This document shows positions 1 to 64,000 of a stretch of 64,000 nt of DNA, one piece after another. The notes below the pieces were generated by a model that saw only the letters and a list, made by a program, of their open reading frames with translations, made no database searches and had not been told where the DNA came from. Source of the DNA: Eubacteriales bacterium (lineage in GTDB: Bacteria; Bacillota; Clostridia; Oscillospirales; CAG-382); contig JAZQVQ010000121.1 in NCBI GenBank assembly GCA_045631825.1, positions 1,129 through 65,128 of the forward strand, given 5' to 3'. Position 1 is the first letter of the stretch. The number at the start of each line of letters is the position of its first letter. The position numbers and the translations under genes were made by a program.

Positions 1-120
1 CTGTTGAACAAATATGAAAGGGTTGAGAAAGAAACAACTCATCCTTATATTAAAACGATAGCGAAACAACGACAGACATCAATAATGGATTTATTGGGAT
101 TTAGGGAAAAAGAAAGATGA
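1..120 (+). CDS. 3' end of an upstream CDS (partial, hypothetical)
   Basis: Frame 1 is open from the window edge to TGA at 118-120. The stop overlaps the next start (ATGA). Confidence 0.4.
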   Translation: MLNKYERVEKETTHPYIKTIAKQRQTSIMDLLGFREKER

Positions 121-356
121 GTGTGTCCGCTTTAAATAGCCACTATCGGAAAGAAATCAGACAAGGTAATTATCCGATATGCTATTTGTGCGGACAACCT
201 ATCACGAAACAAAACGAAGTCAGTCAAGACCATTTAATCCCGAAATGTATATCACACGATAACCGACGAATAAACCTAGTGGTGACTCATAAGTTGTGTA
301 ATAACGCAAGAGGGTGTATGTCGGTTCAGGAGTGGTTTGATAGACAAAGGTCTTGA
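117..356 (+). CDS. HNH endonuclease
   Basis: 79 aa. CYLCG ... DHLIPK ... NLVVTHKLCNNARG gives an H-N-H core with flanking cysteines. Confidence 0.8.
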   Translation: MSVSALNSHYRKEIRQGNYPICYLCGQPITKQNEVSQDHLIPKCISHDNRRINLVVTHKLCNNARGCMSVQEWFDRQRS

Positions 357-381
357 CATTCCATTCTTTATACTGTATAAA
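353..381 (+). promoter_or_regulatory. sigma70-type promoter candidate
   Basis: TTGACA (353-358), 17-nt spacer, TATAAA (376-381). It overlaps the HNH stop codon. Confidence 0.4.
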
Positions 382-457
382 TGAATACAGGTGAAACCAA
401 CACACCTTTCATTTGTTGGGATTTTTATAGATTTACCTTTGTTAAAATTAGCTGTGG

Positions 458-493
458 CACCCCAGAAATTATTTTTGGGGTGTTTTCATTTTT
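458..493 (+). terminator. intrinsic terminator
   Basis: CACCCCAGAAA / TTTTTGGGGTG stem with a 3-nt loop, followed by TTTTCATTTTT. Confidence 0.7.
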
Positions 494-496
494 AAC

Positions 497-525
497 TTGA
501 CACTGTTTTCATTTTGTTATATAAC
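497..525 (+). promoter_or_regulatory. sigma70-type promoter
   Basis: TTGACA (497-502), 17-nt spacer, TATAAC (520-525), just upstream of the 548 start. Confidence 0.55.
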
Positions 526-547
526 TATCATTGTGAAAGGGGTTACT

Positions 548-934
548 ATGAATTACTGTTTTGATTTGATAGATAAAAAATTCGACATACCAAAATTGGT
601 ATGTGAGATAGCAGAACGTGTTAAAACCGAGGCTTCTTACGGTATTCACACTGCTCGTATTACAAACTTAACGTTGCTCGCAGGGAAAGTCACCGTAGAG
701 TTCCATATTTCCGGAACTGACTACGCAACGTTTACATATAGATTAGATGTTCCGTACTTTGAAAACGCTTTTCGTGAATTGATTTCTATGATGGGTTGTA
801 GAGAAGAACCACCTTACTGGGACGAGTTTGAGTTTCGTGAATTTCTGAAACGAATCGTTGAAAATAATAAAGAAACCCAATTTAAAATTCATCACAATTT
901 CGATTCTCTTGTTATTTTAGGAAAGGTAATTTAA
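548..934 (+). CDS. hypothetical protein
   Basis: ATG at 548 preceded by GAAAGGGG. It abuts the polymerase start. The track ORF 497..934 begins inside the promoter. Confidence 0.6.
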   Translation: MNYCFDLIDKKFDIPKLVCEIAERVKTEASYGIHTARITNLTLLAGKVTVEFHISGTDYATFTYRLDVPYFENAFRELISMMGCREEPPYWDEFEFREFLKRIVENNKETQFKIHHNFDSLVILGKVI

Positions 935-2686
935 ATGATTTTAGTGTACGATACAGAAGTTTTCAAATACGATTGGATGTTGGTCGCAGTCGATTTGATG
1001 ACAAAGGAAGAAACCGTTATTATCAACGATTCGCAAAGACTGAAAGATTTTTACGAATCGCATAAAAATTATATATGGGTGGGTTTTAACTCTCGTCATT
1101 ACGATACTTGGATTATAAGAGCGTTGTTGAAAGATTATAACCCGTATGATATGTCCAAATGGATTATCCAAGCAGATAAAAAGGGTTGGGAATATGACCG
1201 TTCTCTATCCAAAATCCAACATTACGATTACGATGCCCGTTGGTCGAACATTGTCCCCGGGTTAAAGACTTTAGAGGCCTTTATGGGGGACGATATTCGT
1301 GAAACAACGGTGTCCTTCGATATAGACAGACCTTTAACCGAAGAAGAATTACAAAGAACGTTGAAATATTGCCGTCACGACGTGAACGAAACGATGAAGG
1401 TGTTTGCTCACGCAAAGAACGAATTTAACGCACATTTCAGCCTCGTGAAAGAATTTAATTTGGAATTAGCCACGGTCAGTAAAACGAACGCACAGTTGAC
1501 TGCTTTGATTTTAAATGCGCAACGTACAGAACGGAACGATGAATGGGATTTTGAATTAGAAGAACCTTGCAATCTCCTGAAAAAATATAAATACATCGCA
1601 GATTGGTTCCGTGACCCTGCGAATCGTAATCCGACTGCAAGTTTTGAAACAGAGGTTGCAGGCATTCCGATTAAATATGCTTGGGGTGGTTGTCACGGTG
1701 CGAAACCCAATTATTTCGCTTCCGGTAATTTCGTTCACTGCGACGTGAACTCTTATTACCCCAGTCTTATGATTGAATGGGGGTTATTGTCCAGAAACTG
1801 CCGCACGCCTGAAAAGTTCAAAGAGATTTATGAAAAACGTCTGGCGTTAAAACGTGCCGGTAAAAAAGCAGAACAGGCCCCGTATAAAGTTATTTTGAAC
1901 TCGACATACGGTGCGAGTGGGGATAAGAATAACGCTTTATTTGACCCAAGACAGGCTCATCGGGTATGCGCCAACGGACAAATCTTTTTAACACTCCTCA
2001 TTGAAATGATGGAAGGTGTTGCAGAGGCATTCAACGTGAATACCGATGGTGTGTTCTTCAACATCACAGATTTGAGTAAGTTGGATGATTATTACCGCAT
2101 TTGTAAAGAATGGGAACAAATTACAAGAATGGGTTTGGGACACGACAAATACACTCGTGTATGGCAACGTGATGTTAACAACTATATCATCGAATTGGAA
2201 AATGGTGAGTTAGAACAGAAAGGCGCTGTGGTTAAAAACACATCGGTGTTGGATAACGACTTACCTATTGTGAACAAAGCCGTTGTGAATTGGTTTGTTC
2301 GTGGTGTTCCACCCGAAAAAACAATCCAAGACTGCAAGGATTTGCAAGAATTCCAAAAGGTGTTTAAGTTGTCCAACAAATATAATTACGCTATGCAGGG
2401 TTGTACCTTCCAGACGGTAAAAGGTAAAAAACTTTGGAACAGCGATGGGGTTGTTCTGAATGACAAATCTTACCGAGTCTTTGCGAGTAAAGAACCGACG
2501 GGTGCCGTTTACAAAAAGAAAACGGATAAGAATCCGGAAAAGTTCGCAAACTGCCCAGACAACTGCTTTATCGAGAACGATTCGGTTGCAGGTGTTAGTA
2601 CTGAAGATTATCCGCAGTTGGATAAACAATGGTATATTGACACAACTTGGTATCGAATCCGTCAATTCAAAGGAGAAGTGAAATGA
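935..2686 (+). CDS. DNA polymerase, family B (compact, with 3'-5' exonuclease domain)
   Basis: 583 aa. Exo motifs YDTEVF, FNSRHYD and YCRHDV. Polymerase motif A DVNSYYPSLM, motif B KVILNSTYGA, motif C NVNTDGVFF. Confidence 0.9.
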   Translation: MILVYDTEVFKYDWMLVAVDLMTKEETVIINDSQRLKDFYESHKNYIWVGFNSRHYDTWIIRALLKDYNPYDMSKWIIQADKKGWEYDRSLSKIQHYDYDARWSNIVPGLKTLEAFMGDDIRETTVSFDIDRPLTEEELQRTLKYCRHDVNETMKVFAHAKNEFNAHFSLVKEFNLELATVSKTNAQLTALILNAQRTERNDEWDFELEEPCNLLKKYKYIADWFRDPANRNPTASFETEVAGIPIKYAWGGCHGAKPNYFASGNFVHCDVNSYYPSLMIEWGLLSRNCRTPEKFKEIYEKRLALKRAGKKAEQAPYKVILNSTYGASGDKNNALFDPRQAHRVCANGQIFLTLLIEMMEGVAEAFNVNTDGVFFNITDLSKLDDYYRICKEWEQITRMGLGHDKYTRVWQRDVNNYIIELENGELEQKGAVVKNTSVLDNDLPIVNKAVVNWFVRGVPPEKTIQDCKDLQEFQKVFKLSNKYNYAMQGCTFQTVKGKKLWNSDGVVLNDKSYRVFASKEPTGAVYKKKTDKNPEKFANCPDNCFIENDSVAGVSTEDYPQLDKQWYIDTTWYRIRQFKGEVK

Positions 2687-3129
2687 AAAAATCTCCTCTT
2701 TGGAAACAATGTGAAAAAGTTGTATTCGAACATTTTAACAACGATTTTGGGAAACAATCCGTTGCGTATAGGTTCACGGACTCGGCCGACATAAATAGAC
2801 AATCTTACAAGAAAGGGGTACGATTCGTTGTAACTGAAATAACGAATCCGTCTGATTTCATAGTAACGTGTAATGGGGTTACCTTTTTTGCGGAAGTCAA
2901 ATGCACTTCTGACGAAAAGGGGGTGAAACCGACCTTGCTCAAACAGCAGGGCGGTAGTCGCAGACGTATCACTGCGGCAGGTGGGGAATTCCTGTATTTT
3001 ATATACAGCGCTCATCACAAAGAATGGTACAAAGTTCACGCCAGCGATTTTATCGATAAGGACAAAACCGTAACGTGGGACGAATTGAAAAATTGTAAAT
3101 ACACAAAATTGAAAGGGAAATTGAAATGA
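2683..3129 (+). CDS. PD-(D/E)XK-type nuclease (possible junction resolvase)
   Basis: ATGA overlap with the pol stop and GGAG 9 nt upstream. PSDFIV ... FFAEVKC resembles a D...E-x-K nuclease core. Confidence 0.5.
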   Translation: MKKSPLWKQCEKVVFEHFNNDFGKQSVAYRFTDSADINRQSYKKGVRFVVTEITNPSDFIVTCNGVTFFAEVKCTSDEKGVKPTLLKQQGGSRRRITAAGGEFLYFIYSAHHKEWYKVHASDFIDKDKTVTWDELKNCKYTKLKGKLK

Positions 3130-3665
3130 GAGACATTTGTGTCGACTTGGAAACGACCAGTACCGACCCGTATCACGGGGCAATCGTGCAAATCGGTGCG
3201 GTTAAATTTGATTTATTCACCGGTGAGGTTGGGGAAACATTCAGCGTTGCGTTGAAAATCCCTAAAAACAGGTTCTGGAGTGAGGGTACTCGTTCCTTTT
3301 GGGGTGAACGCCTCCCACTGTTTAACAGCATAACAGAGAACGCCGTAGAACCGAAAGAAGGGTTTACATCATTCATCGAGTGGGTGCAGAAAACACCAGA
3401 CCCACATTTTTGGGCTAAACCTATTACATTTGATTTTAACTGGGTGCAATCTTACTGCGACCAGTATGATATTAAAATCCCGTTTGCCTTCTGGAAAGCA
3501 CGTGATTTGCGGTCGTTTATGTTGGGTGTGTACGCACCGGAACCTTTACCGAGAATTACAATGAAAGGGTCTCTACTCGAACACGATGCTTTATCGGACG
3601 CTTTGAGTGAGGCGATGTGGGCTATCGAAACTTATCGTGAATTAAGAAAGAGGAAAAACAAATGA
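3126..3665 (+). CDS. DEDDh 3'-5' exonuclease (DnaQ-like)
   Basis: ICVDLETTS (DxE), PITFDFNWV, and HDALSDALSEA (H-x4-D). Confidence 0.75.
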   Translation: MRDICVDLETTSTDPYHGAIVQIGAVKFDLFTGEVGETFSVALKIPKNRFWSEGTRSFWGERLPLFNSITENAVEPKEGFTSFIEWVQKTPDPHFWAKPITFDFNWVQSYCDQYDIKIPFAFWKARDLRSFMLGVYAPEPLPRITMKGSLLEHDALSDALSEAMWAIETYRELRKRKNK

Positions 3666-4114
3666 ACAAATATTATCATTTACACCGAGAGGAATACAAA
3701 AAAACCGCATTGGAGTATTATGAAAAAAACAAAGAAGAAAGGAAAAAGAAGATGAATGAATATTACCAAACCCATAGAGAAGAAATCTTAAAAAAAGCGA
3801 AAGAAAAGAATTCAAAATACATAGCCAAAAGTAAGAAATACAAAACCGAGGAGGGGTTGTGGCGCTTGCTGAACTCTGTCGCAAAGAAAAACAACCTGAT
3901 GATTGGTTATAATGCCGACCGTATTGTTTCGGCAAAACTCCGAATGTTGAAGGATGATTTAAAACGTTGTCCGTGCGACAACAACCCCGAATCGTTGCGT
4001 TGGTGTGGTTCTGAAAAATGTATCACCGAATGTAAACAAAACGGGAAATGTCATTGTGGTTTATTTTATTACAATAAAAACGAGGTAAAAGCCAATGCGA
4101 TTGTTGAAGACTGA
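3662..4114 (+). CDS. hypothetical protein, Lys/Glu-rich N-terminus, Cys-rich C-terminus
   Basis: 150 aa with an internal duplication of a YY..(H/T)REE / YYEKNKEE motif. C-terminal CPCD...CGSEKC..C...GKCHC cluster. Confidence 0.6.
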   Translation: MNKYYHLHREEYKKTALEYYEKNKEERKKKMNEYYQTHREEILKKAKEKNSKYIAKSKKYKTEEGLWRLLNSVAKKNNLMIGYNADRIVSAKLRMLKDDLKRCPCDNNPESLRWCGSEKCITECKQNGKCHCGLFYYNKNEVKANAIVED

Positions 4115-5000
4115 AACTTGTGTGTTGGTTGGGGACATACACCTCGGCCGTACTTTCAAAACGGGTGTCCCATTGGATAGACGTGGTGAGATTGAGGAAA
4201 CTTTCAAAAGTGCTTTTGTAGAAAGTTTGAAGGCGTGTGAAGGGAGGAAATTGTACGTGCAATTAGGTGACCTTTTCGACAATTTCAAAGTACCGTACGA
4301 TTTACTGCTGTGGACTTACGAAACGATTACGGATTACCGCCGTTTGGACTGTGAATATTATTTCATAGCAGGAAATCACGATTTGTCACGTAATCCGGAA
4401 GATGTGTCTGCCATACAGGTGTTGGCTTTGATGTTGGAGTCAATCCCCAACGTTCACTTTGTGTTAAATGATGTTGTGAACTTACCAGCGTTTGGCTTTT
4501 CTTTGGTGCCGTGGAGTTACAGCAAACCCCTTGAGGAATTACTGAAATGTTGTACCACGAACTACATTCTGGGACATTTCGAAGAACCTTTAAATCCGGC
4601 TGTGGTCGCCTCAGATTCAAACTTTATAAGCGGACACATTCATTTACCTCATCTAAACGGGAACGTGAACTTCATAGGTAGTATTTTACCGATAGCATTC
4701 GGCGAAAACGACTGCAACGACGAAGGGATGATTACGGTAACGCTCGATGAACTCGAAGGGATGAAAGAGGAGGATTTGAGTCAGCGCCGTGTTCGGGTTA
4801 TTTTGAAAAACGATGAAACGTTGCCGGCAGACATCAACTGCTTGCAGTTAATCGCCAAAAAAGAAACCTCTGAGGAAGAAGGTGTACAATTAGAAGTTAA
4901 TTTAGAAGAATTTAATTTTGAAGAATTATTTAGAAAATATCTGGGGCCGTCCGGTAAAACAGATGAGTTGTGGGCAAAATATTTACGATTGAAAGGATGA
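4095..5000 (+). CDS. SbcD/Mre11-family nuclease
   Basis: Calcineurin-fold motifs VGDIHLG, LGDLFD, AGNHD, GHFE, GHIHLPH. It is adjacent to a Rad50-like ATPase. Confidence 0.85.
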   Translation: MRLLKTETCVLVGDIHLGRTFKTGVPLDRRGEIEETFKSAFVESLKACEGRKLYVQLGDLFDNFKVPYDLLLWTYETITDYRRLDCEYYFIAGNHDLSRNPEDVSAIQVLALMLESIPNVHFVLNDVVNLPAFGFSLVPWSYSKPLEELLKCCTTNYILGHFEEPLNPAVVASDSNFISGHIHLPHLNGNVNFIGSILPIAFGENDCNDEGMITVTLDELEGMKEEDLSQRRVRVILKNDETLPADINCLQLIAKKETSEEEGVQLEVNLEEFNFEELFRKYLGPSGKTDELWAKYLRLKG

Positions 5001-5007
5001 ATGTATT

Positions 5008-6891
5008 ATGATTAAAAGATTATTATTGGAGAATTTCGTTAAACACGAGCACAGAGAGATAATATTCGAAAAAGGTTTAACCGCTATTTCGGGTAAAAAC
5101 GGTGGTGGGAAATCCTTAATCCAAGAGGCGATTCGTTTTGCTTTGTTCGGAACGGCCGCACTTCGGGGTAAAGTAACCGATTACGATAAACGTTTAAAGG
5201 TGACGATGAGTTGTCAAATCGGGGACAAGGAGTATGAAATCATCCGGACTTTGAAAGACTGCTCGTTCAATGGCGTTGTGGGTACGACTGCTTGCAACAA
5301 GGCTATCGAGGATGTCTTGGGTTTCGGTATGAATGTTTTTGATATGGGTTGTTGCGCTAAGCAGTCTGAAATCACACGTTTGGGTGATATGAAACCGACG
5401 GAACGTAAACAAGCGGTTGACAAACTCATCGGTTTAGATACTTTAGAACTATTGAGAAAAGAAGTAAAGCAAACTATATCTGAATTACGGGGACGTAAAG
5501 AAGGGCTGGAACGATATATGACAGAACCAGTTGAGCCGACAAAACCCCTAGGCTACGTCCCCAGTTCCCAACTCGAAACGGAATTGCGTACGGCGCTCGA
5601 CAATAAAGCAAGACACGACGCTTTAATCGAAACGTTTATGGCTTGTCCGCAAATCCCACCGGTTGAACCCACTTTCGATATGGAAAAACCGGCAGGAGAC
5701 CCCACGACAAAACATTTAAAAAATATGTTAGCCAATACGGTAGCACGACTGCTCGCACTTGGCGCAGACCAACCTTGTCTTGAAGACACCGGTTTGCTCG
5801 AACGTGAATTGGAACATACCCTTGCGTGGGAAAAGTTTTTGGATTTAGAACAACCCACTATGATAGAGGAGGAATGTACTCGAATCGAAGAAGAATGGCT
5901 CGAATACAACTCTTGGTTACGTTCTGAAAAAGTCACGTGTCCGAAATGTGGGGAAACGTTCGCTCTCAGCGGTGTAAGTGAGAAAGAAAAACCGAGCGTT
6001 GATTTAGAGGAAGTGAAAAGACAGAAAGCGTTGATAACACAATGGCGTTTGCGCCCCACCTGTCCGAAACCGACGGGGGAACTGGGACCAGAGCAGTTGC
6101 GTTCTAAAATAGATGCAGTCCGTGAAAAGAGGAAAAACCACGAGGCCTATTTGGAAGTAATTGCTGATTTGGCTAAAATCGAACCCTGTGATTATGATGC
6201 TTGGGATAGATACAACGAAGCGGAAAAGAACTATCGTATCCTGAAAAACAAGTACGACCTCGAACTGCGTGCATATCAACACGGCCAAGAATTGCTGGGT
6301 AAAATAGCAGAGTTGTCTGAAAAGATTAAAGGTGTCGAAATCGAGCAGTTACAAGAACTACACCGGACGTTCTTGCAGTACGAAACAGAACACGCCACCT
6401 ATCTCACGTTGAAGAAACGGTACGACGAGTTGGTGGTCGAACACAACGAACTGGAAAAAGAACTCGAATGTTACACGAAAGCGGACGAAGGTTTGGTTGA
6501 ACTCAAATCGAAAATCAAACTATACGTCATCCCTTCACTGCAAAAGGTGGCGACAGAACTCGTTACCGAAATGACGGAAGGTGAACTCAACGAAATGAAG
6601 ATAACGGAAGATTTCGAAGTCACGTTGAATGGCAAGGAATTAAATCTCTTATCCGGTTCGGAAAAAGCGGTTGCCAATTTGGCGTTGCGTTTGGGTTTAG
6701 GGTGTGTTTTGACACACAAAATCTTCAACGTCTTTTTGGGGGACGAAATCGACGAATCGATGTCGGATGAACGTGCAACGTTAGTGTCCGATTCGTTACA
6801 TAAACTGTTGGGACAAATCAACCAAATTATTCTGATTTCTCATAAAGATATTGTAGCAGACCATTATATTTCTGTTGACAATAAGGAATAA
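5008..6891 (+). CDS. SbcC/Rad50-family ATPase
   Basis: Walker A GKNGGGKS, long coiled coil with a central CPKCG zinc-hook-like motif, signature LSGSEKAVANLALRLG, Walker B FLGDEIDE. Confidence 0.85.
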   Translation: MIKRLLLENFVKHEHREIIFEKGLTAISGKNGGGKSLIQEAIRFALFGTAALRGKVTDYDKRLKVTMSCQIGDKEYEIIRTLKDCSFNGVVGTTACNKAIEDVLGFGMNVFDMGCCAKQSEITRLGDMKPTERKQAVDKLIGLDTLELLRKEVKQTISELRGRKEGLERYMTEPVEPTKPLGYVPSSQLETELRTALDNKARHDALIETFMACPQIPPVEPTFDMEKPAGDPTTKHLKNMLANTVARLLALGADQPCLEDTGLLERELEHTLAWEKFLDLEQPTMIEEECTRIEEEWLEYNSWLRSEKVTCPKCGETFALSGVSEKEKPSVDLEEVKRQKALITQWRLRPTCPKPTGELGPEQLRSKIDAVREKRKNHEAYLEVIADLAKIEPCDYDAWDRYNEAEKNYRILKNKYDLELRAYQHGQELLGKIAELSEKIKGVEIEQLQELHRTFLQYETEHATYLTLKKRYDELVVEHNELEKELECYTKADEGLVELKSKIKLYVIPSLQKVATELVTEMTEGELNEMKITEDFEVTLNGKELNLLSGSEKAVANLALRLGLGCVLTHKIFNVFLGDEIDESMSDERATLVSDSLHKLLGQINQIILISHKDIVADHYISVDNKE

Positions 6892-6970
6892 GTGTGTTAT
6901 TGTAGATTTAGGAAAACGAAATACCCCCGACATTCAGACATAACTCGTTTTCCTAAAATAGAAACCCCCG

Positions 6971-6999
6971 TTACGCACCCAGACTTTTTGGGTGCGTAA
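6971..6999. terminator. hairpin at the convergence of the plus and minus arms (bidirectional terminator candidate)
   Basis: TTACGCACCCA / TGGGTGCGTAA, an 11-bp perfect stem with a 7-nt loop, between the stops at 6891 (+) and 7001 (-). Confidence 0.6.
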
Positions 7000-7000
7000 T

Positions 7001-8497
7001 TTAAATTCCGATATATGCGTTTATGTTACGTAAGAAGTCGTACACTTTTTGTAAGGCGTTTGTGTCGTTTAAACGGGGACCCAAATCCCGAATGGAAAAA
7101 TAACCATTTGTTCCGGTATAATTTGTACCTGCGTGTACGTTTGATGTTCCGTATTGGAAACTGGGTACACCACCGTTCGTTATTCCGTATTTATCTTCCA
7201 ATAAGGATTTAACAGCCGGTGCGGTTGAGATTCCACTGTGGATGTGAATTGCTGCGTGACCTGCGTTTCCGTTACCCCGAACCGTTGTGGAGTGTATCGT
7301 AAATACCCCACCGTTGTTCGTGTTTACAGTTAACGTACCACCAGCGCCTATAACAGGCGAGCCACCGTGCCACCCATCCGAATTACCAGTACCCGTTGTT
7401 AAAGCACCGCCACCTGCGTTTATTAACGTTGTGTTCGTGTCAACGTAAACGAAAGTGGAGTTCGTTCCGGCGTAACCACCGTTACCACCAAAACCGGCCT
7501 TACCCATTGTACATTTATAAGTACCACGTTTGAGGTAGACAATTCCAGCGAATGCGGCACCACCACCACTCGATAGGTGATAGTAAGAGTTCGTTCCAGA
7601 ACTTTCCCCGCCGTTTGCGTAACCACCGCTCGCACCGGATATAATGAGTTCAAAATACGAAGGCGTTTCCACCGTGAATGTTAACGGTGTCGCAACAGTC
7701 GGACTTAACGATTGGTTGAAGTTCTGATTGAATAATGACAATTTTCTGGGCAACAATATGCGTTTGTTTGCGTTGAAGTCGCTTTCTGCGTTCGCACCCT
7801 TCGTCGTCAAATTACCCGTACTTGTATATAAAATCGCATCGGGGTTTTGCCATAACACTGAAAAGAGTTCTTTGTACGCAACGTTTCTATACGTCCCACC
7901 AGACAAATTCCCACCCATAGTAAACCCGTCACCCAGCAGTAGACATCCGTTGCGAGTGTCGTTGCGATAACTGTAAAAAATATCACCCGTGCTGAATTGG
8001 TCGTCCACGAGAATGCTTGCTTTGAATTTGGATAGCGTTAATTCCTCATCCGGAATATCGGACCCGTCTATTTTATTCTGCAACGCCAACTCACCCAAAC
8101 CGATTGAGTTCCGGCAGTCCGTTACATTTGTGGTTTTGAAATTGTTGTTGAAAAACTTGCTCATCGTAACGAAAGCGTTGTGGGATATTAAACCTTGACC
8201 GCTCACAGCAACGCCAGCAAATCTTGTTAAATTCTCATTTAAAGGTTGCATTACTCGTTTGATTGAATCCGAATTCGCAATCCTGTGGGAAAAATCTATT
8301 ACAACATCATCTTTTGAGTCGTGCACCGTGTTCAACGTTTTGGTTGCTAAGTTCAGATAAAAAAGATATTGTATAGGCGAAGTGAACGCTGTATATCCGC
8401 TCATTGTTGAAAGAACTGCTCGGTCTCTTTCCAACAAACGCAAAAGACCGGTGTCTATGTAATCTGTGCTTGAAACGTCCTCAAATACCCTACTCAT
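7001..8497 (-). CDS. tail fibre protein with glycine-rich distal domain
   Basis: 498 aa. The N-terminus (FEDVSSTDYI..LLRLLERD) is paralogous to the upstream ORF. It has a long GGxG/GNGG-rich region and is the last gene of the late operon. Confidence 0.7.
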   Translation of the reverse strand: MSRVFEDVSSTDYIDTGLLRLLERDRAVLSTMSGYTAFTSPIQYLFYLNLATKTLNTVHDSKDDVVIDFSHRIANSDSIKRVMQPLNENLTRFAGVAVSGQGLISHNAFVTMSKFFNNNFKTTNVTDCRNSIGLGELALQNKIDGSDIPDEELTLSKFKASILVDDQFSTGDIFYSYRNDTRNGCLLLGDGFTMGGNLSGGTYRNVAYKELFSVLWQNPDAILYTSTGNLTTKGANAESDFNANKRILLPRKLSLFNQNFNQSLSPTVATPLTFTVETPSYFELIISGASGGYANGGESSGTNSYYHLSSGGGAAFAGIVYLKRGTYKCTMGKAGFGGNGGYAGTNSTFVYVDTNTTLINAGGGALTTGTGNSDGWHGGSPVIGAGGTLTVNTNNGGVFTIHSTTVRGNGNAGHAAIHIHSGISTAPAVKSLLEDKYGITNGGVPSFQYGTSNVHAGTNYTGTNGYFSIRDLGPRLNDTNALQKVYDFLRNINAYIGI

Positions 8498-9321
8498 TAT
8501 ATTTTTATCCTATATTTTGTCGTTAAAGATAAAGGGTTGATGTTGCTTAAAAAGGTTATTGTTTTGTTTTCTGTCCAGTCGGCTTCAGCGCTGGCACCTT
8601 TACCGGAAGAAATGGAGAAAGAGTCCCCAATCCAATTCCACAAGAGAACGAATAAATCGTGGTATTGTGCGCCTTTATATGAGGCGTTTGAACCGGAACT
8701 GCCTATAGAGGAATTAACGGTCATATCAATCCAACCGTCTTCATTTCCGGCGTAAGAGAATACTTCTTTTATATCACCTGTTTTGAATGCGTGTTCTGCC
8801 GATATGGGGGTGAACGCTAATTTTTCTAATGTAATTGTGTCGTCCGTGATGTCCGAATTTTCGATTTTAGATTTTGTCGCCAAAGCGCTTAAACCCAGCA
8901 ACGTTCTAACTGCTTGGGCGTTTGCAGACCCCAAGATGTTTTTACCCAACGTTGTAAGTTGGAAGGTCGACATTTCGCCGTCTTTTATGAAAAAAGGAAC
9001 TGCGTTTGCCTCGGAAGAGACGTTTGAGAAAGCCGTCAGGTTATCATTCAACGGTTGGTAGAGCGCCGCAACTTCTTCTGTGTTTAGAATAGGACTGCTG
9101 TAATCTAAGACAACCTCCCATTGAACTGGATTCGTTGAGGTTAAAACATATAGTGTCTTTAAATCGGTTCTGTTACAAATCCGACCTACCATATCTTCGG
9201 ATAAGGAAGTAGGGAAAGACGTACCGGAAGAAAACGTCACGGCGGATAAATCTCGGTTTAGCAGTTTACTCAACGAATCTTTAATAATGTCCGTCAGTTT
9301 AACGTCTTCAAATAAGTCCAT
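8497..9321 (-). CDS. tail fibre / fibre-anchor protein
   Basis: 274 aa. N-terminal FEDVKLTDII..LSKLLNRD is shared with 7001..8497. The stop/start overlaps at 8497. Confidence 0.6.
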   Translation of the reverse strand: MDLFEDVKLTDIIKDSLSKLLNRDLSAVTFSSGTSFPTSLSEDMVGRICNRTDLKTLYVLTSTNPVQWEVVLDYSSPILNTEEVAALYQPLNDNLTAFSNVSSEANAVPFFIKDGEMSTFQLTTLGKNILGSANAQAVRTLLGLSALATKSKIENSDITDDTITLEKLAFTPISAEHAFKTGDIKEVFSYAGNEDGWIDMTVNSSIGSSGSNASYKGAQYHDLFVLLWNWIGDSFSISSGKGASAEADWTENKTITFLSNINPLSLTTKYRIKI

Positions 9322-9334
9322 CTTTCCCTCTCTT

Positions 9335-9535
9335 TTATTTTTTCTTGTTCTCTTTTTGCTTTTCAGCGTACGTTTTAACGACGGGTTCGGCTTTTGTGAA
9401 CAAAGATTTTACTTTTGTCCAGAAAGCGTCATCCTTCGTTGTCGGTGTGAGGGTCGCAATAGCAACACCCAACGCAATGACCGCACCACAGATTGCTAAA
9501 ATAGATTCAAGATTGTTTGTAATAAAATCTAACAT
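9335..9535 (-). CDS. small single-TMD membrane protein (holin candidate)
   Basis: 66 aa with one hydrophobic helix (ILAICGAVIALGVAIATL) and a charged C-terminus. It is adjacent to the spanin-like and endolysin-like genes, and GAAGGAGG lies upstream. Confidence 0.4.
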   Translation of the reverse strand: MLDFITNNLESILAICGAVIALGVAIATLTPTTKDDAFWTKVKSLFTKAEPVVKTYAEKQKENKKK

Positions 9536-9559
9536 TTAGACCTCCTTCATTACAAAATC

Positions 9560-9588
9560 AAAATAACACAAAAAGAAACTCTTGTCAA
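9560..9588 (-). promoter_or_regulatory. sigma70-type promoter candidate (minus strand)
   Basis: Minus-strand TTGACA (9588-9583), 17-nt spacer, TATTTT (9565-9560). Confidence 0.4.
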
Positions 9589-9591
9589 CGA

Positions 9592-9966
9592 TTACTTCGA
9601 AATCTCATCGAACGTGAGTTGATTGGCTAATGTTTTTTGCGCAAAAGTTTCCCAACTCGAGTCGTCGCCCCCTAATTCTGCAATTCTCAAAAGTTCTTCT
9701 TGTGTATAAGGGGTGTACCACGAGGTGCAAATGGATGAAAATCTCCTCGTGGTACAAGCAGTCAGCGTTGAACAGAGAAGTAGGAGGATTACCGCTGACT
9801 TGCTTTTCTTTTTCACCTCCTCGGTGAGTTCCTTCAAACTTTTTGCGTTATTCTTTTTTGCGATGTGAATTACCTCGGCCGAACTTTCGACTTCTTTTTG
9901 TTGTCCGCTTTTACGACCCAGAAAAAAAGCCAAAATTGAAACGAGTGCGATTAAAACGTATTCCAT
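9592..9966 (-). CDS. spanin-like protein (N-terminal TMD plus internal lipoprotein-type signal and lipobox)
   Basis: 124 aa. N-terminal TMD YVLIALVSILAFFLG. Internal KKKSKSAVILLLLCSTLTAC resembles an n-region, h-region and L-T-A-C lipobox. It sits directly downstream of the endolysin candidate. Confidence 0.45.
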   Translation of the reverse strand: MEYVLIALVSILAFFLGRKSGQQKEVESSAEVIHIAKKNNAKSLKELTEEVKKKSKSAVILLLLCSTLTACTTRRFSSICTSWYTPYTQEELLRIAELGGDDSSWETFAQKTLANQLTFDEISK

Positions 9967-9967
9967 A

Positions 9968-10384
9968 TCACAACCCCGCTAACAACATTCCACCACGGAT
10001 TTCTTCCTCGGCGTAAGGTTGAATTCCGTTTTCGTGTAAAATAATGGCGCTTATTAACAGATACATCACATCCGGCTGTAACGCATTGATGGGTTCGATG
10101 GGGCCAACGCCCAGTTTTTGTGAGACGTGTCGGATGTAATAATCCGTTTCATTTTCTACGGGTGGTGCGTACCGATTTATGATACCTTGGATTGTGTTTA
10201 TCCCGTAGAGTTTGTTATAATTCATAAGAATTTTACATAAAGCCCGTATACCGTATTTTGCCGAAATGAAAACACAGAAGGCTTTGTCTAACTCATTTGA
10301 GTAGGGATGTAACCCTTCCCAATTTTCCCCGTGACGAATGTTTCCGGGGTTACAGTTTCTAATTCCACGTGGGGTTTTTTTCAT
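9968..10384 (-). CDS. putative endolysin / peptidoglycan hydrolase
   Basis: 138 aa. It has the N-terminal RNCNPGNIR motif that I recall from phage lysozyme-like proteins. The call rests mainly on its position next to membrane proteins. Confidence 0.45.
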   Translation of the reverse strand: MKKTPRGIRNCNPGNIRHGENWEGLHPYSNELDKAFCVFISAKYGIRALCKILMNYNKLYGINTIQGIINRYAPPVENETDYYIRHVSQKLGVGPIEPINALQPDVMYLLISAIILHENGIQPYAEEEIRGGMLLAGL

Positions 10385-10440
10385 ATATCCTCCTTCTATG
10401 GGTTATCCTAAAAATAAGATAACCCATACGGTAGGATTTG

Positions 10441-10926
10441 TCAAGACAAATAGTCCTTTTTATTTTGAAAATACCATTTGGCTTTTCCGGGTTTTGTGAA
10501 ATCTTTATCGTTTAAAAAGTCTTTTGCTAATTCGATATAAGTTTCAACACCCCAACCGGAATGGTAGTAATCGCTATACACCATATTCAGGACAACGAAC
10601 CAGTCATAACAACGGAAGTTTTTACCTTCGAGATTGACACCAAATTTATGGGCCGCTTCTTTGGTTTGTTCGTACGTCCAATGGGGTCCACGTGTTCCGT
10701 CTGAATTGACAAAACCGGCCACGATTTCGTGCGCTTCTTCCTCGCTGATGTAAGGAGATAAGGCTTCGTGAACCTCTGCTAACATTTCCTCCACTTCGTG
10801 TGGATGGTGTGTGCGCATATCTTCCACAAAATTGGACATAATACACAGTGCATCTTCCATAGCCACATTAGAGGCCGTGTCCAGATGGTGATTGAATATT
10901 TCCTTTAGGGTTTTCTTGTTTTCCAT
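10441..10926 (-). CDS. hypothetical protein
   Basis: 161-aa ORF in the late operon, acidic and His-rich. No motif recognised. Confidence 0.55.
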   Translation of the reverse strand: MENKKTLKEIFNHHLDTASNVAMEDALCIMSNFVEDMRTHHPHEVEEMLAEVHEALSPYISEEEAHEIVAGFVNSDGTRGPHWTYEQTKEAAHKFGVNLEGKNFRCYDWFVVLNMVYSDYYHSGWGVETYIELAKDFLNDKDFTKPGKAKWYFQNKKDYLS

Positions 10927-11425
10927 TAAAATTCTCCTGTGTTAATTTTAAATCGTTATTTATTTGTTTTATAATTTTCTTGGCGGTGTTCCGTCCTTCT
11001 TTTGTATAGATGAACCACCCCAAGGCTAAATCTGCTATAAGTTGCAAGCGTCCGAACATATTTCCTCCTAGGAAGGTTCGACGGGGACGAATCCTCCGCG
11101 GGGTTTGTGCCTTGCACGGCGTGTTCAAAACAAGCACGTGGTTAGCCGTTCCGTTACCCATATACCCGACGTAGGTTACCCCACGTTGTAAGGTGTTGGA
11201 GTAAACGGGGTTTCCGAATTTATCCCACAACGCAACTTGAGCCGTCGCACCTGCTACGGTCATATTGACTACGACCGGCAGAGGTTCTGTTGCTGGGTTC
11301 ACGATTTGTGGGCTTATCACGAAACAAATTTTCCGTGTGTTCGAAAACGTAGGAAGATTTGACGGGGTTAGCACGAGATTTGTTCCGTCCACTACGGCTG
11401 TAATCAAACAATATTTTCTCGTCAT
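10868..11425 (-). CDS. hypothetical protein (with strong in-frame internal start at 11059)
   Basis: 185-aa ORF. An in-frame ATG at 11059 is preceded by AGGAGG (11069-11064). Confidence 0.5.
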   Translation of the reverse strand: MTRKYCLITAVVDGTNLVLTPSNLPTFSNTRKICFVISPQIVNPATEPLPVVVNMTVAGATAQVALWDKFGNPVYSNTLQRGVTYVGYMGNGTANHVLVLNTPCKAQTPRRIRPRRTFLGGNMFGRLQLIADLALGWFIYTKEGRNTAKKIIKQINNDLKLTQENFNGKQENPKGNIQSPSGHGL

Positions 11426-11443
11426 AGTATTCCCTCCTTCAAA

Positions 11444-12010
11444 CTATAAAGTCCCACACGGACTGCAAGAACCGCAAGAACCGAAACCGTTGAGGTTGGA
11501 GATACCCAAACCATTGATAACGGCAGAGTTCGGGCAAACAGCGGCCACACCACTTAAAGCAGGTTTCGGCAACATATTGCAACGAACGTCAGCGATAGCA
11601 GACGAAATTGGCGCTAATTGTTCTTTGACGAACAACTGATTTTGCAATTCGGCAACCTTCATTTGAGATTTGCTTAATTCGTCACGCAAACCTTGGTAGG
11701 CGTAGAAGTCAATCTTGGCCTGTGTTGCGTTAGAAGTTGCAGCAATCAATTCACGAGTTGTCGCAGCCTGTTGTTCTACCAAATACTGCGTTGTAGCCGT
11801 ATTTGCGATGTTTTGTTTTTGTGCCTCACAGATGGCTTTATAATCTTCAAAACCGTAACCGTTTACACCACCGTCAAAGAAACCGGCGTTTCCATAAGCA
11901 CGGTTCGGGCCGAAACCCATTCCGCCACTCCAGAAGACGGCAAACAGTATGATTAAGAAAATTACAAGACCCCAGTTAGAGGATGTTAAAGATGAAGTAT
12001 TATCACCCAT
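11444..12010 (-). CDS. membrane-anchored hypothetical protein, Cys-rich C-terminus
   Basis: 188 aa. N-terminal TMD WGLVIFLIILFAVFW, Gly-rich linker, coiled region, C-terminal GFGSCGSCSPCGTL. Confidence 0.6.
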   Translation of the reverse strand: MGDNTSSLTSSNWGLVIFLIILFAVFWSGGMGFGPNRAYGNAGFFDGGVNGYGFEDYKAICEAQKQNIANTATTQYLVEQQAATTRELIAATSNATQAKIDFYAYQGLRDELSKSQMKVAELQNQLFVKEQLAPISSAIADVRCNMLPKPALSGVAAVCPNSAVINGLGISNLNGFGSCGSCSPCGTL

Positions 12011-12026
12011 AGTTTTTCTCCTTTTG

Positions 12027-12386
12027 TTATGAGACTCGTTTTAATTTTTCAAGGGTTTTTTGTAACTCTTGAAGTTCCGACCCCTGCGGAGTCCCGTTCG
12101 TTGGGGTCGGAGGTGTAGCCTGCAACTGCTCTAGCATTGCTTTTGTTTCGGCAACGTCGAGTCCGAGCGGTTTGAGAACCGAACCGGCCAGAGGGTTAGC
12201 AAGCAATCCCTGCAATTTGTTTATAACTGCGGGGGACACGTTTGCTTTTTTCAACGCATCTTGTGGCGAGGACGATGAGGACATAATTTGAGATGCCACA
12301 TCATAGGCTTGACTTAACGCTTGGCTCTTTCCTTGTCCCAGAAACTTGTTGGCAAACGTCATTAGTAGATTTTTGTTTATCGACAT
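12027..12386 (-). CDS. hypothetical protein
   Basis: ATG at 12386 is preceded by GGGAGA. The track ORF extends to 12407. Confidence 0.5.
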   Translation of the reverse strand: MSINKNLLMTFANKFLGQGKSQALSQAYDVASQIMSSSSSPQDALKKANVSPAVINKLQGLLANPLAGSVLKPLGLDVAETKAMLEQLQATPPTPTNGTPQGSELQELQKTLEKLKRVS

Positions 12387-12663
12387 TTTTATTCTCCCGT
12401 TGTTCAATTTTGATTATTTTCTCATTGAGCGATGTTACTGTTGACACAAGCGTTTGGATGGTGCTTTGTAATTCAGCATTTATCTCCTCGGCAGTTTTAG
12501 GCCGAGTTAATATTTTATGCTCGTAAAGCACTTCTTCAAACTTTTTGGCTGTGTCGATTGCTTTCTGGTGTTCGTCCATCACGACTCCCACCTGTTGGTT
12601 TACTTGGTTGAAGATTTTTCCATTCTGGATATATCCCCAAAATAACCCTTGATTTGTTTCCAT
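12301..12663 (-). CDS. hypothetical coiled-coil protein
   Basis: ATG at 12663 is preceded by GGAG at a 7-nt spacing. The 3' end overlaps the next ORF by 86 nt. Confidence 0.5.
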   Translation of the reverse strand: METNQGLFWGYIQNGKIFNQVNQQVGVVMDEHQKAIDTAKKFEEVLYEHKILTRPKTAEEINAELQSTIQTLVSTVTSLNEKIIKIEQRENKNVDKQKSTNDVCQQVSGTRKEPSVKSSL

Positions 12664-12729
12664 AGTTCGACTCCTTTTCTTATGGCTACAATTCGACAAT
12701 AACCCGAATGCGTTAGAAAGTGAAGTTGC

Positions 12730-12746
12730 GAATCGGGTGCGAAAAA
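12730..12746 (+). promoter_or_regulatory. operator-like direct repeat, copy 1 (GAATCGGGTGCGAAAAA)
   Basis: The 13-nt core GAATCGGGTGCGA recurs at 12806, and the two copies bracket the promoter at 12757-12785. Confidence 0.45.
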
Positions 12747-12756
12747 GACGTGTGTG

Positions 12757-12785
12757 TTGACAACGTTGGGGTAATGTGCTAAAGT
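12757..12785 (+). promoter_or_regulatory. sigma70-type promoter with extended -10
   Basis: TTGACA (12757-12762), 17-nt spacer ending in TGC, TAAAGT (12780-12785). Confidence 0.55.
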
Positions 12786-12805
12786 GGATTCGTTAAAACG
12801 CATAG

Positions 12806-12823
12806 AATCGGGTGCGATAAAAC
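12806..12823 (+). promoter_or_regulatory. operator-like direct repeat, copy 2 (GAATCGGGTGCGATAAAA)
   Basis: Same core as 12730-12746, located just downstream of the predicted transcription start. Confidence 0.45.
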
Positions 12824-12845
12824 ACCCTAGTTTAGGGACAAAAGG

Positions 12846-13157
12846 ATGACCCTAAATGATTTCAATCCTTCAATTCATCAGACATTGGAGATTGATATGT
12901 CTATACCTTTAACAGAAAGAAATAAATTAGCAACAGATTTAGAGAAAATGTGTTTACCCGGTTTAATTGAATTATGCGATTCGGCAGGTCTTACGAGAGC
13001 GCAGAAAAGCGTAGTGATAGAGCGTTGTAACCGTGGCGTAAGTGTCGAGCAGTGTGTCGATAATCTCGGTATGTGTGAGACGTGTGTAAAGAAATTTTAC
13101 CGCATTGGTTTGGAAAGACTTTACGATTACAAAATATATCTTGCAAAAAGGAAGTAA
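12846..13157 (+). CDS. sigma-70 region-4-like / HTH transcription regulator candidate
   Basis: LTRAQKSVVIERCNRGVSVEQCVDNLGMCETCVKKFYRIGLERL resembles a region-4-type HTH. An alternative start at 12897 has GGAG upstream. Confidence 0.45.
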   Translation: MTLNDFNPSIHQTLEIDMSIPLTERNKLATDLEKMCLPGLIELCDSAGLTRAQKSVVIERCNRGVSVEQCVDNLGMCETCVKKFYRIGLERLYDYKIYLAKRK

Positions 13158-13207
13158 ATATGTTAAAAAGAAAGAGTAACCGATTACATCACGGAGGGAA
13201 AAGTATT

Positions 13208-13498
13208 ATGGATTCTATTACAGGAGTCTGGGAAGCAATTATAGCATTAGCCGGTGGTTTGTTTGTTATGGCACCCTATGTGTACACGAGGGCGAGTCGC
13301 AAGGAATTAAAAGAATCTGAAGAAAAGATGGCAACGAAATTGCAGTTACGTGAATTCAAAGAAGACGTAATGCGTTATTTTGATGACAGATGGGGTTCTT
13401 TATCTCAACGAATGGACGACCGATTCGATGCAGTCATTGAGTTGATAAAAGCCAAGCACGCAAACGATTCGAACGATTCAAGGCGAAAAAGACGTTAA
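13208..13498 (+). CDS. single-TMD membrane protein
   Basis: ATG at 13208 is preceded by GGAGGG. TMD VWEAIIALAGGLFVMAPYVY, then a charged helical tail. The track ORF starts earlier, at 13082. Confidence 0.5.
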   Translation: MDSITGVWEAIIALAGGLFVMAPYVYTRASRKELKESEEKMATKLQLREFKEDVMRYFDDRWGSLSQRMDDRFDAVIELIKAKHANDSNDSRRKRR

Positions 13499-13503
13499 AA
13501 ATA

Positions 13504-13544
13504 CCCTCCCGTATTCGCTGTGCTTTTGCCTTTAGCGGGGAGGG
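13504..13544. terminator. convergent-gene hairpin (terminator candidate)
   Basis: CCCTCCCG / CGGGGAGGG arms between the stops at 13498 (+) and 13553 (-). The loop is long and the T-runs are weak. Confidence 0.35.
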
Positions 13545-13552
13545 CTTAATCT

Positions 13553-14089
13553 CTATTCTTCAGGGTACGGATAACGATTCGCAATGTCTTCCGAACGGCG
13601 TTTAACTTCTGCGATATAGTTCGCTTCATCTTCTTCCGTCCAAGTGCCTAGAATTGTTTTTCTGTCTTTTTGTGCGTGTAAAACGTCAATCTCTTTAATG
13701 TATGCTTGTTCACGCAAGGTAGAGATTTCTTCACGAGTTGGTGCAGGTTTTTCTACCACCTCATTGTCAATAATGACAAGAGTTCCATTGTTTAATCCTT
13801 CAACTTCTTCATCTGACAAAATCTTTTCAACTGAATCAAGCGTTTCAATTTCTTGCATACTGCCGTCAATAATAGTAAATTTCCCTCTATTATCATCAAC
13901 TAATTTCCAAGCCGAACCGTCAAAAATAACCGCTTTCCCGTCTTCTTTATCAAGAGGTTTTTCAAATGTAGCATTTGCAGGCAACAAATAAACATCTTCG
14001 CCTTTTAACTGTGTTTCAAGTGGGTCAATAAAGGCTTCTTCTTCTCTTAAAAATTCTTTTGTTTCTTCGTCGTAAATATAAACTAACAT
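13553..14089 (-). CDS. tail fibre assembly protein (Tfa-like)
   Basis: 178 aa immediately downstream of the collar-domain fibre. The N-terminal pattern (YIYDEETKEF ... LPANATFEKP ... FDGSAWKLVDDNRG) is typical of Tfa chaperones. Confidence 0.65.
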   Translation of the reverse strand: MLVYIYDEETKEFLREEEAFIDPLETQLKGEDVYLLPANATFEKPLDKEDGKAVIFDGSAWKLVDDNRGKFTIIDGSMQEIETLDSVEKILSDEEVEGLNNGTLVIIDNEVVEKPAPTREEISTLREQAYIKEIDVLHAQKDRKTILGTWTEEDEANYIAEVKRRSEDIANRYPYPEE

Positions 14090-14101
14090 TTTTAAACCTC
14101 C

Positions 14102-16012
14102 TTAATACTTAATGTAATACCGCATTGTGAGTGCTGGTGGTTGAACGGTTGTGCTTGCACCATAAATTGCGTTTGAACGGGAAGCATCCATATGTAAATT
14201 ACCGCAATAATAAATACCATTACCCTCGCCGTTTCTTACTCCAGCATCGTTATACAAACACCCCGTGCTTGTTGGGGATTCCGTTGTATAATACTCAACG
14301 CTATCTATCCGACCATAAATGTTCGGCAATCCTGCGGCTTTGCTTGTCCCTGCTGTTCCACTACCTTGAATGAATTTATCTGTCAAATTCGGCAAGTTAA
14401 AAGTCGTTGAGCCGTTACCCGTTCCGTATGTTGTCCCAATCTTTGCGAATAAAGCGGCGTATGTCGTACGGGAAACAGCCGAACCATTACAAATTAAATA
14501 ACCGCTAGGGGCTGAGTTTGCAGCATAGGCAATAACAGTCCCAACTGGTGTTATAACTTCTTTCCCGTCCCAAGTCAAAGTGCCACCACTACTCAATACG
14601 AGAGCTTTTGCCCCGTTTGTTGGGTCGCTTGCTGCAATATTCAATTCAACAGTTCCGTTGCTTTTAAGCTTAGGTTGCATATAAGAAACGCGTACACCGC
14701 TTTTATCGAAGAACGGAACAGATGCCATATGCCAAGTGTCTTCCGAAGGACTTAATGCTGTTTGAGTATCTTTTAAAGTTATGCTACCAGCTACAACTCC
14801 ACCAGCACTCGTGATAACGTCTTTCCCGTTCCAAGTCAACGTGCCTGTGAAGTTCTTATTCCCACCAATATCTTGGTCGCCATAACTTAACACAGCATCA
14901 TTATAATCAACTGCGTGGAATGGGTTCTTAGAGTTGAATGAGGTTATTCGATTGCTTCCGTCTGTGCTATATGTAGCAAATACTAAATCATTACGAACAT
15001 CCCCGGAGTGAGTTTTAATTAAATTGTTTTCATCATCATAAATGTAATTAGAGTCATAATTAAAAAATTGTGCGTTTTCATAAATACCAATTTTATAATC
15101 TGTTACGTTTGTTCCAACATCGGTTCTTGTTAGAACTTTAGTTAAACTTATTTCTATATTCTTCAAACTTCCATCGGCCTTTCTACCGTTCGGAATAAGT
15201 CCTTTAACACCAGGTAAAGCAAATACTGTAGAACCGATATAACCAAAGCCGTTGAAGACTTGGTCGATGGATGTGATACCGTTTGCACCACTTACTGAAA
15301 CAACGCCTAGTGGAAACGTACAATCATAAACCAGTATTCCTTCAGTGCCTTCTATTTTTCGCACCTTATTGTTTGCTGTATCATACCAAACTTGCCACGT
15401 ACCAGATGGTACAGTTAACCCTGATGAGAAGCTTTCTTTTTTAAGCATACCAATATACGAACCATCTGACCTTAAATATATAATTCCTTTTCCTTGAATA
15501 TTTGTGGAAGTTATATTTTTATCAGCAGTTACCGTCAACACATCAAACTTCCCAGCACCATTCGGAACATAAACTTTCGAACCAGCCTTTAAGGTCAACG
15601 TCCCATTGTTCAATTCCAGTTTAATATCCTGCGGTATATACGTTAGGCAGTTGGTGATTTGAGTTTTGTCCAAAGAATTGTTCTTAACATCGTTCAGCTC
15701 TTTCTTTGTTGCCACAGAACGGAACGTCCAAACGACAGAACCGTCGGTACGTGTAGCGCCGTCAGTAACAGTCCCACTCGTATCTAATTGCCCGACAGCA
15801 CTCGTCCCAGCCGTCGTACACTCTAATAAAAAGTCACCGTGATACTCGCAGAAACATTTGTCACTAACCTTGTAAGCCGTACTACCCTTACGAATACCGA
15901 CCTGACTCCTTTCAATCTTGTCGGCATTCAAAGCGTCAACCATATCGTTGACTTTTTCGTATAAAGCACCGTCCGCTAAATCCGTCTTCGTGATTTTATT
16001 GTAAGAACTCAT
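14102..16012 (-). CDS. tail fibre protein with C-terminal phage tail-collar domain
   Basis: 636 aa. The C-terminus GTVIAYAANSAPSGYLICNGSAVSRTTYAALFAKIGTTYGTGNGSTTFNLPNLTDKFIQG matches the tail-collar motif. Confidence 0.8.
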   Translation of the reverse strand: MSSYNKITKTDLADGALYEKVNDMVDALNADKIERSQVGIRKGSTAYKVSDKCFCEYHGDFLLECTTAGTSAVGQLDTSGTVTDGATRTDGSVVWTFRSVATKKELNDVKNNSLDKTQITNCLTYIPQDIKLELNNGTLTLKAGSKVYVPNGAGKFDVLTVTADKNITSTNIQGKGIIYLRSDGSYIGMLKKESFSSGLTVPSGTWQVWYDTANNKVRKIEGTEGILVYDCTFPLGVVSVSGANGITSIDQVFNGFGYIGSTVFALPGVKGLIPNGRKADGSLKNIEISLTKVLTRTDVGTNVTDYKIGIYENAQFFNYDSNYIYDDENNLIKTHSGDVRNDLVFATYSTDGSNRITSFNSKNPFHAVDYNDAVLSYGDQDIGGNKNFTGTLTWNGKDVITSAGGVVAGSITLKDTQTALSPSEDTWHMASVPFFDKSGVRVSYMQPKLKSNGTVELNIAASDPTNGAKALVLSSGGTLTWDGKEVITPVGTVIAYAANSAPSGYLICNGSAVSRTTYAALFAKIGTTYGTGNGSTTFNLPNLTDKFIQGSGTAGTSKAAGLPNIYGRIDSVEYYTTESPTSTGCLYNDAGVRNGEGNGIYYCGNLHMDASRSNAIYGASTTVQPPALTMRYYIKY

Positions 16013-16023
16013 AACACTCTCCT

Positions 16024-16713
16024 CTAATAACCATCAACCAACCAGTCTATAGTACCATTAACATATACAGATGAATTTGTCAACGATAATAAACCAACCG
16101 TGAAACTATCTAACCCACTTTCTGTGACAACGATGTTGCAAGGTTCACTCGCCTCGACTAAAGAACACAACACCTTCGTCTCCTTGTAAAACTTCTTCTT
16201 CAACTTCACAGTCGAAGTACCTTCACCTAAACGCAACGTACCCTTCTCTATCGTATCCGGAACGTCTATGTGTAAAGTACTACCTATGATTCCGAATCGA
16301 CCCTCCACCGGAGGTAACGACATCTGAACACCTACGATTGCGTTCTTGTATTCATACTCGCCGGGTATCAACGGTCTTAACGGGCTGTAATTCAAAGGTG
16401 TATCGCTGTTCAAATAATCGGAAACACCTTCCTCACCAACCGTATAATTTTCTAATTCAACATCATACAAAATTAAAGCACCCGACTCCTCTTCGCCGTC
16501 GGAAAATTCCACAAAACCCTCGTTTATCGTCCGCTTAATCTTTCGAGTCGAAGTCTCCCCAACGCTAATAGCCTCGCCGTCTTTCACTAAAACGGTTTTG
16601 TTTTTACCCCAAGAATAATAATCTTCTTGTAACTCAACGTCCCCAGAGACAAGTTCTAATTCTTTGAGGTCTTCATACGTATAAGGGTCTTTATTTCGTA
16701 TGATTTCTGTCAT
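16024..16713 (-). CDS. hypothetical tail-associated protein
   Basis: 229-aa ORF between the J-like gene and the fibre gene. The call is positional only. Confidence 0.5.
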   Translation of the reverse strand: MTEIIRNKDPYTYEDLKELELVSGDVELQEDYYSWGKNKTVLVKDGEAISVGETSTRKIKRTINEGFVEFSDGEEESGALILYDVELENYTVGEEGVSDYLNSDTPLNYSPLRPLIPGEYEYKNAIVGVQMSLPPVEGRFGIIGSTLHIDVPDTIEKGTLRLGEGTSTVKLKKKFYKETKVLCSLVEASEPCNIVVTESGLDSFTVGLLSLTNSSVYVNGTIDWLVDGY

Positions 16714-16717
16714 CTAT

Positions 16718-17161
16718 CTACACCGTAAAAGTAAATTCCTGTGTATATTCGTCGTCAGCGCCAATCTCAATGCTCGGTGAAAACAACACTCGGTCAAACA
16801 TAACCCCACCTACATCGGAGTTAAACACACCGCCCTCTGTTATCACACCGGAAACGCCACCCTTTGCATACGTCGTTTTCACGCTAAAAGAATTACCATT
16901 GCCGTCATAAGTAAACGTCCCCGCCTTACGACTAGATTCGTTCACTAACTTCGTCATAGTCGGTGTCGTAGCACCCGTACCCTTGCCGATTGCAACCCAA
17001 CCCAATGGGTTTGGACGATTCGAACCCGTCATAATAAGGGATTTGATGATGAAGTCTTTACCGACGTTCACAATCATATTAGAGTTTTCCACAACATCAA
17101 CCTTGCCGTTGGAACGCTTTATGATGGCCCGACCGACACCTTTTAATTTAATATTACTCAT
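16718..17161 (-). CDS. hypothetical tail-associated structural protein
   Basis: ATG at 17161 is preceded by GGAGG. It lies directly downstream of the J-like gene and looks beta-rich. Confidence 0.5.
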   Translation of the reverse strand: MSNIKLKGVGRAIIKRSNGKVDVVENSNMIVNVGKDFIIKSLIMTGSNRPNPLGWVAIGKGTGATTPTMTKLVNESSRKAGTFTYDGNGNSFSVKTTYAKGGVSGVITEGGVFNSDVGGVMFDRVLFSPSIEIGADDEYTQEFTFTV

Positions 17162-20100
17162 ATTTTCCTCCAAATCTTAAGTTCGTAAACTCTCCGAGGG
17201 GTTTCGCATTTACTTCCCCTTTACCGGATAGTTTAACATATTCTACGAAATAATCAAGTTTTAATTTGTCCGCACTTTGTGTCAATACGACAGACACGAA
17301 ATCCCCGTCGCTAAAATATGTTATAGGACACACGATTTCCACGCCGTCGCTACGTTTCACGATGATTTCATTTTGTGAATATAAATATACCAAAATAGAA
17401 CCGTTCGTACCGCTCAAACGAACGAGTGGAATTCTCCACGAAACATATTTATGAACTTTAAATCTGAATTTAAGCGTAAATTCTTCCGGAACTTCAACGT
17501 CGTTTTCAACCTTCATCATCCGATGAACCTTCAAACCGAGACCGTATCGCCCCGAACCGTAGTTCACATTTTCACTCACAGTCGGACTTACTTCACCCGT
17601 CATATCCTTGAGCGTTCCGTTGAGACGGAAACCCAAATACGATAAATACTCGCTCGTCAATTCATAACTTATCATAGGTTGAATTTCGCCCATACTAGAG
17701 CCGATTGAGGTCGAGTTCAACCAATTTTGTCCGGCCGCTTCCTCAGATGCCCACGTATATTTCAAATCCTCGAATGTTAATCTCGTGCCGAACTTAAATC
17801 CTTCCGTTTCGTACCAATTTCGGGCCCGTGTTAATTCCGGTAATTTCACTTCGAAATAATGCTCTGCGAAATACACATCCTGTTTCATCGCCAAAATATC
17901 TTCGAACTCGGTCGGTTCCAAGTTGCTCGTCGTACCACTCCACCCATCTTCGACGTTATCTAATTCCAAAATAACATTGCGGTTTTGATGTAATTCCAAC
18001 CTCGCCTCAGCGTAACGATACGCAGAAGAATAAATACCTGCTTTTGAAACAGAACGTATCATAAATCCGGCATCACCATAAGAGGGATTCAACACCGTTT
18101 GGTTAAAACCGCTGACTTTGAACAATTTAATACCCGAGTCCCAACTTTCGCCGATTCGCACCTCGTATTCAACGCCATTCTCAGCAGGCGCAACCCAATC
18201 GAAACGCAAACTGTCTAAGTTCGGTGTAACGAAGAAAGAGGTAACGTTCTGTGGTTTCGCAAGTTGGATGGAAACCGTCGGGTAGTTCTCACTGTAATTA
18301 CCGAGAACGTCTATCGCTTTAATTGTGAAATATGTGTTTTCGGTAACCACGCCGGTGTAAACGTATTCTGTACCCACCGTGTAGGTTACGATAACTTCAC
18401 CGTCTTCCCAAACTTCACCCTTACGGATTTCGTATCCGATTAAATCGGCATCGGGAACTTCGTCCCATTTGAATACGATGTTATTGATGTTCGCCTCGGC
18501 TCTGAAGTTCTGAACATCAGCAGGGGGTTTGGAAACGTCTTCGATTTCGTACACAAATACCGGTGCATTCTCGAAGTTGGGGACTTTCCCGAACGTCGTT
18601 TTCGGTAAAATTTTAAATTCGTACGTACCCATCGGATGGTCGATTAAGGTATCACCGTAGAAAACTTCTCGTTCTAACCAAGTTTCTTCACCCTGCAAAC
18701 GAGAATAGACTTTGTAAGTACCGGTGTAATAGGGGTAATGCTCTTTGTCTAATACGGCATCGACTATCGTGTGCATTTGTTTGGAAGTCGTGACAAACGT
18801 TTGTGTGAACTTCACGTCTTTGACTTGTGGAATAATGCTGTAAGATGGGAGTTTCGTGTAAACCTCATCTTCCATTACGACAGCCAAATCAGCCTTTTGC
18901 TGTTTGTCTCGGTTGATTTCCGTTGCCGTTATGCTATACGAACCGTTACCCTCAGGAGATTCCGAAATAGAAACAACACGGAAAGGTTTGGGTGAACCAC
19001 CGACTCCAGTTGAACCCACTAGAGAGAATACGGCTTTTTCCGGAACACCGAGGTTTGCAATCGAATCGCTGAAATGTAATTCTTTGACGTACCCGACTTC
19101 AATAACATTCAAAGCGACTGACAACAACCCATTGGCGGTTTGTATGTGAATCGTATAAGTAACGCCTGCCTCCAAGAAAATACTATCTCTTAAGGTGACA
19201 GACAAACCATCTTCGGCGATGTCTTTGAAACGACCCGAAGTGGAGTAACCCATCGTTTTGTCAGCGACAAGGATTGTATCGAAAATATTGACGTTTCCGG
19301 CGCTTATGTTCGTAGTGAAAGTTACGGACATCGTTTCTGTCAGGTTGGTTAACAACCGATACCGTGCTCGTCGCATAGCCTCGGATTCTTTAATACAACC
19401 GACGGCAACAAAATCTTCCGGAATTCTCCCCCACAGTTTAATGCTTTCTTCATCAGAAACACGCCTGCGGTCTTCAATCCAATCACGTTCGGAATTCATA
19501 AAGGAAACACTCAAATCGTTATAGCGAGTTGATGGGTCTGAAAAACTATATATAAAGCCACTTGGTGTAACATTTTCCAAACTGAAGATATGGGTGGCCT
19601 GTTGTTCTCTCTGGAAAGTGAGTCTCACCAAACCAGAACCATCCTCGTAAATCGTCGCATTAAAAATACCTGCGATATAATTTAACATATCCGGTCCGGG
19701 TTGTGATTCTTCTAACACGATATTCAACGTGTAGCGAGGTTCCATACCACCCTTACCATCGGACACCAACTCGTCGCAATATTGTGCCGCTTCGTAGAAA
19801 TCCCATTTATCACATTCCACCGGATAATATGCGTTCACACCGTAACGGTCATTCATAATTAAATCATAGAGACACCACGCAGGGTTATCCGTCCAAGCGA
19901 TTTTGAACGTTCCATCCCATTCACCCGCATAAACTCGTGTCGTAGGATTGTAGTTGCTCGGAATTCTGATTTTTAAGAATTTATAAATCCCAGAAAGTTG
20001 TGGAATGTTCGTTAATTGGTCACTAGTTTGTGCCACGAAATGAACCAAAGCAGTGTTTGGGTAGTTACCAACCCCAGCAGTAATTTCCTCAAAAGAATCC

Positions 20101-20741
20101 CAATCGATTATAGTAAAATTACCAAAATCGCTCGCCTCTGGTTTATCTTTAGTTAATTTGGTGACTCTAATTTCGTAATAATATTCAGAACTTCTTTCAA
20201 CGGGAATACGATAGTCACGAACATAACCGGTTGTTGTTTTACCGGAAATTGTTTGTGTTTTATCTTGAAACAGCGTCCATCCGAGTTGGTCTTGACGTTT
20301 ATATTCGATGTTAAAGGACACGCTGGTTTCAAACACATCACCATCGTCTTCTGAGAAATATAATTGTTTAACTGCGATACGAACATCTATATAATCCACC
20401 TCGCCTGTTTGTGTGACACGAGTGACAGGTTTATCACATTTAAGTTCTAGTTTCACAGAGGTGTATTTACCAGACCCACCTAATTGGAATTTTATACTTT
20501 CATCGTCTATAACGTCGCCTTTTTTAATATCTAAGGTATAATTCGTGTAGTTCTTCGTACCGTCAGTGGCTTCCAACGGTGTGTCATCCAAATAAAAAGA
20601 TTTTTCACCGTTTTCCAAACCCTCGATAGGACCTTCACATAAACCTATTAAAATTTCGGCTGTATCTTTAGAAAAAAGGGTATTTTTAGCAACGTCAAGT
20701 TCGCTACCACCGCCACCGTAAATCAAAGGTTTCTTTCTCAT
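17154..20741 (-). CDS. host-specificity / central tail fibre protein (lambda J-like)
   Basis: 1195 aa. The N-terminus GGGGSE...LIGLCEGPIEGLENGEKSFYLDDTPL matches the conserved J N-terminus. It has FN3-like repeats and follows the I-like gene. Confidence 0.85.
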   Translation of the reverse strand: MRKKPLIYGGGGSELDVAKNTLFSKDTAEILIGLCEGPIEGLENGEKSFYLDDTPLEATDGTKNYTNYTLDIKKGDVIDDESIKFQLGGSGKYTSVKLELKCDKPVTRVTQTGEVDYIDVRIAVKQLYFSEDDGDVFETSVSFNIEYKRQDQLGWTLFQDKTQTISGKTTTGYVRDYRIPVERSSEYYYEIRVTKLTKDKPEASDFGNFTIIDWDSFEEITAGVGNYPNTALVHFVAQTSDQLTNIPQLSGIYKFLKIRIPSNYNPTTRVYAGEWDGTFKIAWTDNPAWCLYDLIMNDRYGVNAYYPVECDKWDFYEAAQYCDELVSDGKGGMEPRYTLNIVLEESQPGPDMLNYIAGIFNATIYEDGSGLVRLTFQREQQATHIFSLENVTPSGFIYSFSDPSTRYNDLSVSFMNSERDWIEDRRRVSDEESIKLWGRIPEDFVAVGCIKESEAMRRARYRLLTNLTETMSVTFTTNISAGNVNIFDTILVADKTMGYSTSGRFKDIAEDGLSVTLRDSIFLEAGVTYTIHIQTANGLLSVALNVIEVGYVKELHFSDSIANLGVPEKAVFSLVGSTGVGGSPKPFRVVSISESPEGNGSYSITATEINRDKQQKADLAVVMEDEVYTKLPSYSIIPQVKDVKFTQTFVTTSKQMHTIVDAVLDKEHYPYYTGTYKVYSRLQGEETWLEREVFYGDTLIDHPMGTYEFKILPKTTFGKVPNFENAPVFVYEIEDVSKPPADVQNFRAEANINNIVFKWDEVPDADLIGYEIRKGEVWEDGEVIVTYTVGTEYVYTGVVTENTYFTIKAIDVLGNYSENYPTVSIQLAKPQNVTSFFVTPNLDSLRFDWVAPAENGVEYEVRIGESWDSGIKLFKVSGFNQTVLNPSYGDAGFMIRSVSKAGIYSSAYRYAEARLELHQNRNVILELDNVEDGWSGTTSNLEPTEFEDILAMKQDVYFAEHYFEVKLPELTRARNWYETEGFKFGTRLTFEDLKYTWASEEAAGQNWLNSTSIGSSMGEIQPMISYELTSEYLSYLGFRLNGTLKDMTGEVSPTVSENVNYGSGRYGLGLKVHRMMKVENDVEVPEEFTLKFRFKVHKYVSWRIPLVRLSGTNGSILVYLYSQNEIIVKRSDGVEIVCPITYFSDGDFVSVVLTQSADKLKLDYFVEYVKLSGKGEVNAKPLGEFTNLRFGGKYE

Positions 20742-21292
20742 TTTTCACTACTCTCCGTCGTTACAGATAATAACTGACCATAAAACTTATACTTACCGTA
20801 CCCTATGGCAATTCTAGTTCCTATTTTTGTTGTGTTACCACCTGAGCCAAAATATTTATTAGAATCGCCATCCTCATCAGAATCTGGAACTTTCATAAGC
20901 AATGCTGCTACACCAGTAAAAACCATACCAGCCCCACTTATAATCAAACCAGCGCCAGCCCAAGGGCTTCCGGTACAACATAACACGATACCAATAATTA
21001 TCAATACTACGCCAATCACCACTTGAACCCAACCAGCGCTTTTTCCTGTCCCAGCAGGCATATAATCCGGATAAAGGTTTAACTCCTGTAATTCTGGGTT
21101 TATGGCATACAAATCTTCACGATTCGGACATTCACGCACACGACAAACCCAACGGTTCCCACCTACACGAATGAGTTGTTTCATTTGATTCGTCAACCCA
21201 CGAATCGCCTCGGCCGGAGTCTGAGCGTCGATTTCATAATAGTCTTTGGGGCATAGGCGTTTCAAAAACCCGTGGAATTTAATCTTCATCAT
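20738..21292 (-). CDS. tail assembly protein (lambda I-like)
   Basis: 184 aa. N-terminal ubiquitin-like region (KIKFHGFLKRL...AEAIRGL) and a Gly-rich hydrophobic C-terminal half. It sits between the K-like and J-like genes. Confidence 0.7.
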   Translation of the reverse strand: MMKIKFHGFLKRLCPKDYYEIDAQTPAEAIRGLTNQMKQLIRVGGNRWVCRVRECPNREDLYAINPELQELNLYPDYMPAGTGKSAGWVQVVIGVVLIIIGIVLCCTGSPWAGAGLIISGAGMVFTGVAALLMKVPDSDEDGDSNKYFGSGGNTTKIGTRIAIGYGKYKFYGQLLSVTTESSEK

Positions 21293-21644
21293 ACACTATG
21301 TCCTCCATAATGACCGTTTCTTTCTCTGTTACTTTATAGCACGAAATTCCGTTTTTGCCAACAATTAAATGAAAAAAATGCGGCCAATTTATGAAAGCGT
21401 GGAAATCTTGCTTACTCATAGCACTCGTTCCGTTGGGATGACTGTGAACCAACGCTATCACTTTTTCTTCCATTTCATCAATCTTATCTATGGAATCACA
21501 GGAAAATCGAAAGTTCTCAACCTTGTTCGAAGAATCGTTCTCGCATTCAATCAAACCTTCTTCCAAAATGAAACCACCACGTTCGATACCTTCGTCACTA
21601 TAAAGAGATAGTATCTCATTCTTCTGCTTTTTTGATAATCTCAT
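21279..21644 (-). CDS. MPN/JAB-domain protein (lambda K-like, domain 1)
   Basis: JAMM-like motif E...ALVHSHPNGTSAMSKQD. Confidence 0.75.
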   Translation of the reverse strand: MRLSKKQKNEILSLYSDEGIERGGFILEEGLIECENDSSNKVENFRFSCDSIDKIDEMEEKVIALVHSHPNGTSAMSKQDFHAFINWPHFFHLIVGKNGISCYKVTEKETVIMEDIVYDED

Positions 21645-22059
21645 ATTCTTTCCTTTCAGGAACTTTATCCCTCAAACTCTCGTGTCTCCAAATCGATGCC
21701 GTGAAATTGCGGAACATTCCACGGTAATCGTCCACCCTAGATAAACGGTTTTGCACGTGATGTAAAACTTTATTATTTCCCACATAAATCGCAGCGTGCG
21801 ACGGGACAGGTGCACACAAACACATTAAAATCACATCGCCGTAACGCAGTTCTTCACCTTGTTGCAGTAGAAAGAAACCTTCTTTCCGTATATTATCTGC
21901 GTACAAATTCAACCCGTCATTCCACCACCCATCATAACGTGCGTAATCCGTAAGCTCTATACCAAACTCATTCTTATAAAAATCACGAACGAGGGTGTAA
22001 CAATCCGTTACCCCGAAAACAAACGCTCGGCCAAGATATTGTGTAAGATTTTTGTTCAT
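21616..22059 (-). CDS. NlpC/P60-family cysteine peptidase (lambda K-like, domain 2)
   Basis: Catalytic-Cys context GVTDCYTLVRDFY and downstream His (HAAIYVG ... LHHV). Confidence 0.8.
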   Translation of the reverse strand: MNKNLTQYLGRAFVFGVTDCYTLVRDFYKNEFGIELTDYARYDGWWNDGLNLYADNIRKEGFFLLQQGEELRYGDVILMCLCAPVPSHAAIYVGNNKVLHHVQNRLSRVDDYRGMFRNFTASIWRHESLRDKVPERKEYEIIKKAEE

Positions 22060-22544
22060 AGCGTAACACTCGGAAATTCTGGAGGTAGGTACATCCTTGC
22101 TGGAACGTCAAAGTTGACACCATCCATAGGGTTTCTTAATTCGAGTTGCAACATATCCCTCGTCAGTTGGGGGACGTTCCAAGCAACCCACACCTTCTTT
22201 TGATAAATATTATTGTCGTTCAAAATATCCTGATAAAGAACAGAATACCTTGTAATCACGGAACGTAACAAAATACCGTCACGGATAAATGTGGAAAACG
22301 AACCTTCTGGGTTTGCTATACTAAGCGTTGGTCTGGATAGGGTTTCCCCACTCGCACTCGAATAACCCTCGAAGGCCATAGGTATCCCCGTCCACGTTCT
22401 ACCTTGCCATTTGACAGTATTATTTTCTTTGAAATACAAATACTCACCGTTGCGAAGTTTTATTTCGAATAAGTGGACGTATCCGTCGGAAACGAGTTTT
22501 TCGTTGTTTTCTCGGTGTGATTGTGGGATAAAATTCTCGGCCAT
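22056..22544 (-). CDS. minor tail protein (lambda L-like)
   Basis: 162 aa. VHLFEIKL ... VKWQGRTWTGIPMAFEGYSSASGETLSRPTLSIANPEG matches the L-family pattern. Confidence 0.8.
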   Translation of the reverse strand: MAENFIPQSHRENNEKLVSDGYVHLFEIKLRNGEYLYFKENNTVKWQGRTWTGIPMAFEGYSSASGETLSRPTLSIANPEGSFSTFIRDGILLRSVITRYSVLYQDILNDNNIYQKKVWVAWNVPQLTRDMLQLELRNPMDGVNFDVPARMYLPPEFPSVTL

Positions 22545-22936
22545 TATTCAGAAACCTCCACGAGTGTTATTCTAAAATCTTCAACGACTCCACGGTCCCC
22601 AACGGTTTTAGGTACGGTCAGGGGCTCTTTAAAACGCACCGGAACAGCGCCAAATTGCTCATCGTTGTAAATGAAGCTTGTGTATTGATTCATTTCCTCG
22701 TAGAACTGACACAAAGCCCCCATATTATTTACCGATTTATTCGTTTCATAATCCAACAGACCCTCTTCATTGAAATAAAAACGGTAACCGCTAAAAGAGA
22801 GTGTAAACTCTTTAAGTTGTGGGGAAATCGGTTTTGAAACGTATGAATATCCGTTGCCAAGTTGGATTGAAGCAACGTTACCCAAATATTTGAATTCTCG
22901 TTTATGTAACTTGAAATTATCAAAATTAGCAGCCAT
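22544..22936 (-). CDS. minor tail protein (lambda M-like, positional)
   Basis: 130 aa, immediately after the tape measure and before the L-like gene. Stop/start overlaps on both sides. Confidence 0.6.
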   Translation of the reverse strand: MAANFDNFKLHKREFKYLGNVASIQLGNGYSYVSKPISPQLKEFTLSFSGYRFYFNEEGLLDYETNKSVNNMGALCQFYEEMNQYTSFIYNDEQFGAVPVRFKEPLTVPKTVGDRGVVEDFRITLVEVSE

Positions 22937-25900
22937 TATTTCCTCCCTGCGATAACACTTTTAATAAGTTGACGAGTCGTCCCACCGGTGCGGATGTCTT
23001 TCGTGATAGTAGCGATGACATCGTTCGGACCCATACCGGCTTGTTCTTCTTCGGATACGACCCAGACATTTACGACAGATTGTCCACCGTTGTTACCCAT
23101 TACACCCACTTCCGGTGTGATGGCGTTTAGCGTTTGTTCTGTGTTGTGGTTTAAGGAGTTCAAGAAGTTTTCACCCAAGTAATCAACGGCTGATTTCTTC
23201 AAAACGTATTCACCTGGCATTAACTTAGCGTTAACTGAGTCACGATTCGCAACACCACCACGTATCATACCCCCACCGGCCTTACCTGTCTCAGATGCGT
23301 TCTTTATGTCAGACCCACCTTTTACACCAACCCCAACAGCTTGTCCAACCAAACCGAGACCTTGTAACGTGGCAAAGAAATCTGGGAACATCGCCTTCAT
23401 AGCAGCATAAATAGCAGCCTTTATCCCCAACTGAATTAACCAGTTACCAATGTCCCTCAAACTGTTAACAACAAATTCTCTCAAAGCCTCTGAGAAACTC
23501 TTTTCAGAGTTAGCGAATTGTGTAACAGCATCCGTGAAATTATCGACGAACGTTGTAAAAGTCTTTGTCCCAATGGATTCTATGGCTTTATTGAAATCTT
23601 TTAGATTTTCGATGTCGTCACCTAACGAATCGAACGCACCTTTAAATAACCCTACACCAAAAGAACCCATCGGTCCTTGCTTGATTTTCTCAACGGTTGT
23701 AAGGTATTCTTTCATCATAGCAAGAGATTTGTTTTGTAAATCTAACTCTTGAATCTGTGTCTGTAAACTACTTTCAGCTGTATTAGCCTCTTTAATTTGA
23801 CGGTCTATGTCGTTTATGAGGTCTTTAATTTCTAACTGTTTCGTTAAATTGTCGGTCTGTGAAAGTTCCGTTTCCAGTTGGTTTTTCTTAGTCTCAAGTA
23901 ATTCTTTGTTCGCTTGTGTTTCATCCAACGTTACGGATAAATCGTACATTTCAGTAGAACGTAAAGTCATTGCGTTGCTGACAGCTTTTCTTTGAGCACC
24001 ATAACTTGGAGTCAAAGCCAATTTGTTTGCTAAATTGGAGAAGACACCATCACCCGGTAAAAAGGTAGAGGATAAGCTACCAACTTGTCCTAAAATTCCG
24101 CCACGGTTACCGTAAAGGGATTTATTTGAACGTTCGATGTTTGCTCTGGATAACTCGGCACGTTGTGTGGCCAACCGTAAAGCGTTTATAATATTTTCAA
24201 TATTATGAAGGTATTTGAACGTTGCTTTATTCAAATCCGCAACGTAGCGTTCAATCATAGCGTCACGACTTTGTTCGATTCGTGCAACCTCACGATTATA
24301 AAGATAACTTCCTTTTTCATAACTAATGGATTCGATTTCCTGTTTTGCGTTTTCGGAAACCGCTTCGATTAAAGTTCGTTTCGTATCCTCGGCCATTTTG
24401 AGCAAATCCTCATCCGGTTTGCTCGTTTTCGCTGTGTTCAATAATTTTGTTACATTCTTTATCGAATTTTCCGCTTGTGCTAAAGTACCCTTCACGATTG
24501 CTTTTGCGTTTTCGTTGATGTTTTCCTCAATCGAACCGATTGTCTTAGATATACTCAACATCTGCTCTTTGGCGCTAATATACGTCGGGTTGGTTTTAGA
24601 GACCCCAGACATATCCATCTGGTTAATCTGCTGAGAAAGAAAGTAGTATTCTCCACGTAAAACATCAAGTTGTGTTTCAGCCACCCCATAAAGTTTATCT
24701 ATGGAGAACTCGCTCTTTGAACCCAACGTATCCTGCAGGTTTTGACGATAAGATTCCAACGCCTTGTTTGTTTTAATCGTGGATTCGACGATGATTGTTT
24801 GTATAGCAGAAGCATCTTCGGTTGTGATTTTCGTGGCCGCTTCGACACCTTCCATCAAATTTTTATATTCAAGAACATCTGATAAAAATTCTGTAAGTTG
24901 TTTCTTCTGCCCCTCGGATTTTGTGTTGTTTATAAACTCTCTGATGTTTTTTATACCAGCATCATCGTAGCCAACCGCTTCATCGAAAGCCCTACTCAAT
25001 TCGGATTCACCGAACCACGGGGCATATTTATCTCGTATCTCTTGAGCACGTTCTTTATCCGTCTTGGTTTTTTCATCGAAACGAGCCTGACGAACCTCCA
25101 ACATCTTCTTCAAAACTTCGTCATACTTCGCACTCAAAGAGATAAGTTCGTCGCCTTGTAATTTAAATTGTTTGTTCAATTCTTGGACTCGTATCGCAAG
25201 AGCATCCGTGTCGTTCGAATACAAAATACCCTTTTCCGTCAACTCTTGATATGCTGCGGACAAAGAATTTATTTCTTCTTGTTGCTCGGATGATTTGTTC
25301 GTGAGGTCTTCTAATCTATCGGAAGTTTTAGCGATTTGTTCAAACAAAAGACCGACAGCAGAAACAATCAAACCAGTAACCAAACTTCCGAGCGTTAACC
25401 TTAGTACTCTTAATTTTGTGTTAACAAGGTCCACTTTGCTCGCTAAGTTGGTATAACCCATAGCAGCGAGTTTGTTTCTCAAAATACTATTCCCAACAGC
25501 CACGTTGTTTTTATTCTGCTCAGCTGTTGCTTTTTTCCACGCACCGCTCAAACCTGTAACAATCGTTGTCAAACTTTTAAAAGTTGTCGTTAGAACAAGT
25601 AAACGACCGACGAAGGTACCCAAATAAGGTACACTCAAAACATCATTTATAAGTTTCAATACAGTCGTTAAAGTATCCACTAAAGGTTTAAACGCACCGT
25701 ACATATCTTTTTTTACAACGTTGACGAAACGTTCAACCTGCGCTGACAACGTGTTCATCTGCGTTTCGTTGGCACGCATAGCAGCACCTTCCTCTAAGAA
25801 GGCTTCTCGCAAACTCTTAACCGTGTCTAACTGTGCCGTCGCAGCCAAATAGAATGTTGCGGCCCGACGGTCGAAACCTTCAGCAGCCTCCTGCGCACCT

Positions 25901-27030
25901 AATCCGGCATCCCTCAACGTCTGCAATACCGCTTGTAAACCACGACCCCGAATATCTACTTCGTCTAAAGAAATACCTAAACGTGTGAACACCTTTTCTA
26001 ATTTCTTCGTCGGATTCGCCAACTCTGTGATGACAGAACGTAAACCCGTACCGACGTTCGTTCCTTTTAAACCAACGTCCGTAACAGCAGAGGCTACCGC
26101 TACGAATTCTTCAAAACTTACACCCAAGTCGGCCGCAGCCACACCAGCATATTTAACGGCATTTGCCATAGTGGTGAGTTCTGCTTTCGTCTTGTTGGCC
26201 GCAATAACCAAAGTATCTGCGATGGATGCCGATTCTTTCGCCGTCTTATTCCAAGCACCCAAAGCGGTCGTCGTAATATCCACTGAGGTCGCAAGGTCTG
26301 TACCCGTAGCCGTTGCGAGTTTCGAAACCGAAGCCAACACCTCCTCGATTTGTCCCGCATTCAAACCGGCCTGACCTAACGTGACCGTCGCTTTGGCTAA
26401 TTCTTCGGTAGCATAACGAGTCTCCGTACCGAGGTCTAAAATGGTTTCGCTTAACTTAGCAATTTCCGAATCACTGGAGGCGGTAATTGCTTGGATGTTC
26501 GCAAACTCTTTCTGTAGGTTGTAAACCGAAGATAAACTACCCGTAATGACATTACTAATCCCTGCCAATAAACGATAGGACATAAAAATACCCGCACGCT
26601 TACTCCAGTTACCTGTAATTTCTTCTAAAATGTGGTCCCAATGGGATAACTCTTCAGCACCCTCTTTGAGTTCCTTGTTGTTCTTATTCAGAGCCTTCGT
26701 TTCTTTTTCGAGAGCGATGCTTACTTTATCGATACCTTTCTCTAATTTCTGGTATTCTTTTTCGATGGCCCGAATGTTTTTCTCTTGAAACGCTTGCGAC
26801 GTAGCTCGTTTTCCACCCTTGGGGGAATTCATTAACTCGACTAAATTGGAGAAGCCGAAACCAGTGGCGTTGGGGTTTCTGGAAATAGTATCACCCAACC
26901 TTTTGTAACTTTCTCTTAACGAATCGACGGATTTTTTAACGGAGTCCAGCGATTTCTTGGTTTCTTCTCCACCACGAGTTTCTACGTTAAATAAAATGGT
27001 CTGCTTGTTATTTCCTGTTGTATCCGCCAT
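22936..27030 (-). CDS. tail tape measure protein
   Basis: 1364 aa and the largest ORF in the window. It has extensive coiled-coil and Ala/Gly-rich hydrophobic segments and sits between the chaperone pair and the M/L/K/I/J genes. Confidence 0.9.
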   Translation of the reverse strand: MADTTGNNKQTILFNVETRGGEETKKSLDSVKKSVDSLRESYKRLGDTISRNPNATGFGFSNLVELMNSPKGGKRATSQAFQEKNIRAIEKEYQKLEKGIDKVSIALEKETKALNKNNKELKEGAEELSHWDHILEEITGNWSKRAGIFMSYRLLAGISNVITGSLSSVYNLQKEFANIQAITASSDSEIAKLSETILDLGTETRYATEELAKATVTLGQAGLNAGQIEEVLASVSKLATATGTDLATSVDITTTALGAWNKTAKESASIADTLVIAANKTKAELTTMANAVKYAGVAAADLGVSFEEFVAVASAVTDVGLKGTNVGTGLRSVITELANPTKKLEKVFTRLGISLDEVDIRGRGLQAVLQTLRDAGLGAQEAAEGFDRRAATFYLAATAQLDTVKSLREAFLEEGAAMRANETQMNTLSAQVERFVNVVKKDMYGAFKPLVDTLTTVLKLINDVLSVPYLGTFVGRLLVLTTTFKSLTTIVTGLSGAWKKATAEQNKNNVAVGNSILRNKLAAMGYTNLASKVDLVNTKLRVLRLTLGSLVTGLIVSAVGLLFEQIAKTSDRLEDLTNKSSEQQEEINSLSAAYQELTEKGILYSNDTDALAIRVQELNKQFKLQGDELISLSAKYDEVLKKMLEVRQARFDEKTKTDKERAQEIRDKYAPWFGESELSRAFDEAVGYDDAGIKNIREFINNTKSEGQKKQLTEFLSDVLEYKNLMEGVEAATKITTEDASAIQTIIVESTIKTNKALESYRQNLQDTLGSKSEFSIDKLYGVAETQLDVLRGEYYFLSQQINQMDMSGVSKTNPTYISAKEQMLSISKTIGSIEENINENAKAIVKGTLAQAENSIKNVTKLLNTAKTSKPDEDLLKMAEDTKRTLIEAVSENAKQEIESISYEKGSYLYNREVARIEQSRDAMIERYVADLNKATFKYLHNIENIINALRLATQRAELSRANIERSNKSLYGNRGGILGQVGSLSSTFLPGDGVFSNLANKLALTPSYGAQRKAVSNAMTLRSTEMYDLSVTLDETQANKELLETKKNQLETELSQTDNLTKQLEIKDLINDIDRQIKEANTAESSLQTQIQELDLQNKSLAMMKEYLTTVEKIKQGPMGSFGVGLFKGAFDSLGDDIENLKDFNKAIESIGTKTFTTFVDNFTDAVTQFANSEKSFSEALREFVVNSLRDIGNWLIQLGIKAAIYAAMKAMFPDFFATLQGLGLVGQAVGVGVKGGSDIKNASETGKAGGGMIRGGVANRDSVNAKLMPGEYVLKKSAVDYLGENFLNSLNHNTEQTLNAITPEVGVMGNNGGQSVVNVWVVSEEEQAGMGPNDVIATITKDIRTGGTTRQLIKSVIAGRK

Positions 27031-27274
27031 TTAACTGACTCCTTATCGCTAAAGCTAGTTGGTCACTCGATTGGACATTTATGACGTTGTCTGGGGTCTT
27101 TTTATGCTTACCATCACCGCCTAAAGCCTTACTCACAATAGTAGCAAAAGTTTCATAGTTTTGCAAGACTTTCATTTGTTCTTTCTTAAAAAAACTAGAA
27201 ACCGCCAACCTAATTTCCGGATAAGTGTACTTAAATTCAATCATACGGAATGGTTCACCGAAGGCCAAGAACAC
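27008..27274 (-). CDS. tail assembly chaperone, T-like extension (probably expressed by -1 frameshift from 27298..27681)
   Basis: This ORF is in the -1 frame relative to the upstream G-like ORF. That frame stays open through the G stop codon. There is no convincing independent RBS. Confidence 0.5.
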   Translation of the reverse strand: MFLAFGEPFRMIEFKYTYPEIRLAVSSFFKKEQMKVLQNYETFATIVSKALGGDGKHKKTPDNVINVQSSDQLALAIRSQLNGGYNRK

Positions 27275-27283
27275 ACCTTCGGT
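27255..27283 (-). other. stem-loop downstream of the putative G/GT frameshift region
   Basis: Minus-strand CACCGAAGG (27283-27275) and CCTTCGGTG (27263-27255) form a 9-bp perfect stem with an 11-nt loop. Confidence 0.5.
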
Positions 27284-27297
27284 GAATGTTGTAGAAC

Positions 27298-27681
27298 TTA
27301 CCCAGCTTTTGTAGCTTGAGAAACCTCTGTCGTTATTTTCTCCATTACTTTGTCGGAGATGTTCTTCATTTTCGTGGCGGTTTGTTGAATAAAATTTGCG
27401 CAGTGGTCAAACCCCCACACCAACAATTCCGTAGAAATAGACGGTGCGATTTCAAAAAGAGAACACTTCATACCCTTGACGTTCCCTTTATCATCGTAGT
27501 CTTGTAATAAGATTTTTAAGAAATTTTCTTGTGTTTCAGGGTTCAACATAAAGTCATCAAGATTTCTGATACCCCCAACAGATTGCATCAATTTGTTTAA
27601 CAATCCTGCTGTCATAACAATTTTAATTTCTTTCGAATTTTGTTCAAAATTAAATTCGTAGGATAAATTTTCTTCTGTCAT
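27298..27681 (-). CDS. tail assembly chaperone (lambda G-like, positional)
   Basis: 127 aa and acidic. It lies between the major tail gene and the tape measure. Confidence 0.65.
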   Translation of the reverse strand: MTEENLSYEFNFEQNSKEIKIVMTAGLLNKLMQSVGGIRNLDDFMLNPETQENFLKILLQDYDDKGNVKGMKCSLFEIAPSISTELLVWGFDHCANFIQQTATKMKNISDKVMEKITTEVSQATKAG

Positions 27682-27711
27682 ATATAACCTCCATAATGTT
27701 CGACACTATTA

Positions 27712-27740
27712 TTGATAGCAAGATTTTTTCATTTTGTCAA
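27712..27740 (-). promoter_or_regulatory. sigma70-type internal promoter (minus strand)
   Basis: Minus-strand TTGACA (27740-27735), 17-nt spacer, TATCAA (27717-27712). Confidence 0.45.
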
Positions 27741-27770
27741 GAAAAAAGAAGGGCAAAAATTTGCCCTTCT
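27741..27770 (-). terminator. intrinsic terminator after the major tail gene
   Basis: Minus-strand AGAAGGGCAA / TTGCCCTTCT stem followed by TTTTTTC. Confidence 0.7.
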
Positions 27771-27790
27771 CAACCAAAGTAAAGTTTAGT

Positions 27791-28603
27791 TTAACGTTTG
27801 TAGACAATAACGTTGGCGGAATAATCCTTAAATTCTTCGTACATAGCATCTTCTGCTGTTAAATCGTACGGTGTGAATTCAAACGGAATGTTCCCGTAGT
27901 TGTCTGTGTTGAAGGCCAAAGAAATACCAGATGTAATCTTAGCTTTCGGTAAAATAATCGTAACAGGTTCGTTGCCGTTCGGTAAAATACCAACGATTTT
28001 GACACCCAAGTAAGGTTGCGGTTCTTCTGAACCAACCGGAATTACAGAAACTGTATAGACCGAATCGCCTTTTGCAAAACTCCAACCAGCGGGGATTGGG
28101 TTCTTCAATGTCAAAGACAAAGAACCGTCTGTATAAGAAGCAGATGCGACTTTAACCAGATATACTTTGTCGTATTTCTTGGAACCAGTTGCTTGAAGTT
28201 CAATCGTTGTACCTTCTGCAAATTGAGAAGAAACATCTGTATCTGCTTCAAGTGTCAAAGTTGTCGCCGATTCTCCACCTGTCAGGTCGGCTGCCAATTT
28301 ATAAACAGAACCCGTTGTGTAGTTTGCGCCATCTAATTGAGTAGCGTAAGCCAAGTTAGCGGCTGTGTATTCATAAACTTCGGCCGTAACCGTGGAAGTC
28401 ACGCCAGTAACTTGTGAATCAACGGTTTTGTTACGAATACCTTGAGTTAAAGAAACTTCATTCGTTTCAGATGTCAAAGACACGGCTTTAACCAACCCGA
28501 TAGAATGTTGTTCCGGTGTTAAATTTAAAACATCTTCCATAGGTCCAACCATAACGGTGGCCGTTCCGATGTTAAATTGATTTGTAATTGCATTTCCTGC
28601 CAT
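27791..28603 (-). CDS. major tail protein
   Basis: 270 aa. It sits upstream of the G/T chaperones and is followed by its own terminator. Thr/Val-rich beta-type composition. Confidence 0.7.
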   Translation of the reverse strand: MAGNAITNQFNIGTATVMVGPMEDVLNLTPEQHSIGLVKAVSLTSETNEVSLTQGIRNKTVDSQVTGVTSTVTAEVYEYTAANLAYATQLDGANYTTGSVYKLAADLTGGESATTLTLEADTDVSSQFAEGTTIELQATGSKKYDKVYLVKVASASYTDGSLSLTLKNPIPAGWSFAKGDSVYTVSVIPVGSEEPQPYLGVKIVGILPNGNEPVTIILPKAKITSGISLAFNTDNYGNIPFEFTPYDLTAEDAMYEEFKDYSANVIVYKR

Positions 28604-28692
28604 TTTAAACCTCGTATTGCTATAATTATAGAATGAGCCACTTGCTCACAAAAATAAAATACCAAATTTCCAAACGCTTTGCAAGTAAAAAA

Positions 28693-29187
28693 TCACAAAA
28701 CAGTTGAGGTTGATAAAGTTGTGACCGATACGAATTGGACAGAACGATTCTTTTCCTTCGACATAGGGATTACCTCTGTACCATCCGTTGTAATCAATTT
28801 ACCGATTTCGTTGCCTTCGGAATCCACAGCAAGTATGGATTTACCGGGGTAAAACCTAAAATATAAATAACTTATAATTTTGGATAAACGGTGGTTGTTT
28901 TCATCGTTATATGTGCTCGCACCAACAAAAAAACCAAATCCGATTTTTTTCTCATCGATGAAAGAATTGAAACCTTCCAACATAATACAATCACATTCCG
29001 GTAAATCGTAAATATTTGAGTGATTGTCCAAGTTCACGATTCGTAACGAATCGTCGCAAATCCCCAGTTCTTTGATTTCACGAACACATTGTTGAAACGC
29101 CATAAAGACAGATTGCCAGTTGTTGTTGTAAATTTCAATTTGATTTAAATCCAACGGTTGGTCAAAAACATCAAGTGTAGACGACAT
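28693..29187 (-). CDS. neck/tail-completion module protein (positional)
   Basis: 164-aa ORF immediately upstream of the major tail gene. Confidence 0.4.
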   Translation of the reverse strand: MSSTLDVFDQPLDLNQIEIYNNNWQSVFMAFQQCVREIKELGICDDSLRIVNLDNHSNIYDLPECDCIMLEGFNSFIDEKKIGFGFFVGASTYNDENNHRLSKIISYLYFRFYPGKSILAVDSEGNEIGKLITTDGTEVIPMSKEKNRSVQFVSVTTLSTSTVL

Positions 29188-29905
29188 TGTATCCTCTCTT
29201 TTTTAATTCTTGGTTAATTCTTCTCGGAATCCTCTGCCGGACAAAGTATTCCATAACAGGACGGAATATAGGACGAGCCTCCTCGTTCGACATTCCGGTA
29301 TAATGATTCGGGGAGTTAACTTTTCTGTCTTGTACTTCTTCCCCGAACATACTGTCATCCCCTGCCTCCAATGAAAACATCCCATCGGAAAGACCGGGTG
29401 TTAAAAATAAACGATACTTTGCGTGGACGGCTCTGTCAGATGTGGTTTTTACATACTTTGATGTGGATTGCGCCACATAGTTAAAAACGTTCTCTTGCTT
29501 CAAAAACGATTTTAAAGGGATTCCACCGAATTTTCTTTTCTCACCAGACACCCACTTTACGTTTCTGAAAGACGAGCCCCTTAACTTCGCTTTTCTAAGG
29601 CGAGTCTTATAACGTAAGGGTCGCCAAAACACACTCTTAAAAGCATCGATTCGCATACCGGTTTCTGGGTCGTGTGTTGGTTTTTGTTGCGAACCCATTA
29701 AAGCGGACACAACTTTAAAATACCGTTCGGTTTCCATATCGGCAACCTCCGCCGACATCTTTGCGATATTGTAAGCGCCCTGTTCACACACCCTGTGGAT
29801 GTGTTGGTCAACCAACGCCCTCAAATCAAATAAAGGCTCGTTGCTTGTTAATTTCCCCGGTGGGTTATTGCTTGGTGGTTTTTTGTAATTACGATTGCTT
29901 GACAT
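29171..29905 (-). CDS. neck module protein (positional)
   Basis: 244-aa ORF in the capsid-to-tail interval. Confidence 0.4.
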   Translation of the reverse strand: MSSNRNYKKPPSNNPPGKLTSNEPLFDLRALVDQHIHRVCEQGAYNIAKMSAEVADMETERYFKVVSALMGSQQKPTHDPETGMRIDAFKSVFWRPLRYKTRLRKAKLRGSSFRNVKWVSGEKRKFGGIPLKSFLKQENVFNYVAQSTSKYVKTTSDRAVHAKYRLFLTPGLSDGMFSLEAGDDSMFGEEVQDRKVNSPNHYTGMSNEEARPIFRPVMEYFVRQRIPRRINQELKKRGYNVVYT

Positions 29906-30428
29906 CGGCTATTGTAACCCCCAAAAACTTATCCACTTTTGTGACAACATATTTATCATCAATCACATCGTTTAATTGTAACGGTTTGTTCGTGATAATT
30001 TTATATTTTGGGAATGGGATGTTCAAAGTACTCGTATTGATACCCTGTTCTTCCAAGGAACAATACAACATCCCTAAATCTTCGAAACCTTTGCTTTCTT
30101 CCAAACCGGTTATTTTGTTGACGATACGAGCCGGTCGTTTCCAAGAAAGATGTGCGTTCGTAGGTTTGACGGTAAAACACCGTTGTGTTCTACCCAAACT
30201 TTCTTCATCTGCGTTATCCAGACAAATCATAGCACGGTTAAATTTGGAAAAAAACACGTCCCCAGTATTGAGGTTGGTTTCGGGTGCGGTGAAAAGAACC
30301 AAACCGGTTATGGTGTAATCGGTATAACGGGCCGTCAGTGATGGACGACCCAAAAGACCTTTAAACTTACCACCATTCTCTTTCGTGTAAGTCTGATAAA
30401 ACCTTCTCCCCACCTTCCTAATATCCAT
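29889..30428 (-). CDS. neck module protein (positional)
   Basis: 179-aa ORF in the capsid-to-tail interval. Confidence 0.4.
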   Translation of the reverse strand: MDIRKVGRRFYQTYTKENGGKFKGLLGRPSLTARYTDYTITGLVLFTAPETNLNTGDVFFSKFNRAMICLDNADEESLGRTQRCFTVKPTNAHLSWKRPARIVNKITGLEESKGFEDLGMLYCSLEEQGINTSTLNIPFPKYKIITNKPLQLNDVIDDKYVVTKVDKFLGVTIADVKQS

Positions 30429-30429
30429 A

Positions 30430-31164
30430 CTAACCTCCTGTGAAAGGGTCTGTCAATGCGGGTAAAACGAATGCGGCGACATTGTAATCCATATTCTCAC
30501 CGGAAATTTCGGCTTTCAGTTCGCTCAATTCGTCCGTCATATTTTTGAATAAAATATCCAAATCCTCGGCAGACAAATCGTATCTAGTCTGGGTTACAAC
30601 GTTATCCGTTTCTGTTTTAGGTACACCCAACATAATGGCCGCACGCAAGGAAATGGCCGTTTTTAACAAAATTGCACGATTCGCACGAACGCTTTTAACG
30701 TCCCCTGCACGTAACCATTCCTCGAAAACAGGACCCAATTCTTCAACCAGTAAGAGATAATTGCCGAAAATGTCCATACTTTCAGAGGAAACGTTCTGTT
30801 CGGTGATACCCAAGACAGCGTAAACATCCGATTCGTTTACCGTATACGGCGCAAATTTTATCACATTATACGATTTTCTGATTACGTTTTCCTTCCCATT
30901 CAGGGTGTACGTAACCAAAATAAAACGAGCATCTGATTTTTTACCGTTCGGAATAATGTTGGCTTCGGGTGGAGTAGCAATCTCCAACTCAGAAACCTCA
31001 CCTCGAATAGGGTAAGTTTCATCGTTGATTCCAGCTACGATGTCCCCATTAGCATCCATAATCGTATAGGAAACTTTATCCTTTTCCCCCAATGAAAAAT
31101 ACTCGCCACCCTTCATCAAAGGGACGTTAATTATTCCAGATTTGTTTTCAAATACCACATCCAT
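30430..31164 (-). CDS. neck/head-completion module protein (positional)
   Basis: 244-aa ORF in the capsid-to-tail interval. Confidence 0.4.
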   Translation of the reverse strand: MDVVFENKSGIINVPLMKGGEYFSLGEKDKVSYTIMDANGDIVAGINDETYPIRGEVSELEIATPPEANIIPNGKKSDARFILVTYTLNGKENVIRKSYNVIKFAPYTVNESDVYAVLGITEQNVSSESMDIFGNYLLLVEELGPVFEEWLRAGDVKSVRANRAILLKTAISLRAAIMLGVPKTETDNVVTQTRYDLSAEDLDILFKNMTDELSELKAEISGENMDYNVAAFVLPALTDPFTGG

Positions 31165-31179
31165 TAGGGAACCTCCGAA

Positions 31180-31596
31180 TTAACGGTTTTTATATTTCTT
31201 TACTTTCTTTTGCGGGAAAACCACTTGTTCCGGTTCTGGTTGTACTTCCGGTTCTGGTTGTACTTCCGGTTGTGGTTGTACTTCCGGTTCTGGTTGCACT
31301 TCCGGTTCGGGTTGCACTTCCGGTTCGGGTTCTTTTTGCGCCGAACCCTTATCAAAAGAATATTTTTTAAGAAATTCAACAACCCCGTTATCACCTTTAT
31401 CAAAAAGATAAGTCTTAAAAATGTCATCGGTAGCCTCATCCTTCAAAGTACTTTTGATTTCAATCAATTTACGGGAATCCCATTCACGAATATCCGTTTC
31501 ATCCCCATAAACCCGAAAGCGAAATTCGTCGAGAAATTTTGTTCTATCTCGGCCAATTAAAGTGTTTCCACGTTTTGCTTTAACTAAGAATTTCAT
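31180..31596 (-). CDS. hypothetical protein with (PEPEVQ)n tandem repeat
   Basis: 138 aa. The C-terminal half is EPEPEVQPEPEVQPEPEVQPQPEVQPEPEVQPEPEQ. It is the first gene after the capsid terminator and promoter. Confidence 0.6.
   Translation of the reverse strand: MKFLVKAKRGNTLIGRDRTKFLDEFRFRVYGDETDIREWDSRKLIEIKSTLKDEATDDIFKTYLFDKGDNGVVEFLKKYSFDKGSAQKEPEPEVQPEPEVQPEPEVQPQPEVQPEPEVQPEPEQVVFPQKKVKKYKNR
31228..31331. repeat. 18-nt tandem repeat, about 5.8 copies
   Basis: The plus-strand unit TTCCGGTTCTGGTTGTAC is repeated with point variants and encodes PEPEVQ on the minus strand. Confidence 0.9.
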
Positions 31597-31627
31597 TTGT
31601 TACTCCTTTTGTAAACGTTTACAGACA

Positions 31628-31656
31628 CAGAATAGCAAGTTTTGTCGAAGATGTCA
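31628..31656 (-). promoter_or_regulatory. sigma70-type internal promoter (minus strand)
   Basis: Minus-strand TTGACA (31656-31651), 17-nt spacer, TATTCT (31633-31628). Confidence 0.45.
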
Positions 31657-31688
31657 AATAAAAAATCCCTCGCCCAAAAGGACGAGGG
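31657..31688 (-). terminator. intrinsic terminator after the major capsid gene
   Basis: Minus-strand CCCTCG / CGAGGG stem followed by ATTTTTTA. Confidence 0.65.
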
Positions 31689-31718
31689 GTGTCTTTGTTT
31701 TGGAGTATAACCAAAAAC

Positions 31719-32879
31719 TTACGCTTTCGTGTTGTATGTGTACAACCAACGAGCATCCGGGTAAACCAAGGAGTAACCTGTGTTTTCCGTTTTTGTGTAA
31801 GTGATGATTTGGTTCCGTGTTGCCCGGTCTTCTTCTTGAATACGGGAACCTGCTTCGACCAATTCTTCGATTGTGTCAGCACGGTTGAACATCAACAACT
31901 TACCAGCCGGTACAGCCGAGTTCAGAACGAAACGAATCGGTAAGAATACGTTGCGCATTTGTAAGAACATCGGGGCACCTTTTTCTGCTTTCTGGTCGGC
32001 TTCGAAAGAAGACGAAGCAGCAGATGTACCAAACAACTTGACTAATTGAATGTAAGCATCCATATCACCAGCGATTGTGTCGATAGGTGTATGGTTCTTA
32101 GCAGCAGTAGCGCAAGCGGCCAAGATACCGTCGTAAGAAATAGCACCGTCTGTTGCAGAAGCGTCTAAAGTTTTCTGAGACAATGTCGTAGCAGCACCGT
32201 TTACACCGTCACCAGAGATGATGATGTCTGTACAAGCGCCAATTTTGCTCAACTGCAGGTCACGTTCAACACGAGCAGCATACGGAGTGATGATGTCCAA
32301 AGAGGCACGGCGTTCAAATTCGTATGTGAATTCAATACCAGAACCGTGTTTGAAAATATCAACAGCACGGCTGGATGTTTTCACCCGACGAACCGGAATA
32401 CGGCCACCTTCAGCGACACGGAAAGTTTTACGAGCATCAGCATCGTCTTCCGCAATCTGACGGACCAATTCGTTACCAGTGATTGTGCGAGAAGATGTAA
32501 TCATATCTTCAACACGTTCCATCGTGTCTAAACGAGAATTCCAACGTAATACGTTATCAACTGTATACGGGAACAATACACGAGAACCCGGTTTTGTAGC
32601 AAAAGTTTCAGAGGCTTGAGCCAAGGAAACTTGGTTGCGAGAGTCGTTTTGCAACGGCAAACCTAATTTCAGGTTAACCATTTCATAACCACTCAAACCT
32701 TTGCTGTGTAATGTGGCGGCTTCTTCTTCGCTCAAATCAATAGCTTGGTTCAAGAATAAGTCCAAACGCATATTAGCGTCTTTGGCTTTCTTGGAAAGTG
32801 TTTCACCAGCCATAAGAGATTCTGTAGCAGAATCGCTCATCAACCCAGCAACGACTTCACTTAATTTAATTTTTTCCAT
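31719..32879 (-). CDS. major capsid protein
   Basis: 386 aa. It follows the protease-scaffold and decoration genes and is followed by a terminator. The call is positional, supported by size. Confidence 0.75.
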   Translation of the reverse strand: MEKIKLSEVVAGLMSDSATESLMAGETLSKKAKDANMRLDLFLNQAIDLSEEEAATLHSKGLSGYEMVNLKLGLPLQNDSRNQVSLAQASETFATKPGSRVLFPYTVDNVLRWNSRLDTMERVEDMITSSRTITGNELVRQIAEDDADARKTFRVAEGGRIPVRRVKTSSRAVDIFKHGSGIEFTYEFERRASLDIITPYAARVERDLQLSKIGACTDIIISGDGVNGAATTLSQKTLDASATDGAISYDGILAACATAAKNHTPIDTIAGDMDAYIQLVKLFGTSAASSSFEADQKAEKGAPMFLQMRNVFLPIRFVLNSAVPAGKLLMFNRADTIEELVEAGSRIQEEDRATRNQIITYTKTENTGYSLVYPDARWLYTYNTKA

Positions 32880-32893
32880 CGTACTTTTTCTCC

Positions 32894-33292
32894 TTACATT
32901 AAAACAACAACGAAGTCAGAACCAACTTCCCAGACTTTCAAACCTTTGGCTTCGTCTGAATCCGTTTTCTTACGAACTTTACCACCAGCAGCACCAACTA
33001 CTTCATCACCAACAGCGATTGTTTCACCGTCAGCAACCGGTAATTTCATACCACCAACACGTTCGATTGTAGCAACAACACCTTCACCTTGAGAGGCACC
33101 GTTTTCTACAACAAAGATACGACCTAAAATTTCAGAACCATCTGTTGCCAACTTTACTGTGTTAGCTGCAGCAGCGTCTTGGCACACGGCCAAACCTAAA
33201 ACAGCATCCGTGTCAGTAATAGTGTCGGAAATAGAAAAAGTTAAGTTGAAATCTGGAAAGGTCTGACCAATTAAAGTAACATTATAAGACAT
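32894..33292 (-). CDS. head decoration-type protein (DUF2190-like)
   Basis: 132 aa, Gly/Val-rich (VGDEVVGAAGGKVRK). It occupies the lambda D position between the protease and capsid genes. Confidence 0.55.
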   Translation of the reverse strand: MSYNVTLIGQTFPDFNLTFSISDTITDTDAVLGLAVCQDAAAANTVKLATDGSEILGRIFVVENGASQGEGVVATIERVGGMKLPVADGETIAVGDEVVGAAGGKVRKKTDSDEAKGLKVWEVGSDFVVVLM

Positions 33293-33306
33293 TTTAATAT
33301 TCCTTC

Positions 33307-34521
33307 CTATTTTTTAACTTGGAACGCTTTTAATTGTGCTTCTGTATAACCACAGAACAACTGTTCGCCGCTCTTGGTTTTAGCAGTCGCAGACACGCCG
33401 CCAGCCGGTATCAGAGATGCTAACATCTGTTGACGTTCGGCTAACAGATTTGCTATCCCATCCAAGTCTTCTGGGATAGTCAAATTGCTTTCACCTGAAG
33501 CAACCAAAACCTTCTGTACTTCATTTTTAACGAAGGTCATTGCTTCTGATAATTTCGTTTCACCTTCCGCTTTATCGGATTGTAATTGTTCGATTTCAGC
33601 GGATTTTTCAGCAATAGCCGATTCTTTTTCTTCGTTGGCTTTTGCTAATTCTTCCGTTAATTCGGCTACTTTGGCCCTAAGGGCTTCCGCTTCACCTTCT
33701 AACGCTTTAACCTTTTCGGCTAAATCTAAAGATAGTTTGAGTTTCGCATTTTCTGCTTCCAACTCAGCAATCTTTTCGTCCAACAGGACTTCGTTTGTTT
33801 TTTCAACTGTCATCTTTTTCTCCAGTTTGTTTCTAAATGTTGCAACATATAAATCCGCCACGTTGGCAGAAGCCGCTAATTTACGCAGTTCTTCTTCCGA
33901 GTAATGCGTTGAACGTTTCTCTTGAAGGATTTTTGCGTTGGTAGCAGCACCTCTATTTACAATAGAGATTTCTGAAAAGTGTTCAATCCCACTTAAATTC
34001 AAATGACAACCGTCTTCCCCTATCGTATGTCCTTCAGGGCAAGTTTGGGTTAACCAATTCATTATATCTGCATCCGGACCCATATAATCGAAATCACATT
34101 TGCTACACACAGCGTGTTTCGGTGTAAAAGAAACAGACACCTCATCTAACACATTGTTGTCAATCTTAGCAATCAAATCCTTCGTGTCGTCCGTTTTCAA
34201 AATCGCAAGATAAGCGTAAAGGGCTGTAACCCCACCTTCATCAACGACTTCGGAATAAAACACCCGACCAACGTTCAATTCAGAAGAATCGTGCATAGTT
34301 AAAACACCGATGTTTTCATCGGTATAGTTCACAAGGTCTTTCATTTCAGAAATTGAACCAGATGAAAGCACCGCACCGTCAAAAATCGTGTTCTGATGTA
34401 CCGGTTCGGTAGAAATTGCACGAACTTTGATGATGTAAAAGTTATCCACATTCACATCTTCACCGAACTTTTGTTGGAATTTTTCTACCAATTCTGTGGT
34501 CAATGTAATAGCTTTACTCAT
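33307..34521 (-). CDS. prohead protease (HK97/S78-like) fused to a coiled-coil scaffold domain
   Basis: LTMHD ... LDEVSVSF ... FSEISIVNRGAATNAKI resemble S78 motifs. The C-terminal 150 aa are heptad-rich (AELEAENAKLKL...EALRAKVAELTEELAKANEEK). Confidence 0.7.
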   Translation of the reverse strand: MSKAITLTTELVEKFQQKFGEDVNVDNFYIIKVRAISTEPVHQNTIFDGAVLSSGSISEMKDLVNYTDENIGVLTMHDSSELNVGRVFYSEVVDEGGVTALYAYLAILKTDDTKDLIAKIDNNVLDEVSVSFTPKHAVCSKCDFDYMGPDADIMNWLTQTCPEGHTIGEDGCHLNLSGIEHFSEISIVNRGAATNAKILQEKRSTHYSEEELRKLAASANVADLYVATFRNKLEKKMTVEKTNEVLLDEKIAELEAENAKLKLSLDLAEKVKALEGEAEALRAKVAELTEELAKANEEKESAIAEKSAEIEQLQSDKAEGETKLSEAMTFVKNEVQKVLVASGESNLTIPEDLDGIANLLAERQQMLASLIPAGGVSATAKTKSGEQLFCGYTEAQLKAFQVKK

Positions 34522-34591
34522 AATAATTCACCTCTTTTTCTCTACAATAACAAGTTTTTTATTTTTTTGCAAGAGTTTTTTTGCATTTTCC

Positions 34592-36061
34592 TCACACTTG
34601 GTCGATTTCGTTGGAGTTAGCGCCATTAGCACCATCCGGAATAACCGCTCTATCGATTGAGTTTTCCTTACGTATCGTCGTGTCGACACCGTCCTCTGCT
34701 TTCGCATCTAAAAAGTTTGTACCACTAAGCGGTTGCATACCTTCTGGAGGTATCGTACCATACATTTCCATACAATAAGTCTCGTCTGTTATGATACCCA
34801 AAGATAAATCTTTCATCAGACGGGTTTGTTTTTGTATCTTCTGTGATTCGAGTTCCAATTCGGGTTTTAATTCAGACGGAGTAAATTTAAAGGTAACAAA
34901 ACCATCAAATCCACCGATACGAAGTGCCAAAGTGAAAACTCGTGACAAAATGGAAGCGATTGGCTTATTTAAAGCGTCAGCACTCAAACTAAATATACGA
35001 GCCTCAACACTCGCTGTGTTCACACCCGATTCCCCACGTCCCAAAATCGTAGAAACGATTTTTAAACCCGCTTGGTTCTGCGCATTCAATGTATTTATAA
35101 TATCAGTGACCTGCAACGAAGCACCGGGGTTCTTATCATTCAGAATACCAACTTTAATGGAGTTCGTGAACGCAAACGGTAAATCAGCACGGATGTCAGA
35201 AAAACGATTGGCGATATAATTCAACTGTTGGTTAACCCAATCGTTATATTTTTTCGAATCCTCTTGAACCGCTTTCGGCGCACGTTTCTTTAAAATTTCT
35301 TCCACAACTTCCAATGTAATTCTCGGATAACCCGTAATACGCATAATCCGATATAAATCATTGATGACAACAGCACGGGCCGCAACCGTGTTGATGGCAC
35401 TTGTGAAATAAGAATAGTTGTAAATATCTGTCGGGTCTTGTTTAAAACGTTCCGTAAAGAAAGTCGGGATGTCCAAACTCAATTCCTCGACATTATCCGT
35501 CGTTTGGAAAGGTTTATATTGACCCGGTTTTGTTTCTTTGTATTGGATTGTCCCCATATCAACGTTGCGTAACTCGTAGGGTTGTAAGGCTTTATCGTAA
35601 ACCAACTCTACCCCAATCGCACCCCTCATCAATAACATATAACGCAACTCGGAAAGGAATTGCGACAAAGAGGGTTTCGATTGATATTTTAAAGTGTAAT
35701 CCGTTATTTCGAACACCTTATAGAGTAAAGACTCTAATAATTTTTGACCGTCACGGCTTACCACACCGGAGGAATCACGAACAACCCAAGTGAGTTGGGT
35801 GTCCGCCAAAGTCAAATATGCCGAAACCGCAGCACTCGTGTCCGGGTCGGAAATCATCATCTGCTTTATGAGTTCTTGGCTATCTTCGGCCAAACGTGTT
35901 TCGGCAATATCAGACAGATGTTGCTGATATTCCGGTAACGTTAAAGTTTGGGTAGTATTACTCGGGTCGTACGTGTCGGTATAACTCGTACCACCAGATT
36001 TATTCGATTTGCTCGGTAAAATAAAATCAAATAATTTTTTAAGTGTAGACGTAGCGGCCAT
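34592..36061 (-). CDS. portal protein
   Basis: 489 aa, directly downstream of the large terminase. Confidence 0.8.
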   Translation of the reverse strand: MAATSTLKKLFDFILPSKSNKSGGTSYTDTYDPSNTTQTLTLPEYQQHLSDIAETRLAEDSQELIKQMMISDPDTSAAVSAYLTLADTQLTWVVRDSSGVVSRDGQKLLESLLYKVFEITDYTLKYQSKPSLSQFLSELRYMLLMRGAIGVELVYDKALQPYELRNVDMGTIQYKETKPGQYKPFQTTDNVEELSLDIPTFFTERFKQDPTDIYNYSYFTSAINTVAARAVVINDLYRIMRITGYPRITLEVVEEILKKRAPKAVQEDSKKYNDWVNQQLNYIANRFSDIRADLPFAFTNSIKVGILNDKNPGASLQVTDIINTLNAQNQAGLKIVSTILGRGESGVNTASVEARIFSLSADALNKPIASILSRVFTLALRIGGFDGFVTFKFTPSELKPELELESQKIQKQTRLMKDLSLGIITDETYCMEMYGTIPPEGMQPLSGTNFLDAKAEDGVDTTIRKENSIDRAVIPDGANGANSNEIDQV

Positions 36062-36066
36062 TCATC

Positions 36067-37800
36067 TTACCTCTTAATAACGTGCTTGTTGTATCTCTTA
36101 TCACTACTATACTGTAAAAGATTTGAATTGTAAAGAACTTTTTTATCCAAATCCAAACCACTTAGGGCGACAACGCTTCTTTCGTCTTCTTCCCCACTGT
36201 AAATATAATCAAAAATCTTCCTAGAAACAAACCCATAAGCGAGTGAATGAAAAAAGTGGTCGTTCCCGTTCATCTTCCTCCACATCGGTTGGGCGTTCTC
36301 ACGAACATCATCACGATACATATCCCGTAAATGTTCTATGATTATGTTTTGATAATCACCGTAACCATAAAAATGAAGAGTGTGGTTATTGACTGTCTCT
36401 TTTATAATATCCAAAGCGTTGGTTCTGTTAACTCTATAATAAGTTGTATCCCCGACGGCATCCTTGACCGGTTCGATTTCCTTACCATATTTATATTCTA
36501 TCGGCCAAATTCTACCTTTCGACCAATCACGTATGGCATTTGACAAGGTTGTTTCGGGGTAACGGTCAATCCCTCCGGCCACAATATTATATTTCTCATC
36601 CAGAAGATATAAAGTTTCCATCAACTTATGACCGGGGACAACGCCAAAATAAACAACATCTGACTCATTCGTATTTATCGTAATGTGGCAGTACGCACCA
36701 ACGTCTATACCGATAAAGCACGCTTTACTCTTATCTATTTCCGGGGCGGTTCGATTTTCAAAAGCCTTCATAATATCATCTCGTTCCAAACGGCAGTTGC
36801 TATCTGAATACTCCATACCGAGAACGGTGTTCACCCCACGACGGAGGTTGTCCTTCTTCAAATAATCTGCCATTGTGGTAACCAAATACCGAATCGACAA
36901 CAAGTCGGATGAGAAGGGTCGTACCCAATAACCACGACTATGAAGTCTCTCCGGATAACGGGCGACCCATTCACGTTTGGCTTCGTCCCCGAGAGGGAGT
37001 CTTTTTCGGCATTTTTCACAGCAACAATATGCGTTATCTAAATCCAAAGATACGGCCATACTCAAATCGATGTCCGTCAAAAGGTTGGAAACAGATGAAG
37101 GTAAGTTCGGGATGTACACGTTTTTGAGGTCATACATCGGAATTTGCCAATGATTGCAGTGTGGGCACTGAACCCAATATTCACGTTGGTCCGACGATTC
37201 GTATTCGAGGCTTATACCGTATCCGGAAAAAGTCGGCGTACTGAAACCTTGTTTAATCTTAAAGGAGGAGTGCTGAATACGAGAATTAACCAACGCCAAG
37301 AATTCTTGGTCCGATAAGTCGTATTCGTCGTTAATAATCATATCAACCGGTGTGGATGTAGCGTCGGATTCGACGTTTGCGGACACGTAGAGGAAGGAAC
37401 CCCCAAGTTGCATAATATCATTGTTACGGATTTCGGTTGAATTTTTAACGAGAGGAAAATCTCGGTCGAATATGGGTTTGATACGAGTTTGCGAGTTTCT
37501 TTTCTTCATATTCCCATCTGGGAACGTATACAAAGCACTTGTTCCGGGGTGTTGCGCCAAGAAACCTATCGTCTTACGGATAGAAACCTCAGTCAGGCCG
37601 ACCTGTGATAGTTTCTTAACGCACATATTCGGGTGCATATCATTTATAATGTCTTTCTGGAAGCCGTGTCTTTTGTAGCCGAAAGGTTGTCCGGAAGGGA
37701 AACTCGTATTCTCTGTCACCCACTCGGACATCACAACCTGTCGCTGAGAAGTCTCAATTCTATCTATAAGATTTTTTAAATAAATATTGTCCATTTTCAA
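36067..37800 (-). CDS. terL: terminase large subunit (GpA-like)
   Basis: 577 aa and the first gene of the late operon. It has CPHCNHWQ ... CCEKCRK zinc-ribbon-like pairs as in the GpA family. The likely ATG at 37794 is preceded by AGGTG. Confidence 0.8.
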   Translation of the reverse strand: MKMDNIYLKNLIDRIETSQRQVVMSEWVTENTSFPSGQPFGYKRHGFQKDIINDMHPNMCVKKLSQVGLTEVSIRKTIGFLAQHPGTSALYTFPDGNMKKRNSQTRIKPIFDRDFPLVKNSTEIRNNDIMQLGGSFLYVSANVESDATSTPVDMIINDEYDLSDQEFLALVNSRIQHSSFKIKQGFSTPTFSGYGISLEYESSDQREYWVQCPHCNHWQIPMYDLKNVYIPNLPSSVSNLLTDIDLSMAVSLDLDNAYCCCEKCRKRLPLGDEAKREWVARYPERLHSRGYWVRPFSSDLLSIRYLVTTMADYLKKDNLRRGVNTVLGMEYSDSNCRLERDDIMKAFENRTAPEIDKSKACFIGIDVGAYCHITINTNESDVVYFGVVPGHKLMETLYLLDEKYNIVAGGIDRYPETTLSNAIRDWSKGRIWPIEYKYGKEIEPVKDAVGDTTYYRVNRTNALDIIKETVNNHTLHFYGYGDYQNIIIEHLRDMYRDDVRENAQPMWRKMNGNDHFFHSLAYGFVSRKIFDYIYSGEEDERSVVALSGLDLDKKVLYNSNLLQYSSDKRYNKHVIKR

Positions 37801-37856
37801 ACACCTATGATTTCACTTTATAATTTTTTTGAAAAAAATGCAAGTTTTTTCTTGAC

Positions 37857-37886
37857 AAGTGTGCAAAAGTGTGCAAAAGTGTGTAA
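37857..37886 (+). promoter_or_regulatory. three tandem 10-nt repeats AAGTGTG(C/T)AA in the divergent control region
   Basis: Copies at 37857-66, 37867-76 and 37877-86 have an exact 10-nt period and start at the last base of a TTGACA hexamer (37852-57). Confidence 0.6.
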
Positions 37887-37922
37887 TGTGATTCGTTTTT
37901 AAGATGAAAGGAATTAGGGGTT

Positions 37923-38393
37923 ATGAGAACGAGTTTATGGGGTTTAGGTCAATTTTTAAAATCTAAAAACATAGATTTCTTGGATAACGAGGGTGGATTC
38001 AAAGAACATTGGGTCTGCGACGAGGGTTGTCCGAGGACACGTTTGAAGATTGTGAAATCAATATTCACCTACTTGGGTCAATCTCTCCAAGATTCGAAAT
38101 ATATTTCCATCCGAAAGAAAAGAACTTGTTTAATCGAGAACTGTGTATGCCCCGACTGTTATACTTTTATAAAAAAAGGAAACGTAACAAAAGGCAATGG
38201 TTGCAGGCTCGGAGAGCAGGATTTAGAAGAACTGTGTGAAGAAATAAACATTGACAGATGTGAAGAAATCGGTTTAGATAGATACTTGGATGAATTCAAT
38301 GAGCAACAGCCTTCATTTCTAAAAATCGGTATGGAAGAATTAAAAGCGGCCATTTTTTATTTAAAAAAGATTGAAAGGAAAAACGAATGGTAA
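37923..38393 (+). CDS. hypothetical Cys-rich protein
   Basis: 156 aa and the first plus-strand gene after the divergent region. GGAATTAGGGG lies upstream. Confidence 0.55.
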   Translation: MRTSLWGLGQFLKSKNIDFLDNEGGFKEHWVCDEGCPRTRLKIVKSIFTYLGQSLQDSKYISIRKKRTCLIENCVCPDCYTFIKKGNVTKGNGCRLGEQDLEELCEEINIDRCEEIGLDRYLDEFNEQQPSFLKIGMEELKAAIFYLKKIERKNEW

Positions 38394-38584
38394 TTGAACA
38401 TAGATACAATTTGTCGCAAACAGCGAAGGAATTGGGTGTCTCTCGTAGGACTCTCTATTATTGGATAGAGAAGGGTTTAATTCCGGAACCGCACAATACT
38501 TTGAGTGGAAACCGGTATTACACGATACAAGAGATTTTAAAAATTAAAGCGAACGATGTGAGCAAGACTGATAAGGAGGATTAA
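38387..38584 (+). CDS. MerR/excisionase-type HTH DNA-binding protein
   Basis: 65 aa. YNLSQTAKELGVSRRTLYYWIEKGLIPEP is a typical winged-HTH signature. Confidence 0.7.
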   Translation: MVIEHRYNLSQTAKELGVSRRTLYYWIEKGLIPEPHNTLSGNRYYTIQEILKIKANDVSKTDKED

Positions 38585-38585
38585 G

Positions 38586-39014
38586 ATGTACGATTATCCC
38601 GATTTAGATTACAAGACTTTATATCCTATATTATTGTTTATTTTGGAATGTCGGAAAAATCCAAAAACAATCGAGGATGCGCCATACAGCGACCACATCA
38701 AGAATGCTTTGTTTGAGTTGTGTTTTAATTTGAATGAAGATGCCAAAGGTGGGGAAGTCAAAAATCTTATGGATTTGGACATTGAAGCCGAGACTATCCG
38801 GTTATACGAGAGTATGAAAAACATCGAAATGAAGGGGAAATTGGACGAAAAAGAAAAAATTTCAGTATTAAAATTGCAAACAACGTCTTTACAAGACTTG
38901 TTAGATATGTTAAAAGAGGCGAAAGAAATCAAAAAAATCAGGGAATTTGAGGATTTAATCTTCACGATTTTGACTGATGAACAGAAAGAGAAAGTAAAAG
39001 AATTATTTAAGTAG
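38586..39014 (+). CDS. hypothetical protein
   Basis: 142-aa ORF with AAGGAGG upstream. Confidence 0.6.
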   Translation: MYDYPDLDYKTLYPILLFILECRKNPKTIEDAPYSDHIKNALFELCFNLNEDAKGGEVKNLMDLDIEAETIRLYESMKNIEMKGKLDEKEKISVLKLQTTSLQDLLDMLKEAKEIKKIREFEDLIFTILTDEQKEKVKELFK

Positions 39015-39023
39015 GGGGTTCTA

Positions 39024-41474
39024 ATGATTTTCAAAGAAAATGCGCCGAGATATTGGGCGAAAGGTCTACCTGTCATACCATTGGTAGGAAAGGCACCGGT
39101 ATTGGCTGCGTGGCAGAGGTACAACGATTCGTTACCCAACGAAAAAGAGATGGAGTATATGCTCAAAAACCACGCTGATTGCAATATGGGTTTACCGTTG
39201 GGGAAGCAATCCAGATGTGTTGCGTTAGATATTGACTCGGAGATTGGGTCTGAAATAGCGTTGATTGATGAGTTGATACCGAGTTCACCTTGGATTCGTG
39301 TGGGTAAGAAGGGTAAGGTTGTAATGTTCCGTTACAACGGCGAGAAGACTTTTCGTATCAAAGATGAAAGCGGTCGGACGATTTGTGAACTTTTGTCGAG
39401 CAGAACGCAGGTGGTGTTACCGCCATCCATTCACCCCGACACGAAAGCGCCCTACGTCGCCAACGGTGATTTGGTAGATTTGGTGGATTCGTTACCGGTT
39501 TTACCGCAAAACATCGAGGACATCTTAAGAAACGCCTTTGTGGAACGGTTGGGGTTACGGTTAAATCACGTTGGTTGGACGAAGACGGTTGATTTTGTAT
39601 CTCGTGGTTCACGTGATGTGAAGATGACGAGTGTTGCCGGTCTGTATGCCAATGCGGTTTTGCGTGGTGAGATGACGTTGAAGGAAGCCATTGAGATTTT
39701 CCGTGCGTGGTGTTCTACGCAGACCGAGCAGGTTGCGGGCGACCCGATTGACGTGGAGAAGGGCGTGAGCAATCTCGTAAAATTTTTACTGCGAAACGTC
39801 ATCGGCGAGAAGAAACGTCCTTTACCGACGGGTTGGGACAACGGGCTCACAGCGGACGAGAAAAAGCAGTTAGGTGTTGTGATTGACGAGGATGCGAACG
39901 TATCGTGGGATTTCCCCAAACTGCGTGATTATTTGAAGTCAGCATTCGAGGAATCCAACGGCGATGCGGTTGAGGTTGACCGGATTATTGACTATGCGTT
40001 AGACAAGGTCGCCCGGTCGCAGAGTATGAATTCGTTAGAAGTTGACCGTGCGTTACATCACATTGCCAATTTAACGAAGGATGCGAACGTTCCGGCCCTA
40101 CGCAAGCGTATGTTGGAAATGCAACGTGACGGCATTATGGGTTCGAACCACACGGAGATTGCGAGAGCGGTTTTGAGAGATTTGAACGACATCATACCGG
40201 ATGCGGAAGAGTTCAGCACGCAGAGGGAGTTCAATTCACTGCGGTATTACAACGACGAGTTCTGGCAGTGGGCAGGTTCGCATTGGGAGATGATGAACAA
40301 GAGTGAGATTTTGCGTTTAATTTCGAGGGAGTACGGCAATTTACCTGCGGCAACCCGTGCCAACGACCACAAGGGGATTTTGACGGTTATGAAATCGCAG
40401 TTGTGTACAGATTTAGCGGAGGACAACACTGCCGGGGTTAATTACGCCAACGGTTTTGTGGATGCGTACGGTGTTCTTCACGAACATTCCAAAAAATACG
40501 GATGTACTTACACGTTGCCGTATTGTTACAGACCGGAATTGGCGAGTTTAGAGGCCGCACCCAAGTTTGCACGGTTCTTAAAATCAGTCTGGGGACAGGA
40601 CGAAGATTACGAGGAGAAGGTGCGTGCCTTACGCCAAGTTATCGGTGCGACCATTTTCGGATTAGGACCGTCCTTTGCCCGTGCGATTTTATTGTTTGGG
40701 ATTGGGCAGTCTGGTAAAACGCAACTTTTGACCATTATTTCGAAGTTGTTACCGAGCGAGGCACTCAGTTACGTTACCCCGTACGACTTCGATGACAAGT
40801 TCAAACCGGTCAAATTATCCACTTCACTTTTGAATATTTGTGGGGAATTGGACGAAAAACGGGATATTCCCTCCGCCAATTTCAAACAGGTGGTGGACGG
40901 AAGTGTTATGCAGGGCCAATACAAAGGTCGGGATGTGTTTTCATTCGTACCAAAAGCGACACATTGGTTTGCCTCGAACCATTTACCAAAATCAAAAGAC
41001 ACCACGGAAGGGTTCAATCGGCGCTGGGCTGTGTTCACTTTCAACCGGATGGTGCCAAAAGAAGAAAAAATACGTGGTATCGGGGATATTATCGTAGCCG
41101 AAGAACGGGAAGCCATTTCAGCGTGGGCCATCGGGGCTATGGGTGACTTACATCGCAAGTCTGATTACGATTTACCCAGAAGTCATTACAAAACGGTCGA
41201 GGATATGTGTTCTGAGAACGATAGTCTTTTCTTCTTCCTGACTGCCGACGAAGGTCCTCGGAAAGTGGATGCCGGTGAGGTGGAAATGGAACGCCTATAC
41301 GAGGCTTATCGTGCCTTCTGCTACTCAATCGCCGGGGCCAAACCAATCGGACTGCGTAAATTCTATACCCGTATGCGTGAAATGGGCATAATTATGGGCT
41401 TTGGGGTTAAGCAGTTGGTTGTCGAAGGCCTGAGTCTTGACCGCACGGTCGGTGTTAAACTGGGGAGGGGATGA
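39024..41474 (+). CDS. bifunctional primase-polymerase / D5(P4)-type SF3 helicase
   Basis: 816 aa. N-terminal prim-pol pattern (GLPVIPLVGKAPVLAAWQRY ... VALDIDS ... VVLPPSIHPDT). C-terminal Walker A GIGQSGKT and Walker B-like region. Confidence 0.9.
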   Translation: MIFKENAPRYWAKGLPVIPLVGKAPVLAAWQRYNDSLPNEKEMEYMLKNHADCNMGLPLGKQSRCVALDIDSEIGSEIALIDELIPSSPWIRVGKKGKVVMFRYNGEKTFRIKDESGRTICELLSSRTQVVLPPSIHPDTKAPYVANGDLVDLVDSLPVLPQNIEDILRNAFVERLGLRLNHVGWTKTVDFVSRGSRDVKMTSVAGLYANAVLRGEMTLKEAIEIFRAWCSTQTEQVAGDPIDVEKGVSNLVKFLLRNVIGEKKRPLPTGWDNGLTADEKKQLGVVIDEDANVSWDFPKLRDYLKSAFEESNGDAVEVDRIIDYALDKVARSQSMNSLEVDRALHHIANLTKDANVPALRKRMLEMQRDGIMGSNHTEIARAVLRDLNDIIPDAEEFSTQREFNSLRYYNDEFWQWAGSHWEMMNKSEILRLISREYGNLPAATRANDHKGILTVMKSQLCTDLAEDNTAGVNYANGFVDAYGVLHEHSKKYGCTYTLPYCYRPELASLEAAPKFARFLKSVWGQDEDYEEKVRALRQVIGATIFGLGPSFARAILLFGIGQSGKTQLLTIISKLLPSEALSYVTPYDFDDKFKPVKLSTSLLNICGELDEKRDIPSANFKQVVDGSVMQGQYKGRDVFSFVPKATHWFASNHLPKSKDTTEGFNRRWAVFTFNRMVPKEEKIRGIGDIIVAEEREAISAWAIGAMGDLHRKSDYDLPRSHYKTVEDMCSENDSLFFFLTADEGPRKVDAGEVEMERLYEAYRAFCYSIAGAKPIGLRKFYTRMREMGIIMGFGVKQLVVEGLSLDRTVGVKLGRG

Positions 41475-42372
41475 TGGATAAACGTGAACTGCTCAAAATG
41501 AGTTTTGAGGACAAAGTACAACGCAGTAAAGAGTTGATTTTAGAGTGGTATTTGCAATATCGGGGTAAAGTCTATGTATCGTTTTCCGGTGGGAAGGACT
41601 CAACAGTCCTTCTCCATCTGTGCCGCAGTATCAAAGGTTGCGAAAACGTGGCGGGTGTGTTCTCAGATACCGGGTTGGAATATCCGGAGATTAGGCAGTT
41701 TGTCAAGAAACAAGAAAATATCATTTGGATTAAACCAAAAATGACCTTTAAAGAGGTCATCGAGAAGTACGGCTGGCCCGTCGTGAGCAAAGAAGTCGCT
41801 CAGAAAATCTCAGAAATCCGGAATACGGGCAGTGAGAAACTTCGGAACAAACGCCTTTATGGTGATGAACGAGGGAATGGGAAGTTACCCGCCAAATGGT
41901 TGCCAATGGTGGACGCACCTTTCAAAATCACAAGTAAATGCTGTAATATTATGAAGAAAAACGTTTTTGCGAAGTTTGAGAGAGAGAGAGTGGGTTAAAA
42001 CCAATTTTGGGTGTTATGGCCACTGAAAGCAAATTACGGATGACAAAATTCCTTAAAGGGAATTGTAATGCGTTCAGTTCGGCACATCCAAAGTCTGAAC
42101 CGTTGTCTTTTTGGACAGAGGATGATATTTGGGAATATATCCGTAGATATAATGTGGAAATCTGCGAGGTTTATACCAAATGTGGGTTGAAAAGAACCGG
42201 ATGTATGTTCTGTATGTTCGGTTGTCATTTGGGTGGGGACAAAAGATTTGAGATTATGCGGAGGCAGTGGCCTAAACAATATGCCTATATTATGGATAAG
42301 TTGGGTGGGAGAGCGGTGTTCGAGGAATATATGAGAATTGCACACCTTGAAAATAAAAATAGGGTCGAATAA
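41471..42372 (+). pseudogene. PAPS-reductase-family (PP-loop ATPase) gene interrupted by a frameshift at a (GA)6 tract
   Basis: ORF 41471..41998 carries the PP-loop SFSGGKDS. ORF 42007..42372 (open from 41980) carries the C-terminal half, including a CMFCMFGC cluster. The two frames overlap only across GAGAGAGAGAGAG (41978-41990). Confidence 0.7.
41978..41990 (+). repeat. (GA)6G dinucleotide microsatellite
   Basis: Read directly from the sequence. It is located exactly at the frame switch of the split gene. Confidence 0.95.
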
Positions 42373-42403
42373 AAAATGGGATAGTTTCATCCAAAGGTTG
42401 GTT

Positions 42404-42424
42404 TTTTGTCTAAATTTTTGTCTA
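42404..42424 (+). repeat. TTTTGTCTAA doublet (copy A)
   Basis: TTTTGTCTAAATTTTTGTCTA. A near-identical doublet lies at 46751-46771, and both sit upstream of early promoters. Confidence 0.8.
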
Positions 42425-42435
42425 CCCCCTTATGA

Positions 42436-42449
42436 GAGTCGCAAGACTC
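42436..42449 (+). repeat. hairpin-B family copy (GAGTC-GCAA-GACTC)
   Basis: 5-bp stem with a GNRA loop, downstream of the PAPS-reductase gene. Confidence 0.8.
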
Positions 42450-42496
42450 CGACTTGATAAAAAATCTATTTTTTTTATTTTTTTATAAAATAATGC

Positions 42497-42525
42497 TTGA
42501 CATTAAAACGAAAGTGTGATATAAT
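42497..42525 (+). promoter_or_regulatory. consensus sigma70 promoter P1 with extended -10
   Basis: TTGACA, 17-nt spacer ending in TGA, TATAAT. An A/T-rich UP-like tract lies upstream. Confidence 0.8.
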
Positions 42526-42595
42526 GACTATATCAAGCAAGGGGATGGATTCGCTGTTCTCACTTGATAAAATAAAAATATAAGGATATAAAACA

Positions 42596-43252
42596 ATGAA
42601 AACAAAAAACACAAAAACAACAAAAAACACAAAAAACACAAAAAACACAAAAAAAGAATACACCAACAAAGCTTTAGAAAGCCAGCTAATTTTAATTAGG
42701 AAATCAATCAAAAAAGCAAGGGAAGCTTCGCAAGAATATACAGCTAATTTAATTTACGCTTTTTTACTGGATTCGCAAGAATACAAAAAAACAGAATCCC
42801 GAATCCGTTCCATTTTAGCTGATTCGTTCGGTAATGATTGGCAAGCCGTCAAAGGGTCTGAAAATAGAAAGATTCGCTATGCTAGAATCATTTTTGAATC
42901 AAGAATCGAAGCTTTGAAAAATTGCAAAAATCCAGATGAGGTTTTGCATTATCTGAAAACGAATCAAGAACAGCTGAGTCATTCAAAAGTTTTGAATATC
43001 AATACGAATCAAGCAAGCAAGCAAGCAAGCAAGAAAGCAATCAAGCAAGAAAGCAATCAAGAAAGCAATCAAGAAAGCAAGTCGAATCTTTATGGGAAGA
43101 ATCCGAATCCAGAATCCGAATCAATGGAAGTCATAGCTTTCATCAAGTCAGCTGTGAAAAATCCGAAGCTGTTAGCTTTGATGAATGAAAAGCTAGCCGA
43201 ATCAGGTATCCGAATCCAGTGCATAGCGAATCCGATTCGGAAAGTGGCATAG
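42596..43252 (+). CDS. repeat-rich basic hypothetical protein
   Basis: 218-aa ORF with its own promoter P1 and terminator. It contains KNT repeats (9-nt A-rich units), a period-4 AAGN tract (43011-43082) and a dense GAATC cluster. Confidence 0.55.
   Translation: MKTKNTKTTKNTKNTKNTKKEYTNKALESQLILIRKSIKKAREASQEYTANLIYAFLLDSQEYKKTESRIRSILADSFGNDWQAVKGSENRKIRYARIIFESRIEALKNCKNPDEVLHYLKTNQEQLSHSKVLNINTNQASKQASKKAIKQESNQESNQESKSNLYGKNPNPESESMEVIAFIKSAVKNPKLLALMNEKLAESGIRIQCIANPIRKVA
43011..43082 (+). repeat. period-4 AAGC/AAGA/AATC tract (18 units)
   Basis: AAGCAAGCAAGCAAGCAAGCAAGAAAGCAATC... read directly. It encodes QASKQASKKAIKQESNQESNQESK. Confidence 0.9.
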
Positions 43253-43254
43253 TC

Positions 43255-43304
43255 AAGAGAGAGTCGCAAGACTCTCTTTTTTCTTTTTTTTTTCTTTTTT
43301 TTTT
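43255..43304 (+). terminator. intrinsic terminator built on a hairpin-B core
   Basis: AAGAGAGAGTC-GCAA-GACTCTCTTTT stem (8-11 bp, GNRA loop), then a T-rich tract of about 27 nt. Confidence 0.85.
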
Positions 43305-43357
43305 AACTATGCGTAAGGGTTTTTGAAAAATTTGAATCGCCCGAATCGCAAAAATCG

Positions 43358-43373
43358 GAGTCGCAAGACTCCA
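43358..43373 (+). repeat. hairpin-B family copy (GGAGTC-GCAA-GACTCC)
   Basis: 6-bp stem, 24 nt upstream of the ATG at 43398. Confidence 0.85.
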
Positions 43374-43397
43374 ACAACATTTTGAAAGGAACAAACA

Positions 43398-43553
43398 ATG
43401 ATTAAAGGTGTAATCCAACAATTTTGTAAAACATTAGAACAAGCTGAATCTATCCAATCGGAACTTTACGAGAAATACGATTCTGTGCAGTTAGTATCTT
43501 TCCCAACGACACAGGAGGAAGGAATCTACATTTTTAAAGTAGAAAAAAGGTAA
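43398..43553 (+). CDS. small hypothetical protein (51 aa, below the ORF-track cutoff)
   Basis: ATG is preceded by the canonical hairpin-B, CAACAA and GAAAGGAA leader. The frame is open to TAA at 43551-43553. Confidence 0.45.
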   Translation: MIKGVIQQFCKTLEQAESIQSELYEKYDSVQLVSFPTTQEEGIYIFKVEKR

Positions 43554-43581
43554 TTTTTAGCATTTTTTCTACCTAAAACTC

Positions 43582-43610
43582 TTGACAATACAACAAAAGT
43601 ATGATATAAT
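43582..43610 (+). promoter_or_regulatory. consensus sigma70 promoter P2 with extended -10
   Basis: CTTGACAATACAACAAAAGTATGATATAAT. The upstream TTTTTTCTACCTAAAAC is shared with P4. Confidence 0.85.
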
Positions 43611-43650
43611 CATATCTGTAATCGGGACAACCCGAAACAACTCAACCAAT

Positions 43651-43666
43651 GGAGTCCCGAGACTCC
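43651..43666 (+). repeat. hairpin-B family copy (GGAGTC-CCGA-GACTCC)
   Basis: 28 nt upstream of the ATG at 43695. Confidence 0.9.
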
Positions 43667-43694
43667 AACAACCAACCTGAAAGGAACTAACGCA

Positions 43695-44003
43695 ATGAAA
43701 CACACATTATTTATCGGATTGAATGACAAGGACACGAAACAACAAGAAATTGACACTATCACAGCCTATAAAACGCTGATTCGCCTTATGACAAAGAACG
43801 GCTACACGGGTGGGACGATTTCCCAAGCCGAGGGATTTTATACTCATCAGGACGGCAGTTTTACAACCGAAAAAATGATTCGGGTGGAAATTATCGATGC
43901 CGATGCAGTCAAGACCACTAACCTCATCAACGACATCAAGGTAGCCTTGAATCAGGAATGCGTAGGCTTACAGGAAGAAGTCGTCAAAACGAGTTTTGTG
44001 TAG
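43695..44003 (+). CDS. hypothetical protein
   Basis: 102-aa ORF with a P2 / hairpin-B / GAAAGGAA leader. Confidence 0.65.
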   Translation: MKHTLFIGLNDKDTKQQEIDTITAYKTLIRLMTKNGYTGGTISQAEGFYTHQDGSFTTEKMIRVEIIDADAVKTTNLINDIKVALNQECVGLQEEVVKTSFV

Positions 44004-44040
44004 GTGGAGTTTCCCTTATATTTATCCACCTAGCACGAGC

Positions 44041-44074
44041 AGTTTGGAGTCCCGAGACTCCAAACTGTATTTTT
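44041..44074 (+). terminator. extended hairpin-B copy with T-run (terminator candidate)
   Basis: AGTTTGGAGTC-CCGA-GACTCCAAACT (11-bp stem), then GTATTTTT. Confidence 0.6.
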
Positions 44075-44102
44075 AACCACTAATACGAAAGGAAACTTTA
44101 CA

Positions 44103-44531
44103 ATGGCAACAGCTAATTTTAAACAAATGGACAAATTTGATTTGTGGGTATATGAACCAGATTTTTGTGGGGATTTACCCGAGAATCCAGAGGAATGCGA
44201 CTATGATTTCGCTTACGAGGATTTTACCACCAATTTCGACTCTTTACCAAAGCCCAACACGGACTTTTTTGACATCAGCCTGAAATCTGGGCATTATTCT
44301 GGGGTGCAGATTTATGTGGACTACAAGCCCGACTTATGCGACCCGAAGCATCTTACCAACGAGGACACACGGTATTTTTTGGATTTACCGTTATCGGTGG
44401 CGAAGCGTAGGCACGAAGCCGAAATCAAACGAATCCAAAAGTGGCTTGCCCGACTCGGCAGAATCGGGGCAGTCAAACTGATAGCAGTGGCACGATTTTC
44501 AAATGGGGAGGTATGGTATGAACGAGCCTAA
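44103..44531 (+). CDS. hypothetical protein
   Basis: 142-aa ORF with GAAAGGAAAC upstream. Confidence 0.65.
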   Translation: MATANFKQMDKFDLWVYEPDFCGDLPENPEECDYDFAYEDFTTNFDSLPKPNTDFFDISLKSGHYSGVQIYVDYKPDLCDPKHLTNEDTRYFLDLPLSVAKRRHEAEIKRIQKWLARLGRIGAVKLIAVARFSNGEVWYERA

Positions 44532-44685
44532 ACGCACGAGAACCTATCTAACGGCACACAAAGCCAACGGACGGTGGTATTTTAAAGAACACAAAACCAA
44601 AAAACCTGATTTAGAAACTTTATTAAACAATTATTTGAAAGGAACAAACTATGGCAACACCAAAAACATTAAAACGAATCGATAA
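44518..44685 (+). CDS. small basic hypothetical protein
   Basis: ATG at 44518 is preceded by GGGGAGG. It overlaps both neighbouring ORFs. Confidence 0.35.
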   Translation: MNEPKRTRTYLTAHKANGRWYFKEHKTKKPDLETLLNNYLKGTNYGNTKNIKTNR

Positions 44686-44845
44686 GGAAAAAGCCTTAAA
44701 GATTATGAACAAACATTATTTAAACGGAACAGGATATTACGAATACGGGGATTGTGGCGACTTTATCTACGAGGAACGGGGTCGTTTATATCTCATTCGG
44801 TCAACATTCGGACAAGAGTATGAAACAGGCGAGGTGGCACAATGA
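44651..44845 (+). CDS. hypothetical protein
   Basis: 64-aa ORF with GAAAGGAACAAACT upstream. Confidence 0.55.
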   Translation: MATPKTLKRIDKEKALKIMNKHYLNGTGYYEYGDCGDFIYEERGRLYLIRSTFGQEYETGEVAQ

Positions 44846-45087
44846 AGAAATACAGAGCAACGATAGAACGGAAAGTCGTCAAGACTTTACTTTTGACTTA
44901 CGAGTTCGAGTCCCGAGACTCCGTAGACCGTATCAAAGAGGAGTTGAGAAACGGTTGGGCTGACTCATACGCAACCCCGATTGACGAGGATTATTTTGAA
45001 GAGGAGTACAACGATAGGTTGTTGACGCTTGAATCTTTGGACGAGGATTCTGAACCGTTATTTGACTTTTTGAGTGATGAAAAATAA
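44842..45087 (+). CDS. acidic hypothetical protein (contains an in-frame hairpin-B copy)
   Basis: 81 aa, ATGA overlap, GAGGTGG upstream. GAGTCCCGAGACTCC at 44908-44922 reads E-S-R-D-S. Confidence 0.6.
   Translation: MKKYRATIERKVVKTLLLTYEFESRDSVDRIKEELRNGWADSYATPIDEDYFEEEYNDRLLTLESLDEDSEPLFDFLSDEK
44908..44922 (+). repeat. hairpin-B family copy inside a CDS
   Basis: GAGTC-CCGA-GACTCC, codon-aligned as ESRDS. Confidence 0.8.
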
Positions 45088-45101
45088 TGACAAAATGAAA
45101 A

Positions 45102-45131
45102 CAGTTGGGTGTTAAACCAAGCACCCAACTG
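45102..45131 (+). repeat. 10-bp perfect hairpin CAGTTGGGTG / CACCCAACTG
   Basis: Follows the stop at 45087. It shares the CCAAGCA / CCCAACTGC motif with 45196-45214 and with the P4 leader. Confidence 0.7.
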
Positions 45132-45214
45132 CCCATACCACACTACTGACGATTCGCAACCGAAAACCAAACTGCTCGTTTTTGGGTATTCAAAACCCAA
45201 GCACCCAAGCAGTT

Positions 45215-45229
45215 GGAGTCCCGAGACTC
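45215..45229 (+). repeat. hairpin-B family copy
   Basis: GGAGTC-CCGA-GACTC, 12 nt upstream of the P3 -35 hexamer. Confidence 0.85.
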
Positions 45230-45240
45230 TGAAAAACCTC

Positions 45241-45269
45241 TTGACTTTTCTACCTGAATAAGGTAGAAT
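45241..45269 (+). promoter_or_regulatory. sigma70 promoter P3 with embedded palindromic operator candidate
   Basis: TTGACT, 17-nt spacer, TAGAAT. The palindrome TCTACCT-gaata-AGGTAGA spans the spacer and the -10. Confidence 0.7.
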
Positions 45270-45362
45270 TACTATTGCGACTAGGGAGTCTAGACCCGAA
45301 AAGATAGCAACTCACTATCCTGTCGCAATATGTTTTTGAGTTGTTTTTATAGGAGTATAAAA

Positions 45363-45866
45363 ATGATAAATTGTGATTACGAATTTTCATTTATCTTTGG
45401 AAAAATAGGGACTTGCACTTACTGTGGCGAACCTGCTGATACGATTGAACATTTAATACCTTGGTCTGTGATTACGAGCAGTGATTCGAGTAGAAAGATA
45501 AAGGGTTTCTGCACTTACGCTTGCCGAGAATGTAATTGTTTCGCATCAAATCGGGTTTTTCACACTTTTGAGGAACGAGTAAAATTTGTCCACGAAAAAT
45601 TGAGAAAGAAATACAAGCGATATATGGGGGTTGTTTGGGATAGTGGTGAATTAAACCAAACCACTGGAAATTTGAAAAAATATATACGAGGTTGTAATAC
45701 TTTGAACAAGATTGCTAGGCAACGATTAGCATATCCCACCTCAAATGAATTTTGGGAAATCCTAAATTCGGCTCGTGAGGATGCCTATTTAGACCCCAGA
45801 ATCCCAAAAAATCTTTTGGAATTTCTCGTCCCAACAGATTGGACACCAAGTTGGGTTGAAAAATAA
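45363..45866 (+). CDS. HNH-like endonuclease candidate
   Basis: ATG is preceded by AGGAG. CTYCGEPADTIEHLIPWS ... CRECNCFASN resembles an HNH/zinc-ribbon core. Confidence 0.5.
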   Translation: MINCDYEFSFIFGKIGTCTYCGEPADTIEHLIPWSVITSSDSSRKIKGFCTYACRECNCFASNRVFHTFEERVKFVHEKLRKKYKRYMGVVWDSGELNQTTGNLKKYIRGCNTLNKIARQRLAYPTSNEFWEILNSAREDAYLDPRIPKNLLEFLVPTDWTPSWVEK

Positions 45867-46049
45867 AAAACAAGGAAAGGGGGTTTTTAAGCGTTTCCTA
45901 TCACGGATACCTAAAAACCCCCGTTTGCCTCTGTAAGACCCCTTTACGGCGTTTTTAGAGGCATTTTAACTCGGAAGTATATCCCCAACTTTCGAGTTTT
46001 TTAAATTTTTAACCATTTTGGGGATATTTTTAACACGAAAGGATACACA

Positions 46050-46442
46050 ATGATAAAAATCGTAGAAGAAATCGGAATTAGAGAGTTTAAACCTTGGTCG
46101 GGGGCAGTAGACCCCTTCAATGAAATTGAAGAATGTGGCAAACTGGACCAATTTGAGCAGTTGATTGAACAGTTATACCCAGAGGGAATTTCTCGCACTG
46201 GTATCAATGATTGGCTCTGGCACGAAACAGAAAGCCTCTACGAGGCTCTCGGTATGATACGCTCGGAATCTGAACTCCAAGACATCATCACCGACAATGT
46301 CATAGAACCAAACGCTGATTTAGACCAATTTCTCGACTCAGAGGATTTTAACTGCTATGAACGGGACAAAATCAGAACCAATTTTGAGGATTGGGTGGAC
46401 GATTACCAGTTTTTGCACGATTTGGGAAAATATGCCGACTAA
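46050..46442 (+). CDS. strongly acidic hypothetical protein
   Basis: 130 aa, roughly one quarter Asp/Glu by eye, with GAAAGGATAC upstream. Confidence 0.65.
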   Translation: MIKIVEEIGIREFKPWSGAVDPFNEIEECGKLDQFEQLIEQLYPEGISRTGINDWLWHETESLYEALGMIRSESELQDIITDNVIEPNADLDQFLDSEDFNCYERDKIRTNFEDWVDDYQFLHDLGKYAD

Positions 46443-46532
46443 AGTTTGGTAGTATCGGTGGAGGCAGTCGAGAGGTGGGCGTGGGCAGTTTTTGACCAAA
46501 ATTGCCCAAATTAACAAAAGTTGTAATTTTTA

Positions 46533-46724
46533 CACTTAAGAAGCAGAAGTCATTGATTTTATTGAATCTGGTATGTCACTTTACTTTTTCTAACTCGGTT
46601 TCCCTGAAAAAAAATGGGGTAAAAATATATAAAAAGGGTAAAAAATATATATATAAAAGCGAGTTGAAGAATCTTAAGTGACATATCGGATTCAATGTTT
46701 TCAATGACTTACGCTTCTTAAGTG
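46533..46724 (+). repeat. large inverted repeat (49-nt arms, 94-nt AT-rich spacer)
   Basis: Arms 46533-46581 and 46676-46724 pair at 41 Watson-Crick plus 3 G-T positions out of 49. The core contains GGGTAAAAA(A)TATATA twice. Confidence 0.85.
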
Positions 46725-46750
46725 ACATTTTGAGAACCCCAAAATGGCAT

Positions 46751-46771
46751 TTTTGTCTAATTTTTGTCTAA
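46751..46771 (+). repeat. TTTTGTCTAA doublet (copy B)
   Basis: TTTTGTCTAATTTTTGTCTAA. Compare 42404-42424. Confidence 0.8.
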
Positions 46772-46881
46772 AATTACCCATTTTTCATAAACGAAAGTAG
46801 TAAAGTCAACCAAGTGTATAAGCATACCAAAGTTTTAACATCAAAAAATCACAAAAAACTGATTTTTTCTACCTAAAACAC

Positions 46882-46910
46882 TTGACAATACTACAAAAGT
46901 ATGCTATAAT
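46882..46910 (+). promoter_or_regulatory. consensus sigma70 promoter P4 with extended -10
   Basis: CTTGACAATACTACAAAAGTATGCTATAAT. Confidence 0.85.
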
Positions 46911-46918
46911 AAAGGTAT

Positions 46919-46947
46919 CCAAGCAGGAAAAGGGACTCACTGCTTGG
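46919..46947 (+). repeat. 5'-terminal leader hairpin (hairpin C, copy 1)
   Basis: CCAAGCAG-GAAAAGGGACTCA-CTGCTTGG, starting about 8 nt after the -10 of P4. Confidence 0.75.
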
Positions 46948-46986
46948 GTATTTCAATCCAACTGCTTGGGTGGTTCGGATTACACA

Positions 46987-47034
46987 CCCCACAACCCCAC
47001 AACCCAGCAACCCCACAACCCCACAACCCCACAA
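46987..47034 (+). repeat. octamer tandem repeat (CCCCACAA) x6
   Basis: Five exact units plus one CCCAGCAA variant, in the 5' leader of the 47073 gene. The complement is TTGTGGGG x6. Confidence 0.95.
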
Positions 47035-47036
47035 CA

Positions 47037-47050
47037 GAGTCCCGAGACTC
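47037..47050 (+). repeat. hairpin-B family copy
   Basis: GAGTC-CCGA-GACTC, 22 nt upstream of the ATG at 47073. Confidence 0.85.
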
Positions 47051-47072
47051 CAACAGATGAAAGGAAAAGCAA

Positions 47073-47366
47073 ATGAAAACGGAGTATATTTCGCAAGAGA
47101 ACGCAGACAGATTGTATCGGATATTAAACCGTGCAAGTGGTTGTTATTTCAAGGTTTATGACACAGAGTCGCACGTTATTACGACGAGGTTTCCAGAGAA
47201 GTTGATTATGGCGATTGACGGAGGGGACGAGGAGATTCGGATAGAGATTTACGACCACAGCGAGCGTGTATATCGTGGGACATTGTATTTACTGCCGTAT
47301 GAGGAGGATTCGATGCCTTACGATTGGTCTGACAACGCATTTATGGACAAGTTATTAGATTTTTGA
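47073..47366 (+). CDS. hypothetical protein
   Basis: 97-aa ORF with GAAAGGAAAAGCAA upstream. Confidence 0.65.
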   Translation: MKTEYISQENADRLYRILNRASGCYFKVYDTESHVITTRFPEKLIMAIDGGDEEIRIEIYDHSERVYRGTLYLLPYEEDSMPYDWSDNAFMDKLLDF

Positions 47367-47411
47367 GGGCGTAGAAAACTATCTAAACTAAAATGATTTG
47401 TCAAGTAAAAC

Positions 47412-47435
47412 CCACCTCGCCTATCGGCTCGGTGG
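47412..47435 (+). repeat. hairpin-A family copy (CCACC stem, TATC loop)
   Basis: CCACCTCGCC-TATC-GGCTCGGTGG. Confidence 0.85.
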
Positions 47436-47448
47436 AGGAAGATGACAC

Positions 47449-47464
47449 GGAGTCCCGAGACTCC
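47449..47464 (+). repeat. hairpin-B family copy
   Basis: GGAGTC-CCGA-GACTCC, 34 nt upstream of the ATG at 47499. Confidence 0.9.
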
Positions 47465-47498
47465 ACATTACAACTAAAAATTGAGAAAGGAAAATAAA

Positions 47499-47948
47499 AT
47501 GGAAAAAACTATAACATTTAAAATTGATAAGAATCGCAAAGCAGAGATTGAGATTACCTTGGGTGATGAGGGACGGTTTTCTGTCTGTGGTAGTTTGTAT
47601 GAAAAGAATCGGTCCAAATGGGAGTGTGAGTATTGTGGACAATGTTTGGACTCGCTTTCCGAGTTGATTACTGACCCATTATTTACGCAGATTTATTTCT
47701 TATGGAAACGGTATCATTTGAATGATTTGCACGCAGGGACTCCTGTGCAGGAGTATGCGTTGGAACATTCCCCCATTGGTTCTTTGTTGGAAGCTGATTA
47801 CAAACACCGTTGTGAGTATTTAAAATCCATTGGTTTATATGAGGTCAGTGGGTATAAGTATGGACACGGTTGGTTGACTGAAACTATCGAACCACACGAT
47901 TTGGAATTGATAAAAAGCATCGCAACAGGCGAACGCAACCTCGCCTGA
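47499..47948 (+). CDS. hypothetical protein
   Basis: ATG follows GAAAGGAAAATAAA. Its TGA stop lies in the loop of the next hairpin-A copy. Confidence 0.65.
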   Translation: MEKTITFKIDKNRKAEIEITLGDEGRFSVCGSLYEKNRSKWECEYCGQCLDSLSELITDPLFTQIYFLWKRYHLNDLHAGTPVQEYALEHSPIGSLLEADYKHRCEYLKSIGLYEVSGYKYGHGWLTETIEPHDLELIKSIATGERNLA

Positions 47949-47960
47949 CGGCTCGGTTGC
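47935..47960 (+). repeat. hairpin-A family copy (GCAACC stem, TGAC loop)
   Basis: GCAACCTCGCC-TGAC-GGCTCGGTTGC. Confidence 0.85.
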
Positions 47961-47970
47961 TAAATAAAAC

Positions 47971-47986
47971 GGAGTCCCGAGACTCC
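47971..47986 (+). repeat. hairpin-B family copy
   Basis: GGAGTC-CCGA-GACTCC, 23 nt upstream of the ATG at 48010. Confidence 0.9.
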
Positions 47987-48009
47987 AACAACCAAGAAAG
48001 GAAAATAAA

Positions 48010-48357
48010 ATGATTACAGTGCAAATGGAAGAAAGTGATGTTTTGGATTTATTTATCCAGCGTATAAATTATTGGACAACAGACCCAGTCGTTGCCAATT
48101 TATATACCGATATGTATGAAAGATTGCTCGAAGATGGGTGTTTCAATCACACCCAACTGGATATACAGAGAATCGTAGATAACGATTATGTGAATAACTG
48201 CTCAATCATATATTCAGACGACCCAGATTTCGATAAATACTTTAAGATTTACGAGGAACGGGGTGCGTGCGATATATCTGACGAGGATTTATCTTATTCA
48301 TATATCGAATCGGTAGATAATGACGATGAACCAACAATGATGTTGGTGCGTAGATAA
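48010..48357 (+). CDS. acidic hypothetical protein
   Basis: 115-aa ORF with GAAAGGAAAATAAA upstream. Confidence 0.65.
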   Translation: MITVQMEESDVLDLFIQRINYWTTDPVVANLYTDMYERLLEDGCFNHTQLDIQRIVDNDYVNNCSIIYSDDPDFDKYFKIYEERGACDISDEDLSYSYIESVDNDDEPTMMLVRR

Positions 48358-48401
48358 AAAAAAAAACCCGTCAAGTGCTTTTTTATCCGAAAAGCACTTG
48401 A
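48356..48401. other. A10 tract plus 13-bp perfect hairpin that includes the -35 of P5
   Basis: GTCAAGTGCTTTT (48369-81) pairs with AAAAGCACTTGAC (48389-401). Read on the minus strand, this is a hairpin followed by a T-run. Confidence 0.6.
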
Positions 48402-48425
48402 CAATATAACCAAAGTATGCTATAA
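48397..48425 (+). promoter_or_regulatory. consensus sigma70 promoter P5 with extended -10
   Basis: CTTGACAATATAACCAAAGTATGCTATAAT. Confidence 0.85.
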
Positions 48426-48433
48426 TGTATTTA

Positions 48434-48462
48434 TCAAGGCAGGAAAAGGGACTCACTGCTTT
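48434..48462 (+). repeat. 5'-terminal leader hairpin (hairpin C, copy 2)
   Basis: CAAGGCAG-GAAAAGGGACTCA-CTGCTTTG. The 13-nt loop is identical to copy 1, and the stem carries a paired G/T insertion. Confidence 0.7.
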
Positions 48463-48469
48463 GACCGAA

Positions 48470-48493
48470 CCCACCTCGCCTATCGGCTCGGTG
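48470..48493 (+). repeat. hairpin-A family copy
   Basis: CCACCTCGCC-TATC-GGCTCGGTGG. Confidence 0.85.
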
Positions 48494-48500
48494 GAGAACA

Positions 48501-48514
48501 GAGTCCCGAGACTC
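48501..48514 (+). repeat. hairpin-B family copy
   Basis: GAGTC-CCGA-GACTC, flanked on both sides by hairpin-A copies. Confidence 0.85.
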
Positions 48515-48519
48515 AAACA

Positions 48520-48541
48520 CACCTCGCCTATCGGCTCGGTG
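48520..48541 (+). repeat. hairpin-A family copy (shortened outer stem)
   Basis: CACCTCGCC-TATC-GGCTCGGTG. Confidence 0.8.
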
Positions 48542-48562
48542 GAAGAATGAAAGGAAATTACA

Positions 48563-49054
48563 ATGAGAGAATCAACAAAATATAATAAAATCATCGGTAT
48601 TGCGAATGGTTCGGTTTATGTGTTAGAAGAAACCTTTACATACTCTGGCGAGTTTAAAGGTTGCTGTGGATACACAATGTCCACGATTTCGCAGGATTAT
48701 ATTGACGAACGCAATGATGTCGATTGGTTGTGCGATAATTATGATTATGTATGGCGTGAGGCTGTGCAAGCACAGCAAACAACAATGGGTCTTGAGGATT
48801 TTATGGACGATTGGGTGCGTAATTGTTGTGAGTTGTTTCCGACAGACGACTCCTCGTTTCGTATGGATTTCGAACAAGCGTTGGAAGATGCTCGTCCAGA
48901 GGTTGCCAAAAAAGTTATTGAGTATTTTGGTGCTGACAGCGAGGATTTTGGTGCTTGGAACAACGAGGGTTGTGGGCGTTGTTTTCACAAAGATATGGAA
49001 TGGGACGAATTGTTTGAACCAGAACTTTGGGAAATGATTCGTGCTACCGAATAG
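48563..49054 (+). CDS. acidic, Cys-containing hypothetical protein
   Basis: 163-aa ORF with GAAAGGAAATTACA upstream. Confidence 0.65.
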   Translation: MRESTKYNKIIGIANGSVYVLEETFTYSGEFKGCCGYTMSTISQDYIDERNDVDWLCDNYDYVWREAVQAQQTTMGLEDFMDDWVRNCCELFPTDDSSFRMDFEQALEDARPEVAKKVIEYFGADSEDFGAWNNEGCGRCFHKDMEWDELFEPELWEMIRATE

Positions 49055-49060
49055 ATGAAC

Positions 49061-49086
49061 GCAACCTCGCCTGACGGCTCGGTTGC
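49061..49086 (+). repeat. hairpin-A family copy (GCAACC stem, TGAC loop)
   Basis: The 35-nt block GAACGCAACCTCGCCTGACGGCTCGGTTGCTAAAT is identical to 47931-47965. Confidence 0.85.
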
Positions 49087-49100
49087 TAAATGAAAAACTC

Positions 49101-49123
49101 GGAGTCCCGAGTCTCGGGACTCC
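49101..49123 (+). repeat. expanded hairpin-B variant (23-nt perfect palindrome)
   Basis: GGAGTCCCGAG-T-CTCGGGACTCC, 23 nt upstream of the ATG at 49147. Confidence 0.9.
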
Positions 49124-49146
49124 ATAACACAAGAAAGGAAAATAAA

Positions 49147-49740
49147 ATGAAAACAGTAAATTACACGAATTTGTCAACAGCAATTTTTCAAGGGTTTTAT
49201 GAATCAAACTTGTATAATGCTGATAGCGAATACTATGCTAGAGAATACTTGGGGGAAGATTGCGAACTGCAAGATTTTAAAGGTTTTTGTAATAAGGTAG
49301 CCAAAAAGGCAGGCGATTTGTTGCACGAACAGGTTGTGTGGGACGACTCGCTTATCCAACGGATTGATTTCGTTGAGTTAGATAGTCCAGAGTTTTACAA
49401 TTACCGAACGGACCGATTGGTTTTGTCTGTTGATGTAGACACGGACGGTTTAGAGGAGTATTGCTTTGAAGAACACGCCGAAAAGTTTGCGAAGTATTTG
49501 GAAGATAATTTTACTTCTTATGACGGTTTCCATTCGTTTATTCGCAACACGCTCGGTGGTTTCAAGGAACAGTATGTTGAGGAAGATAAAAAGGGTCGCT
49601 GTTTGGATGTAATGATTGAGTTTTATATCTTACAAAACATCGATTTGGATTCGTATCAACTGGCTTTGGTTGAGTGTGCGAATGAAGAACTTTATAACTA
49701 TATGACAACCACCTCGCCTGACGGCTCGGTGGAGAACTGA
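49147..49740 (+). CDS. acidic hypothetical protein
   Basis: ATG follows GAAAGGAAAATAAA. The C-terminal codons TTSPDGSVEN are encoded by a hairpin-A copy. Confidence 0.65.
   Translation: MKTVNYTNLSTAIFQGFYESNLYNADSEYYAREYLGEDCELQDFKGFCNKVAKKAGDLLHEQVVWDDSLIQRIDFVELDSPEFYNYRTDRLVLSVDVDTDGLEEYCFEEHAEKFAKYLEDNFTSYDGFHSFIRNTLGGFKEQYVEEDKKGRCLDVMIEFYILQNIDLDSYQLALVECANEELYNYMTTTSPDGSVEN
49709..49732 (+). repeat. hairpin-A family copy (CCACC stem, TGAC loop) inside a CDS 3' end
   Basis: CCACCTCGCC-TGAC-GGCTCGGTGG. Confidence 0.85.
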
Positions 49741-49752
49741 AAGGAAAATAAA

Positions 49753-50031
49753 ATGAAAAATATACCGACAATTAGTTATGGTTTAATGGCAGAAGTTGTC
49801 AGAACCATTGAACACTTAAAAACTTTTAACTTTACCGATTTATCCGAAGTATCAGAACGACTTGATGTTTATGATTTTGGTGAGTATTATTGTGATTTCA
49901 CATTTTCATTGGGTGATTCGGAAATCGTGATTGAGGGAAGTTATTATATCGGGGATAAGGGTAACATAACTCTTTCCGATTGCTTTTCCGTATTTAATTC
50001 AGAAGCAGAACTTTTGTTGGAGGTAGATTAA
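49753..50031 (+). CDS. hypothetical protein
   Basis: 92-aa ORF with GAAAGGAAAATAAA upstream. Confidence 0.6.
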   Translation: MKNIPTISYGLMAEVVRTIEHLKTFNFTDLSEVSERLDVYDFGEYYCDFTFSLGDSEIVIEGSYYIGDKGNITLSDCFSVFNSEAELLLEVD

Positions 50032-50325
50032 ATGAAAATACTAATTGACACAAATTACAACACAGAACTTATGGCAGAAATTGGCTGTGAAATACAGGAA
50101 GTTAAACGTTTTATCGAAAATAAAACCTTTGAGGAATGTTATGATAATTTCCCGTGGGAAATAACCTGTGTTGTCACAGACGACTCTTTGTTCGATTTCT
50201 ATACGGATAGTTTGTCTGGAACAATCGAAAAGGGTGTAGACGGTAAAGCACAAACATCTGGTGTTTGGAGTTATTACCGAAACGGCGAATGTATTTTTGA
50301 TTTTGAGGAGAGTCACGATGATTAA
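50032..50325 (+). CDS. hypothetical protein
   Basis: 97-aa ORF that abuts the previous stop. Confidence 0.6.
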   Translation: MKILIDTNYNTELMAEIGCEIQEVKRFIENKTFEECYDNFPWEITCVVTDDSLFDFYTDSLSGTIEKGVDGKAQTSGVWSYYRNGECIFDFEESHDD

Positions 50326-50572
50326 ATGTGATGAAGATGGAAACGAAGTCAACACTGGCTCGTATTGGAAGTTTATTGAGGCTTATTATCCTAATTACGA
50401 TTCTTCCGATGAAATATGCGATAGCAACGATTTCAGCTTGTGGTTAGAGTGCGAACGAGCCAACCCACCGATGGGCTTGGAAAATTGTATTAAAAATGAA
50501 GTAGTGATTTTTGAAAAAGCACTGCGAAACTATATTAAATTAAGAAAGGAAAATAACAATGAAAACTTATGA
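50318..50572 (+). CDS. hypothetical protein
   Basis: ATG at 50318 has GAGGAG upstream. The ORF overlaps the previous stop. Confidence 0.55.
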   Translation: MIKCDEDGNEVNTGSYWKFIEAYYPNYDSSDEICDSNDFSLWLECERANPPMGLENCIKNEVVIFEKALRNYIKLRKENNNENL

Positions 50573-50798
50573 AATTACTTATTGGGAAAAAGAAAGTGTT
50601 TGGGTTGAAAGACGCACACTGGTAAAAACGAAACACGATTTGAATAAAGCCATTGAAGATGGGGACGAAGAAATCCTGAAAGAAGCCATCGAAGACAACG
50701 CTCTTGATTATATTCAAGCTGATTATAATTGGGAAACGGCAGAACACGAAGATTATGACTTCGAAGAAGTTATGGTCGAGGAGATTCAAAATGATTAA
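50559..50798 (+). CDS. acidic hypothetical protein
   Basis: 79-aa ORF with GAAAGGAAAATAAC upstream. Confidence 0.55.
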   Translation: MKTYEITYWEKESVWVERRTLVKTKHDLNKAIEDGDEEILKEAIEDNALDYIQADYNWETAEHEDYDFEEVMVEEIQND

Positions 50799-51024
50799 AA
50801 TATACGACTTACCGAAAAGCAATAACAAAGCAAAGGTTGTTATCGATGATGAGGGTGTTTATACTCTCGTGAGTTATAACACACCCATTATCGAACAATA
50901 TCCAGACGGCACATTAAAACGCCTTTACGATGGGTGGACTGCCACCACAGGGCGACACATCAAAGCGTTCTGTGAACTGGATAAAAAGAAGTTTATGGCA
51001 TTACCATTAAATGAAAGGATTTAA
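50791..51024 (+). CDS. hypothetical protein
   Basis: ATG at 50791 has GAGGAG upstream. The ORF overlaps the previous stop. Confidence 0.55.
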   Translation: MIKIYDLPKSNNKAKVVIDDEGVYTLVSYNTPIIEQYPDGTLKRLYDGWTATTGRHIKAFCELDKKKFMALPLNERI

Positions 51025-51026
51025 AA

Positions 51027-51227
51027 ATGGAAGATATAGAAGATTTGAAATATCGAATTGAAGAACTTGAACAACAAAACTCGTTTGAATGTCAATGCGT
51101 ATCAGAACGGGACGAAAAGTTGGCTAAAATCCGACGGCGTATCCTATTGGACGTTTATCCGAAAGCGATAAACAACCCCGACATTCAACACCAACTTATT
51201 GAACTTTTAAAATTGATTGAGGAATGA
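51027..51227 (+). CDS. hypothetical coiled-coil protein
   Basis: 66-aa ORF with AAAGGA upstream. Confidence 0.55.
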   Translation: MEDIEDLKYRIEELEQQNSFECQCVSERDEKLAKIRRRILLDVYPKAINNPDIQHQLIELLKLIEE

Positions 51228-51230
51228 AAA

Positions 51231-51554
51231 ATGACAACGGTTAACATTGATTTACAAGAAGTGGCAATCAGTGCTTTCAAAGAGATTTTAGAGGAATACT
51301 CTTTGGATTGTTTGGTTTATGATATTGCTATCGCAAACCCACAGTGGTGGTCAGATACATTCAAACCTGTAATTGATGAATCAATTAAACAGGCTTTTAT
51401 GAAAAAAGGTGAAAAGATTTTGAAGGAAGTAATGGAATCGGTTATTTCTGAATCTGATTTAGATTATCTAATTGAACGAAAAGTTGAAGAAATCGTCACC
51501 CCTATTGTTAAAGAACAAATTATGAAAGGATTTAAAAATGCAAAAGGAATTTGA
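51231..51554 (+). CDS. hypothetical protein
   Basis: 107-aa ORF, tightly packed against its neighbours. Confidence 0.55.
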   Translation: MTTVNIDLQEVAISAFKEILEEYSLDCLVYDIAIANPQWWSDTFKPVIDESIKQAFMKKGEKILKEVMESVISESDLDYLIERKVEEIVTPIVKEQIMKGFKNAKGI

Positions 51555-52146
51555 ATTATACAGAAAAATGAACAACCTTACTAAAAGAGATTTTTCGAAT
51601 ATGTTGGGTGTTTCACAGAACACTTATAATTATTGGCTTTCTGGTGATAAAAAACCCAGAACTCGATTTACAGCAAACTTACAGGCGTTTTATGAAGCCA
51701 ACATCAAAGGTAAAGTAGAGTCCCGAGACTCCACAGAACCAACTTTGAAAGGGCGTAAAAAAGAAAAACGCACCCTTTATGATATGATGGACCTGTTGTC
51801 GGAATTAAAAGATGGGAATACGGTTTATTTAACCAATACACCTTATTCTTTGAAAATTGTAGACGGGTTTATCGTTCGATATAACGGTGATGACATTATA
51901 TCAATCGGCTCTCCGGTGTTGTCGTCTGACGAATATCACGTCTATAAACCGATTCCTTTGAATATCCAAATAGGAAAACGCTATCTGACGGCTAAGGGTG
52001 AAAAGGTTACGATTTACACCAAAGACGATGATGACACATTCAAAGGTATATTTGACAACACAGGGAATACGAATTTTTATAATTCAAACGGACTCGTTTG
52101 TTCCATTGGTGGTAGTTACGAAGATAATTTAATTGAGGAGATTTAA
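51538..52146 (+). CDS. Xre-type HTH domain protein (contains an in-frame hairpin-B copy)
   Basis: N-terminal LTKRDFSNMLGVSQNTYNYWLSG. GAGTCCCGAGACTCC at 51718-51732 reads ESRDS. Confidence 0.6.
   Translation: MQKEFELYRKMNNLTKRDFSNMLGVSQNTYNYWLSGDKKPRTRFTANLQAFYEANIKGKVESRDSTEPTLKGRKKEKRTLYDMMDLLSELKDGNTVYLTNTPYSLKIVDGFIVRYNGDDIISIGSPVLSSDEYHVYKPIPLNIQIGKRYLTAKGEKVTIYTKDDDDTFKGIFDNTGNTNFYNSNGLVCSIGGSYEDNLIEEI
51718..51732 (+). repeat. hairpin-B family copy inside a CDS
   Basis: GAGTC-CCGA-GACTCC, codon-aligned as ESRDS, in the same frame as the 44908 copy. Confidence 0.8.
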
Positions 52147-52147
52147 A

Positions 52148-52417
52148 ATGCAAAATAATGTAAAAGTAGTATTGACAGACGGAGAAATTAAGTTTTATAA
52201 TGGGGACGAAGAGTTCTCGAGTATGGAAGAGGCTTTTATGGGTAAGAAAATATCCCAACCCGATTTTATAACGGTTAGAACGGATATGCTCGTTGACCTT
52301 TATAAAGAGGCAAAAGCCTGTTGTGGACGTTCGGTTATAGACGAACCCTGCAAATCTTATAATCGTGGAATTATGTATGCTATTGAAAGGATTTTACCGA
52401 ATGTTGAGAGCATCTGA
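52148..52417 (+). CDS. hypothetical protein
   Basis: ATG at 52148 has GAGGAG upstream. Confidence 0.5.
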   Translation: MQNNVKVVLTDGEIKFYNGDEEFSSMEEAFMGKKISQPDFITVRTDMLVDLYKEAKACCGRSVIDEPCKSYNRGIMYAIERILPNVESI

Positions 52418-52619
52418 AACAGACGTTGTTGAATTATTACTGCAAGGACTTAGTAATAAAGACATTGCAGATAAATTGCAAATAAAAGAAGCAACGGTTA
52501 AATGTCATCTTTACCGAGTTTATCAAAAATTAAATATTAAATCGGATAGAGAACTTATCGCAAAATTTTATAAAAACGAACTGGAGGTTATAAATGAATC
52601 TATTGCAAGAAACCATTGA
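52401..52619 (+). CDS. LuxR/GerE-type HTH protein (stand-alone)
   Basis: ETDVVELLLQGLSNKDIADKLQIKEATVKCHLYRVYQKLNI. Confidence 0.65.
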   Translation: MLRASETDVVELLLQGLSNKDIADKLQIKEATVKCHLYRVYQKLNIKSDRELIAKFYKNELEVINESIARNH

Positions 52620-52866
52620 AGAAGAATTGAAAAACGCATTTAATGTGTATTTCGATAATTACGACCACGAAACAGAGGATAATCCTGTTCCATACGGCGA
52701 CACTTACGTCAGTTCTGGGGATTACATAACGGACGAATCTGCTGAACGTTGCGTTGACGATTTCCGTGAGGAATTTGACTTTGAGGAGTTTGTTACGGAA
52801 CAACTTTTGAATAGTCCGAAGTTCGAAGAAGCCGTTAGAAATGTTCTCAAAACAATGAGATTGTAG
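52594..52866 (+). CDS. acidic hypothetical protein
   Basis: 90-aa ORF with GGAGG upstream. Confidence 0.55.
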   Translation: MNLLQETIEEELKNAFNVYFDNYDHETEDNPVPYGDTYVSSGDYITDESAERCVDDFREEFDFEEFVTEQLLNSPKFEEAVRNVLKTMRL

Positions 52867-52877
52867 GAGGTTTTGTT

Positions 52878-53096
52878 ATGAGGGGTTTAAAATTGAGAAT
52901 TCAAAACGGTGAACCTTTGAAACTTGCTCTTGTAGAACATTACTATAAAGGGCGTTGGATTAAATATCCAAAAGACAGGGTTTATCATTTAGTTGGTTTT
53001 GTTAAGGTTACGGATTATGAAACAGATGAAACAATTATCTTTAAAATGCCAGAAAGAACAGTCTATCGGAAACAACGACATTCTGAATTTGACTGA
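52878..53096 (+). CDS. hypothetical protein
   Basis: 72-aa ORF with GGAGG upstream. Confidence 0.5.
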   Translation: MRGLKLRIQNGEPLKLALVEHYYKGRWIKYPKDRVYHLVGFVKVTDYETDETIIFKMPERTVYRKQRHSEFD

Positions 53097-53242
53097 GTAT
53101 TTCGAGGATGTGAACTTATATATGAATGGGTATTACAAAGACTTATACATATATGATATTATCAACAAACACCTTCCCTTTTTATCGGAAGATTACCGAG
53201 AGGATTTGGTTTATAATTATATGAAAACGAGGTTTGATAGAT

Positions 53243-53725
53243 ATGAAGGCTAGACATTGGGGTTGGAATTATGTGGACGGGGTGGAGTTCTTTTTGGAAG
53301 AAGGATATAAACTTCCAGAGTTTTGTCCTTTCAATAAGATGCCTTCCGTAAGGTGTCCCCATAGAACGAAAGGGCAACCCCTTCCATACGCAGAACCGGA
53401 ATTGTGTTTTTCGGAACAACCCTATGTTTATCCTGAAAACGTAAAAGTCGAAACCTCGAAAGTCAGATATACAGGTATGAACTGCTTACCTTTGATTCGT
53501 AAGATGATGGGGGAAACAAATTATGTGCCAATTCTGATTGAGGGTGTTCGGTTGGATAACCAACTGCTTAATTTTTTAGATTGTCTTTACAACGAAATGA
53601 TGATGTCGGGACGGGGCGTTGTAATGACAGGTGATTGTAATATCCCATATCCGACATTTGTTAGGAGAATCAATGTTAGAAAAATGGATGCAACTGAAAT
53701 CACTGGAACGTCAAATAAAAGATGA
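53243..53725 (+). CDS. hypothetical protein
   Basis: 160-aa ORF. The start is ambiguous between 53234 and 53243. Confidence 0.55.
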   Translation: MKARHWGWNYVDGVEFFLEEGYKLPEFCPFNKMPSVRCPHRTKGQPLPYAEPELCFSEQPYVYPENVKVETSKVRYTGMNCLPLIRKMMGETNYVPILIEGVRLDNQLLNFLDCLYNEMMMSGRGVVMTGDCNIPYPTFVRRINVRKMDATEITGTSNKR

Positions 53726-53990
53726 ACGTGTGGCTCTTGAAGAACACATTTTTATGAAGTACGGAAACGCTTTACAAAAACAACACAACACTATTCGTGA
53801 TGGTGAATATAAAATAACCATAAAAATCAACGAAAAATTAAAAGTTGTAAAAGGTGTTGTTCCACCGGCTTACGCTCACGATATTTACGTGCAGAAAGTT
53901 GATGAGAAAAAACTGGAAAAATACGCCGATGAAAATTGGGTAGAACGTGTGATGAACAAACCGAGTATCGAGGTTGTCAGGGAGGTTTAA
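53673..53990 (+). CDS. hypothetical protein
   Basis: ATG at 53673 has AGGAG upstream. Confidence 0.5.
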   Translation: MLEKWMQLKSLERQIKDERVALEEHIFMKYGNALQKQHNTIRDGEYKITIKINEKLKVVKGVVPPAYAHDIYVQKVDEKKLEKYADENWVERVMNKPSIEVVREV

Positions 53991-54142
53991 TGGCAATCTT
54001 TCTTTTATATCTATTTATATCATTTTTGTTTAACTGTGAAAAAATGTTTGACAATAGGCAAAAAGCACGATATAAAGTATTTGATGTTGAAGATGATTTA
54101 TATTTTAATGGGGTATATCACGCAGGTGATGAATTTTTATAA
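53990..54142 (+). CDS. small hydrophobic N-terminus protein (50 aa)
   Basis: ATG at 53990 has GGGAGG upstream. A consensus promoter is embedded inside the ORF. Confidence 0.35.
   Translation: MAIFLLYLFISFLFNCEKMFDNRQKARYKVFDVEDDLYFNGVYHAGDEFL
54048..54076 (+). promoter_or_regulatory. sigma70-type promoter
   Basis: TTGACA, 17-nt spacer, TATAAA. Confidence 0.55.
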
Positions 54143-54345
54143 TGGCAGATATTACGAAATGTGCAAACTATTTTAAATGTCCTTTGGCTAAAACTTGTAA
54201 AAGAGTGCTGGCTGAAGATGACCAGTATGGTTGGCAAAGTTATGCTGACTATTATATCGATGACCGGAATGAATGTGACCGTTACATTCCAATGAAAGGG
54301 GGTTCAAATGTTACCGATGATGTTTTAAAAGAAAATGAAAATTAA
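54142..54345 (+). CDS. hypothetical Cys-containing protein
   Basis: 67-aa ORF. Confidence 0.5.
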   Translation: MADITKCANYFKCPLAKTCKRVLAEDDQYGWQSYADYYIDDRNECDRYIPMKGGSNVTDDVLKENEN

Positions 54346-54377
54346 CAAAAGTCAACCAAAATAAAAGGAGTTTAAAA

Positions 54378-54599
54378 ATGTTTAACTTTGTAAAAAACAT
54401 ATTCAAAAAGAAAAAAGCTAAAACGTTTGAGGTGGCACCCCTTGTAACGGTTGCTATGACAGACGTTGAATTTTTAAGATTGTTTCCTAACCCGTATCGG
54501 GAGGCGGTAGAATTGACGAAACGTAGAAAAGGAAACAAAACATCATTTAAAAAGGGAAATATCCCGTGGAATAAAGGAAAAAAGAAAAATGGAAAATAA
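54378..54599 (+). CDS. basic hypothetical protein
   Basis: 73-aa ORF with AAGGAG upstream. Confidence 0.5.
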   Translation: MFNFVKNIFKKKKAKTFEVAPLVTVAMTDVEFLRLFPNPYREAVELTKRRKGNKTSFKKGNIPWNKGKKKNGK

Positions 54600-54819
54600 A
54601 GAAAGATTACTCTCATTTGTGGAACGTATTGAACGTTTAGAAGAAGAGAAAAAAGAATTAACAGCAGATATTAGTGAAGTTTTGAAGGAAGCGAAAGGTG
54701 AAGGTTTTGATACGAAAGTCATCAAAGAAATTATCAAACTTCGCAGAATGCTCGCTACCGATAGAGCCGAATACGAATATCTGAGAGATGAATACAAGAA
54801 ATTATTGGGTATCGAATAA
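54589..54819 (+). CDS. GapR-like (DUF2312) DNA-binding protein
   Basis: LLSFVERIERLEEEKKELTADISEVLKEAKGEGFDTKVIKEIIKLRRM matches the DUF2312/GapR signature as I recall it. Confidence 0.7.
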   Translation: MENKERLLSFVERIERLEEEKKELTADISEVLKEAKGEGFDTKVIKEIIKLRRMLATDRAEYEYLRDEYKKLLGIE

Positions 54820-55004
54820 TGGAAATATCAATCGGAGATTCAGTGACCTTTAACGGTTCGGATTATTTCGTCGTTACGAACATTACGACGGAAGAAATCA
54901 AAACTAGAAAAAAAGGCACACTGGTTTTTGTTAAATTATATTTTGGGGATGCTCACCAACCTATGTATAAACATAGCGTTGTTGGTGTAAAAAAGTTGGC
55001 CTAA
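54819..55004 (+). CDS. hypothetical protein
   Basis: 61-aa ORF with an ATAATG overlap-type junction. Confidence 0.5.
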   Translation: MEISIGDSVTFNGSDYFVVTNITTEEIKTRKKGTLVFVKLYFGDAHQPMYKHSVVGVKKLA

Positions 55005-55071
55005 AGAGTCTCCTTTCAGAGCGTGGGGAGTGGTTGCCTCAAAAGAACAAATGCCGTACATCAGACTCTTT
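55003..55071 (+). repeat. hairpin-B-like arms AAAGAGTCT / AGACTCTTT enclosing 51 nt
   Basis: A 9-bp inverted repeat in the 156-nt gap upstream of the helicase gene. Confidence 0.6.
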
Positions 55072-55160
55072 GGGTACTTCGAACTTGATGTGTTTTAGTT
55101 CGATGAATCATTGAAGATGTCAATTTGTTCAACAACCACAACTTATTTTTGGGGGTTAAA

Positions 55161-56489
55161 ATGTTACAGTTACGAGATTATCAGTTAGAACGGTTACAAT
55201 ATCATTTAAAGAACGACCGTTCATTGGAGTTATTACCTATGGGGCGTGGGAAAACCCCCATAGCCTGCGTTTATGCTAAACTCCAATGGGATTTATATAA
55301 AGAAAAATCAGTTTGGGTAATGCCCGTTGCTTTGTTGTCGAAAAACAAAGATGAAATTATGAAATGGTGCGAGTTTTCGGACGAGGAAGTTGCTTTATTG
55401 AACGTTCCGAAAAACAAGCGTATGAAGATTTATGCCGACCAAAACGTAAAAGCGTTTATGATGTCGGGTGATACTTATGCCCGTGAGTGGCGTGAATTAC
55501 CGTCGGATGTGAACGTTGTGATAGTGGATGAATTTCATCAAAACTTCGGTTCGCATACGAGTATGAGAACACAACAATTTTATGTTAGTTCTCGTCGTTT
55601 TAAGAAAATAAAAATAATGACTGGAACGTTGATTGCCGGCAAATATAGTTCGGCTTATCCGGCCATCGCTGTAATCGAACCTCGTTATTATTTAAATTAT
55701 AACAACTTCTTGGCTTATCACGGCGTGTTCAACAACTTCAATCAGATTGTGGCTTGGCGTAACCCAGATAAACTGCGGGAGATTTTAAGCCGGCATTCTT
55801 CTGGTTTGAACGACCCGTTTGCCGGTAGGAAGAATTGGACCGAAATCATCTTCGAAAAATGCAACTTCGACGAAAAACAAAAAATGGCATATAAAGAAAT
55901 GGAAGAAGAAGCCTTGTTGGAACTCGAAGATAAATTCATCGATGCCCGTGATTCAGGTGGGGTTAAACAGATTCGTTGTCGGCAGATATTATCTTGTCCG
56001 GAAAGTATTGACTTAAAGGTTGGTTTTCTCGGTAAAGACGATATGTTAAAAATTCACTTGTTAAACGCAAAGGAAGAAAATGAACGACTCGTTATATTCT
56101 CGGTATTCAACGCAGAACAAGAACGCATAAAGAAATTATGCGATGATATTGGGGTGCGTGCTGAGATTATGAACGGTGATGTCCCTTCCTCTAAACGTGG
56201 TGAGATTGATAGGAAATTTCAGAACAACGAGATTGATGTTATCATAGGTTCCCCGAAGATTGCCTCTATCGGTTTTAATTGGGAATTCATAAAAGAAATT
56301 ATATTCACTTCTATGTCCTATGATAATTCAGAGTTTTCTCAGGCTATGGGTCGTGGGGACCGTGGTTCACGGACAAGACCGTTGTTGGTTTATGTTCTAA
56401 CCTACGACACAAAAGTTGAGAAAAGAATAATGACAATTTTATACAGAAAATCTGACGAATTGAAGAAAATTTTTTCAAAAAGTAGTTGA
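55161..56489 (+). CDS. SNF2/SF2-family helicase
   Basis: LRDYQ (Q-motif region), GRGKT (motif I), VIVDEFHQ (motif II), QAMGRGDR (motif VI). Confidence 0.85.
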   Translation: MLQLRDYQLERLQYHLKNDRSLELLPMGRGKTPIACVYAKLQWDLYKEKSVWVMPVALLSKNKDEIMKWCEFSDEEVALLNVPKNKRMKIYADQNVKAFMMSGDTYAREWRELPSDVNVVIVDEFHQNFGSHTSMRTQQFYVSSRRFKKIKIMTGTLIAGKYSSAYPAIAVIEPRYYLNYNNFLAYHGVFNNFNQIVAWRNPDKLREILSRHSSGLNDPFAGRKNWTEIIFEKCNFDEKQKMAYKEMEEEALLELEDKFIDARDSGGVKQIRCRQILSCPESIDLKVGFLGKDDMLKIHLLNAKEENERLVIFSVFNAEQERIKKLCDDIGVRAEIMNGDVPSSKRGEIDRKFQNNEIDVIIGSPKIASIGFNWEFIKEIIFTSMSYDNSEFSQAMGRGDRGSRTRPLLVYVLTYDTKVEKRIMTILYRKSDELKKIFSKSS

Positions 56490-56515
56490 CATTGTTTTGT
56501 ATATGTGTCATTATA
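56486..56515 (+). promoter_or_regulatory. sigma70-type promoter overlapping the helicase stop
   Basis: TTGACA with a 17- or 18-nt spacer, then CATTAT or ATTATA. Confidence 0.5.
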
Positions 56516-56573
56516 AGAGTGTGGGAAACCACAAATGTTAAATGTAAAAATTTTAAAAGAAAGGAAAATTAAA

Positions 56574-57392
56574 ATGTATAATGTAGATATGTTAAAAGTG
56601 TTAATCAATGCTGGCGTTAAGGTTAAACCGGAACAGGCTAGTGAGGAAGATTGGGCGGCAGCGATGGCTTCGTTCTCGCAACAACAACCGCAAACACAAA
56701 TTGTTGACGTGGTTCCTCTGGCACAATCAAGCAGTGTTTCCTCGGTTTCTGTTGACGTGGTTCCTCTGGCACAATCAAGCGGTGTTTCGTCGGTTCCGGT
56801 TGTTCCAGTTTCACAACAACCAAATCAAACATTTGTTGGAAAGAAAGAATACACCTTTGATGATTTCAAACCTCAAGGGATGGCTGTTGATGGCATTTTA
56901 ACTTTGAAAAACGGAACACCTTTTGTTTCTCAGAAAGAAATTTTAAAGAAAGCATTTAAGGCTACTTTATTGTTCGATGAAACAAAAGTAAAACAAGTTA
57001 TCAAATGTAATGTCAACGGAAAAGCCACATACTTCTCAACATACGGAGATGGTGTCGATTCCCGTGATGGAACACCGTTCCAGACAAAAATTGATTACTG
57101 CAAACGTATGGACCCGAACGCCTTTGTTTATCCTTCAGCAGAGTTAGTTTTCGAACTGAGTGAAGATGTCACAGACCCGAATGGTAAAGTGGTTGCCACA
57201 AAGGGTATGAAGTTGGGACACTCCACTTCTGCTACAAACCGTAAGGTTTTGAATGAATTTTACGATGCTTGTAAGATGAAGGGTGTTGATGTTCGTGCTG
57301 ACCACGTTCCTGTTCAAGTTGGTTTTGTTCAAATGAACAACAACAAAGGGCAGATTTGGACGTGTATTACGCTCGAATTAGTCGAAGGTTAA
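56574..57392 (+). CDS. hypothetical protein with a 16-aa tandem duplication
   Basis: ATG follows GAAAGGAAAATTAA. VDVVPLAQSS(S/G)VSSV(S/P) occurs twice. The gene has its own promoter and terminator, consistent with a highly expressed gene. Confidence 0.6.
   Translation: MYNVDMLKVLINAGVKVKPEQASEEDWAAAMASFSQQQPQTQIVDVVPLAQSSSVSSVSVDVVPLAQSSGVSSVPVVPVSQQPNQTFVGKKEYTFDDFKPQGMAVDGILTLKNGTPFVSQKEILKKAFKATLLFDETKVKQVIKCNVNGKATYFSTYGDGVDSRDGTPFQTKIDYCKRMDPNAFVYPSAELVFELSEDVTDPNGKVVATKGMKLGHSTSATNRKVLNEFYDACKMKGVDVRADHVPVQVGFVQMNNNKGQIWTCITLELVEG
56703..56798 (+). repeat. 48-nt tandem repeat x2
   Basis: Copies at 56703-56750 and 56751-56798 differ at 4 positions. Confidence 0.9.
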
Positions 57393-57400
57393 TGTTACAC

Positions 57401-57435
57401 AGGTGTCGTGTTTAGGCACGACACCTTTTCTATTT
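57401..57435 (+). terminator. intrinsic terminator
   Basis: AGGTGTCGTG / CACGACACCT 10-bp stem followed by TTTCTATTT. Confidence 0.8.
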
Positions 57436-57445
57436 GGGGTGTATT

Positions 57446-58207
57446 ATGTCAAAGATTATAATTTATGATTCAAACAACTGGGTTCGTATGACGGTGGAAA
57501 AAGATTTCACCGGTCTTGGGTTGCGTATGTGTTGGTCCGAGGTGATTAAAGACGACGGTAATATCCGTATTTTCGTTTTCGACGGACGTGGTTGTAATAA
57601 TTTGAGAAGAACGTTATATCCGGAGTATAAGGCTAAAAGAAAATTACCGACGGATAATTTCTTCGAGAATTTGGCGTTTTTTAAAGAGATTTTGCATTAT
57701 GCACCGAAAAACGTTGGGGTCGTAGAACGAGAAGGGTTTGAAGGTGATGATGTCATTTATACGATAGCAAAGATGATGCAACCGGCTGAGGTTACTATTA
57801 TGTCTACGGATAAAGACTTAACTGCTATACCTAACGCTGTCAATCCTTTAGTTTCGAAACTTTTATGTGAACGGAAGTACGTCCATTTATACAAAGCGTT
57901 GGTGGGTGATAATTCTGATAACATAAAGGGTGTCCACGGTTTCGGTAAAAGGAGTTGGGAAATTTTAACGACGGATGAAAAGGATTTGTTGGTTAAATTT
58001 TTCGAGAACGGTCTTTCCGAAAACGATGCTATAAATTGTTCGGTTATCAACCCGAAGGTTTGGTCATTGATTCAAAAAACAGACGACCAGACATTGAGAA
58101 CCAACTGGACGATAACCAGTTTTTTTGAGGTTCCCAACCTACAAATAGAATGGGGTGAGGATAACATTGAATTATCTGAAATGAAACTACGAGAGGTTAT
58201 GTTATGA
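57446..58207 (+). CDS. 5'-3' exonuclease / flap endonuclease (FEN, Pol I N-terminal-like)
   Basis: LYPEYKAKRK, GFEGDDVI, STDKDL, LVGDNSDNIKGVHGFGKRSW. Confidence 0.85.
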   Translation: MSKIIIYDSNNWVRMTVEKDFTGLGLRMCWSEVIKDDGNIRIFVFDGRGCNNLRRTLYPEYKAKRKLPTDNFFENLAFFKEILHYAPKNVGVVEREGFEGDDVIYTIAKMMQPAEVTIMSTDKDLTAIPNAVNPLVSKLLCERKYVHLYKALVGDNSDNIKGVHGFGKRSWEILTTDEKDLLVKFFENGLSENDAINCSVINPKVWSLIQKTDDQTLRTNWTITSFFEVPNLQIEWGEDNIELSEMKLREVML

Positions 58208-58803
58208 GTATGAAATTGAATTTAATAATGGGTGCGAGAAATGACGCAAAGAACGCACGGGATGAGAATGATTTTTACGCAACTCATCCGGATGCCGTGA
58301 AAGATTTTCTTAAAGCGTTGGAAGAATACAACGATGGGTTAACGTGTAATAAGGTTTTAGAACCTTGTGCCGGAAACGGTCACATATCGGAAGTGTTTAA
58401 AGAAAAAGGCTACGAGGTTTTATCGTGGGATTTGGTACAACGTGAATATCCGTTGGATAAGGTTGGTGATTTTTTAACATACGATGGTCCGCAGGTGGAT
58501 GCCGATGTAGTTACGAACCCGCCATTTAAACTGGCGTTGGAGTTTGTGAATAAAGCACTGGATGTTGTGACGGATGGTCGTCGTGTTTGTATGCTTATGA
58601 AGGTTCAATTCTTAGAAGGTATGAAGAGGTGGAAACGTCTTTACAGTAAGAATTGTATGAAATATGTGTATGTGAACTCTCGCCGGCAACACACTGCTAT
58701 GGGTGGGGAGTTTGATAAATTGGAATCCAAAACCCAATGTTATTGTTGGTTTGTATTTGAGAAAGGTTTTGAAGGGGAACCTATTGTAAGGTGGATAAAA
58801 TGA
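58204..58803 (+). CDS. N6-adenine DNA methyltransferase (NPPF type)
   Basis: SAM-binding LEPCAGNGH and catalytic VVTNPPF. Confidence 0.75.
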   Translation: MSMKLNLIMGARNDAKNARDENDFYATHPDAVKDFLKALEEYNDGLTCNKVLEPCAGNGHISEVFKEKGYEVLSWDLVQREYPLDKVGDFLTYDGPQVDADVVTNPPFKLALEFVNKALDVVTDGRRVCMLMKVQFLEGMKRWKRLYSKNCMKYVYVNSRRQHTAMGGEFDKLESKTQCYCWFVFEKGFEGEPIVRWIK

Positions 58804-59147
58804 TTGATGTTAGATGTTTGATTCGTATTTTCAACGAAGAAAAGGGTGAATATTACAAAGAGATTACGATAACTTACACGAAGGATAGTTATGTCGTGAT
58901 TGCTGACGGTGTTGTTTTAGATAATCCGATTATGGAGAAATGTATCGGGGTGTATGATGACGACAAACGATTGGTATATACGTTGGATATTGTCGAAATC
59001 GACGGAATTCGCCGGTTAGTGTATGATGATGGTACGGTCAATTTGGGTGGTAAATGTATTCCACTCGAGGAAGTTGATTGTAAAACCCTTAAAATTATAG
59101 GGAATGAACGTGAACATTTCGATTTGATAAATGGAGAATTACTATGA
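58791..59147 (+). CDS. hypothetical protein
   Basis: 118-aa ORF. An alternative start lies at 58800. Confidence 0.55.
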   Translation: MDKMIDVRCLIRIFNEEKGEYYKEITITYTKDSYVVIADGVVLDNPIMEKCIGVYDDDKRLVYTLDIVEIDGIRRLVYDDGTVNLGGKCIPLEEVDCKTLKIIGNEREHFDLINGELL

Positions 59148-59437
59148 AAAAGATAACAGAAGTACCGAAGGATTCTAAATTAAGAGTGATTGATTTTTCT
59201 GCCGATTGGTGTGGTCATTGTCGGCAATTAAAACCGTTGTTGGAGGCAGAAGAAACGAAAAACCCCAACATAGAATTTTGTGTCGTCGACGTTGATACGG
59301 TTCCGGCGGAGATGTTGGATGCTTTCGATGTGAATGAATTACCTTTAATTGTCGCCGTGAAGAATGGTGAGGTTAAATCGGTCTACGAAGAAAGTGAAGG
59401 TTCTCTTTCTTCTTGGGTTTCATTTATACAGTGGTGA
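59144..59437 (+). CDS. thioredoxin
   Basis: 97 aa. DFSADWCGHCRQLKP active site in a thioredoxin-fold context. Confidence 0.85.
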   Translation: MKKITEVPKDSKLRVIDFSADWCGHCRQLKPLLEAEETKNPNIEFCVVDVDTVPAEMLDAFDVNELPLIVAVKNGEVKSVYEESEGSLSSWVSFIQW

Positions 59438-59445
59438 GGTGTGAA

Positions 59446-59799
59446 ATGATTGTAAAAGGACCGAAAGATGTTCAAATTGGAAACCTGTATATGTATGATA
59501 GATGGCATTATGGGTGTCACAAATTAGACTGTGGGGTTTGTATTGGTGTAACTGAAAAAAGTGTGACCTTCCGAGACCCAGAACGCTCTTACCTGAGTGG
59601 ACACGAGGTTAAGTTTATATCCAACGCTTATCCCAAAACTGAATACACAATGATTGCCGATTATGACAAACGTATTTTTAACGCTTACAATAAGCGTATA
59701 GACAATCTGGGGAACGATTTGAAAAATATTTGGGAAGGGAACATTAAAAAAGAACGGAAACGTAAGAAGAAAGGCTTTTGGAAAAGGTGGTTTAAATGA
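59446..59799 (+). CDS. hypothetical protein with basic C-terminus
   Basis: ATG at 59446 has GAGGTG upstream. Confidence 0.55.
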   Translation: MIVKGPKDVQIGNLYMYDRWHYGCHKLDCGVCIGVTEKSVTFRDPERSYLSGHEVKFISNAYPKTEYTMIADYDKRIFNAYNKRIDNLGNDLKNIWEGNIKKERKRKKKGFWKRWFK

Positions 59800-60350
59800 A
59801 AAAATACAACATTATCTATGCAGACCCACCGTGGGCGTATTTGTGGGGTAAAGGTAAGGATGGTGGACACTTTGCACCTGAAAAACACTATCAGACGATG
59901 GAGGTTGATGAAATATGCAAACTCAACGTGAAAAAGATTGCCGATAAAAATTGTGCGTTATTGATGTGGGCTACTATGCCGACATTACCGGATGCGATTC
60001 GTGTTATAAAAGAATGGGGATTTCGCTATAAAACGTGTGCCTTCACTTGGGTAAAGACACGGAAGGACGGACAACCACTTGCCGGTATGGGTAGTTACAC
60101 GAAATCCAACGCTGAGTTATGTTTGTTGGCTATGCGTGGACATATTAAAAGTGTGGATAAAACGGTGCCACAAATTGTTATGCAACAACGTATGGGGCAT
60201 TCGGTAAAACCACCGCAGGTGCGTGATAAAATTGTACAATTATTCGGGGACATTCCTCGTGTAGAGTTATTTGCCAGACAAACTGCCGAAGGTTGGGATT
60301 GTTTGGGTAATGAAATAGATGGTCAAGATATAAGGGAGATTTTAAAATGA
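59796..60350 (+). CDS. MT-A70-family N6-adenine DNA methyltransferase
   Basis: IIYADPPWAY catalytic motif in a 184-aa protein. Confidence 0.85.
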   Translation: MKKYNIIYADPPWAYLWGKGKDGGHFAPEKHYQTMEVDEICKLNVKKIADKNCALLMWATMPTLPDAIRVIKEWGFRYKTCAFTWVKTRKDGQPLAGMGSYTKSNAELCLLAMRGHIKSVDKTVPQIVMQQRMGHSVKPPQVRDKIVQLFGDIPRVELFARQTAEGWDCLGNEIDGQDIREILK

Positions 60351-61123
60351 CTATAAAAAAATACTTAACAACACCAGAAGAAATACTGGCTTTAAAAGAT
60401 ACTGATACAAAGATTTATACGTTTTCAGAAGAAAAGTATTACAAGTTTATTGATGGTGTCTTGTGCCTTTTCAGTGGAAACGATTCTATTGAACTGTTTA
60501 ATACAAATCTAGCAATAGGAACTTATGAACGTCCCTACATTCTCGTAGAAGAACCTGTTAAGGAAGCTGATGAGAAATGGAAGGTTATTGATGAGTTTCC
60601 TGATTATGAAGTTTCTTCCTTAGGTCGTGTATTTTCTAAAAAAAGAAATAGAATGTTAAAACCCTATAAAAGCAGGGGGTATGAAGTTGTTGATTTGGGT
60701 GTTAGGAGTGAAAATCGTGGTGCAAGATATGTTCACAGACTTGTTGCAACGGCGTTTATTGAAAACCCAGAAAACAAAGAAGAAGTAAATCATAAAAATA
60801 GCAAAAGAGATGATAACAGAATAGAAAATTTAGAATGGGTGACACCACAAGAAAACGTTGTTCATTCTTATAGGTGTGGGAAACAGAAATATGCAAGTAG
60901 AAATAGAACACAACAAGTATTATCTTGTTCACAACCGATTGTTTGTGTAGAAACTGGTATTAGGTATTTCTCAATTAGCGATGCGTCTAGAAAATTACAT
61001 ATTCACACAGCAAATATAGCAAGATGTGTAAAAAATAATAAAAAAAGCGTTCACGGATTGCATTTTTTGGCATTACCAAAGCCCGAAGTCGCAGAGATTA
61101 CTGGCTATAAAGTGGAGGCGTAA
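60347..61123 (+). CDS. HNH homing endonuclease
   Basis: WKVIDEFPDYEVSSLGRV (NUMOD4-like) and VNHKNSKRDDNRIENLEWVTPQEN (HNH_3-like). It is free-standing between unrelated genes. Confidence 0.8.
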   Translation: MTIKKYLTTPEEILALKDTDTKIYTFSEEKYYKFIDGVLCLFSGNDSIELFNTNLAIGTYERPYILVEEPVKEADEKWKVIDEFPDYEVSSLGRVFSKKRNRMLKPYKSRGYEVVDLGVRSENRGARYVHRLVATAFIENPENKEEVNHKNSKRDDNRIENLEWVTPQENVVHSYRCGKQKYASRNRTQQVLSCSQPIVCVETGIRYFSISDASRKLHIHTANIARCVKNNKKSVHGLHFLALPKPEVAEITGYKVEA

Positions 61124-61124
61124 G

Positions 61125-61331
61125 ATGTATGGTAATATTTTCGATGGATTCTTTTCTTTTGTAGCAACTTTAATCGCAGCGTTTCTTTTGATTATTTTTA
61201 TTTTGGTAGGAATGCTTTTCTTTGGTAAAAGTGAATCGGAATACAGAGAAATTGTTATAAATGAATTATGTCAAAAGAAACAGTATGACTTTTGTGAAGT
61301 TAGTACTTATAAGTTAAAAACGGAGGAATAA
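61125..61331 (+). CDS. small membrane protein
   Basis: 68 aa. TMD FFSFVATLIAAFLLIIFILVGMLFF. Confidence 0.5.
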   Translation: MYGNIFDGFFSFVATLIAAFLLIIFILVGMLFFGKSESEYREIVINELCQKKQYDFCEVSTYKLKTEE

Positions 61332-61490
61332 ATGTGGAAATTTACTATTAAACAGGATGGATTAAAGGTTGCCTCGGGTTTTGGAGAGGATAAAGAGTTT
61401 GTCCTCAATGAGTGCTTTCATTACCTTTCCTTGTATGCAGAGGAAACTTTTAAAAAGATGACAATAGAAATAGAAGAAACGGAGAAGTAA
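61332..61490 (+). CDS. small hypothetical protein (52 aa, below the ORF-track cutoff)
   Basis: ATG has GGAGGAATAA upstream. The ORF fills the gap between flanking ORFs exactly. Confidence 0.4.
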   Translation: MWKFTIKQDGLKVASGFGEDKEFVLNECFHYLSLYAEETFKKMTIEIEETEK

Positions 61491-61492
61491 AG

Positions 61493-61792
61493 ATGTATAT
61501 TAATCACAAAACAAAGACAGACATTCTATTAGAGGATATTAAGGGCGAAGATGAAAAAGAATATATGGACTATCTGATTCACAACAGAACAGAACTGACA
61601 AAGCAGATAAAACGTCATTTGGATGAGCTATTACTGCTACAAAAGAAACTTGACATAGCTGTAAAGGCTTTGAAACATATGGCAAAGTTTCCAGCATACT
61701 ATCACGATTATACTGGACCAGCTGCACAGAAAGCCTTAAAAGAAATTGATTTGGTCGGGACATCAATGTCCTTAGCAAAGGAGGAAGTATGA
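61493..61792 (+). CDS. hypothetical protein
   Basis: 99-aa ORF with GGAGAAG upstream. Confidence 0.55.
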   Translation: MYINHKTKTDILLEDIKGEDEKEYMDYLIHNRTELTKQIKRHLDELLLLQKKLDIAVKALKHMAKFPAYYHDYTGPAAQKALKEIDLVGTSMSLAKEEV

Positions 61793-62034
61793 AACAGATA
61801 ACGATTTATGAGTTCTTGGAAAGAAATAAAGATATTTTGTGCGGTTATTATGTTGCTATGGACAAAACCGGTGATTGGAAACTTTATGGTTCAGAACCAG
61901 AAGCTAGAAAAGGGTGGAATGAATGGTTATTACATTCAGATACTGTTTTTGATTTAAGCGGTTTTAGCATCGCCCCTTTTGAAGGGGACTGGCAAGATAG
62001 TCTAATTAAGATTGAATATAAGGAGGTAAAATGA
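61789..62034 (+). CDS. hypothetical protein
   Basis: 81-aa ORF with AGGAGG upstream and an ATGA overlap. Confidence 0.55.
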   Translation: MKQITIYEFLERNKDILCGYYVAMDKTGDWKLYGSEPEARKGWNEWLLHSDTVFDLSGFSIAPFEGDWQDSLIKIEYKEVK

Positions 62035-62210
62035 TTAGAAAAGAAGCGGAACAATTAGCAGAAAAACTTAGTAAGGTTTGTATGCGTTCTTTAACATCAA
62101 AATTATATCAATTCCCACCTTTATCAAAAGGAGAAGCGTTGATAAAGACGGCAGAAATAATGCTGTTTTATTGGGAAGCGGTTGAAAGTTTAATAAAGGA
62201 GGAAGTATGA
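62031..62210 (+). CDS. small hypothetical protein (59 aa, below the ORF-track cutoff)
   Basis: ATG has AAGGAGG upstream, with ATGA overlaps at both ends. Confidence 0.45.
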   Translation: MIRKEAEQLAEKLSKVCMRSLTSKLYQFPPLSKGEALIKTAEIMLFYWEAVESLIKEEV

Positions 62211-62665
62211 AACTGAATGAAATAAAAAAAGTTGGATTTTATACAGATGACTTGCAAAAAAAGGAAACGATTTTTGAGGTGATTAAAAACACCGATGAGG
62301 TATGGTTGAAAGAAGAACCAGAGTGCAAAGTTCTTATTGATACTTGGTTTTACGACCATACGGACGATAATGATAAGAAAAATTATCAATGCGATGGGAC
62401 GTTAAGAGAACCGAGATTTTCAGAACCAATAGAGGTATTTGAAATAAAAGATATGAAATACGAAATTTATGGAAATTCTGGTGGGTGTATGAGGGAAAAA
62501 ATAAAAACTTATAAAGAAAAGTATCTTTCGCTGTTAGATGGCGATAAAGGAACATTGGAACACTTGAAAAAGATTCTTCCGATGATTGAGTATAACAGGG
62601 TCGCCTATGATTACCTAGAAAAAGTCATAGAAGATATGGAAAAAGATATAAAGGAGGAACAATGA
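62207..62665 (+). CDS. hypothetical protein
   Basis: 152-aa ORF with AAGGAGG upstream. Confidence 0.55.
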   Translation: MKLNEIKKVGFYTDDLQKKETIFEVIKNTDEVWLKEEPECKVLIDTWFYDHTDDNDKKNYQCDGTLREPRFSEPIEVFEIKDMKYEIYGNSGGCMREKIKTYKEKYLSLLDGDKGTLEHLKKILPMIEYNRVAYDYLEKVIEDMEKDIKEEQ

Positions 62666-63099
62666 GTAAAGAACTGACAGAACAATGGCGTAATGGAACG
62701 CTGCACGGTGGTTGGTATTTTCTTGAATTTGAAAATGGTGCAATACTTCCGGTATATTATTGTGAACTTAATAGAGAGTTTGAGTTTAAGTGGGATTGGA
62801 AAATATCAAAAGTCCTATTACCTGCAAGTTATGACCAATTCGTTGAACTCATCAAAAAGGTTCACATTCTTAACGAAGCGAATATGCAATTAGAAAACGC
62901 TATTGGTTCGCAGGCTGATTATTTTCGGCAAAAGATTAGCGTTCTTGAATCTAAACTATCCGAAGTAAATGAGGTTATCAAGTTTTATGCAAACACGGAC
63001 GGGTTGACCGAAGAAGAAAAACAAATGAGTGCTGAAAAATACCATCTTGTTTATGGATTGAAAGCATACGATTACATTGAAAGGTATGGTGTGAAATGA
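62662..63099 (+). CDS. hypothetical protein
   Basis: 145-aa ORF with AAGGAGG upstream. Confidence 0.55.
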   Translation: MSKELTEQWRNGTLHGGWYFLEFENGAILPVYYCELNREFEFKWDWKISKVLLPASYDQFVELIKKVHILNEANMQLENAIGSQADYFRQKISVLESKLSEVNEVIKFYANTDGLTEEEKQMSAEKYHLVYGLKAYDYIERYGVK

Positions 63100-63437
63100 A
63101 ATGGACAGATGACAAAATAGTAGAATGGCATAAAAAGACTTTCCCTGATTGCACCTACGAAAGTCAGTTAGCAAAATTGGACGAGGAGTTAAAGGAAGTT
63201 TCCGAGGCTCAGAAAAAAGGAAATTACGAACATTCCTTTGATGAACAGGCAGATGTGTATATTGTAGCAACGGTATTGAAAGAAAGGTTTAACAGTGCGA
63301 TTGCTAAATATTTTTTAGCTTGGGAAGACGGGTGGCAAACCCCGTTCTTATTTGAACGTGTTGACCGTAAAATGGAACTGAATCAGAAAAGAACGTGGTG
63401 TAAACTCAACGGTGTGTATCGACATAAGGAAGTTTAA
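63096..63437 (+). CDS. MazG-like nucleotide pyrophosphohydrolase candidate
   Basis: KLDEELKEVSEA ... FDEQADVYIV resembles the EExxE...ExxD all-alpha NTP-PPase pattern. Confidence 0.5.
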   Translation: MKWTDDKIVEWHKKTFPDCTYESQLAKLDEELKEVSEAQKKGNYEHSFDEQADVYIVATVLKERFNSAIAKYFLAWEDGWQTPFLFERVDRKMELNQKRTWCKLNGVYRHKEV

Positions 63438-63438
63438 A

Positions 63439-63777
63439 ATGAAAACAGGTGATGAAGTTAGATTTAACATTGTCTCCGAACCTTATACGAGGAGGGGTTA
63501 CATTATAAACAAAAAAGACGGTAAGTTTTTGGTGAGCGTCCCTTACAGTCGCTGTAAAAGATATTACTGGAAAACACGTGAGCAATTAACGGTTGTGAAA
63601 CCTTATGTTCCAGATTTCCCGACTCCGGAAGAACGAATCGATGAGTTTAAATGGACGATTAAAACGGCTTTGGAGTTTTTAAAGCAAGGAAATACCAAAC
63701 CCGCTGTTTATATACTTGAAAAATGCTTGACAAATGGAAATAAAAAAGATACAGTTGAGGTAGGAGGTAATGTATGA
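63439..63777 (+). CDS. hypothetical protein
   Basis: ATG at 63439 has AAGGAAG upstream. Confidence 0.55.
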   Translation: MKTGDEVRFNIVSEPYTRRGYIINKKDGKFLVSVPYSRCKRYYWKTREQLTVVKPYVPDFPTPEERIDEFKWTIKTALEFLKQGNTKPAVYILEKCLTNGNKKDTVEVGGNV

Positions 63778-64000
63778 ACATAAAAGAAAAATGTAGAGAA
63801 TTGAATATGCCCTATCTTGTGGTTATGAAACGCATTTCTAGGGGTTGGTCTATTGCAAAAGCCTTAGAAACGCCTAGACAACACAAAGCAAGAGAACGCA
63901 TATTTTATAAAGGGAAATCTTTATCAGAATTATTCCCAGAACATATCGTTTCTAAAATCAAAGAAAGAATTAAATCCGGTTGGAGTGTTGAACTTGCGGT
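63774..64000 (+). CDS. hypothetical protein (partial, runs off the window)
   Basis: ATG has AGGAGG upstream and an ATGA overlap. The frame is open to the window end and is not in the ORF track because it has no stop. Confidence 0.5.
   Translation, partial: MNIKEKCRELNMPYLVVMKRISRGWSIAKALETPRQHKARERIFYKGKSLSELFPEHIVSKIKERIKSGWSVELA

Follow-up and report, generated by a model that had tools for sequence, protein, structure and literature searches.

Clusters of methyltransferase recognition sites belong to the few signatures in a sequence that reliably mark DNA elements under epigenetic control, as is the case for oriC of E. coli, the pac site of phage P1, and repC. At oriC, a cluster of GATC sites goes along with sequestration by SeqA. 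The P1 pac site comprises 162 bp with seven Dam sites inside the terminase gene pacA; the phage encodes its own Dam, cleavage requires methylation, and packaging follows the headful principle. In phage lambda, whose origin lies in gene O, the iterons are 19-bp binding sites of the O protein. CcrM methylates GANTC in nearly all Alphaproteobacteria, and repABC loci hold an excess of GANTC, including the origins inside repC, with hemimethylation being proposed to prevent re-initiation (PMC11514494). GANTC-specific methyltransferase genes of phages adjoin replication modules, from which the authors infer a role in replication, and one such enzyme, p027 of phage phiLM21, is GANTC-specific according to a HinfI-protection assay (PMC5537653).

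The locus analysed here lies in a phage sequence of 64,000 nucleotides, the whole analysed stretch, which we call the window. From 42434 to 43526 (~1.1 kb) it contains a GANTC array that is under DNA-level selection and centred on the first early gene, ORF218 (42596..43252, forward strand), which carries the array core and through whose codon choice and amino-acid sequence the array is partly written. As selection keeps the site density across diverged relatives, this is a real DNA-level control element. The array is unusually large, it is overlaid on a coding gene whose codons and amino acids it shapes, and it is kept across a clade of uncultured phages.

With repABC and repC, the locus shares the motif, the host enzyme CcrM and the excess of sites inside a coding sequence, but repC origins have about three motifs, as against 20 in ORF218 and about 30 in the whole locus. 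Unlike ORF218, which has no similarity to initiators, RepC is an established initiator with its own gene as binding target, and repABC is a plasmid replicon, whereas we deal here with a lytic phage that has a P4-type primase-helicase. As in E. coli oriC, there is an about tenfold excess of a methyltransferase palindrome with four specified bases, about 37-45 per kb, beside an A+T-rich unwinding region; however, motif and enzyme differ, the phage array is three times longer, overlaps a gene, and shows neither DnaA boxes nor helical phasing. We also know of no SeqA-like reader for GANTC. The likeness to lambda ori consists in cis repeats that lie in an early gene, partly in a linker-encoding segment, and into which transcription reads, but what repeats here is a palindrome of 5 bp whose central base is free, and ORF218 bears no relation to O. 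P1 pac is similar in that methyltransferase sites cluster in a phage gene close to where the genome is processed and in that the phage encodes an enzyme of possibly matching specificity, but here the array is about 1 kb long, the gene is not a terminase gene, and the relatives package with direct terminal repeats. Lastly, phiLM21 with its p027 and Paracoccus prophages encode CcrM-mimicking NPPY/F/W enzymes that resemble the one found here, being small full-length homologues encoded in the replication/DNA-metabolism part of the genome, but the genomes and stretches with NPPY/F/W enzymes that were examined show avoidance of GANTC and lack an array. Provided that the sites are methylated, the array would clearly exemplify a lytic phage that couples one of its cycle steps to the GANTC epigenetic system of the CcrM type, and it would give the puzzling CcrM-mimicking methyltransferases, which are common in phages of Alphaproteobacteria, a function.

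The original prediction was based on a manual count of 32 GANTC sites within 42436-43526, of which 29 lie within 757 bp (42770-43526), and our recount agrees with both numbers. GAATC is indeed the majority form (19 of the 29), the control stretch 5001-5600 has a single site at position 5130, and ATCCGAATCCAG is present twice, at 43101 and 43208. The claimed ~10-fold local excess is real, as density checks against background and random placement agree. The whole window has 271 sites, i.e. about 3.2 per 757 bp, and the runner-up 757-bp window outside the cluster contains 11. When 271 sites were placed uniformly, the mean maximum was 9.7 per 757 bp and never exceeded 15 in 2000 trials, and dinucleotide-preserving shuffles of 42770-43526 gave 4.9 +/- 2.1 sites with a maximum of 13, as compared with the 29 observed. 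The density reaches 27.6 per kb over 42400-43560, while the late and middle regions have 2.2-3.6 per kb and the overall background is 2-4 per kb. A shoulder of 12-20 sites per kb extends beyond the dense zone up to ~45250, the early region at 43561-52000 has 8.1 per kb, and elsewhere in the genome GANTC is not avoided (observed/expected ~1). Within the gene, the 20 sites (42770..43238) comprise 15 GAATC, 4 GATTC and 1 GAGTC, 13 of them in CGAATC/GATTCG context, and they use all three codon phases (7, 4 and 9 in phases 1, 2 and 3), as had been stated. Six of the 32 sites are in three GAGTC-N4-GACTC hairpins (42436, 43261, 43358), an element with 13 copies in the early region. The site spacing shows no 10-11-bp helical phasing.

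The argument that amino-acid repeats do not account for the excess also holds, since the counts beat a synonymous-shuffle null in every homologue tested. For the 218 codons of the ORF (42596-43252), synonymous shuffling predicts 10.8-11.0 sites where 20 are observed (P < 0.0005), whereas 61 control ORFs in the window conform to this null (173 observed, 160 expected), giving ORF218 a z of 4.5. Synonymous permutation across homologues yields 4-12 expected sites each, as opposed to 12-22 observed, with P <= 0.0025 in each of eight close homologues and P < 0.001 in four loci with three distinct distant homologues, two of these loci encoding an identical protein. The enrichment is found in non-coding DNA as well, with six sites in 43253-43397 and, for the homologue of locus L015, six within 50 bp upstream. 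Enrichment extends to each of the four central bases and to either orientation (GAATC 2.2-fold, GATTC 1.9-fold, GACTC 2.8-fold, GAGTC 1.6-fold), while the one-off variants GAATT, AAATC and TAATC are depleted.

These patterns do not fit several more specific motifs. CGAATC as the true motif, either as a HinfIII-type CGAAT or as a Chi-like asymmetric site, was rejected because in distant homologues GANTC persists without the CG flank and with another central base. An orientation-dependent nuclease attenuator of the Chi type was rejected as both orientations and every central base are enriched and the dominant variant depends on the lineage. An RNA-level explanation was dropped as well, since reverse-complement variants are equally enriched, Rfam gave no match and the conserved block upstream of the gene showed no covariation.

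The array outlasts sequence divergence. Eleven homologues with 28-92% amino-acid identity and saturated synonymous sites each keep 12-22 GANTC sites, and the density persists although dS between homologues is 1.2-2.5. In the unalignable linker, the sites occupy different positions in different homologues, and in the distant ones (28-34% identity) the density is kept while the central base has shifted from A to C. Since single sites thus come and go and the central base varies, what is conserved is the GANTC palindrome as such. The loci L003, L007 and L015 share the order primase gene, ~400-530 bp, ORF218 homologue; L003 and L015 stem from the runs SRR24653748 and SRR24653642. The positional analogues in the phages Seuss, JWF, Lumi and EAb13 showed no homology to ORF218 by BLASTP or profile-profile comparison, and none has a GANTC cluster; Seuss even avoids GANTC. 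Since these distant relatives have the same gene order without the cluster, the array is clade-specific and not intrinsic to the replication module.

ORF218 is a real protein-coding gene, with dN/dS values of 0.10-0.36 among its homologues, of which 16 were found. An AlphaFold2 model contains a helical domain at residues 25-130 with pLDDT above 90, whereas the Lys-rich N-terminus and the linker are disordered. No family match was obtained in Pfam, PHROGs, NCBIfam, PDB or BFVD, and a fold search with the confident helical-domain model against PDB and BFVD gave only non-significant, coiled-coil-like matches. Neither megablast with the locus nor tblastn with ORF218 found a match in cultured phages, and no relatives of ORF218 or of the primase were found in IMG/VR, JGI metagenome contigs or GTDB genomes. 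Two tandem tracts had been noticed in the gene before. The 9-nt A-tract repeats at the 5' end are real (42602..42654; unit ACAAAAAAC, 5.9 copies) and encode KNT repeats, with the N-terminal MTKNTKNTK being kept in homologues down to 28% identity. The tract described as an AAGN repeat (43010..43081; CAAGAAAGCAAG, 6 copies with AAGC units, encoding the disordered linker) is also a true tandem tract, with a period of 8 or 12 (AAGC/AAGA units); length differences among orthologues in this tract are always in frame. The protein evolves fast, being 32% identical where the primase is 70% identical.

What could such an array be for? Our best guess, to be taken as tentative, is a methylation-sensitive replication origin or initiation-control region. 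The array would be a cis-acting element whose activity is set by its state of N6-adenine methylation (full, hemi or none), a reading that is based on GANTC being the target of CcrM, the cell-cycle enzyme of Alphaproteobacteria, and of CcrM-mimicking phage methyltransferases, and the controlled process would be the initiation of replication, with the array being the origin or part of its control region. The origin would comprise, in this order, an iteron-like block, a tract of 90% A+T, a strong promoter that reads into the array, and the array. The first fork passage would render the array hemimethylated and thereby mark replicated versus unreplicated templates, a signal comparable to that of the GATC clusters at oriC of E. 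coli and to the role proposed for GANTC at repC-internal origins.

The context is origin-like, with an A+T-rich tract, a consensus promoter that reads into the region, and a primase-helicase gene next to it. This gene (39024..41474, forward strand) encodes a Prim-Pol/D5_N/DUF5906 protein of the P4 type according to Pfam, and it is directly upstream of the locus in the relatives. Between primase gene and ORF218 lies a conserved non-coding block (42340..42432) with TTTTTGTCNA direct repeats at 42402 and 42414, which are the sole iteron-like repeats and lie upstream of the gene; the block ends in GTCTACCCCC (42420). All orthologous loci, even the distant L015, have this block in almost unchanged form, with or without an upstream PAPS-reductase gene. 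It is followed by a GAGTC-GCAA-GACTC hairpin with two GANTC sites (42434..42451, forward strand), whose stem is invariant and whose loop is variable in orthologues, and by an A/T-rich tract composed of an A-run and a T-run (42455..42496; 90% A+T in 42460-42499, and 80% again in 42580-42659). ORF218 has its own sigma-70 promoter and terminator: the promoter (42497..42525, forward strand) is an orthologue-conserved TTGACA-17-TATAAT with TG extension that agrees with the consensus at 12 of 12 positions, and the terminator (43255..43304, forward strand) consists of a GAGTC-GCAA-GACTC hairpin, again with two GANTC sites, and a T-run. A GATTC within GGATTCGCC (42548..42552) lies in the 5' leader at about +18 from the predicted transcription start and is found in seven of eight orthologues. 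Downstream, GAATCGCCCGAATCGC and a GGAGTC-GCAA-GACTCC leader hairpin (43334..43375, forward strand) contribute four GANTC sites upstream of the next gene, and a 51-aa ORF (43398..43553, forward strand) contains three further ones at the edge of the dense zone.

The comparison with lambda ori that was drawn in the original prediction stands as far as DNA repeats inside a gene are concerned, but ORF218 resembles neither lambda O nor RepC nor any other initiator, and a palindrome of 5 bp does not qualify as a classical iteron. A search for iterons of initiator length (at least 8-19 bp) inside ORF218 returned only the 5-bp palindrome, the 9-bp A-tract and the 12-bp coding tandem. Within 42300-45300, there is no CtrA motif TTAA-N7-TTAA and no cluster of DnaA boxes, with a single one-mismatch match, TTATCCACC, at 44022 and a further near-consensus box just upstream of the scanned region at 42291. 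GC skew tracks gene orientation only and gives no origin signal. Further observations speak against an origin: the array has ~30 sites over 1.1 kb as compared with 3-11 sites at known methylation-controlled origins, the cluster is absent from Seuss, JWF, Lumi and EAb13 despite the same gene order, and the GANTC shoulder together with the 13 GANTC hairpins spans the whole early region, for which reason a transcriptional or DNA-entry role fits as well. We infer the origin function and the genome-end position of the locus from the features described above.

GANTC is the CcrM/HinfI palindrome, and the observed enrichment of every central base in both orientations makes it relevant as a class. Two N6-adenine methyltransferase candidates and a GapR-like protein had been assigned to the phage, and all three assignments are borne out by an NPPF motif and by Pfam matches to PF05063 and PF10073. 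The first candidate (58204..58803, forward strand; 199 aa, NPPF motif) is 29% identical to p027 of phiLM21 over the full length (E 2e-21), and judging from this similarity the phage probably encodes a CcrM-mimicking GANTC methyltransferase; the enzyme family has members in Listeria, Staphylococcus, E. coli and Vibrio phages, too. The second (59796..60350, forward strand) belongs to the MT-A70 family with a DPPW motif (PF05063, E 4e-27), and its PDB sequence matches are MT-A70/METTL3 proteins. The GapR-like DNA-binding protein (54589..54819, forward strand; PF10073, E 3e-25) serves as marker of the host clade: its homologues in 28 phage records are all from phages of Alphaproteobacteria or uncultured phages, and among cultured phages only those of Alphaproteobacteria have it. 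The phage thus probably infects an alphaproteobacterium, which we expect to be a low-GC inhabitant of gut or rumen, and we infer that its DNA is actually methylated at GANTC. No tRNA genes were found as a further clue to the host, and the uptake sequences of Haemophilus and Neisseria are absent.

What alternatives exist for a methylation-sensitive origin? It is conceivable, albeit rather unlikely, that the array and the GANTC hairpins serve the epigenetic control of early transcription or the titration of a host factor, with GcrA bound to RNA polymerase-sigma70, MucR-type silencers or CcrM itself as readers. Methylated parental genomes would then express early genes that unmethylated progeny genomes shut off, or else CcrM or GcrA would be titrated by the phage DNA, throwing the cell cycle of the host off course. 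The raised GANTC density of the early region would fit, as would its 13 GGAGTC-N4-GACTCC elements in early 5' UTRs, the hairpin upstream of ORF218 with invariant stem and variable loop, and the fact that the array belongs to the transcription unit that comes first after the predicted genome end. Moreover, the conserved GGATTCG at ~+18 of the ORF218 promoter is inside the GcrA-box range of +5 to +30 (PMC9976885). GGATTCG is the only site that falls within -30 to +30; the 20 in-gene sites are at about +240 to +700 from the predicted start. However, known GcrA targets have one or two boxes near the transcription start (PMC9976885), as opposed to 20 inside a gene body. The GcrA-preferred YGAKTCG accounts for 6 of 20 sites in the array and for 57 of 217 elsewhere in the genome and is thus not enriched, so that GcrA-box context was rejected as explanation; GAKTCG falls to 25-35% in distant homologues, and no GcrA-like gene was found among ~80 ORFs scanned.

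A further idea, which we regard as improbable, is that the array is an epigenetic device that has no described counterpart, with dense CcrM sites on the first DNA that enters the cell. It could act as a clock that tells methylated parental from unmethylated progeny genomes, or as a sponge for the host cell-cycle methyltransferase or an m6A reader. If this were true, DNA sequence alone would enable the phage to sense the cell cycle of its alphaproteobacterial host or to hijack it, and the fast-evolving overlapping protein would be shaped by a DNA requirement.

As the locus sits at the terminal-repeat boundary of relatives, packaging and DNA-entry readings, which were absent from the original interpretation, are open as well. 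The end of the 42340..42432 block is predicted to be the left genome end and the start of a direct terminal repeat, as GTCTACCCCC is similar to the sequences with which the annotated terminal repeats of EAb13 (GTCGCACCCCACC) and Seuss (TCGACCCCAACG) begin, with a chance of ~1-2% for such a match in the intergenic region by a rough post-hoc estimate. The array might accordingly be part of the region that the terminase recognises or processes at the left repeat boundary, with cleavage or repeat duplication being gated by methylation, for which P1 pac is a precedent, but we consider this unlikely. In EAb13 and Seuss, 360-630 bp separate the primase gene from the start of the annotated repeat, whose first sizeable ORF is a positional analogue of ORF218, relatives have own repeat arrays near the boundary, the first GANTC hairpin is 16 bp inside the predicted end (42420), and the six sites of L015 are 30-80 bp inside it. 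On the other hand, the main array begins 350 bp from the predicted end and is, with ~750 bp, large for a terminase site. ORF218 shows no similarity to terminases, and the large terminase gene is elsewhere, at 36067-37800 on the opposite strand. Contig ends show no consistent boundary, the predicted end being derived from similarity to EAb13 and Seuss, and relatives with real terminal repeats have no GANTC array.

A terminal repeat could also be the place for an anti-defence bait or an island of tolerated sites, as the repeat is redundant and cuts there would not be lethal. Restriction-type palindromes would then be tolerated, or they would form a sacrificial or recombinogenic sink on the first-entering DNA. 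AGCT is avoided genome-wide (46 observed, 129 expected), but 12 of the 46 are in ORF218, an excess of 2.2-fold over the synonymous-shuffle expectation in six of eight close homologues. Other palindromes are purged from the genome (GATC 0, CATG 0, CGCG 2), the third gene downstream has weak similarity to an S-AdoMet lyase, which serves anti-restriction in phage T3, and the fast evolution of ORF218 relative to the primase would agree as well. Mere tolerance, however, predicts the shuffle expectation and not its double, there is no sign of GANTC restriction pressure as GANTC is not avoided elsewhere, GATC, CATG and GTAC stay absent inside ORF218, and the AGCT excess is not kept in distant homologues. 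We know of no phage that uses such a bait, and we consider this explanation very unlikely.

Least probable is that there is no DNA-level function at all and that the excess results from Glu/Asp-Ser, Arg-Ile and Asn-Pro dipeptides and from slippage in tandem repeats of a low-complexity protein, as this has already been largely refuted by the shuffle tests, with twice the synonymous expectation at every locus tested and control ORFs that fit the null, and as enriched non-coding flanks, depleted one-off variants and a density that outlasts saturated synonymous divergence argue against it. The protein sequence alone does predict 16.7 sites per kb, compared with a mean of 3.8 for other ORFs, and synonymous positions inside sites are not conserved significantly above background (P = 0.2, n = 8, with too few columns). 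Some sites also lie within tandem units, such as GAATCC in 3.8 copies at 43099-43122 or the 15-bp repeats of L011, but 11 of the 20 in-gene sites fall in the non-repetitive structured domain.

The GANTC cluster far exceeds chance. The 64-kb window holds 271 sites of this CcrM/HinfI palindrome, and the manual counts of the original prediction were reproduced: 32 sites lie in 42436-43526 and 29 in 42770-43526 (19 of these 29 as GAATC), with a single site in the control stretch 5001-5600. The window mean is 3.2 per 757 bp, the runner-up 757-bp window outside the cluster has 11 sites, uniform placement of the 271 sites never brought more than 15 into one window, and dinucleotide-preserving shuffles of the cluster region gave 4.9 +/- 2.1. 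The core of the array (42750-43500, 28 sites) gives way to a shoulder of 12-20 sites per kb that ends near 45250. The density is 8.1 per kb in the early region (43561-52000), or 5.7 without hairpins, and 2.2-3.6 in the late and middle regions; outside the cluster, GANTC is close to the compositional expectation. Three GAGTC-N4-GACTC hairpins account for 6 of the 32 cluster sites; they are members of a 13-copy family that spans 42436-51718. As had also been described, ATCCGAATCCAG occurs twice (43101 and 43208), the 20 sites of ORF218 (42596-43252, plus strand, 218 aa) use all three codon phases (7/4/9), and this ORF does contain a 9-bp A-tract repeat (5' end) as well as the tandem tract at 43010-43081.

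The array very likely reflects selection at the DNA level and is not a coding by-product. The amino-acid sequence of ORF218 is indeed unusually GANTC-compatible, with 16.7 sites per kb predicted by synonymous shuffles (mean of the other ORFs, 3.8), but the observed 30.4 per kb is double the number expected from the protein together with its own codon usage. An excess was found in every homologue tested (12-22 sites versus 4-12 expected), with P <= 0.0025 for each of eight close homologues and P < 0.001 for the distant-homologue loci L015/L016, L017 and L018 of uncultured relatives. The null is well calibrated, because the 61 other ORFs of the window fit it (173 observed, 160 expected). In an unbiased k-mer scan against the same null, CGAATC and GAATC rank top, and the enrichment covers both orientations and all central bases (GAATC 2.2-fold, GATTC 1.9-fold, GACTC 2.8-fold, GAGTC 1.6-fold); GAATT, AAATC and TAATC, each one base off the motif, are depleted. 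Distant homologues (28-47% identity) retain the density with 16-20 sites, with GACTC as dominant variant and the CG flank gone. Site positions in the unalignable linker differ between homologues, and synonymous sites are saturated (dS 1.2-2.5). Six sites lie in the non-coding flank 43253-43397, and in L015 six are found within 50 bp upstream of the gene, as CGAATCGGATTCG palindromes. Within sites, individual synonymous positions were not significantly more conserved (P = 0.2, only 8 columns), which is consistent with site turnover under selection on density. We conclude that what selection preserves is how densely the double-stranded palindrome occurs, in part through effects on the protein itself.

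That ORF218 is a genuine gene follows from its 16 metagenomic homologues, a dN/dS of 0.10-0.36 among them, and a confidently modelled helical domain (residues 25-130, pLDDT >90). It evolves much faster than the neighboring primase (32% versus 70% identity). Even at 28% identity the homologues (including P0026-P0032) retain MTKNTKNTK at the N-terminus and KK[VAS]A at the C-terminus, and KKVA also ends the positional analogue in the distant relative EAb13; these termini may act as a signal for recognition or degradation.

The window comes from a JWF/Seuss/Lumi/EAb13-like siphovirus, with a primase-helicase 31-45% identical to theirs and similar head genes, in a circularly permuted assembly. Late genes occupy the minus strand (7001-37800), and the plus strand carries an HTH protein gene (from 37923), the Prim-Pol/D5/DUF5906 primase-helicase gene (39024-41474), a frameshifted PAPS-reductase-like gene and ORF218, after which come many small early genes with consensus sigma-70 promoters and leader hairpins. 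The PAPS-reductase-like (DndC/CysH-type) gene lies in two frames (41471-41998 and 42007-42372), broken at a (GA)n run (about 41977-41990). Its homologue is a single 298-aa ORF in L008, and it is missing from L003, L007 and L015, where the primase directly precedes the ORF218 homologue; slippage-prone frameshifting, decay to a pseudogene or an error in sequencing could each account for the break. A 102-aa early protein (43695-44003) resembles S-adenosylmethionine lyase weakly and below threshold (PF23780, E 5.5e-4), which, if true, would place an early SAM-depleting anti-restriction function two genes from the array.

Upstream of the ORF218 promoter, a non-coding block of ~95 nt (42340-42432; 9740-9850 in L003, 5285-5400 in L015) is nearly invariant across all relatives. 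It contains 2-4 TTTTTGTCNA direct repeats at about 12-bp spacing, gave no RNA covariation, and terminates in GTCTACCCCC (42420) with the C-rich end GTCYACCCCCTT. This end resembles the points where the annotated long direct terminal repeats begin in EAb13 (GTCGCACCCCACC) and Seuss (TCGACCCCAACG). There the repeats start 360-630 bp past the primase gene, and the first ORF of sizeable length within them matches ORF218 in position, with no detectable homology. The array is therefore likely to lie immediately inside the left end of the genome. After the block follow a GANTC hairpin, a tract of 90% A+T, a promoter with 12/12 consensus positions, a leader with a conserved GGATTCG (about +18), ORF218, and a terminator that is another GANTC hairpin.

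What could be the function of such an array? Where a methyltransferase palindrome is locally ten times too frequent, the best-known cause is epigenetic control of a DNA element acting in cis, as with the GATC clusters of oriC, P1 oriR and P1 pac. A further example is the GANTC excess of repABC loci, which also affects repC-internal origins (PMC11514494). The array is best filed with such clusters, its unusual aspects being its size, its overlap with coding sequence and, for a lytic phage, its use of the CcrM motif; the literature yielded no account of a comparable phage array.

An origin, as originally proposed, or an initiation-control region is the reading that we tentatively favor, although its features are mixed. 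The context fits: a P4-type primase-helicase gene is nearby, the conserved iteron-like block and an A+T tract are present, transcription runs into the array, and the tandem tract and part of the array lie in the linker-coding segment of ORF218, which recalls lambda, where ori sits within gene O. However, ORF218 is not recognizable as an initiator, DnaA and CtrA boxes are absent, the array has 3-10 times the size of known cases, its sites are spaced without helical phasing, it is missing from relatives with the same replication module (Seuss avoids GANTC), and a lower-level GANTC excess spans the whole early region.

A transcriptional-epigenetic or titration role is rather unlikely; the GcrA-type context is not enriched. 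The early region contains 13 copies of the palindrome GGAGTC-N4-GACTCC (42436, 43261, 43358, 43652, 44047, 44908, 45216, 47037, 47450, 47972, 48501, 49109 and 51718), most of which precede the start codon of an early gene by 20-35 nt, with AACAAC...GAAAGGAA after them. In the copy upstream of ORF218, the stem is kept and the loop varies among orthologues, a pattern that points to an operator or processing site recognized by its sequence and not to a generic RNA stem. A second early-region element, (A)CCACCTCGCC-TATC/TGAC-GGCTCGGTGG, is an imperfect palindrome adjoining GANTC hairpins (about 47420, 47945, 48475, 48525 and 49080), and a tandem (CCCCACAA)n-like tract (about 46990-47036) directly precedes a leader hairpin.

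A packaging or terminal-repeat role is less probable still. A separate repeat family surrounds the first ORF of the terminal repeat in each of the distant relatives: GACCCGCGAGCGG five times in Seuss (8845-8968), GTTACTAGTCTAGTAAC palindromes in Lumi (9002-9022 and 9855-9901), and GGCCGTGGC motifs in EAb13 (9075-9508 and 10153-10375).

That the sites are bait or simply tolerated is improbable, and that the array has no function is very improbable. The phage encodes the predicted GapR-like protein (PF10073, E 3e-25) and two candidates for the predicted N6-adenine methyltransferases, an MT-A70 enzyme (59796-60350) and a 199-aa NPPF enzyme (58204-58803). All 28 of 28 phage records with GapR-like homologues infect Alphaproteobacteria or are uncultured. 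In nearly all Alphaproteobacteria, GANTC is methylated by CcrM (PMC11514494). Over its full length, the NPPF enzyme is homologous (29% identity, E 2e-21) to phiLM21 p027, a small NPPY/F/W phage methyltransferase that is GANTC-specific by HinfI protection; genes of such enzymes adjoin replication modules, from which a role in phage replication was inferred (PMC5537653). GANTC specificity is not transferable at 29% identity in so broad a family, and methylation of the array is therefore no more than plausible. A cattle metagenome is among the source samples.

In cultured phages of high-GC Alphaproteobacteria, GANTC is strongly under-represented, the opposite of the phage studied here: Caulobacter phage Seuss has 5 sites in 10.8 kb, Mesorhizobium phage P1 44 (137 expected), and an 18-kb stretch of phiLM21 20 (63 expected). 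Many other short palindromes are almost fully purged from the whole window, whereas GANTC is not avoided: GATC 0 (about 212 expected), CATG 0 (about 150), CGCG 2 (about 96), CAATTG 0, GATATC 0 and ATTAAT 1, with observed/expected ratios of 0.25 for CCNGG and 0.30 for CTNAG. The GATC/CATG purge is not common to the distant relative L015. AGCT is likewise avoided genome-wide (46 versus 129 expected), but 12 of the 46 sites lie in ORF218 (42670-43191), and in 6 of 8 close homologues AGCT reaches 2.2 times the synonymous-shuffle expectation, an excess that is absent in the distant ones.

Follow-up and report, generated by a model that had tools for sequence, protein, structure and literature searches.

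What is the function of the long inverted repeat that lies in a gene-free segment among the early genes of this phage? The window, that is, the whole 64-kb stretch of DNA that was analysed, is most of a phage genome. An earlier note on this DNA had described the segment accurately and had been right to doubt that it is a mobile insertion, but it missed the reading developed below. By analogy with cultured phages, the reading that fits the palindrome best is a variant of an already known type of site, namely a terminal-repeat boundary or an end-processing site.

The gene-free segment and its inverted repeat

The minus strand carries the structural genes and a lambda-gpA-type large terminase (7001-37800). 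On the plus strand, a P4-family Prim-Pol/SF3 primase-helicase (39024-41474) is encoded together with numerous small early genes that follow consensus promoters; a helicase, methyltransferases, a polymerase of family A, and a pair of SbcCD-like nuclease proteins (4095-6891) are encoded there too. A small HTH_17 protein (38387-38584) is the neighbour of the primase. Judging from the consensus promoters, the ribosome-binding sites, and the pig-gut origin of related contigs, the host is probably a Firmicute. The cumulative GC skew tracked the direction of transcription and was uninformative on the origin of replication.

The open reading frame upstream of the palindrome stops at 46442, and the next one with a ribosome-binding site starts at 47073. 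The earlier note had taken the gap to be 440 bp and the largest. It is indeed the largest in the plus-strand arm, but its real length is 630 nt (46443-47072), the last 190 nt or so (46882-47072) being a sigma-70 promoter with a 12/12 match and a 5' leader.

Within this gap, the arms of the inverted repeat had been placed at 46533-46581 and 46676-46724, with 41 Watson-Crick and 3 G-T positions out of 49; a recount gave exactly these numbers, the remainder being 1 A-C and 4 other positions. The repeat could be extended inward to arms of 69 nt standing 54 nt apart (Table 1), which pair at 54 Watson-Crick and 5 G-T positions (78% complementary). The 54-nt core has a GC content of 20.4% and the 94-nt stretch inside the shorter arms one of 25.5%, compared with 40% for the window, so that an AT-rich, easily melted tract is present. 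It contains GGGTAAAAA(A)TATATA twice (46611-46630 and 46631-46650), and TCTTAAGTGACAT was found at 46672 and 46716. These motifs, the recurrence of submotifs, a further hairpin at the left, and a ATTTTTGTCTA doublet after the palindrome had all been noticed before and were all located. Folding of the unit, which had been suggested as a check, was carried out on 211 nt and gave stabilities far beyond those of shuffled sequence: -81.2 kcal/mol for the plus-strand RNA (z = -11.6, with 0 of 200 shuffles folding equally well), -64.9 kcal/mol for the minus-strand RNA (z = -10), and -45.2 kcal/mol for the single-stranded DNA (z = -9.5). When inverted repeats with a perfect stem of at least 12 nt and a spacer of 30-260 nt were scored, this was the sole one in the 64-kb window.

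Table 1 Features of the gene-free segment and of the gap past the primase, in window positions.
Feature	Position	Strand	Description
First non-coding gap past the primase / PAPS-reductase genes	42373-42525	+	AT-rich tract, doublet, and promoter
Small hairpin, 11-bp stem	46482-46508	+	Stems 46482-46492 / 46498-46508
Left arm, imperfect inverted repeat	46533-46601	.	Two ATTGA sub-repeats; kept in L001, L118, L119, and L004
AT-rich core, 20% GC	46602-46655	.	Tandem pair GGGTAAAAATATAT / GGGTAAAAAATATAT at 46611-46650
Right arm of inverted repeat	46656-46724	.	TCTTAAGTGACAT twice
ATTTTTGTCTA doublet, 11-nt period	46749-46780	+	Doublet proper at 46749-46770
Sigma-70 promoter	46882-46910	+	Consensus, 12/12: TTGACA, 17 nt, TG-n-TATAAT
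5' leader of the next early gene	46916-47053	+	Hairpin 46916-46950, ACTGCTTGGGT repeats, GAGTCCCGAGACTC hairpin

Several shorter elements surround the palindrome. The small hairpin overlaps the left copy (46489-46508) of a 20-nt direct repeat, TTTTTGACCAAAATTGCCCA, the right copy of which lies at 46761-46780; the two copies are 85% identical and lie 18-30 nt outside each palindrome end. In the related contig L001, the stretch that corresponds to this hairpin is the outermost part of the long inverted repeat. Past the 3' arm, ACATTTTGAG is present in the window and GTAAAAYCGA in the relatives. The motif TTTTGTCYA recurs beside the palindrome in relatives down to 52% primase identity. A TTTTTGTCTA doublet occurs at only two places in the window, one beside the palindrome and the other at 42402-42424, in the first gap past the primase, where a consensus promoter (42497-42525) follows about 75 nt on. 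The promoter downstream of the palindrome is a member of an early-promoter family with conserved flanks, and the leader behind it carries six CCCCACAA units (46986-47035). Comparable C/A-rich short repeats are also found 3' of the inverted repeat in the cultured phage EAb13 and in the related contig L123.

Conservation in metagenomic relatives

The segment had no DNA match by blastn among 50,697 phage records. Protein searches of IMG/VR with the two flanking proteins and the primase returned no relatives, and an exact look-up of the upstream protein returned no record. Scans of the JGI metagenomes, IMG/VR, and the GTDB genomes with 19-mers yielded 112 loci, all of which proved to be chance matches by local BLAST; a gapped core pattern gave nothing in IMG/VR. 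The best score in a scan of Rfam 15 was 34 bits against a gathering score of 140, with all hits being plant microRNA hairpins, and no tRNA was found. Relatives were recovered through proteins only, mainly from pig-gut metagenome assemblies; samples with close relatives include ERR1135298 / ERZ940877, ERZ27316867, SRR30201822, SRR30201808, and SRR22185082.

The close relatives all come from pig-gut metagenomes, and the element stands at the same place in each one found. In L001, L118, L119, L120, and L004 (the last a partial contig), the palindrome lies 3' of the same 130-aa gene; in L123, it occupies the equivalent place in the early arm, and the 130-aa gene was not identified there. The inner arms and the core were alignable among the close relatives. 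Beyond these parts, the arms vary widely: L120, with a primase 92% identical to that of the window, has 73-nt arms pairing at 89%, the outer halves of which are unrelated to those of the window; L001 has 95-nt arms that are 80% complementary; and L123 (primase 70% identical) has 91-nt arms at 71%, of wholly different sequence, around a 118-nt A-rich core. Nine aligned pairs were changed on both sides and still paired. A four-base block that is mismatched in the window (TTTT/GTTT) reads TTTT/AAAA in L001 and AAAT/GTTT in L118. Pairing of the outer stem was looser in L118 and L119. To judge from these alignments, it is the pairing of the arms, rather than their sequence, that is conserved. Together with the folding results, these comparisons show that the inverted repeat is a genuine non-coding element, structured and conserved.

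Not every relative has the long inverted repeat. In L126 it is degenerate, in L127, L138, and L139 it was sought and not found, and its counterpart in the cultured phage Lumi is weak, which counts against the terminal-repeat reading developed below. Contig ends were also considered as a proxy for genome termini. Four long contigs break at most 6 kb past the primase, inside genes, and gave no signal; these breaks probably reflect strain variation.

Terminal repeats of cultured phages and the proposed role of the palindrome

The best matches for the primase, the terminase, and the SbcD-like nuclease were in the phages JWF, 2-1, Seuss, Lumi, EAb13, Mystique, and KB12-38. Identity to the cultured phages was 31-45% for the primase, 33-39% for the large terminase, and 27-30% for the SbcD-like nuclease, and the divergent order of the terminase and primase genes is common to the window and the cultured phages inspected. 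On the basis of these three homologous proteins and the gene order, the window phage can be placed with the Seuss/JWF/EAb13-like siphoviruses. Farther terminase matches came from phages of Staphylococcus, Bacillus, and Listeria, which we take to be the long-DTR SPO1/Twort group.

In all four relatives with resolved ends (EAb13, Lumi, JWF, and Seuss), direct terminal repeats (DTRs) of 1.5-2.3 kb begin just past the primase. Identical record ends were confirmed for EAb13 (2177 bp), JWF (1466 bp), and Lumi (2298 bp), and repeats of 1748 bp are annotated in the record of Seuss. The DTR of EAb13, which is likewise annotated in its record, begins 362 nt past the primase stop. The termini were mapped with PhageTerm in both EAb13 (PMC10508131) and Lumi (PMC9959647).

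At the distal boundary of the EAb13 repeat, 50-nt arms (78% complementary) enclose an 89-nt spacer of 24% GC; the boundary falls 2 nt before the second arm, and ACCCGAACCCCAACC repeats come next. The left arm and the core of this element are 100% identical in Mystique, and the flanks diverge. In Seuss, arms matching at 13 of 13 positions enclose an 86-nt spacer of 27% GC in a locus of 61% GC, and the boundary is 8 nt from an arm. The distal boundary of JWF lies inside an 83-nt spacer between arms that match at 17 of 19 positions, and a 12-mer is found, inverted, just outside both of its DTR boundaries. Lumi has weak 30-nt arms at 70%, with an 11-nt hairpin 26 nt off. Comparable repeats occurred once in the 10 kb of Seuss sequence and twice in the 14 kb of JWF sequence examined, and there was no other in 15 kb of EAb13; by rough estimate, the chance that a boundary lands in such a repeat is about 1-2% per phage. 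Since such repeats are rare, three independent coincidences are very unlikely by chance. In the literature searched, we found no earlier description of an inverted repeat at these DTR boundaries, and for this phage group the architecture appears to be undescribed.

The layout of the window corresponds to this pattern: the palindrome occupies the widest non-coding gap in the early arm, some kilobases downstream of the primase, with C/A-rich repeats behind it. Because the palindrome matches the boundary elements of the cultured phages in anatomy and in relative position, a DTR boundary is the most likely reading. These parallels suggest that the palindrome marks the end of a long terminal repeat, and hence that of the packaged DNA. 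That it is a cis-acting site fixing the distal end of a terminal repeat of about 4 kb has, in our estimation, slightly less than an even chance. From EAb13, Seuss, and JWF, the distal boundary is predicted to fall in the core. The first gap past the primase is a candidate for the primase-proximal boundary because the DTRs of EAb13, JWF, Lumi, and Seuss start at the corresponding place, and the terminal repeat would then measure about 4.2 kb. We infer by analogy that the window phage has a DTR that ends at the palindrome.

Two observations on the proposed repeat run the other way. A length of about 4.2 kb would be about twice that in the cultured relatives. The element and the proteins encoded in the repeat lack sequence similarity to the reference phages; in particular, no similarity was detectable between the DTR-encoded proteins of EAb13 and the window proteins at the equivalent place, and the synteny of the two phages at this region is, as far as the sequences go, positional only.

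If the palindrome is such a boundary, the phage would replicate as concatemers, from which unit genomes would be packaged with a repeat of about 4 kb at each end. The repeat would span from the non-coding gap past the primase module (about 42.4 kb) to the palindrome core (about 46.6 kb), and would be filled with small genes behind host-type promoters. As to the mode of end cutting, we infer that the right end of the packaged DNA may be cut or nicked within the AT-rich core. The arms would act through pairing, their sequence being irrelevant, and might be extruded into a hairpin or cruciform in which the terminase or a structure-specific nuclease meets the easily melted core. Alternatively, the arms could fold back and prime the duplication of the one repeat copy present at the concatemer junction, as proposed for T7. 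It is speculation on our part that the SbcCD-like nuclease found group-wide is a candidate partner.

A broader claim, which we put forward as doubtful, is that a widespread, hitherto undescribed group of siphoviruses of about 70-85 kb may use DNA shape, and not sequence, to set the end of its long terminal repeat. This group would span Firmicute-type gut phages and Proteobacterial phages that have the terminase, the P4-type primase, and the SbcCD-like nuclease in common, and either the terminase or a palindrome-specific nuclease of the phage itself would cut a hairpin or cruciform that has an AT-rich loop. Such a rule would explain how the arms could evolve freely and yet stay complementary.

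Other readings and comparison with known systems

The option of a replication origin or DNA-unwinding element, raised in the earlier note, is compatible with the data, none of which supports it specifically, and we consider it unlikely. In an origin, a phage initiator, either the P4-type primase-helicase or a small helix-turn-helix protein, would attach to the repeats, the core would be the unwinding element, and the arms would either place the binding sites symmetrically or extrude as a cruciform. The core of 20% GC agrees with this, and motifs with an 11-nt period flank the palindrome, namely the TTTTTGTCTA doublet in the window and GTTAAC-N5 arrays in L001 and L118. Clusters of TTTTGTCYA were found in this non-coding region of L123, L126, L127, and L138, down to 52% primase identity, and a second cluster lies just past the primase module in both the window and L123; the two-cluster arrangement is reminiscent of ori and crr in phage P4. 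Repeats next to an AT-rich tract are a general origin hallmark according to a reference cited in PMC7145576, and they fit an origin as well as they fit a terminal-repeat boundary. However, L120 retains the palindrome and a 92%-identical primase without any TTTTGTCYA, which argues against these repeats as primase binding sites. Since it can be aligned with the sequence upstream of two early promoters, the doublet may be a transcriptional module instead, and an origin would leave unexplained the DTR boundaries in the equivalent structure of the cultured relatives. Clustering of TTTTGTCYA is expected of a conserved DNA-binding protein and would fit a packaging-recognition site as well as an origin. 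An origin role could coexist with end formation, and the DTR-boundary, origin, and RNA readings are not mutually exclusive. As for RNA, transcripts of the early operon upstream might end at their 3' side in the palindrome, and its stem of about 70 bp might be processed by RNase III, stabilise the 3' end, or make RNA polymerase pause. The earlier note had likewise proposed a structured RNA or an RNase III substrate; the data are compatible with it without supporting it specifically, and it strikes us as improbable. The long stem of an RNase III substrate is predicted here, and transcription through it would follow from the terminator scan, which found no terminator between the gene end at 46442 and the palindrome. 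Some pairs were altered on both sides with pairing retained, the plus-strand fold is more stable than the minus-strand fold (-81.2 against -64.9 kcal/mol), and the sense strand folded more stably in 10 of 11 elements, those of EAb13 and Seuss included. The earlier argument from G-U pairs for a plus-sense RNA thus holds numerically, and a purely double-stranded DNA role would not predict such asymmetry, which may reflect a role as RNA or as a single strand; however, a C-to-T bias of the coding strand yields the same asymmetry (GC skew is positive across the arm), so that the argument does not decide the matter, and in L126 the asymmetry is reversed. The outer stem is also poorly paired in L118 and L119, the Rfam scan gave no family other than generic plant microRNA hairpins far under threshold, and a link to DTR boundaries would be unpredicted unless pausing of transcription recruits the packaging machinery.

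A role in transcription control, with the palindrome and the flanking repeats being operators or bent DNA that regulates or insulates the promoter at 46882, seems quite improbable. The stretches 42402-42525 and 46749-46910 are built alike (a doublet, 70-110 nt, and a consensus promoter), two perfect 18-bp palindromes, CTTGACAATNTTGTCAAG, flank the element in L126, and phased A-tracts lie upstream of the first early promoter in L123. On the other hand, no consensus promoter is present 3' of the palindrome in L123, arms of 69-95 nt far exceed any operator, and in these elements pairing is kept while arm sequence is not. Hardly credible at all is a MITE-like mobile insertion or a plain intrinsic terminator. 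Terminal inverted repeats are present, a 17-nt direct repeat, ATATAACCAAAGT-ATA, abuts both palindrome ends in L120, and the window has its 20-nt direct repeat of 85% identity; these window copies stand 18-30 nt away from the ends, and only in L120 are the flanking repeats adjacent to the palindrome. The suggested BLAST test of mobility gave no sign of it: the element is present in one copy in the window and in none of the 50,697 phage records, the motif scans of the JGI metagenomes, IMG/VR, and GTDB gave only chance 19-mer hits, and the syntenic position is the same in every relative. A recently mobile element was rejected on these grounds, being single-copy and syntenic, and the doubt that had been voiced about a MITE was well placed. 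An intrinsic terminator was rejected as well, as no T-run follows the 3' arm in the window or the relatives. The site of an N15-type hairpin telomere is a continuous palindrome; this candidate was rejected because the centre here is a non-palindromic core of 54-118 nt. No protelomerase was found among the proteins scanned, which were a minority of the open reading frames.

To our knowledge, T7 apart, little is understood of the way in which phages with long terminal repeats select their ends and duplicate them. If the terminal-repeat boundary reading holds, a sequence-independent rule (an inverted repeat with an AT-rich spacer, downstream of the primase) would predict the physical termini of uncultured phages of this group from assemblies alone. 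The palindrome would then be a testable cis element for packaging studies and a possible natural substrate of the phage-encoded SbcCD-like nuclease. It would also be a caution that an AT-rich phage stretch with repeats need not be a replication origin.

Among known systems, the P4 ori/crr, the SaPI ori, and the HSV oriL/oriS palindromes have an AT-rich centre and symmetric repeats. The window is like these origins in its AT-rich centre flanked by symmetric repeats, in the P4-family primase-helicase nearby, and in its two motif clusters about 4 kb apart; it differs from P4-type origins in that TTTTGTCYA is absent from L120 despite the near-identical primase. In T7, as in the proposal made here, neighbouring genomes in the concatemer share one copy of the terminal repeat, which needs duplication. 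Chung, Nardone and Hinkle (1990) reportedly located a T7 hairpin close to the right end, at an inverted repeat that is imperfect. In T7-infected cells, a hairpin that includes the terminal repeat is observed, in support of a model of fold-back or primed duplication (PMC4281155). T7 differs from the window phage in being a podovirus with a repeat of 160 bp and its own RNA polymerase, in the position of the palindrome relative to the repeat, and in its terminase, which is unrelated to that of the window.

In Twort-like staphylococcal phages, 12-bp inverted repeats mark the ends of the non-redundant genome (PMC7596081), and the terminal repeats of phage K contain the earliest genes, driven by host-type promoters (PMC11598898). 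Short inverted sequences thus border long terminal repeats in these phages, to which the 12-mer of JWF is comparable, whereas in the window both arms stand at one boundary, 54 nt apart. The closest parallels are the boundaries of EAb13, Mystique, Seuss, JWF, and Lumi, phages that share a homologous terminase, primase, and SbcD-like nuclease with the window phage. The element of the window phage has no sequence similarity to theirs, and the arms in the window and its metagenomic relatives are longer (69-95 nt against 13-50 nt). In EAb13, JWF, and Lumi, the element lies in a non-coding gap of about 1 kb in the early arm, a few kb past the primase, as it does in the window, Seuss being the exception. 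In EAb13, C/A-rich short repeats follow it in the manner of the CCCCACAA units, and at the boundaries of the cultured phages the arms of an inverted repeat enclose an AT-enriched spacer of 83-89 nt, just as those in the window enclose the 54-nt core.

Promoters, hairpins and the TTTTGTCYA motif of the early arm

A family of near-consensus sigma-70 promoters with conserved flanks (TTGACA, 17 nt, TG-n-TATAAT) was found in the window. The hairpin CCAAGCAG...CTGCTTGG located 3' of the promoter was also conserved in two members, and the ACTGCTTGGGT unit occurred in five or six repeats in the metagenomic relative L001. A different hairpin with a 6-bp stem, GGAGTC-CCGA-GACTCC, was present in approximately ten copies across 42436-51731, every copy lying directly 5' of an early-gene ribosome-binding site. 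Its possible roles are to stabilise the 5' end of the mRNA, to mark a processing site, or to bind a protein. An imperfect hairpin, CACCTCGCCTATCGGCTCGGTGG, occurred in five to seven intergenic copies among the early genes (47400-49756) and was also present in L001 (3500-3640).

The motif TTTTGTCYA, mostly in doublets, was retained in the early-arm non-coding DNA of phages with primases just 52-70% identical, whereas L120 lacked it despite a primase 92% identical.

Repeated elements in the window phage and other phages
Feature	Genome	Positions
Sigma-70 promoter family	window	42497-42525, 43557-43645, 46857-46945, 48373-48461
GGAGTC-CCGA-GACTCC hairpin (example copies)	window	43650-43668, 44045-44063, 47035-47053, 47970-47988
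TTTTGTCYA	window	42402-42424, 46749-46770
TTTTGTCYA	L123	12670/12706, 15319/15502/15514
TTTTGTCYA	L126; L127; L138	15723/15743; 14548/14568; 14848-15510
C/A-rich repeats	window; L130 (EAb13); L123	46986-47035; 2297-2427; 15785-15870
GTTAAC arrays, inserted in the palindrome-to-early-promoter interval	L001; L118	3055-3110; 975-1045
CTTGACAATNTTGTCAAG palindromes	L126	15414-15442, 15698-15728
12-mer TGTTTAACCTTT	L128 (JWF); L131	~1491-1502; ~3482-3493

Genes just past the primase

The PAPS-reductase-like gene was one 298-aa gene in L120, L121, and L122, and comprised two ORFs in the window (41471-41998 and 42007-42372). The split could have arisen by a frameshift or by sequencing error, or the gene could be a pseudogene. 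The first gene beyond the primase module (42596-43252) contained simple repeats in frame: ACAAAAAAC occurred six times at the beginning of the gene, and 43010-43081 carried CAAGCAAG / CAAGAAAGCAAG.

Repeats near the palindrome and features of other phages

C/A-rich short tandem repeats were observed 70-260 nt 3' of the palindrome, the long imperfect inverted repeat, in three very different phages (the window phage, the cultured siphovirus EAb13, and the relative L123), the unit in the window being CCCCACAA in six copies. L123 also showed the converse, TTAGGG-like G-rich repeats immediately past the primase (12455-12530). In the relatives L001 and L118, GTTAAC palindromes with a period of 10-11 nt formed arrays of four to six units; no such array was present in the window. 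In L126, two perfect 18-bp palindromes, CTTGACAATNTTGTCAAG, lay on either side of a degenerate version of the element, the core of which was still recognisably like that of the window (…GGGTATATATAAAAAAGCG…). L138, related to the window phage at 52% primase identity, carried an IS605 OrfB / TnpB (Cas12f-like) gene within the structural module (183-1352).

In the cultured siphovirus JWF, copies of the 12-mer TGTTTAACCTTT were located 25-54 nt beyond both boundaries of the terminal repeat in inverted orientation. These copies outside the boundaries resemble the 12-bp repeats at the terminal-repeat borders in Twort-like phages.

Follow-up and report, generated by a model that had tools for sequence, protein, structure and literature searches.

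In E. coli, REP hairpins stabilise the mRNA upstream of them, and the REP and REPIN families number tens to hundreds of dispersed copies, commonly arranged as inverted pairs. The early mRNAs of phages T7 and SP82 are cleaved at intercistronic hairpins, RNase III substrates with about two helical turns (about 20 bp or more) of duplex, and hairpins at the 5' end of a message protect it from RNase J1 and RNase E. Mycobacteriophages carry short repeats of other kinds: in cluster A, the repressor of temperate phages recognises asymmetric DNA sites, the stoperators, and among the SAS/ESAS motifs of cluster K the SAS contains the ribosome binding site (RBS) itself. Integron attC sites have R''/R' boxes (RYYYAAC...GTTRRRY) and are 57 nt or more in length, and the ends of IS200-IS605 elements are subterminal hairpins associated with a transposase and precise excision. 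In T4-type phages, a PeSL consists of a sigma-70 promoter and a stem-loop terminator (PMC2839356, PMC4122927).

The 64-kb stretch of DNA analysed here (the window) contains six copies of an element of 22-26 nt, hairpin C, at the boundaries of small early genes. A search of the whole window with the pattern ACCTCGCCTRWCGGCTCGGT, allowing up to 3 mismatches, found 6 sites with 0 mismatches, all on the + strand (matches starting at 47414, 47938, 48473, 48521, 49064 and 49711). The same search found 0 sites in 100 shuffled sequences; the chance expectation is none. A covariance model trained on 19 phage copies recovered the identical six at 47-51 bits, its runner-up on either strand of the window scoring 13 bits, so that the census of the first-pass annotation agrees exactly with both searches. 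All six are direct repeats within 2.3 kb and form no inverted pairs. Their 5' flank is RAAC, and a GTAG-type head is absent. Hairpin C is real and is conserved in related phages; its function we infer. The copies lie among the following features.

47412..47435, + strand: hairpin C copy 1, CCACC-TC-GCC-TATC-GGC-TC-GGTGG; intergenic, 45 nt downstream of the stop of gene 47073..47366
47449..47464, + strand: hairpin B, partner of copy 1, GGAGTC-CCGA-GACTCC; a 5'-UTR hairpin
47499..47948, + strand: ORFan gene, 149 aa, between copies 1 and 2; no family found
47935..47960, + strand: hairpin C copy 2, GCAACC...TGAC...GGTTGC
47971..47986, + strand: hairpin B, partner of copy 2
48368..48426, + strand: terminator-promoter cassette; its stem-loop (48368-48404) overlaps the -35 of a perfect TTGACA-17-TATAAT promoter
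48434..48464, + strand: leader hairpin, CAAGGCAG...CTGCTTTG, 5'-terminal in the transcript of the 48398 promoter
48471..48494, + strand: hairpin C copy 3, in the 5' leader, 3' of the promoter (48398-48426) and of the leader hairpin
48500..48515, + strand: hairpin B variant, AGAGTC-CCGA-GACTCA, between copies 3 and 4
48520..48541, + strand: hairpin C copy 4, outer stem of 4 bp (CACC/GGTG); abuts the RBS of 48563..49054 from upstream
48563..49054, + strand: ORFan gene, 163 aa, between copies 4 and 5; no family found
49061..49086, + strand: hairpin C copy 5, GCAACC type, 6 nt past the stop of 48563..49054
49101..49123, + strand: extended hairpin B, partner of copy 5, GGAGTCCCGAG-TC-TCGGGACTCC
49147..49740, + strand: gene, 197 aa, weak phrog_37559 match; its last 10 codons are copy 6
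49709..49732, + strand: hairpin C copy 6, within the coding end of 49147..49740 and followed directly by the RBS of 49753..50031

Folded singly, each copy gives an outer stem of 4-6 bp, then a TC/TC internal loop (2x2) and an inner GCC/GGC stem of 3 bp that is capped by a tetraloop. Free energies lie between -10.3 and -14.4 kcal/mol, and relative to dinucleotide-shuffled sequences the z-scores run from -2.2 to -4.2. When whole intergenic regions were folded, hairpin C was the minimum-free-energy structure in 4 of 5; in the fifth, two neighbouring copies pair with one another. The anatomy originally described is borne out. The outer stem is CCACC/GGTGG (CACC/GGTG at 48520) or GCAACC/GGTTGC and the tetraloop is TATC or TGAC, combined variously with the stem types; the compensatory C-G/A-U stem difference with mixed loops had been correctly described. 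The complementary strand folds 2.4-3.3 kcal/mol better than the + strand. The element occurs in the three coding contexts that the annotation had distinguished: four of the six copies are intergenic, copy 2 supplies from its loop the TGA (47946-47948) that is the stop codon of gene 47499..47948, and copy 6 is translated as ...TTSPDGSVEN, the C-terminal end of the product of 49147..49740. Its described position upstream of hairpin B or the RBS also stands, with hairpin B 6-14 nt downstream of four copies and the RBS directly downstream of the other two.

Five perfect sigma-70 promoters (at 42497, 43582, 46882, 48398 and 52172) all lie on the hairpin C strand, and none was found on the opposite strand. 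The terminator-promoter cassette feeds copies 3 and 4 and is kept in relatives L241, L243, L259, L260 and L267; the leader hairpin is repeated at 46917-46945. Pfam and PHROG scans of the proteins adjoining the copies gave no confident family (two have weak PHROG matches only) and no RNA-binding, nuclease or transposase domain. Downstream of the copies are genes for small HTH and GerE-type proteins. The window contains no tRNA gene that was found, and an Rfam scan of it at gathering scores returned no match, which makes a fragment of tRNA, rRNA or another known RNA unlikely.

Seven related metagenomic phage contigs, one of them labelled pig gut, contain 20 further copies, in the orthologous 2-3 kb of an early ORFan region. 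Of the copies that could be placed relative to genes, the majority overlap the upstream stop codon or sit within about 15 nt of it, and the others are either part of a 5' leader or 45-49 nt past a stop; each of them is upstream of hairpin B or an RBS. No hairpin C copy was found in more distant relatives. These carry a hairpin family of their own, CGAGTG-N5-CACTCG, roughly 9-31 nt upstream of the RBS in the cases listed, which makes UTR hairpins a trait of the group. A megablast of 46000-51000 against cultured phages and a tblastn of the 197-aa protein found no match, and IMG/VR scans with the hairpin C core, hairpin B and the 197-aa protein gave chance matches only, in GC-rich contigs. The nearest matches to the terminase and primase (39-45% aa) come from siphoviruses of Proteobacteria, roughly 80 kb in size, so that a Firmicutes host, suggested by the RBS and the extended -10 promoters, cannot be assumed.

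Comparison of 22 distinct copies shows stems and TC/TC loop to be almost invariant. Thirteen of 20 core columns do not vary, including the 5' TC of the internal loop, and one copy is changed at each position of the 3' TC. The two middle bases of the tetraloop have at least 4 states and differ even among orthologous copies. Pairing is retained in 87.9% of cells, and none of 500 shuffles scores as high in pairing or in covariation. Of the 22 copies, 11 have C-G at position 6:27, 7 have A-U and 4 are unpaired there; position 4:29 is G-C, A-U or U-A. Where an otherwise intact copy is changed on one side of a pair only, in four cases, the result is always G.U or U.G on the + strand and would be an A-C mismatch on the opposite strand. 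Between copy 5 and its intergenic orthologue L260_2756 there are three substitutions, and pairing is retained in all three.

The first-pass annotation had read the compensatory stem difference as selection on base pairing, which was overstated. The difference itself is real: one C-G/A-U pair separates two sub-families, each with its own flanks. It is, however, essentially one event, later copied. One additional compensatory pair exists. The covariation among related phages is likewise thin and comprises very few independent events. The unpaired copies at 6:27 also weaken the claim, as does the loss of pairs or of an entire arm in copies within coding sequence. The internal loop is conserved as strongly as the stems, which points to sequence-specific recognition or gene conversion beyond pairing alone, and gene conversion among repeats could imitate conservation. 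Individual copies are dispensable: the one after the 165-aa gene is missing in L265 and the one after the 145-aa gene in L241, and a copy in each of L241 and L261 lacks its 3' arm. Chimeric, half and decayed copies occur in the relatives, mostly within coding sequence.

The same core is found in bacterial chromosomes. Gut Lachnospiraceae carry an exact 18-nt core, with matches of up to 24/24 nt when the loop is counted, in tandem arrays between genes (copy 6 is 24/24 identical to units of these arrays), and the core is also present in repeat families of Acidobacteria and Sphaerobacteraceae. The phage lineage and the Lachnospiraceae carriers are both gut-derived. The Lachnospiraceae repeats share with hairpin C the form ACC-xx-GCC-NNNN-GGC-xx-GGT with the middle two loop bases free; unlike it, they form tandem units of 47-63 nt and pairs spaced about 90-125 nt, have a second mini-hairpin of GCGAAGC type and often lie directly past an intrinsic terminator. 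They are intercistronic, within operons, and opposite to the phage element in transcriptional orientation: in all of the at least 12 unambiguous bacterial cases, the transcribed strand and the phage mRNA strand are reverse complements. The bacterial sense strand, which has a GNNA loop and G.A pairs in tandem, folds better than its complement. Permissive Rfam searches of the bacterial elements (E<=10 or E<=1) returned nothing relevant, and a literature search found no named equivalent of hairpin C. In blastn the window and the bacterial loci have the hairpin alone in common, which provides neither a prophage nor a spacer clue.

From alignment of the relatives, hairpin C marks where related phages swap genes, as the earlier proposal of a recombination module had anticipated. 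Homology blocks end at 47957, 47922 and 49696-49760, the first being the point within copy 2 where homology with L259 stops. The cassette at 49058-49153 matches L241 8812-8915, and the combination of hairpins C and B lies between different genes in both L241 and L260. Two copies, L259_7534 and L267_3621, are chimeras of both arm types, and half copies are found at L241 7814, L241 10564 and L261 1138. Filled and empty sites differ by slippage-type deletions without precise excision, and no target duplication, inverted pairs or, among the proteins next to the copies, transposase domain was found. Since the cassette is directly repeated between unrelated ORFan genes, it would also act as a recombination linker for gene gain, loss and swap. 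Such an effect is supported by the comparison and would be secondary to a role in RNA.

We tentatively read hairpin C as a cis-acting element of immediate-early polycistronic mRNAs, located at or just past the 3' end of a cistron, the likeliest of the readings considered, though its chance of being right falls somewhat short of even. The intercistronic cassette would run from hairpin C through a linker rich in A/U to hairpin B in the 5' UTR and end in a strong RBS. The single-stranded linker may be cut by an RNase E- or RNase Y-type endonuclease; hairpin C would then cap the upstream cistron and block 3' exonucleases, and hairpin B would head the downstream cistron and shield its 5' end. A putative factor could recognise the surface made up of the GCC/GGC clamp and the internal loop with its invariant UC/UC. 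Known precedents are the REP hairpins, the T7 and SP82 early mRNAs and the protective 5' hairpins. A role in mRNA stability or processing fits the sequence data, being consistent with the copies at gene 3' ends and the AU-rich linker to hairpin B, and also with the four wobbles that pair on the + strand only and the three paired changes in the orthologous intergenic copy. Several observations count against this role. Hairpin C is limited to 2.3 kb of an early region (42-64 kb) with many other junctions that lack it, unlike a general stabiliser, which would be expected more widely. In three of its contexts it overlaps translated sequence and would be melted by passing ribosomes, and some copies are in a 5' leader, away from a gene 3' end. 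Individual copies are dispensable. The complementary strand folds better and is the one transcribed in bacteria, which suggests an element shaped for that other strand. The independent covariation events are few, and gene conversion could have mimicked the conservation.

Hairpin C may instead be a palindromic DNA repeat akin to REP, lacking any dedicated function in the phage. It would have been captured from or shared with bacteria, then spread and homogenised within the phage lineage through gene conversion, unequal recombination and slippage during replication, and tolerated at gene boundaries only; this is possible but doubtful. The bacterial repeat families fit it, as do the confinement of copies to one 2-3 kb segment in one sub-lineage, the frequent gains, losses, half copies, chimeras and whole-hairpin deletions, the joint conservation of internal loop and stems expected of a young or homogenised repeat, and an mRNA strand that is the poorer-folding one. 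However, the wobble-type changes favour transcribed-strand pairing in four of four cases, the orthologous intergenic copy keeps all three of its changed pairs, and loop bases evolve far faster than the core between orthologues, fitting constraint; target duplications, inverted pairs and, among the neighbouring proteins, a transposase are lacking, and the deletions resemble slippage rather than excision. Conservation of the entire 20-nt core, unpaired dinucleotides included, would also be expected of a double-stranded DNA operator, a 24-bp near-palindrome (CCACC-N14-GGTGG) at which a dimeric phage or host protein would act as a roadblock or switch of early transcription, much as at the stoperators of cluster A mycobacteriophages. 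We consider this improbable. Several same-orientation copies at gene boundaries and the HTH and GerE-type proteins encoded downstream would suit it, and a DNA site may have either transcriptional orientation, as seen between phage and bacteria. Yet the TC...TC interrupts the palindrome identically in all copies, something that a symmetric dimer would have no need of, and half-site recognition does not predict compensatory and wobble changes. The free loop bases at the dyad are uninformative, since a spacer would be free too, and the binding protein is hypothetical.

The strand relationship could mean that phages and bacteria share an unnamed cross-phylum family of 20-nt structured repeats, which the phage carries in antisense on immediate-early transcripts, so as to pair with host mRNAs that contain the sense repeat and destroy or silence them, or to titrate the host factor binding it; we regard this as highly improbable. 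We give scarcely any credence to its narrower form, an antisense device in which the six copies, as exact complements of a host intercistronic repeat, form 20-24 bp duplexes with host mRNAs and so provide RNase III substrates for host shut-off. The consistent complementarity, the full identity of copy 6 with the Lachnospiraceae arrays, the common gut origin and the location in an immediate-early region with consensus promoters speak for it, but the terminase and primase are closest to those of phages of Proteobacteria, pairing between two stable hairpins would be kinetically hindered, and the variable loop bases do not conserve kissing complementarity. An intrinsic terminator or attenuator dividing early transcription units is largely refuted by the sequence and hardly probable. 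Hairpin C is a GC-rich hairpin at gene ends, and hairpin B at 43255-43280 and 44039-44068 is extended into stem-plus-T-run terminators; but every + strand copy lacks a following U tract and has an A-rich tail, a terminator scan reports none of the copies, and several of them lie between a promoter and the gene that it serves.

Should hairpin C be an RNA element of early mRNAs, the 3' hairpin, linker, 5' hairpin and RBS would form a compact modular cassette in which to study the partitioning of these messages in uncultured gut phages. It would also show how such cassettes drive gene shuffling beyond the T4 group. Host assignment could benefit from the identity with the bacterial intercistronic repeats. 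This identity points towards a widespread hairpin element that is so far undescribed, and the conservation of its tandem-mismatch core implies a specific, putative partner.

Several known systems can be set apart. With the RNase III sites of T7 and SP82, hairpin C shares conserved intercistronic internal-loop hairpins on early polycistronic transcripts made by host RNA polymerase, and, in the reading proposed here, a 3' hairpin left on the upstream message. It differs in having only 7-9 bp (4-6 outer and 3 inner) and a 2x2 loop, a duplex too short for a canonical RNase III site. Like SAS/ESAS motifs and stoperators, it is a lineage-specific short repeat at many gene starts or ends in a single orientation relative to transcription; the sequences are unrelated. 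It is not an attC site, as AAC/GTT occurs in the GCAACC sub-family only and the element is 22-26 nt long. The defining features of IS200/IS605 ends and of REP-RAYT systems were not found in the copies or the proteins next to them, and the deletions are of the slippage type rather than precise excisions. Origin iterons were rejected because the copies are one gene apart and unclustered, and an intrinsic terminator because the U tract is absent.

Hairpin C resembles PeSL and REP elements and is a member of neither. The REP/BIME/REPIN elements of Proteobacteria are likewise imperfect extragenic palindromes (20-40 nt) able to stabilise upstream mRNA, conserved family-wide including mismatched positions (2x2 in hairpin C), with related copies in bacterial chromosomes. 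In contrast, hairpin C has six copies only, all direct and in one 2.3-kb segment, and neither a GTAG-type head nor a RAYT transposase among the proteins next to them. PeSL, like hairpin C, are short conserved cassettes that recur among small, non-essential ORFan genes where the early region is plastic, and the breakpoints of indels and replacements between close relatives fall within them (PMC2839356, PMC4122927). The sequences are unrelated; hairpin C, at 22-26 nt, contains no promoter, the perfect promoters of the window being separate, and it has A-rich tails in place of a terminator U tract. The truer analogue of PeSL in the window is the separate terminator-promoter cassette at 48368-48426.

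Hairpin C is genuine, non-random and conserved. Its 20-nt core (ACCTCGCCTRWCGGCTCGGT) has six exact occurrences in the window, in hairpins starting at 47412, 47935, 48471, 48520, 49061 and 49709 (copies 1 to 6), all on the + strand, and none in 100 shuffles. With a covariance model built from the phage copies, these six score 47-51 bits, and everything else on either strand 13 bits or less. Each copy folds as the first-pass annotation had described, with an outer stem, a TC/TC internal loop, an inner stem and a 4-nt loop, at -10.3 to -14.4 kcal/mol and with z-scores of -2.2 to -4.2 against shuffled controls; the hairpin is kept in the minimum-energy folds of whole intergenic regions, one of five being an exception. 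The overlaps with coding sequence also hold: the loop of copy 2 supplies the TGA stop codon of 47499..47948, and copy 6 is translated as the final residues of 49147..49740. The element had been said usually to precede hairpin B, a 5'-UTR hairpin, and the ribosome binding site (RBS). Hairpin B (GGAGTC-CCGA-GACTCC) does lie 6-14 nt downstream of four copies, and the other two lead directly into the RBS.

The window, about 40% G+C, is a phage genome organized as follows.

Main features of the phage genome
7-38 kb, - strand, structural genes
36067-37800, - strand, gpA-type large terminase, among the structural genes
38 kb onward, + strand, replication and early genes
39024-41474, + strand, PrimPol-D5 primase

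Small genes follow one another from about 42.4 kb, most of them without a confident PHROG or Pfam family match, and each small early gene has a strong GAAAGGAA RBS. Their promoters are five perfect TTGACA-17/18-TATAAT sequences (42497, 43582, 46882, 48398 and 52172; all 12/12 against the consensus), all on the + strand; a scan of the window found no perfect promoter on the - strand. The first early gene (42596-43252) contains many coding micro-repeats: it opens with (AAAAACAC)n and carries (CAAGCAAG / AAGCAATCAAG)n at 42998-43075. A small ORF at 45330-45866 has weak HNH endonuclease matches (phrog_36777, 4.5e-13; Pfam HNH under the cut-off), is flanked on both sides by long structured non-coding DNA and is absent from the corresponding position of the related loci L241 and L259. 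A large imperfect inverted repeat (46533-46724; 69-nt arms, 78% complementary) lies within a 430-nt non-coding stretch and encloses two AT-rich 20-nt direct repeats (46611-46650). Similar sequence occupies the equivalent place in L241, L259 and L267, and the repeat may serve as an origin or as some other site at the DNA level. Ahead of 47073, the leader (46939-47041) contains short tandem repeats, including ACTGCTTGGGT-type 22-nt repeats and, at 46986-47041, five units of ACCCCACA; L259 has ACTGCTTGGG repeats in differing number without the octamer run, and L267 also has several ACTGCTTGGG repeats. In a distant relative, Acinetobacter phage EAb13 (primase 31% and terminase 37.5% identity), a 2.2-kb direct terminal repeat (15032-17208) starts 0.36 kb past the primase gene, so the region from about 42.4 kb may likewise be a genome-end early region that is injected first.

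No close relative was found among cultured phages or in IMG/VR; the nearest terminase and primase sequences (39-45% amino acid identity) belong to ~80-kb siphoviruses of Achromobacter, Caulobacter, Xylophilus, Pseudoalteromonas and Acinetobacter. Relatives were reached through a 197-aa protein, whose 92 metagenome homologues led to contigs with eight related loci, among them L241, a 73-kb contig (ERZ27316867 k141_925400), and L267, from a 68-kb contig (ERR1135298 k127_29454) whose record name is labelled pig gut metagenome. The related loci hold 20 more copies of C, on the + strand only, in the orthologous 2-3 kb. No C was found in the relatives at 48-57% protein identity (L245, L262, L263, L264), and L262 and L263 carry a hairpin family of their own, CGAGTG-N5-CACTCG, about 9-31 nt upstream of each RBS in the cases listed. 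UTR hairpins thus characterise the group as a whole, and C is specific to one sub-lineage.

Hairpin B occurs at 13 window sites within 42436-51731 (42436, 43261, 43358, 43652, 44047, 44908, 45216, 47037, 47450, 47972, 48501, 49102/49109 and 51718), the copy at 44908 within an ORF. Every B is an inverted pair of GANTC sites (GAGTC-N4-GACTC) whose loop is CCGA or GCAA, and the copies at 43255-43280 and 44039-44068 are lengthened into stem-plus-T-run terminators. Its place is taken by GACTCAC-A-GTGAGTC in L241 and by the CGAGTG family in L262 and L263. Two promoters have, a few bases past the -10, a conserved leader hairpin (CAAG(G)CAGGAAAAGGGACTCACTGCTTG; 46917-46945 and 48434-48464). All close relatives share this hairpin, probably a structure at the 5' end of primary transcripts. 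At 48368-48426 a perfect extended -10 promoter has its -35 overlapped by a stem-loop (GTCAAGTGCTTTT...AAAAGCACTTGAC); this composite is kept in L241, L243, L259, L260 and L267, and the order of C relative to this terminator-promoter cassette is not constant among phages.

Across 22 distinct copies of C, 13 of 20 core columns are invariant, among them the TC on the 5' side of the internal loop; in the 3' TC, each position has changed once. The two central bases of the tetraloop (AT, GA, AA or AG) are unlike even in orthologous copies. Pairing is 87.9% overall and none of 500 shuffles matches this value or the covariation score, although kinship among sequences alone can yield such scores without any structure. 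At pair 6:27, 11 copies have C-G, seven have A-U and four are unpaired; at 4:29, G-C, A-U and U-A are seen and 13 copies are unpaired. The first-pass annotation had taken the C-G/A-U exchange as a mark of selection on pairing, but that argument is weaker than it was put: the exchange divides two sub-families with their own flanks (AAAC-CCACC...GGTGG-AGRA and GAAC-GCAACC...GGTTGC-TAAAT) and is essentially one event, afterwards propagated. Intergenic copies tend to retain pairing, as in L260_2756, whose three substitutions relative to its orthologue, window copy 5, all keep it, but coding copies and recombinants do not: the L260 coding-sequence copy has three pairs broken, and L259_7534 and L267_3621 join a GCAACC 5' arm to a GGTGG-type 3' arm with one mismatch. 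A pair is also broken in L241_7766. In L241 and L261 an in-frame 12-nt deletion has removed the 3' arm of the coding copy (TSPD|NTK versus TSPDGSVEN), L241 has a half copy at 7814, and in L265 the whole hairpin is missing after the 165-aa gene. L265 keeps CGCAACAAGC at 631-660 where the hairpin is missing, and in L267 type-2 copies are preceded by a partial duplication of their own 5' flank (GAACGCAAC-NAGC-AWCGCAACC; 3465-3500 and 5258-5285), a pattern that looks like whole-hairpin loss via slippage.

Unexpectedly, bacterial operons contain the identical core too, oppositely oriented, and this is the aspect worth pursuing. A metagenome scan with the 18 fixed core bases gave more than 120 matches. 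Among the matches listed, those on GC-rich contigs mostly seem to be chance ones in coding DNA, the listed repeat families excepted, and most on contigs of 35-48% G+C are intergenic, many in repeated families with differing flanks. A stricter scan of species genomes pointed to Coprococcus ammoniilyticus and to an uncultured Lachnospiraceae; two MAGs, one of Sphaerobacteraceae and one from horse faeces, hold repeat families as well. Many bacterial elements form true tandem repeats with units of 47-63 nt, 2-5 in number, and that number differs between samples; at other loci, pairs of copies lie ~90-125 nt apart.

Gut Lachnospiraceae repeat contigs (including Coprococcus ammoniilyticus)
L187, 1-420
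L239, 2600-3100
L133, 6600-6900
L237, 600-1000
L156, 9170-9290
L167, 3310-3460
L253, 3240-3320

These repeats are intercistronic, and each unit includes the 18-nt core of the phage hairpin in opposite transcriptional orientation, units differing in the loop dinucleotide only. One array of 52-nt units lies between two genes, the downstream of which we take, from its N-terminal sequence, to encode V-type ATPase subunit D. Another element stands in a gene leader downstream of a T-box (Rfam match); from the translations, the gene is presumably pheS, and leuB and trpE presumably follow other elements. The bacterial elements themselves have no Rfam match. On the bacterial sense strand a TATAG and a GCGAAGC-type mini-hairpin usually lie ahead, often with an intrinsic terminator. 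Window copy 6 is identical to units of the Lachnospiraceae arrays over 24/24 nt, and blastn found no sequence common to the window and the bacterial contigs beyond the hairpin. The same core recurs, by common descent or perhaps by convergence, in further multi-copy families with their own conserved flanks, sometimes nested in a longer stem.

Further families with the 18-nt core
L196, L157, L178, L183, L211, L225: Ga0070734, high-GC contigs that we take to be Acidobacteria
L247/L249: Sphaerobacteraceae MAG
L246/L254: horse-faeces MAG
L172, L210, L227, L228: other contigs

The best-supported reading, tentative and put at somewhat below even chances, is that early mRNAs carry C as an RNA hairpin at the boundaries of their cistrons. 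Strand, position, fold, conservation footprint and strand-specific wobble changes are established, as is the part played in recombination junctions; four single-sided changes give U.G or G.U pairs on the + strand and mismatches on the - strand. The main rival, somewhat less likely, is that C resembles REP repeats, has no dedicated function and is kept by recombination and gene conversion. A DNA operator is improbable, and a terminator and an antisense device are both very doubtful. In the bacterial elements the transcribed strand (ACC-GA-GCC-GNNA-GGC-GA-GGT) is complementary to phage mRNA in every case, 12 or more, in which neighbouring genes give the direction, the sites at the presumed pheS, leuB and trpE among them; this strand also folds 2.4-3.3 kcal/mol better. 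The phage-bacterial identity could reflect host-repeat capture, a shared binding factor or an antisense relationship.

In blastn of the window at 42-53 kb against relatives, homology forms single-gene modules that end at the cassettes: the L259 block stops at 47957, within copy 2, and a different gene comes next; the L241 block stops at 47922; and blocks stop at 49696-49760, about copy 6 and its RBS. The C-B cassette at 49058-49153 corresponds to L241 8812-8915, flanked there by different genes, and window copy 2 with its B matches an L260 cassette orthologous to copy 5. C is a recombination junction, which supports the earlier suggestion of a recombination module. The role in mRNA processing or stability proposed at the same time is plausible. 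By analogy with REP stabilisers, T7 and SP82 processing sites and 5'-hairpin protection, the RNA hairpin would be accompanied by cleavage in the A/U-rich C-B linker, which would leave C to act as a barrier at the 3' end and B to protect the 5' end, and a specific factor might recognise the invariant UC/UC loop.

In kind, C is akin to known intergenic repeat cassettes of phages and bacteria. The PeSL cassettes of T4-type phages show the same behaviour at recombination junctions (PMC2839356, PMC4122927); C differs in lacking the promoter and the terminator that define a PeSL, and it is the terminator-promoter composite at 48368-48426 that is likened to the T4 PeSL.
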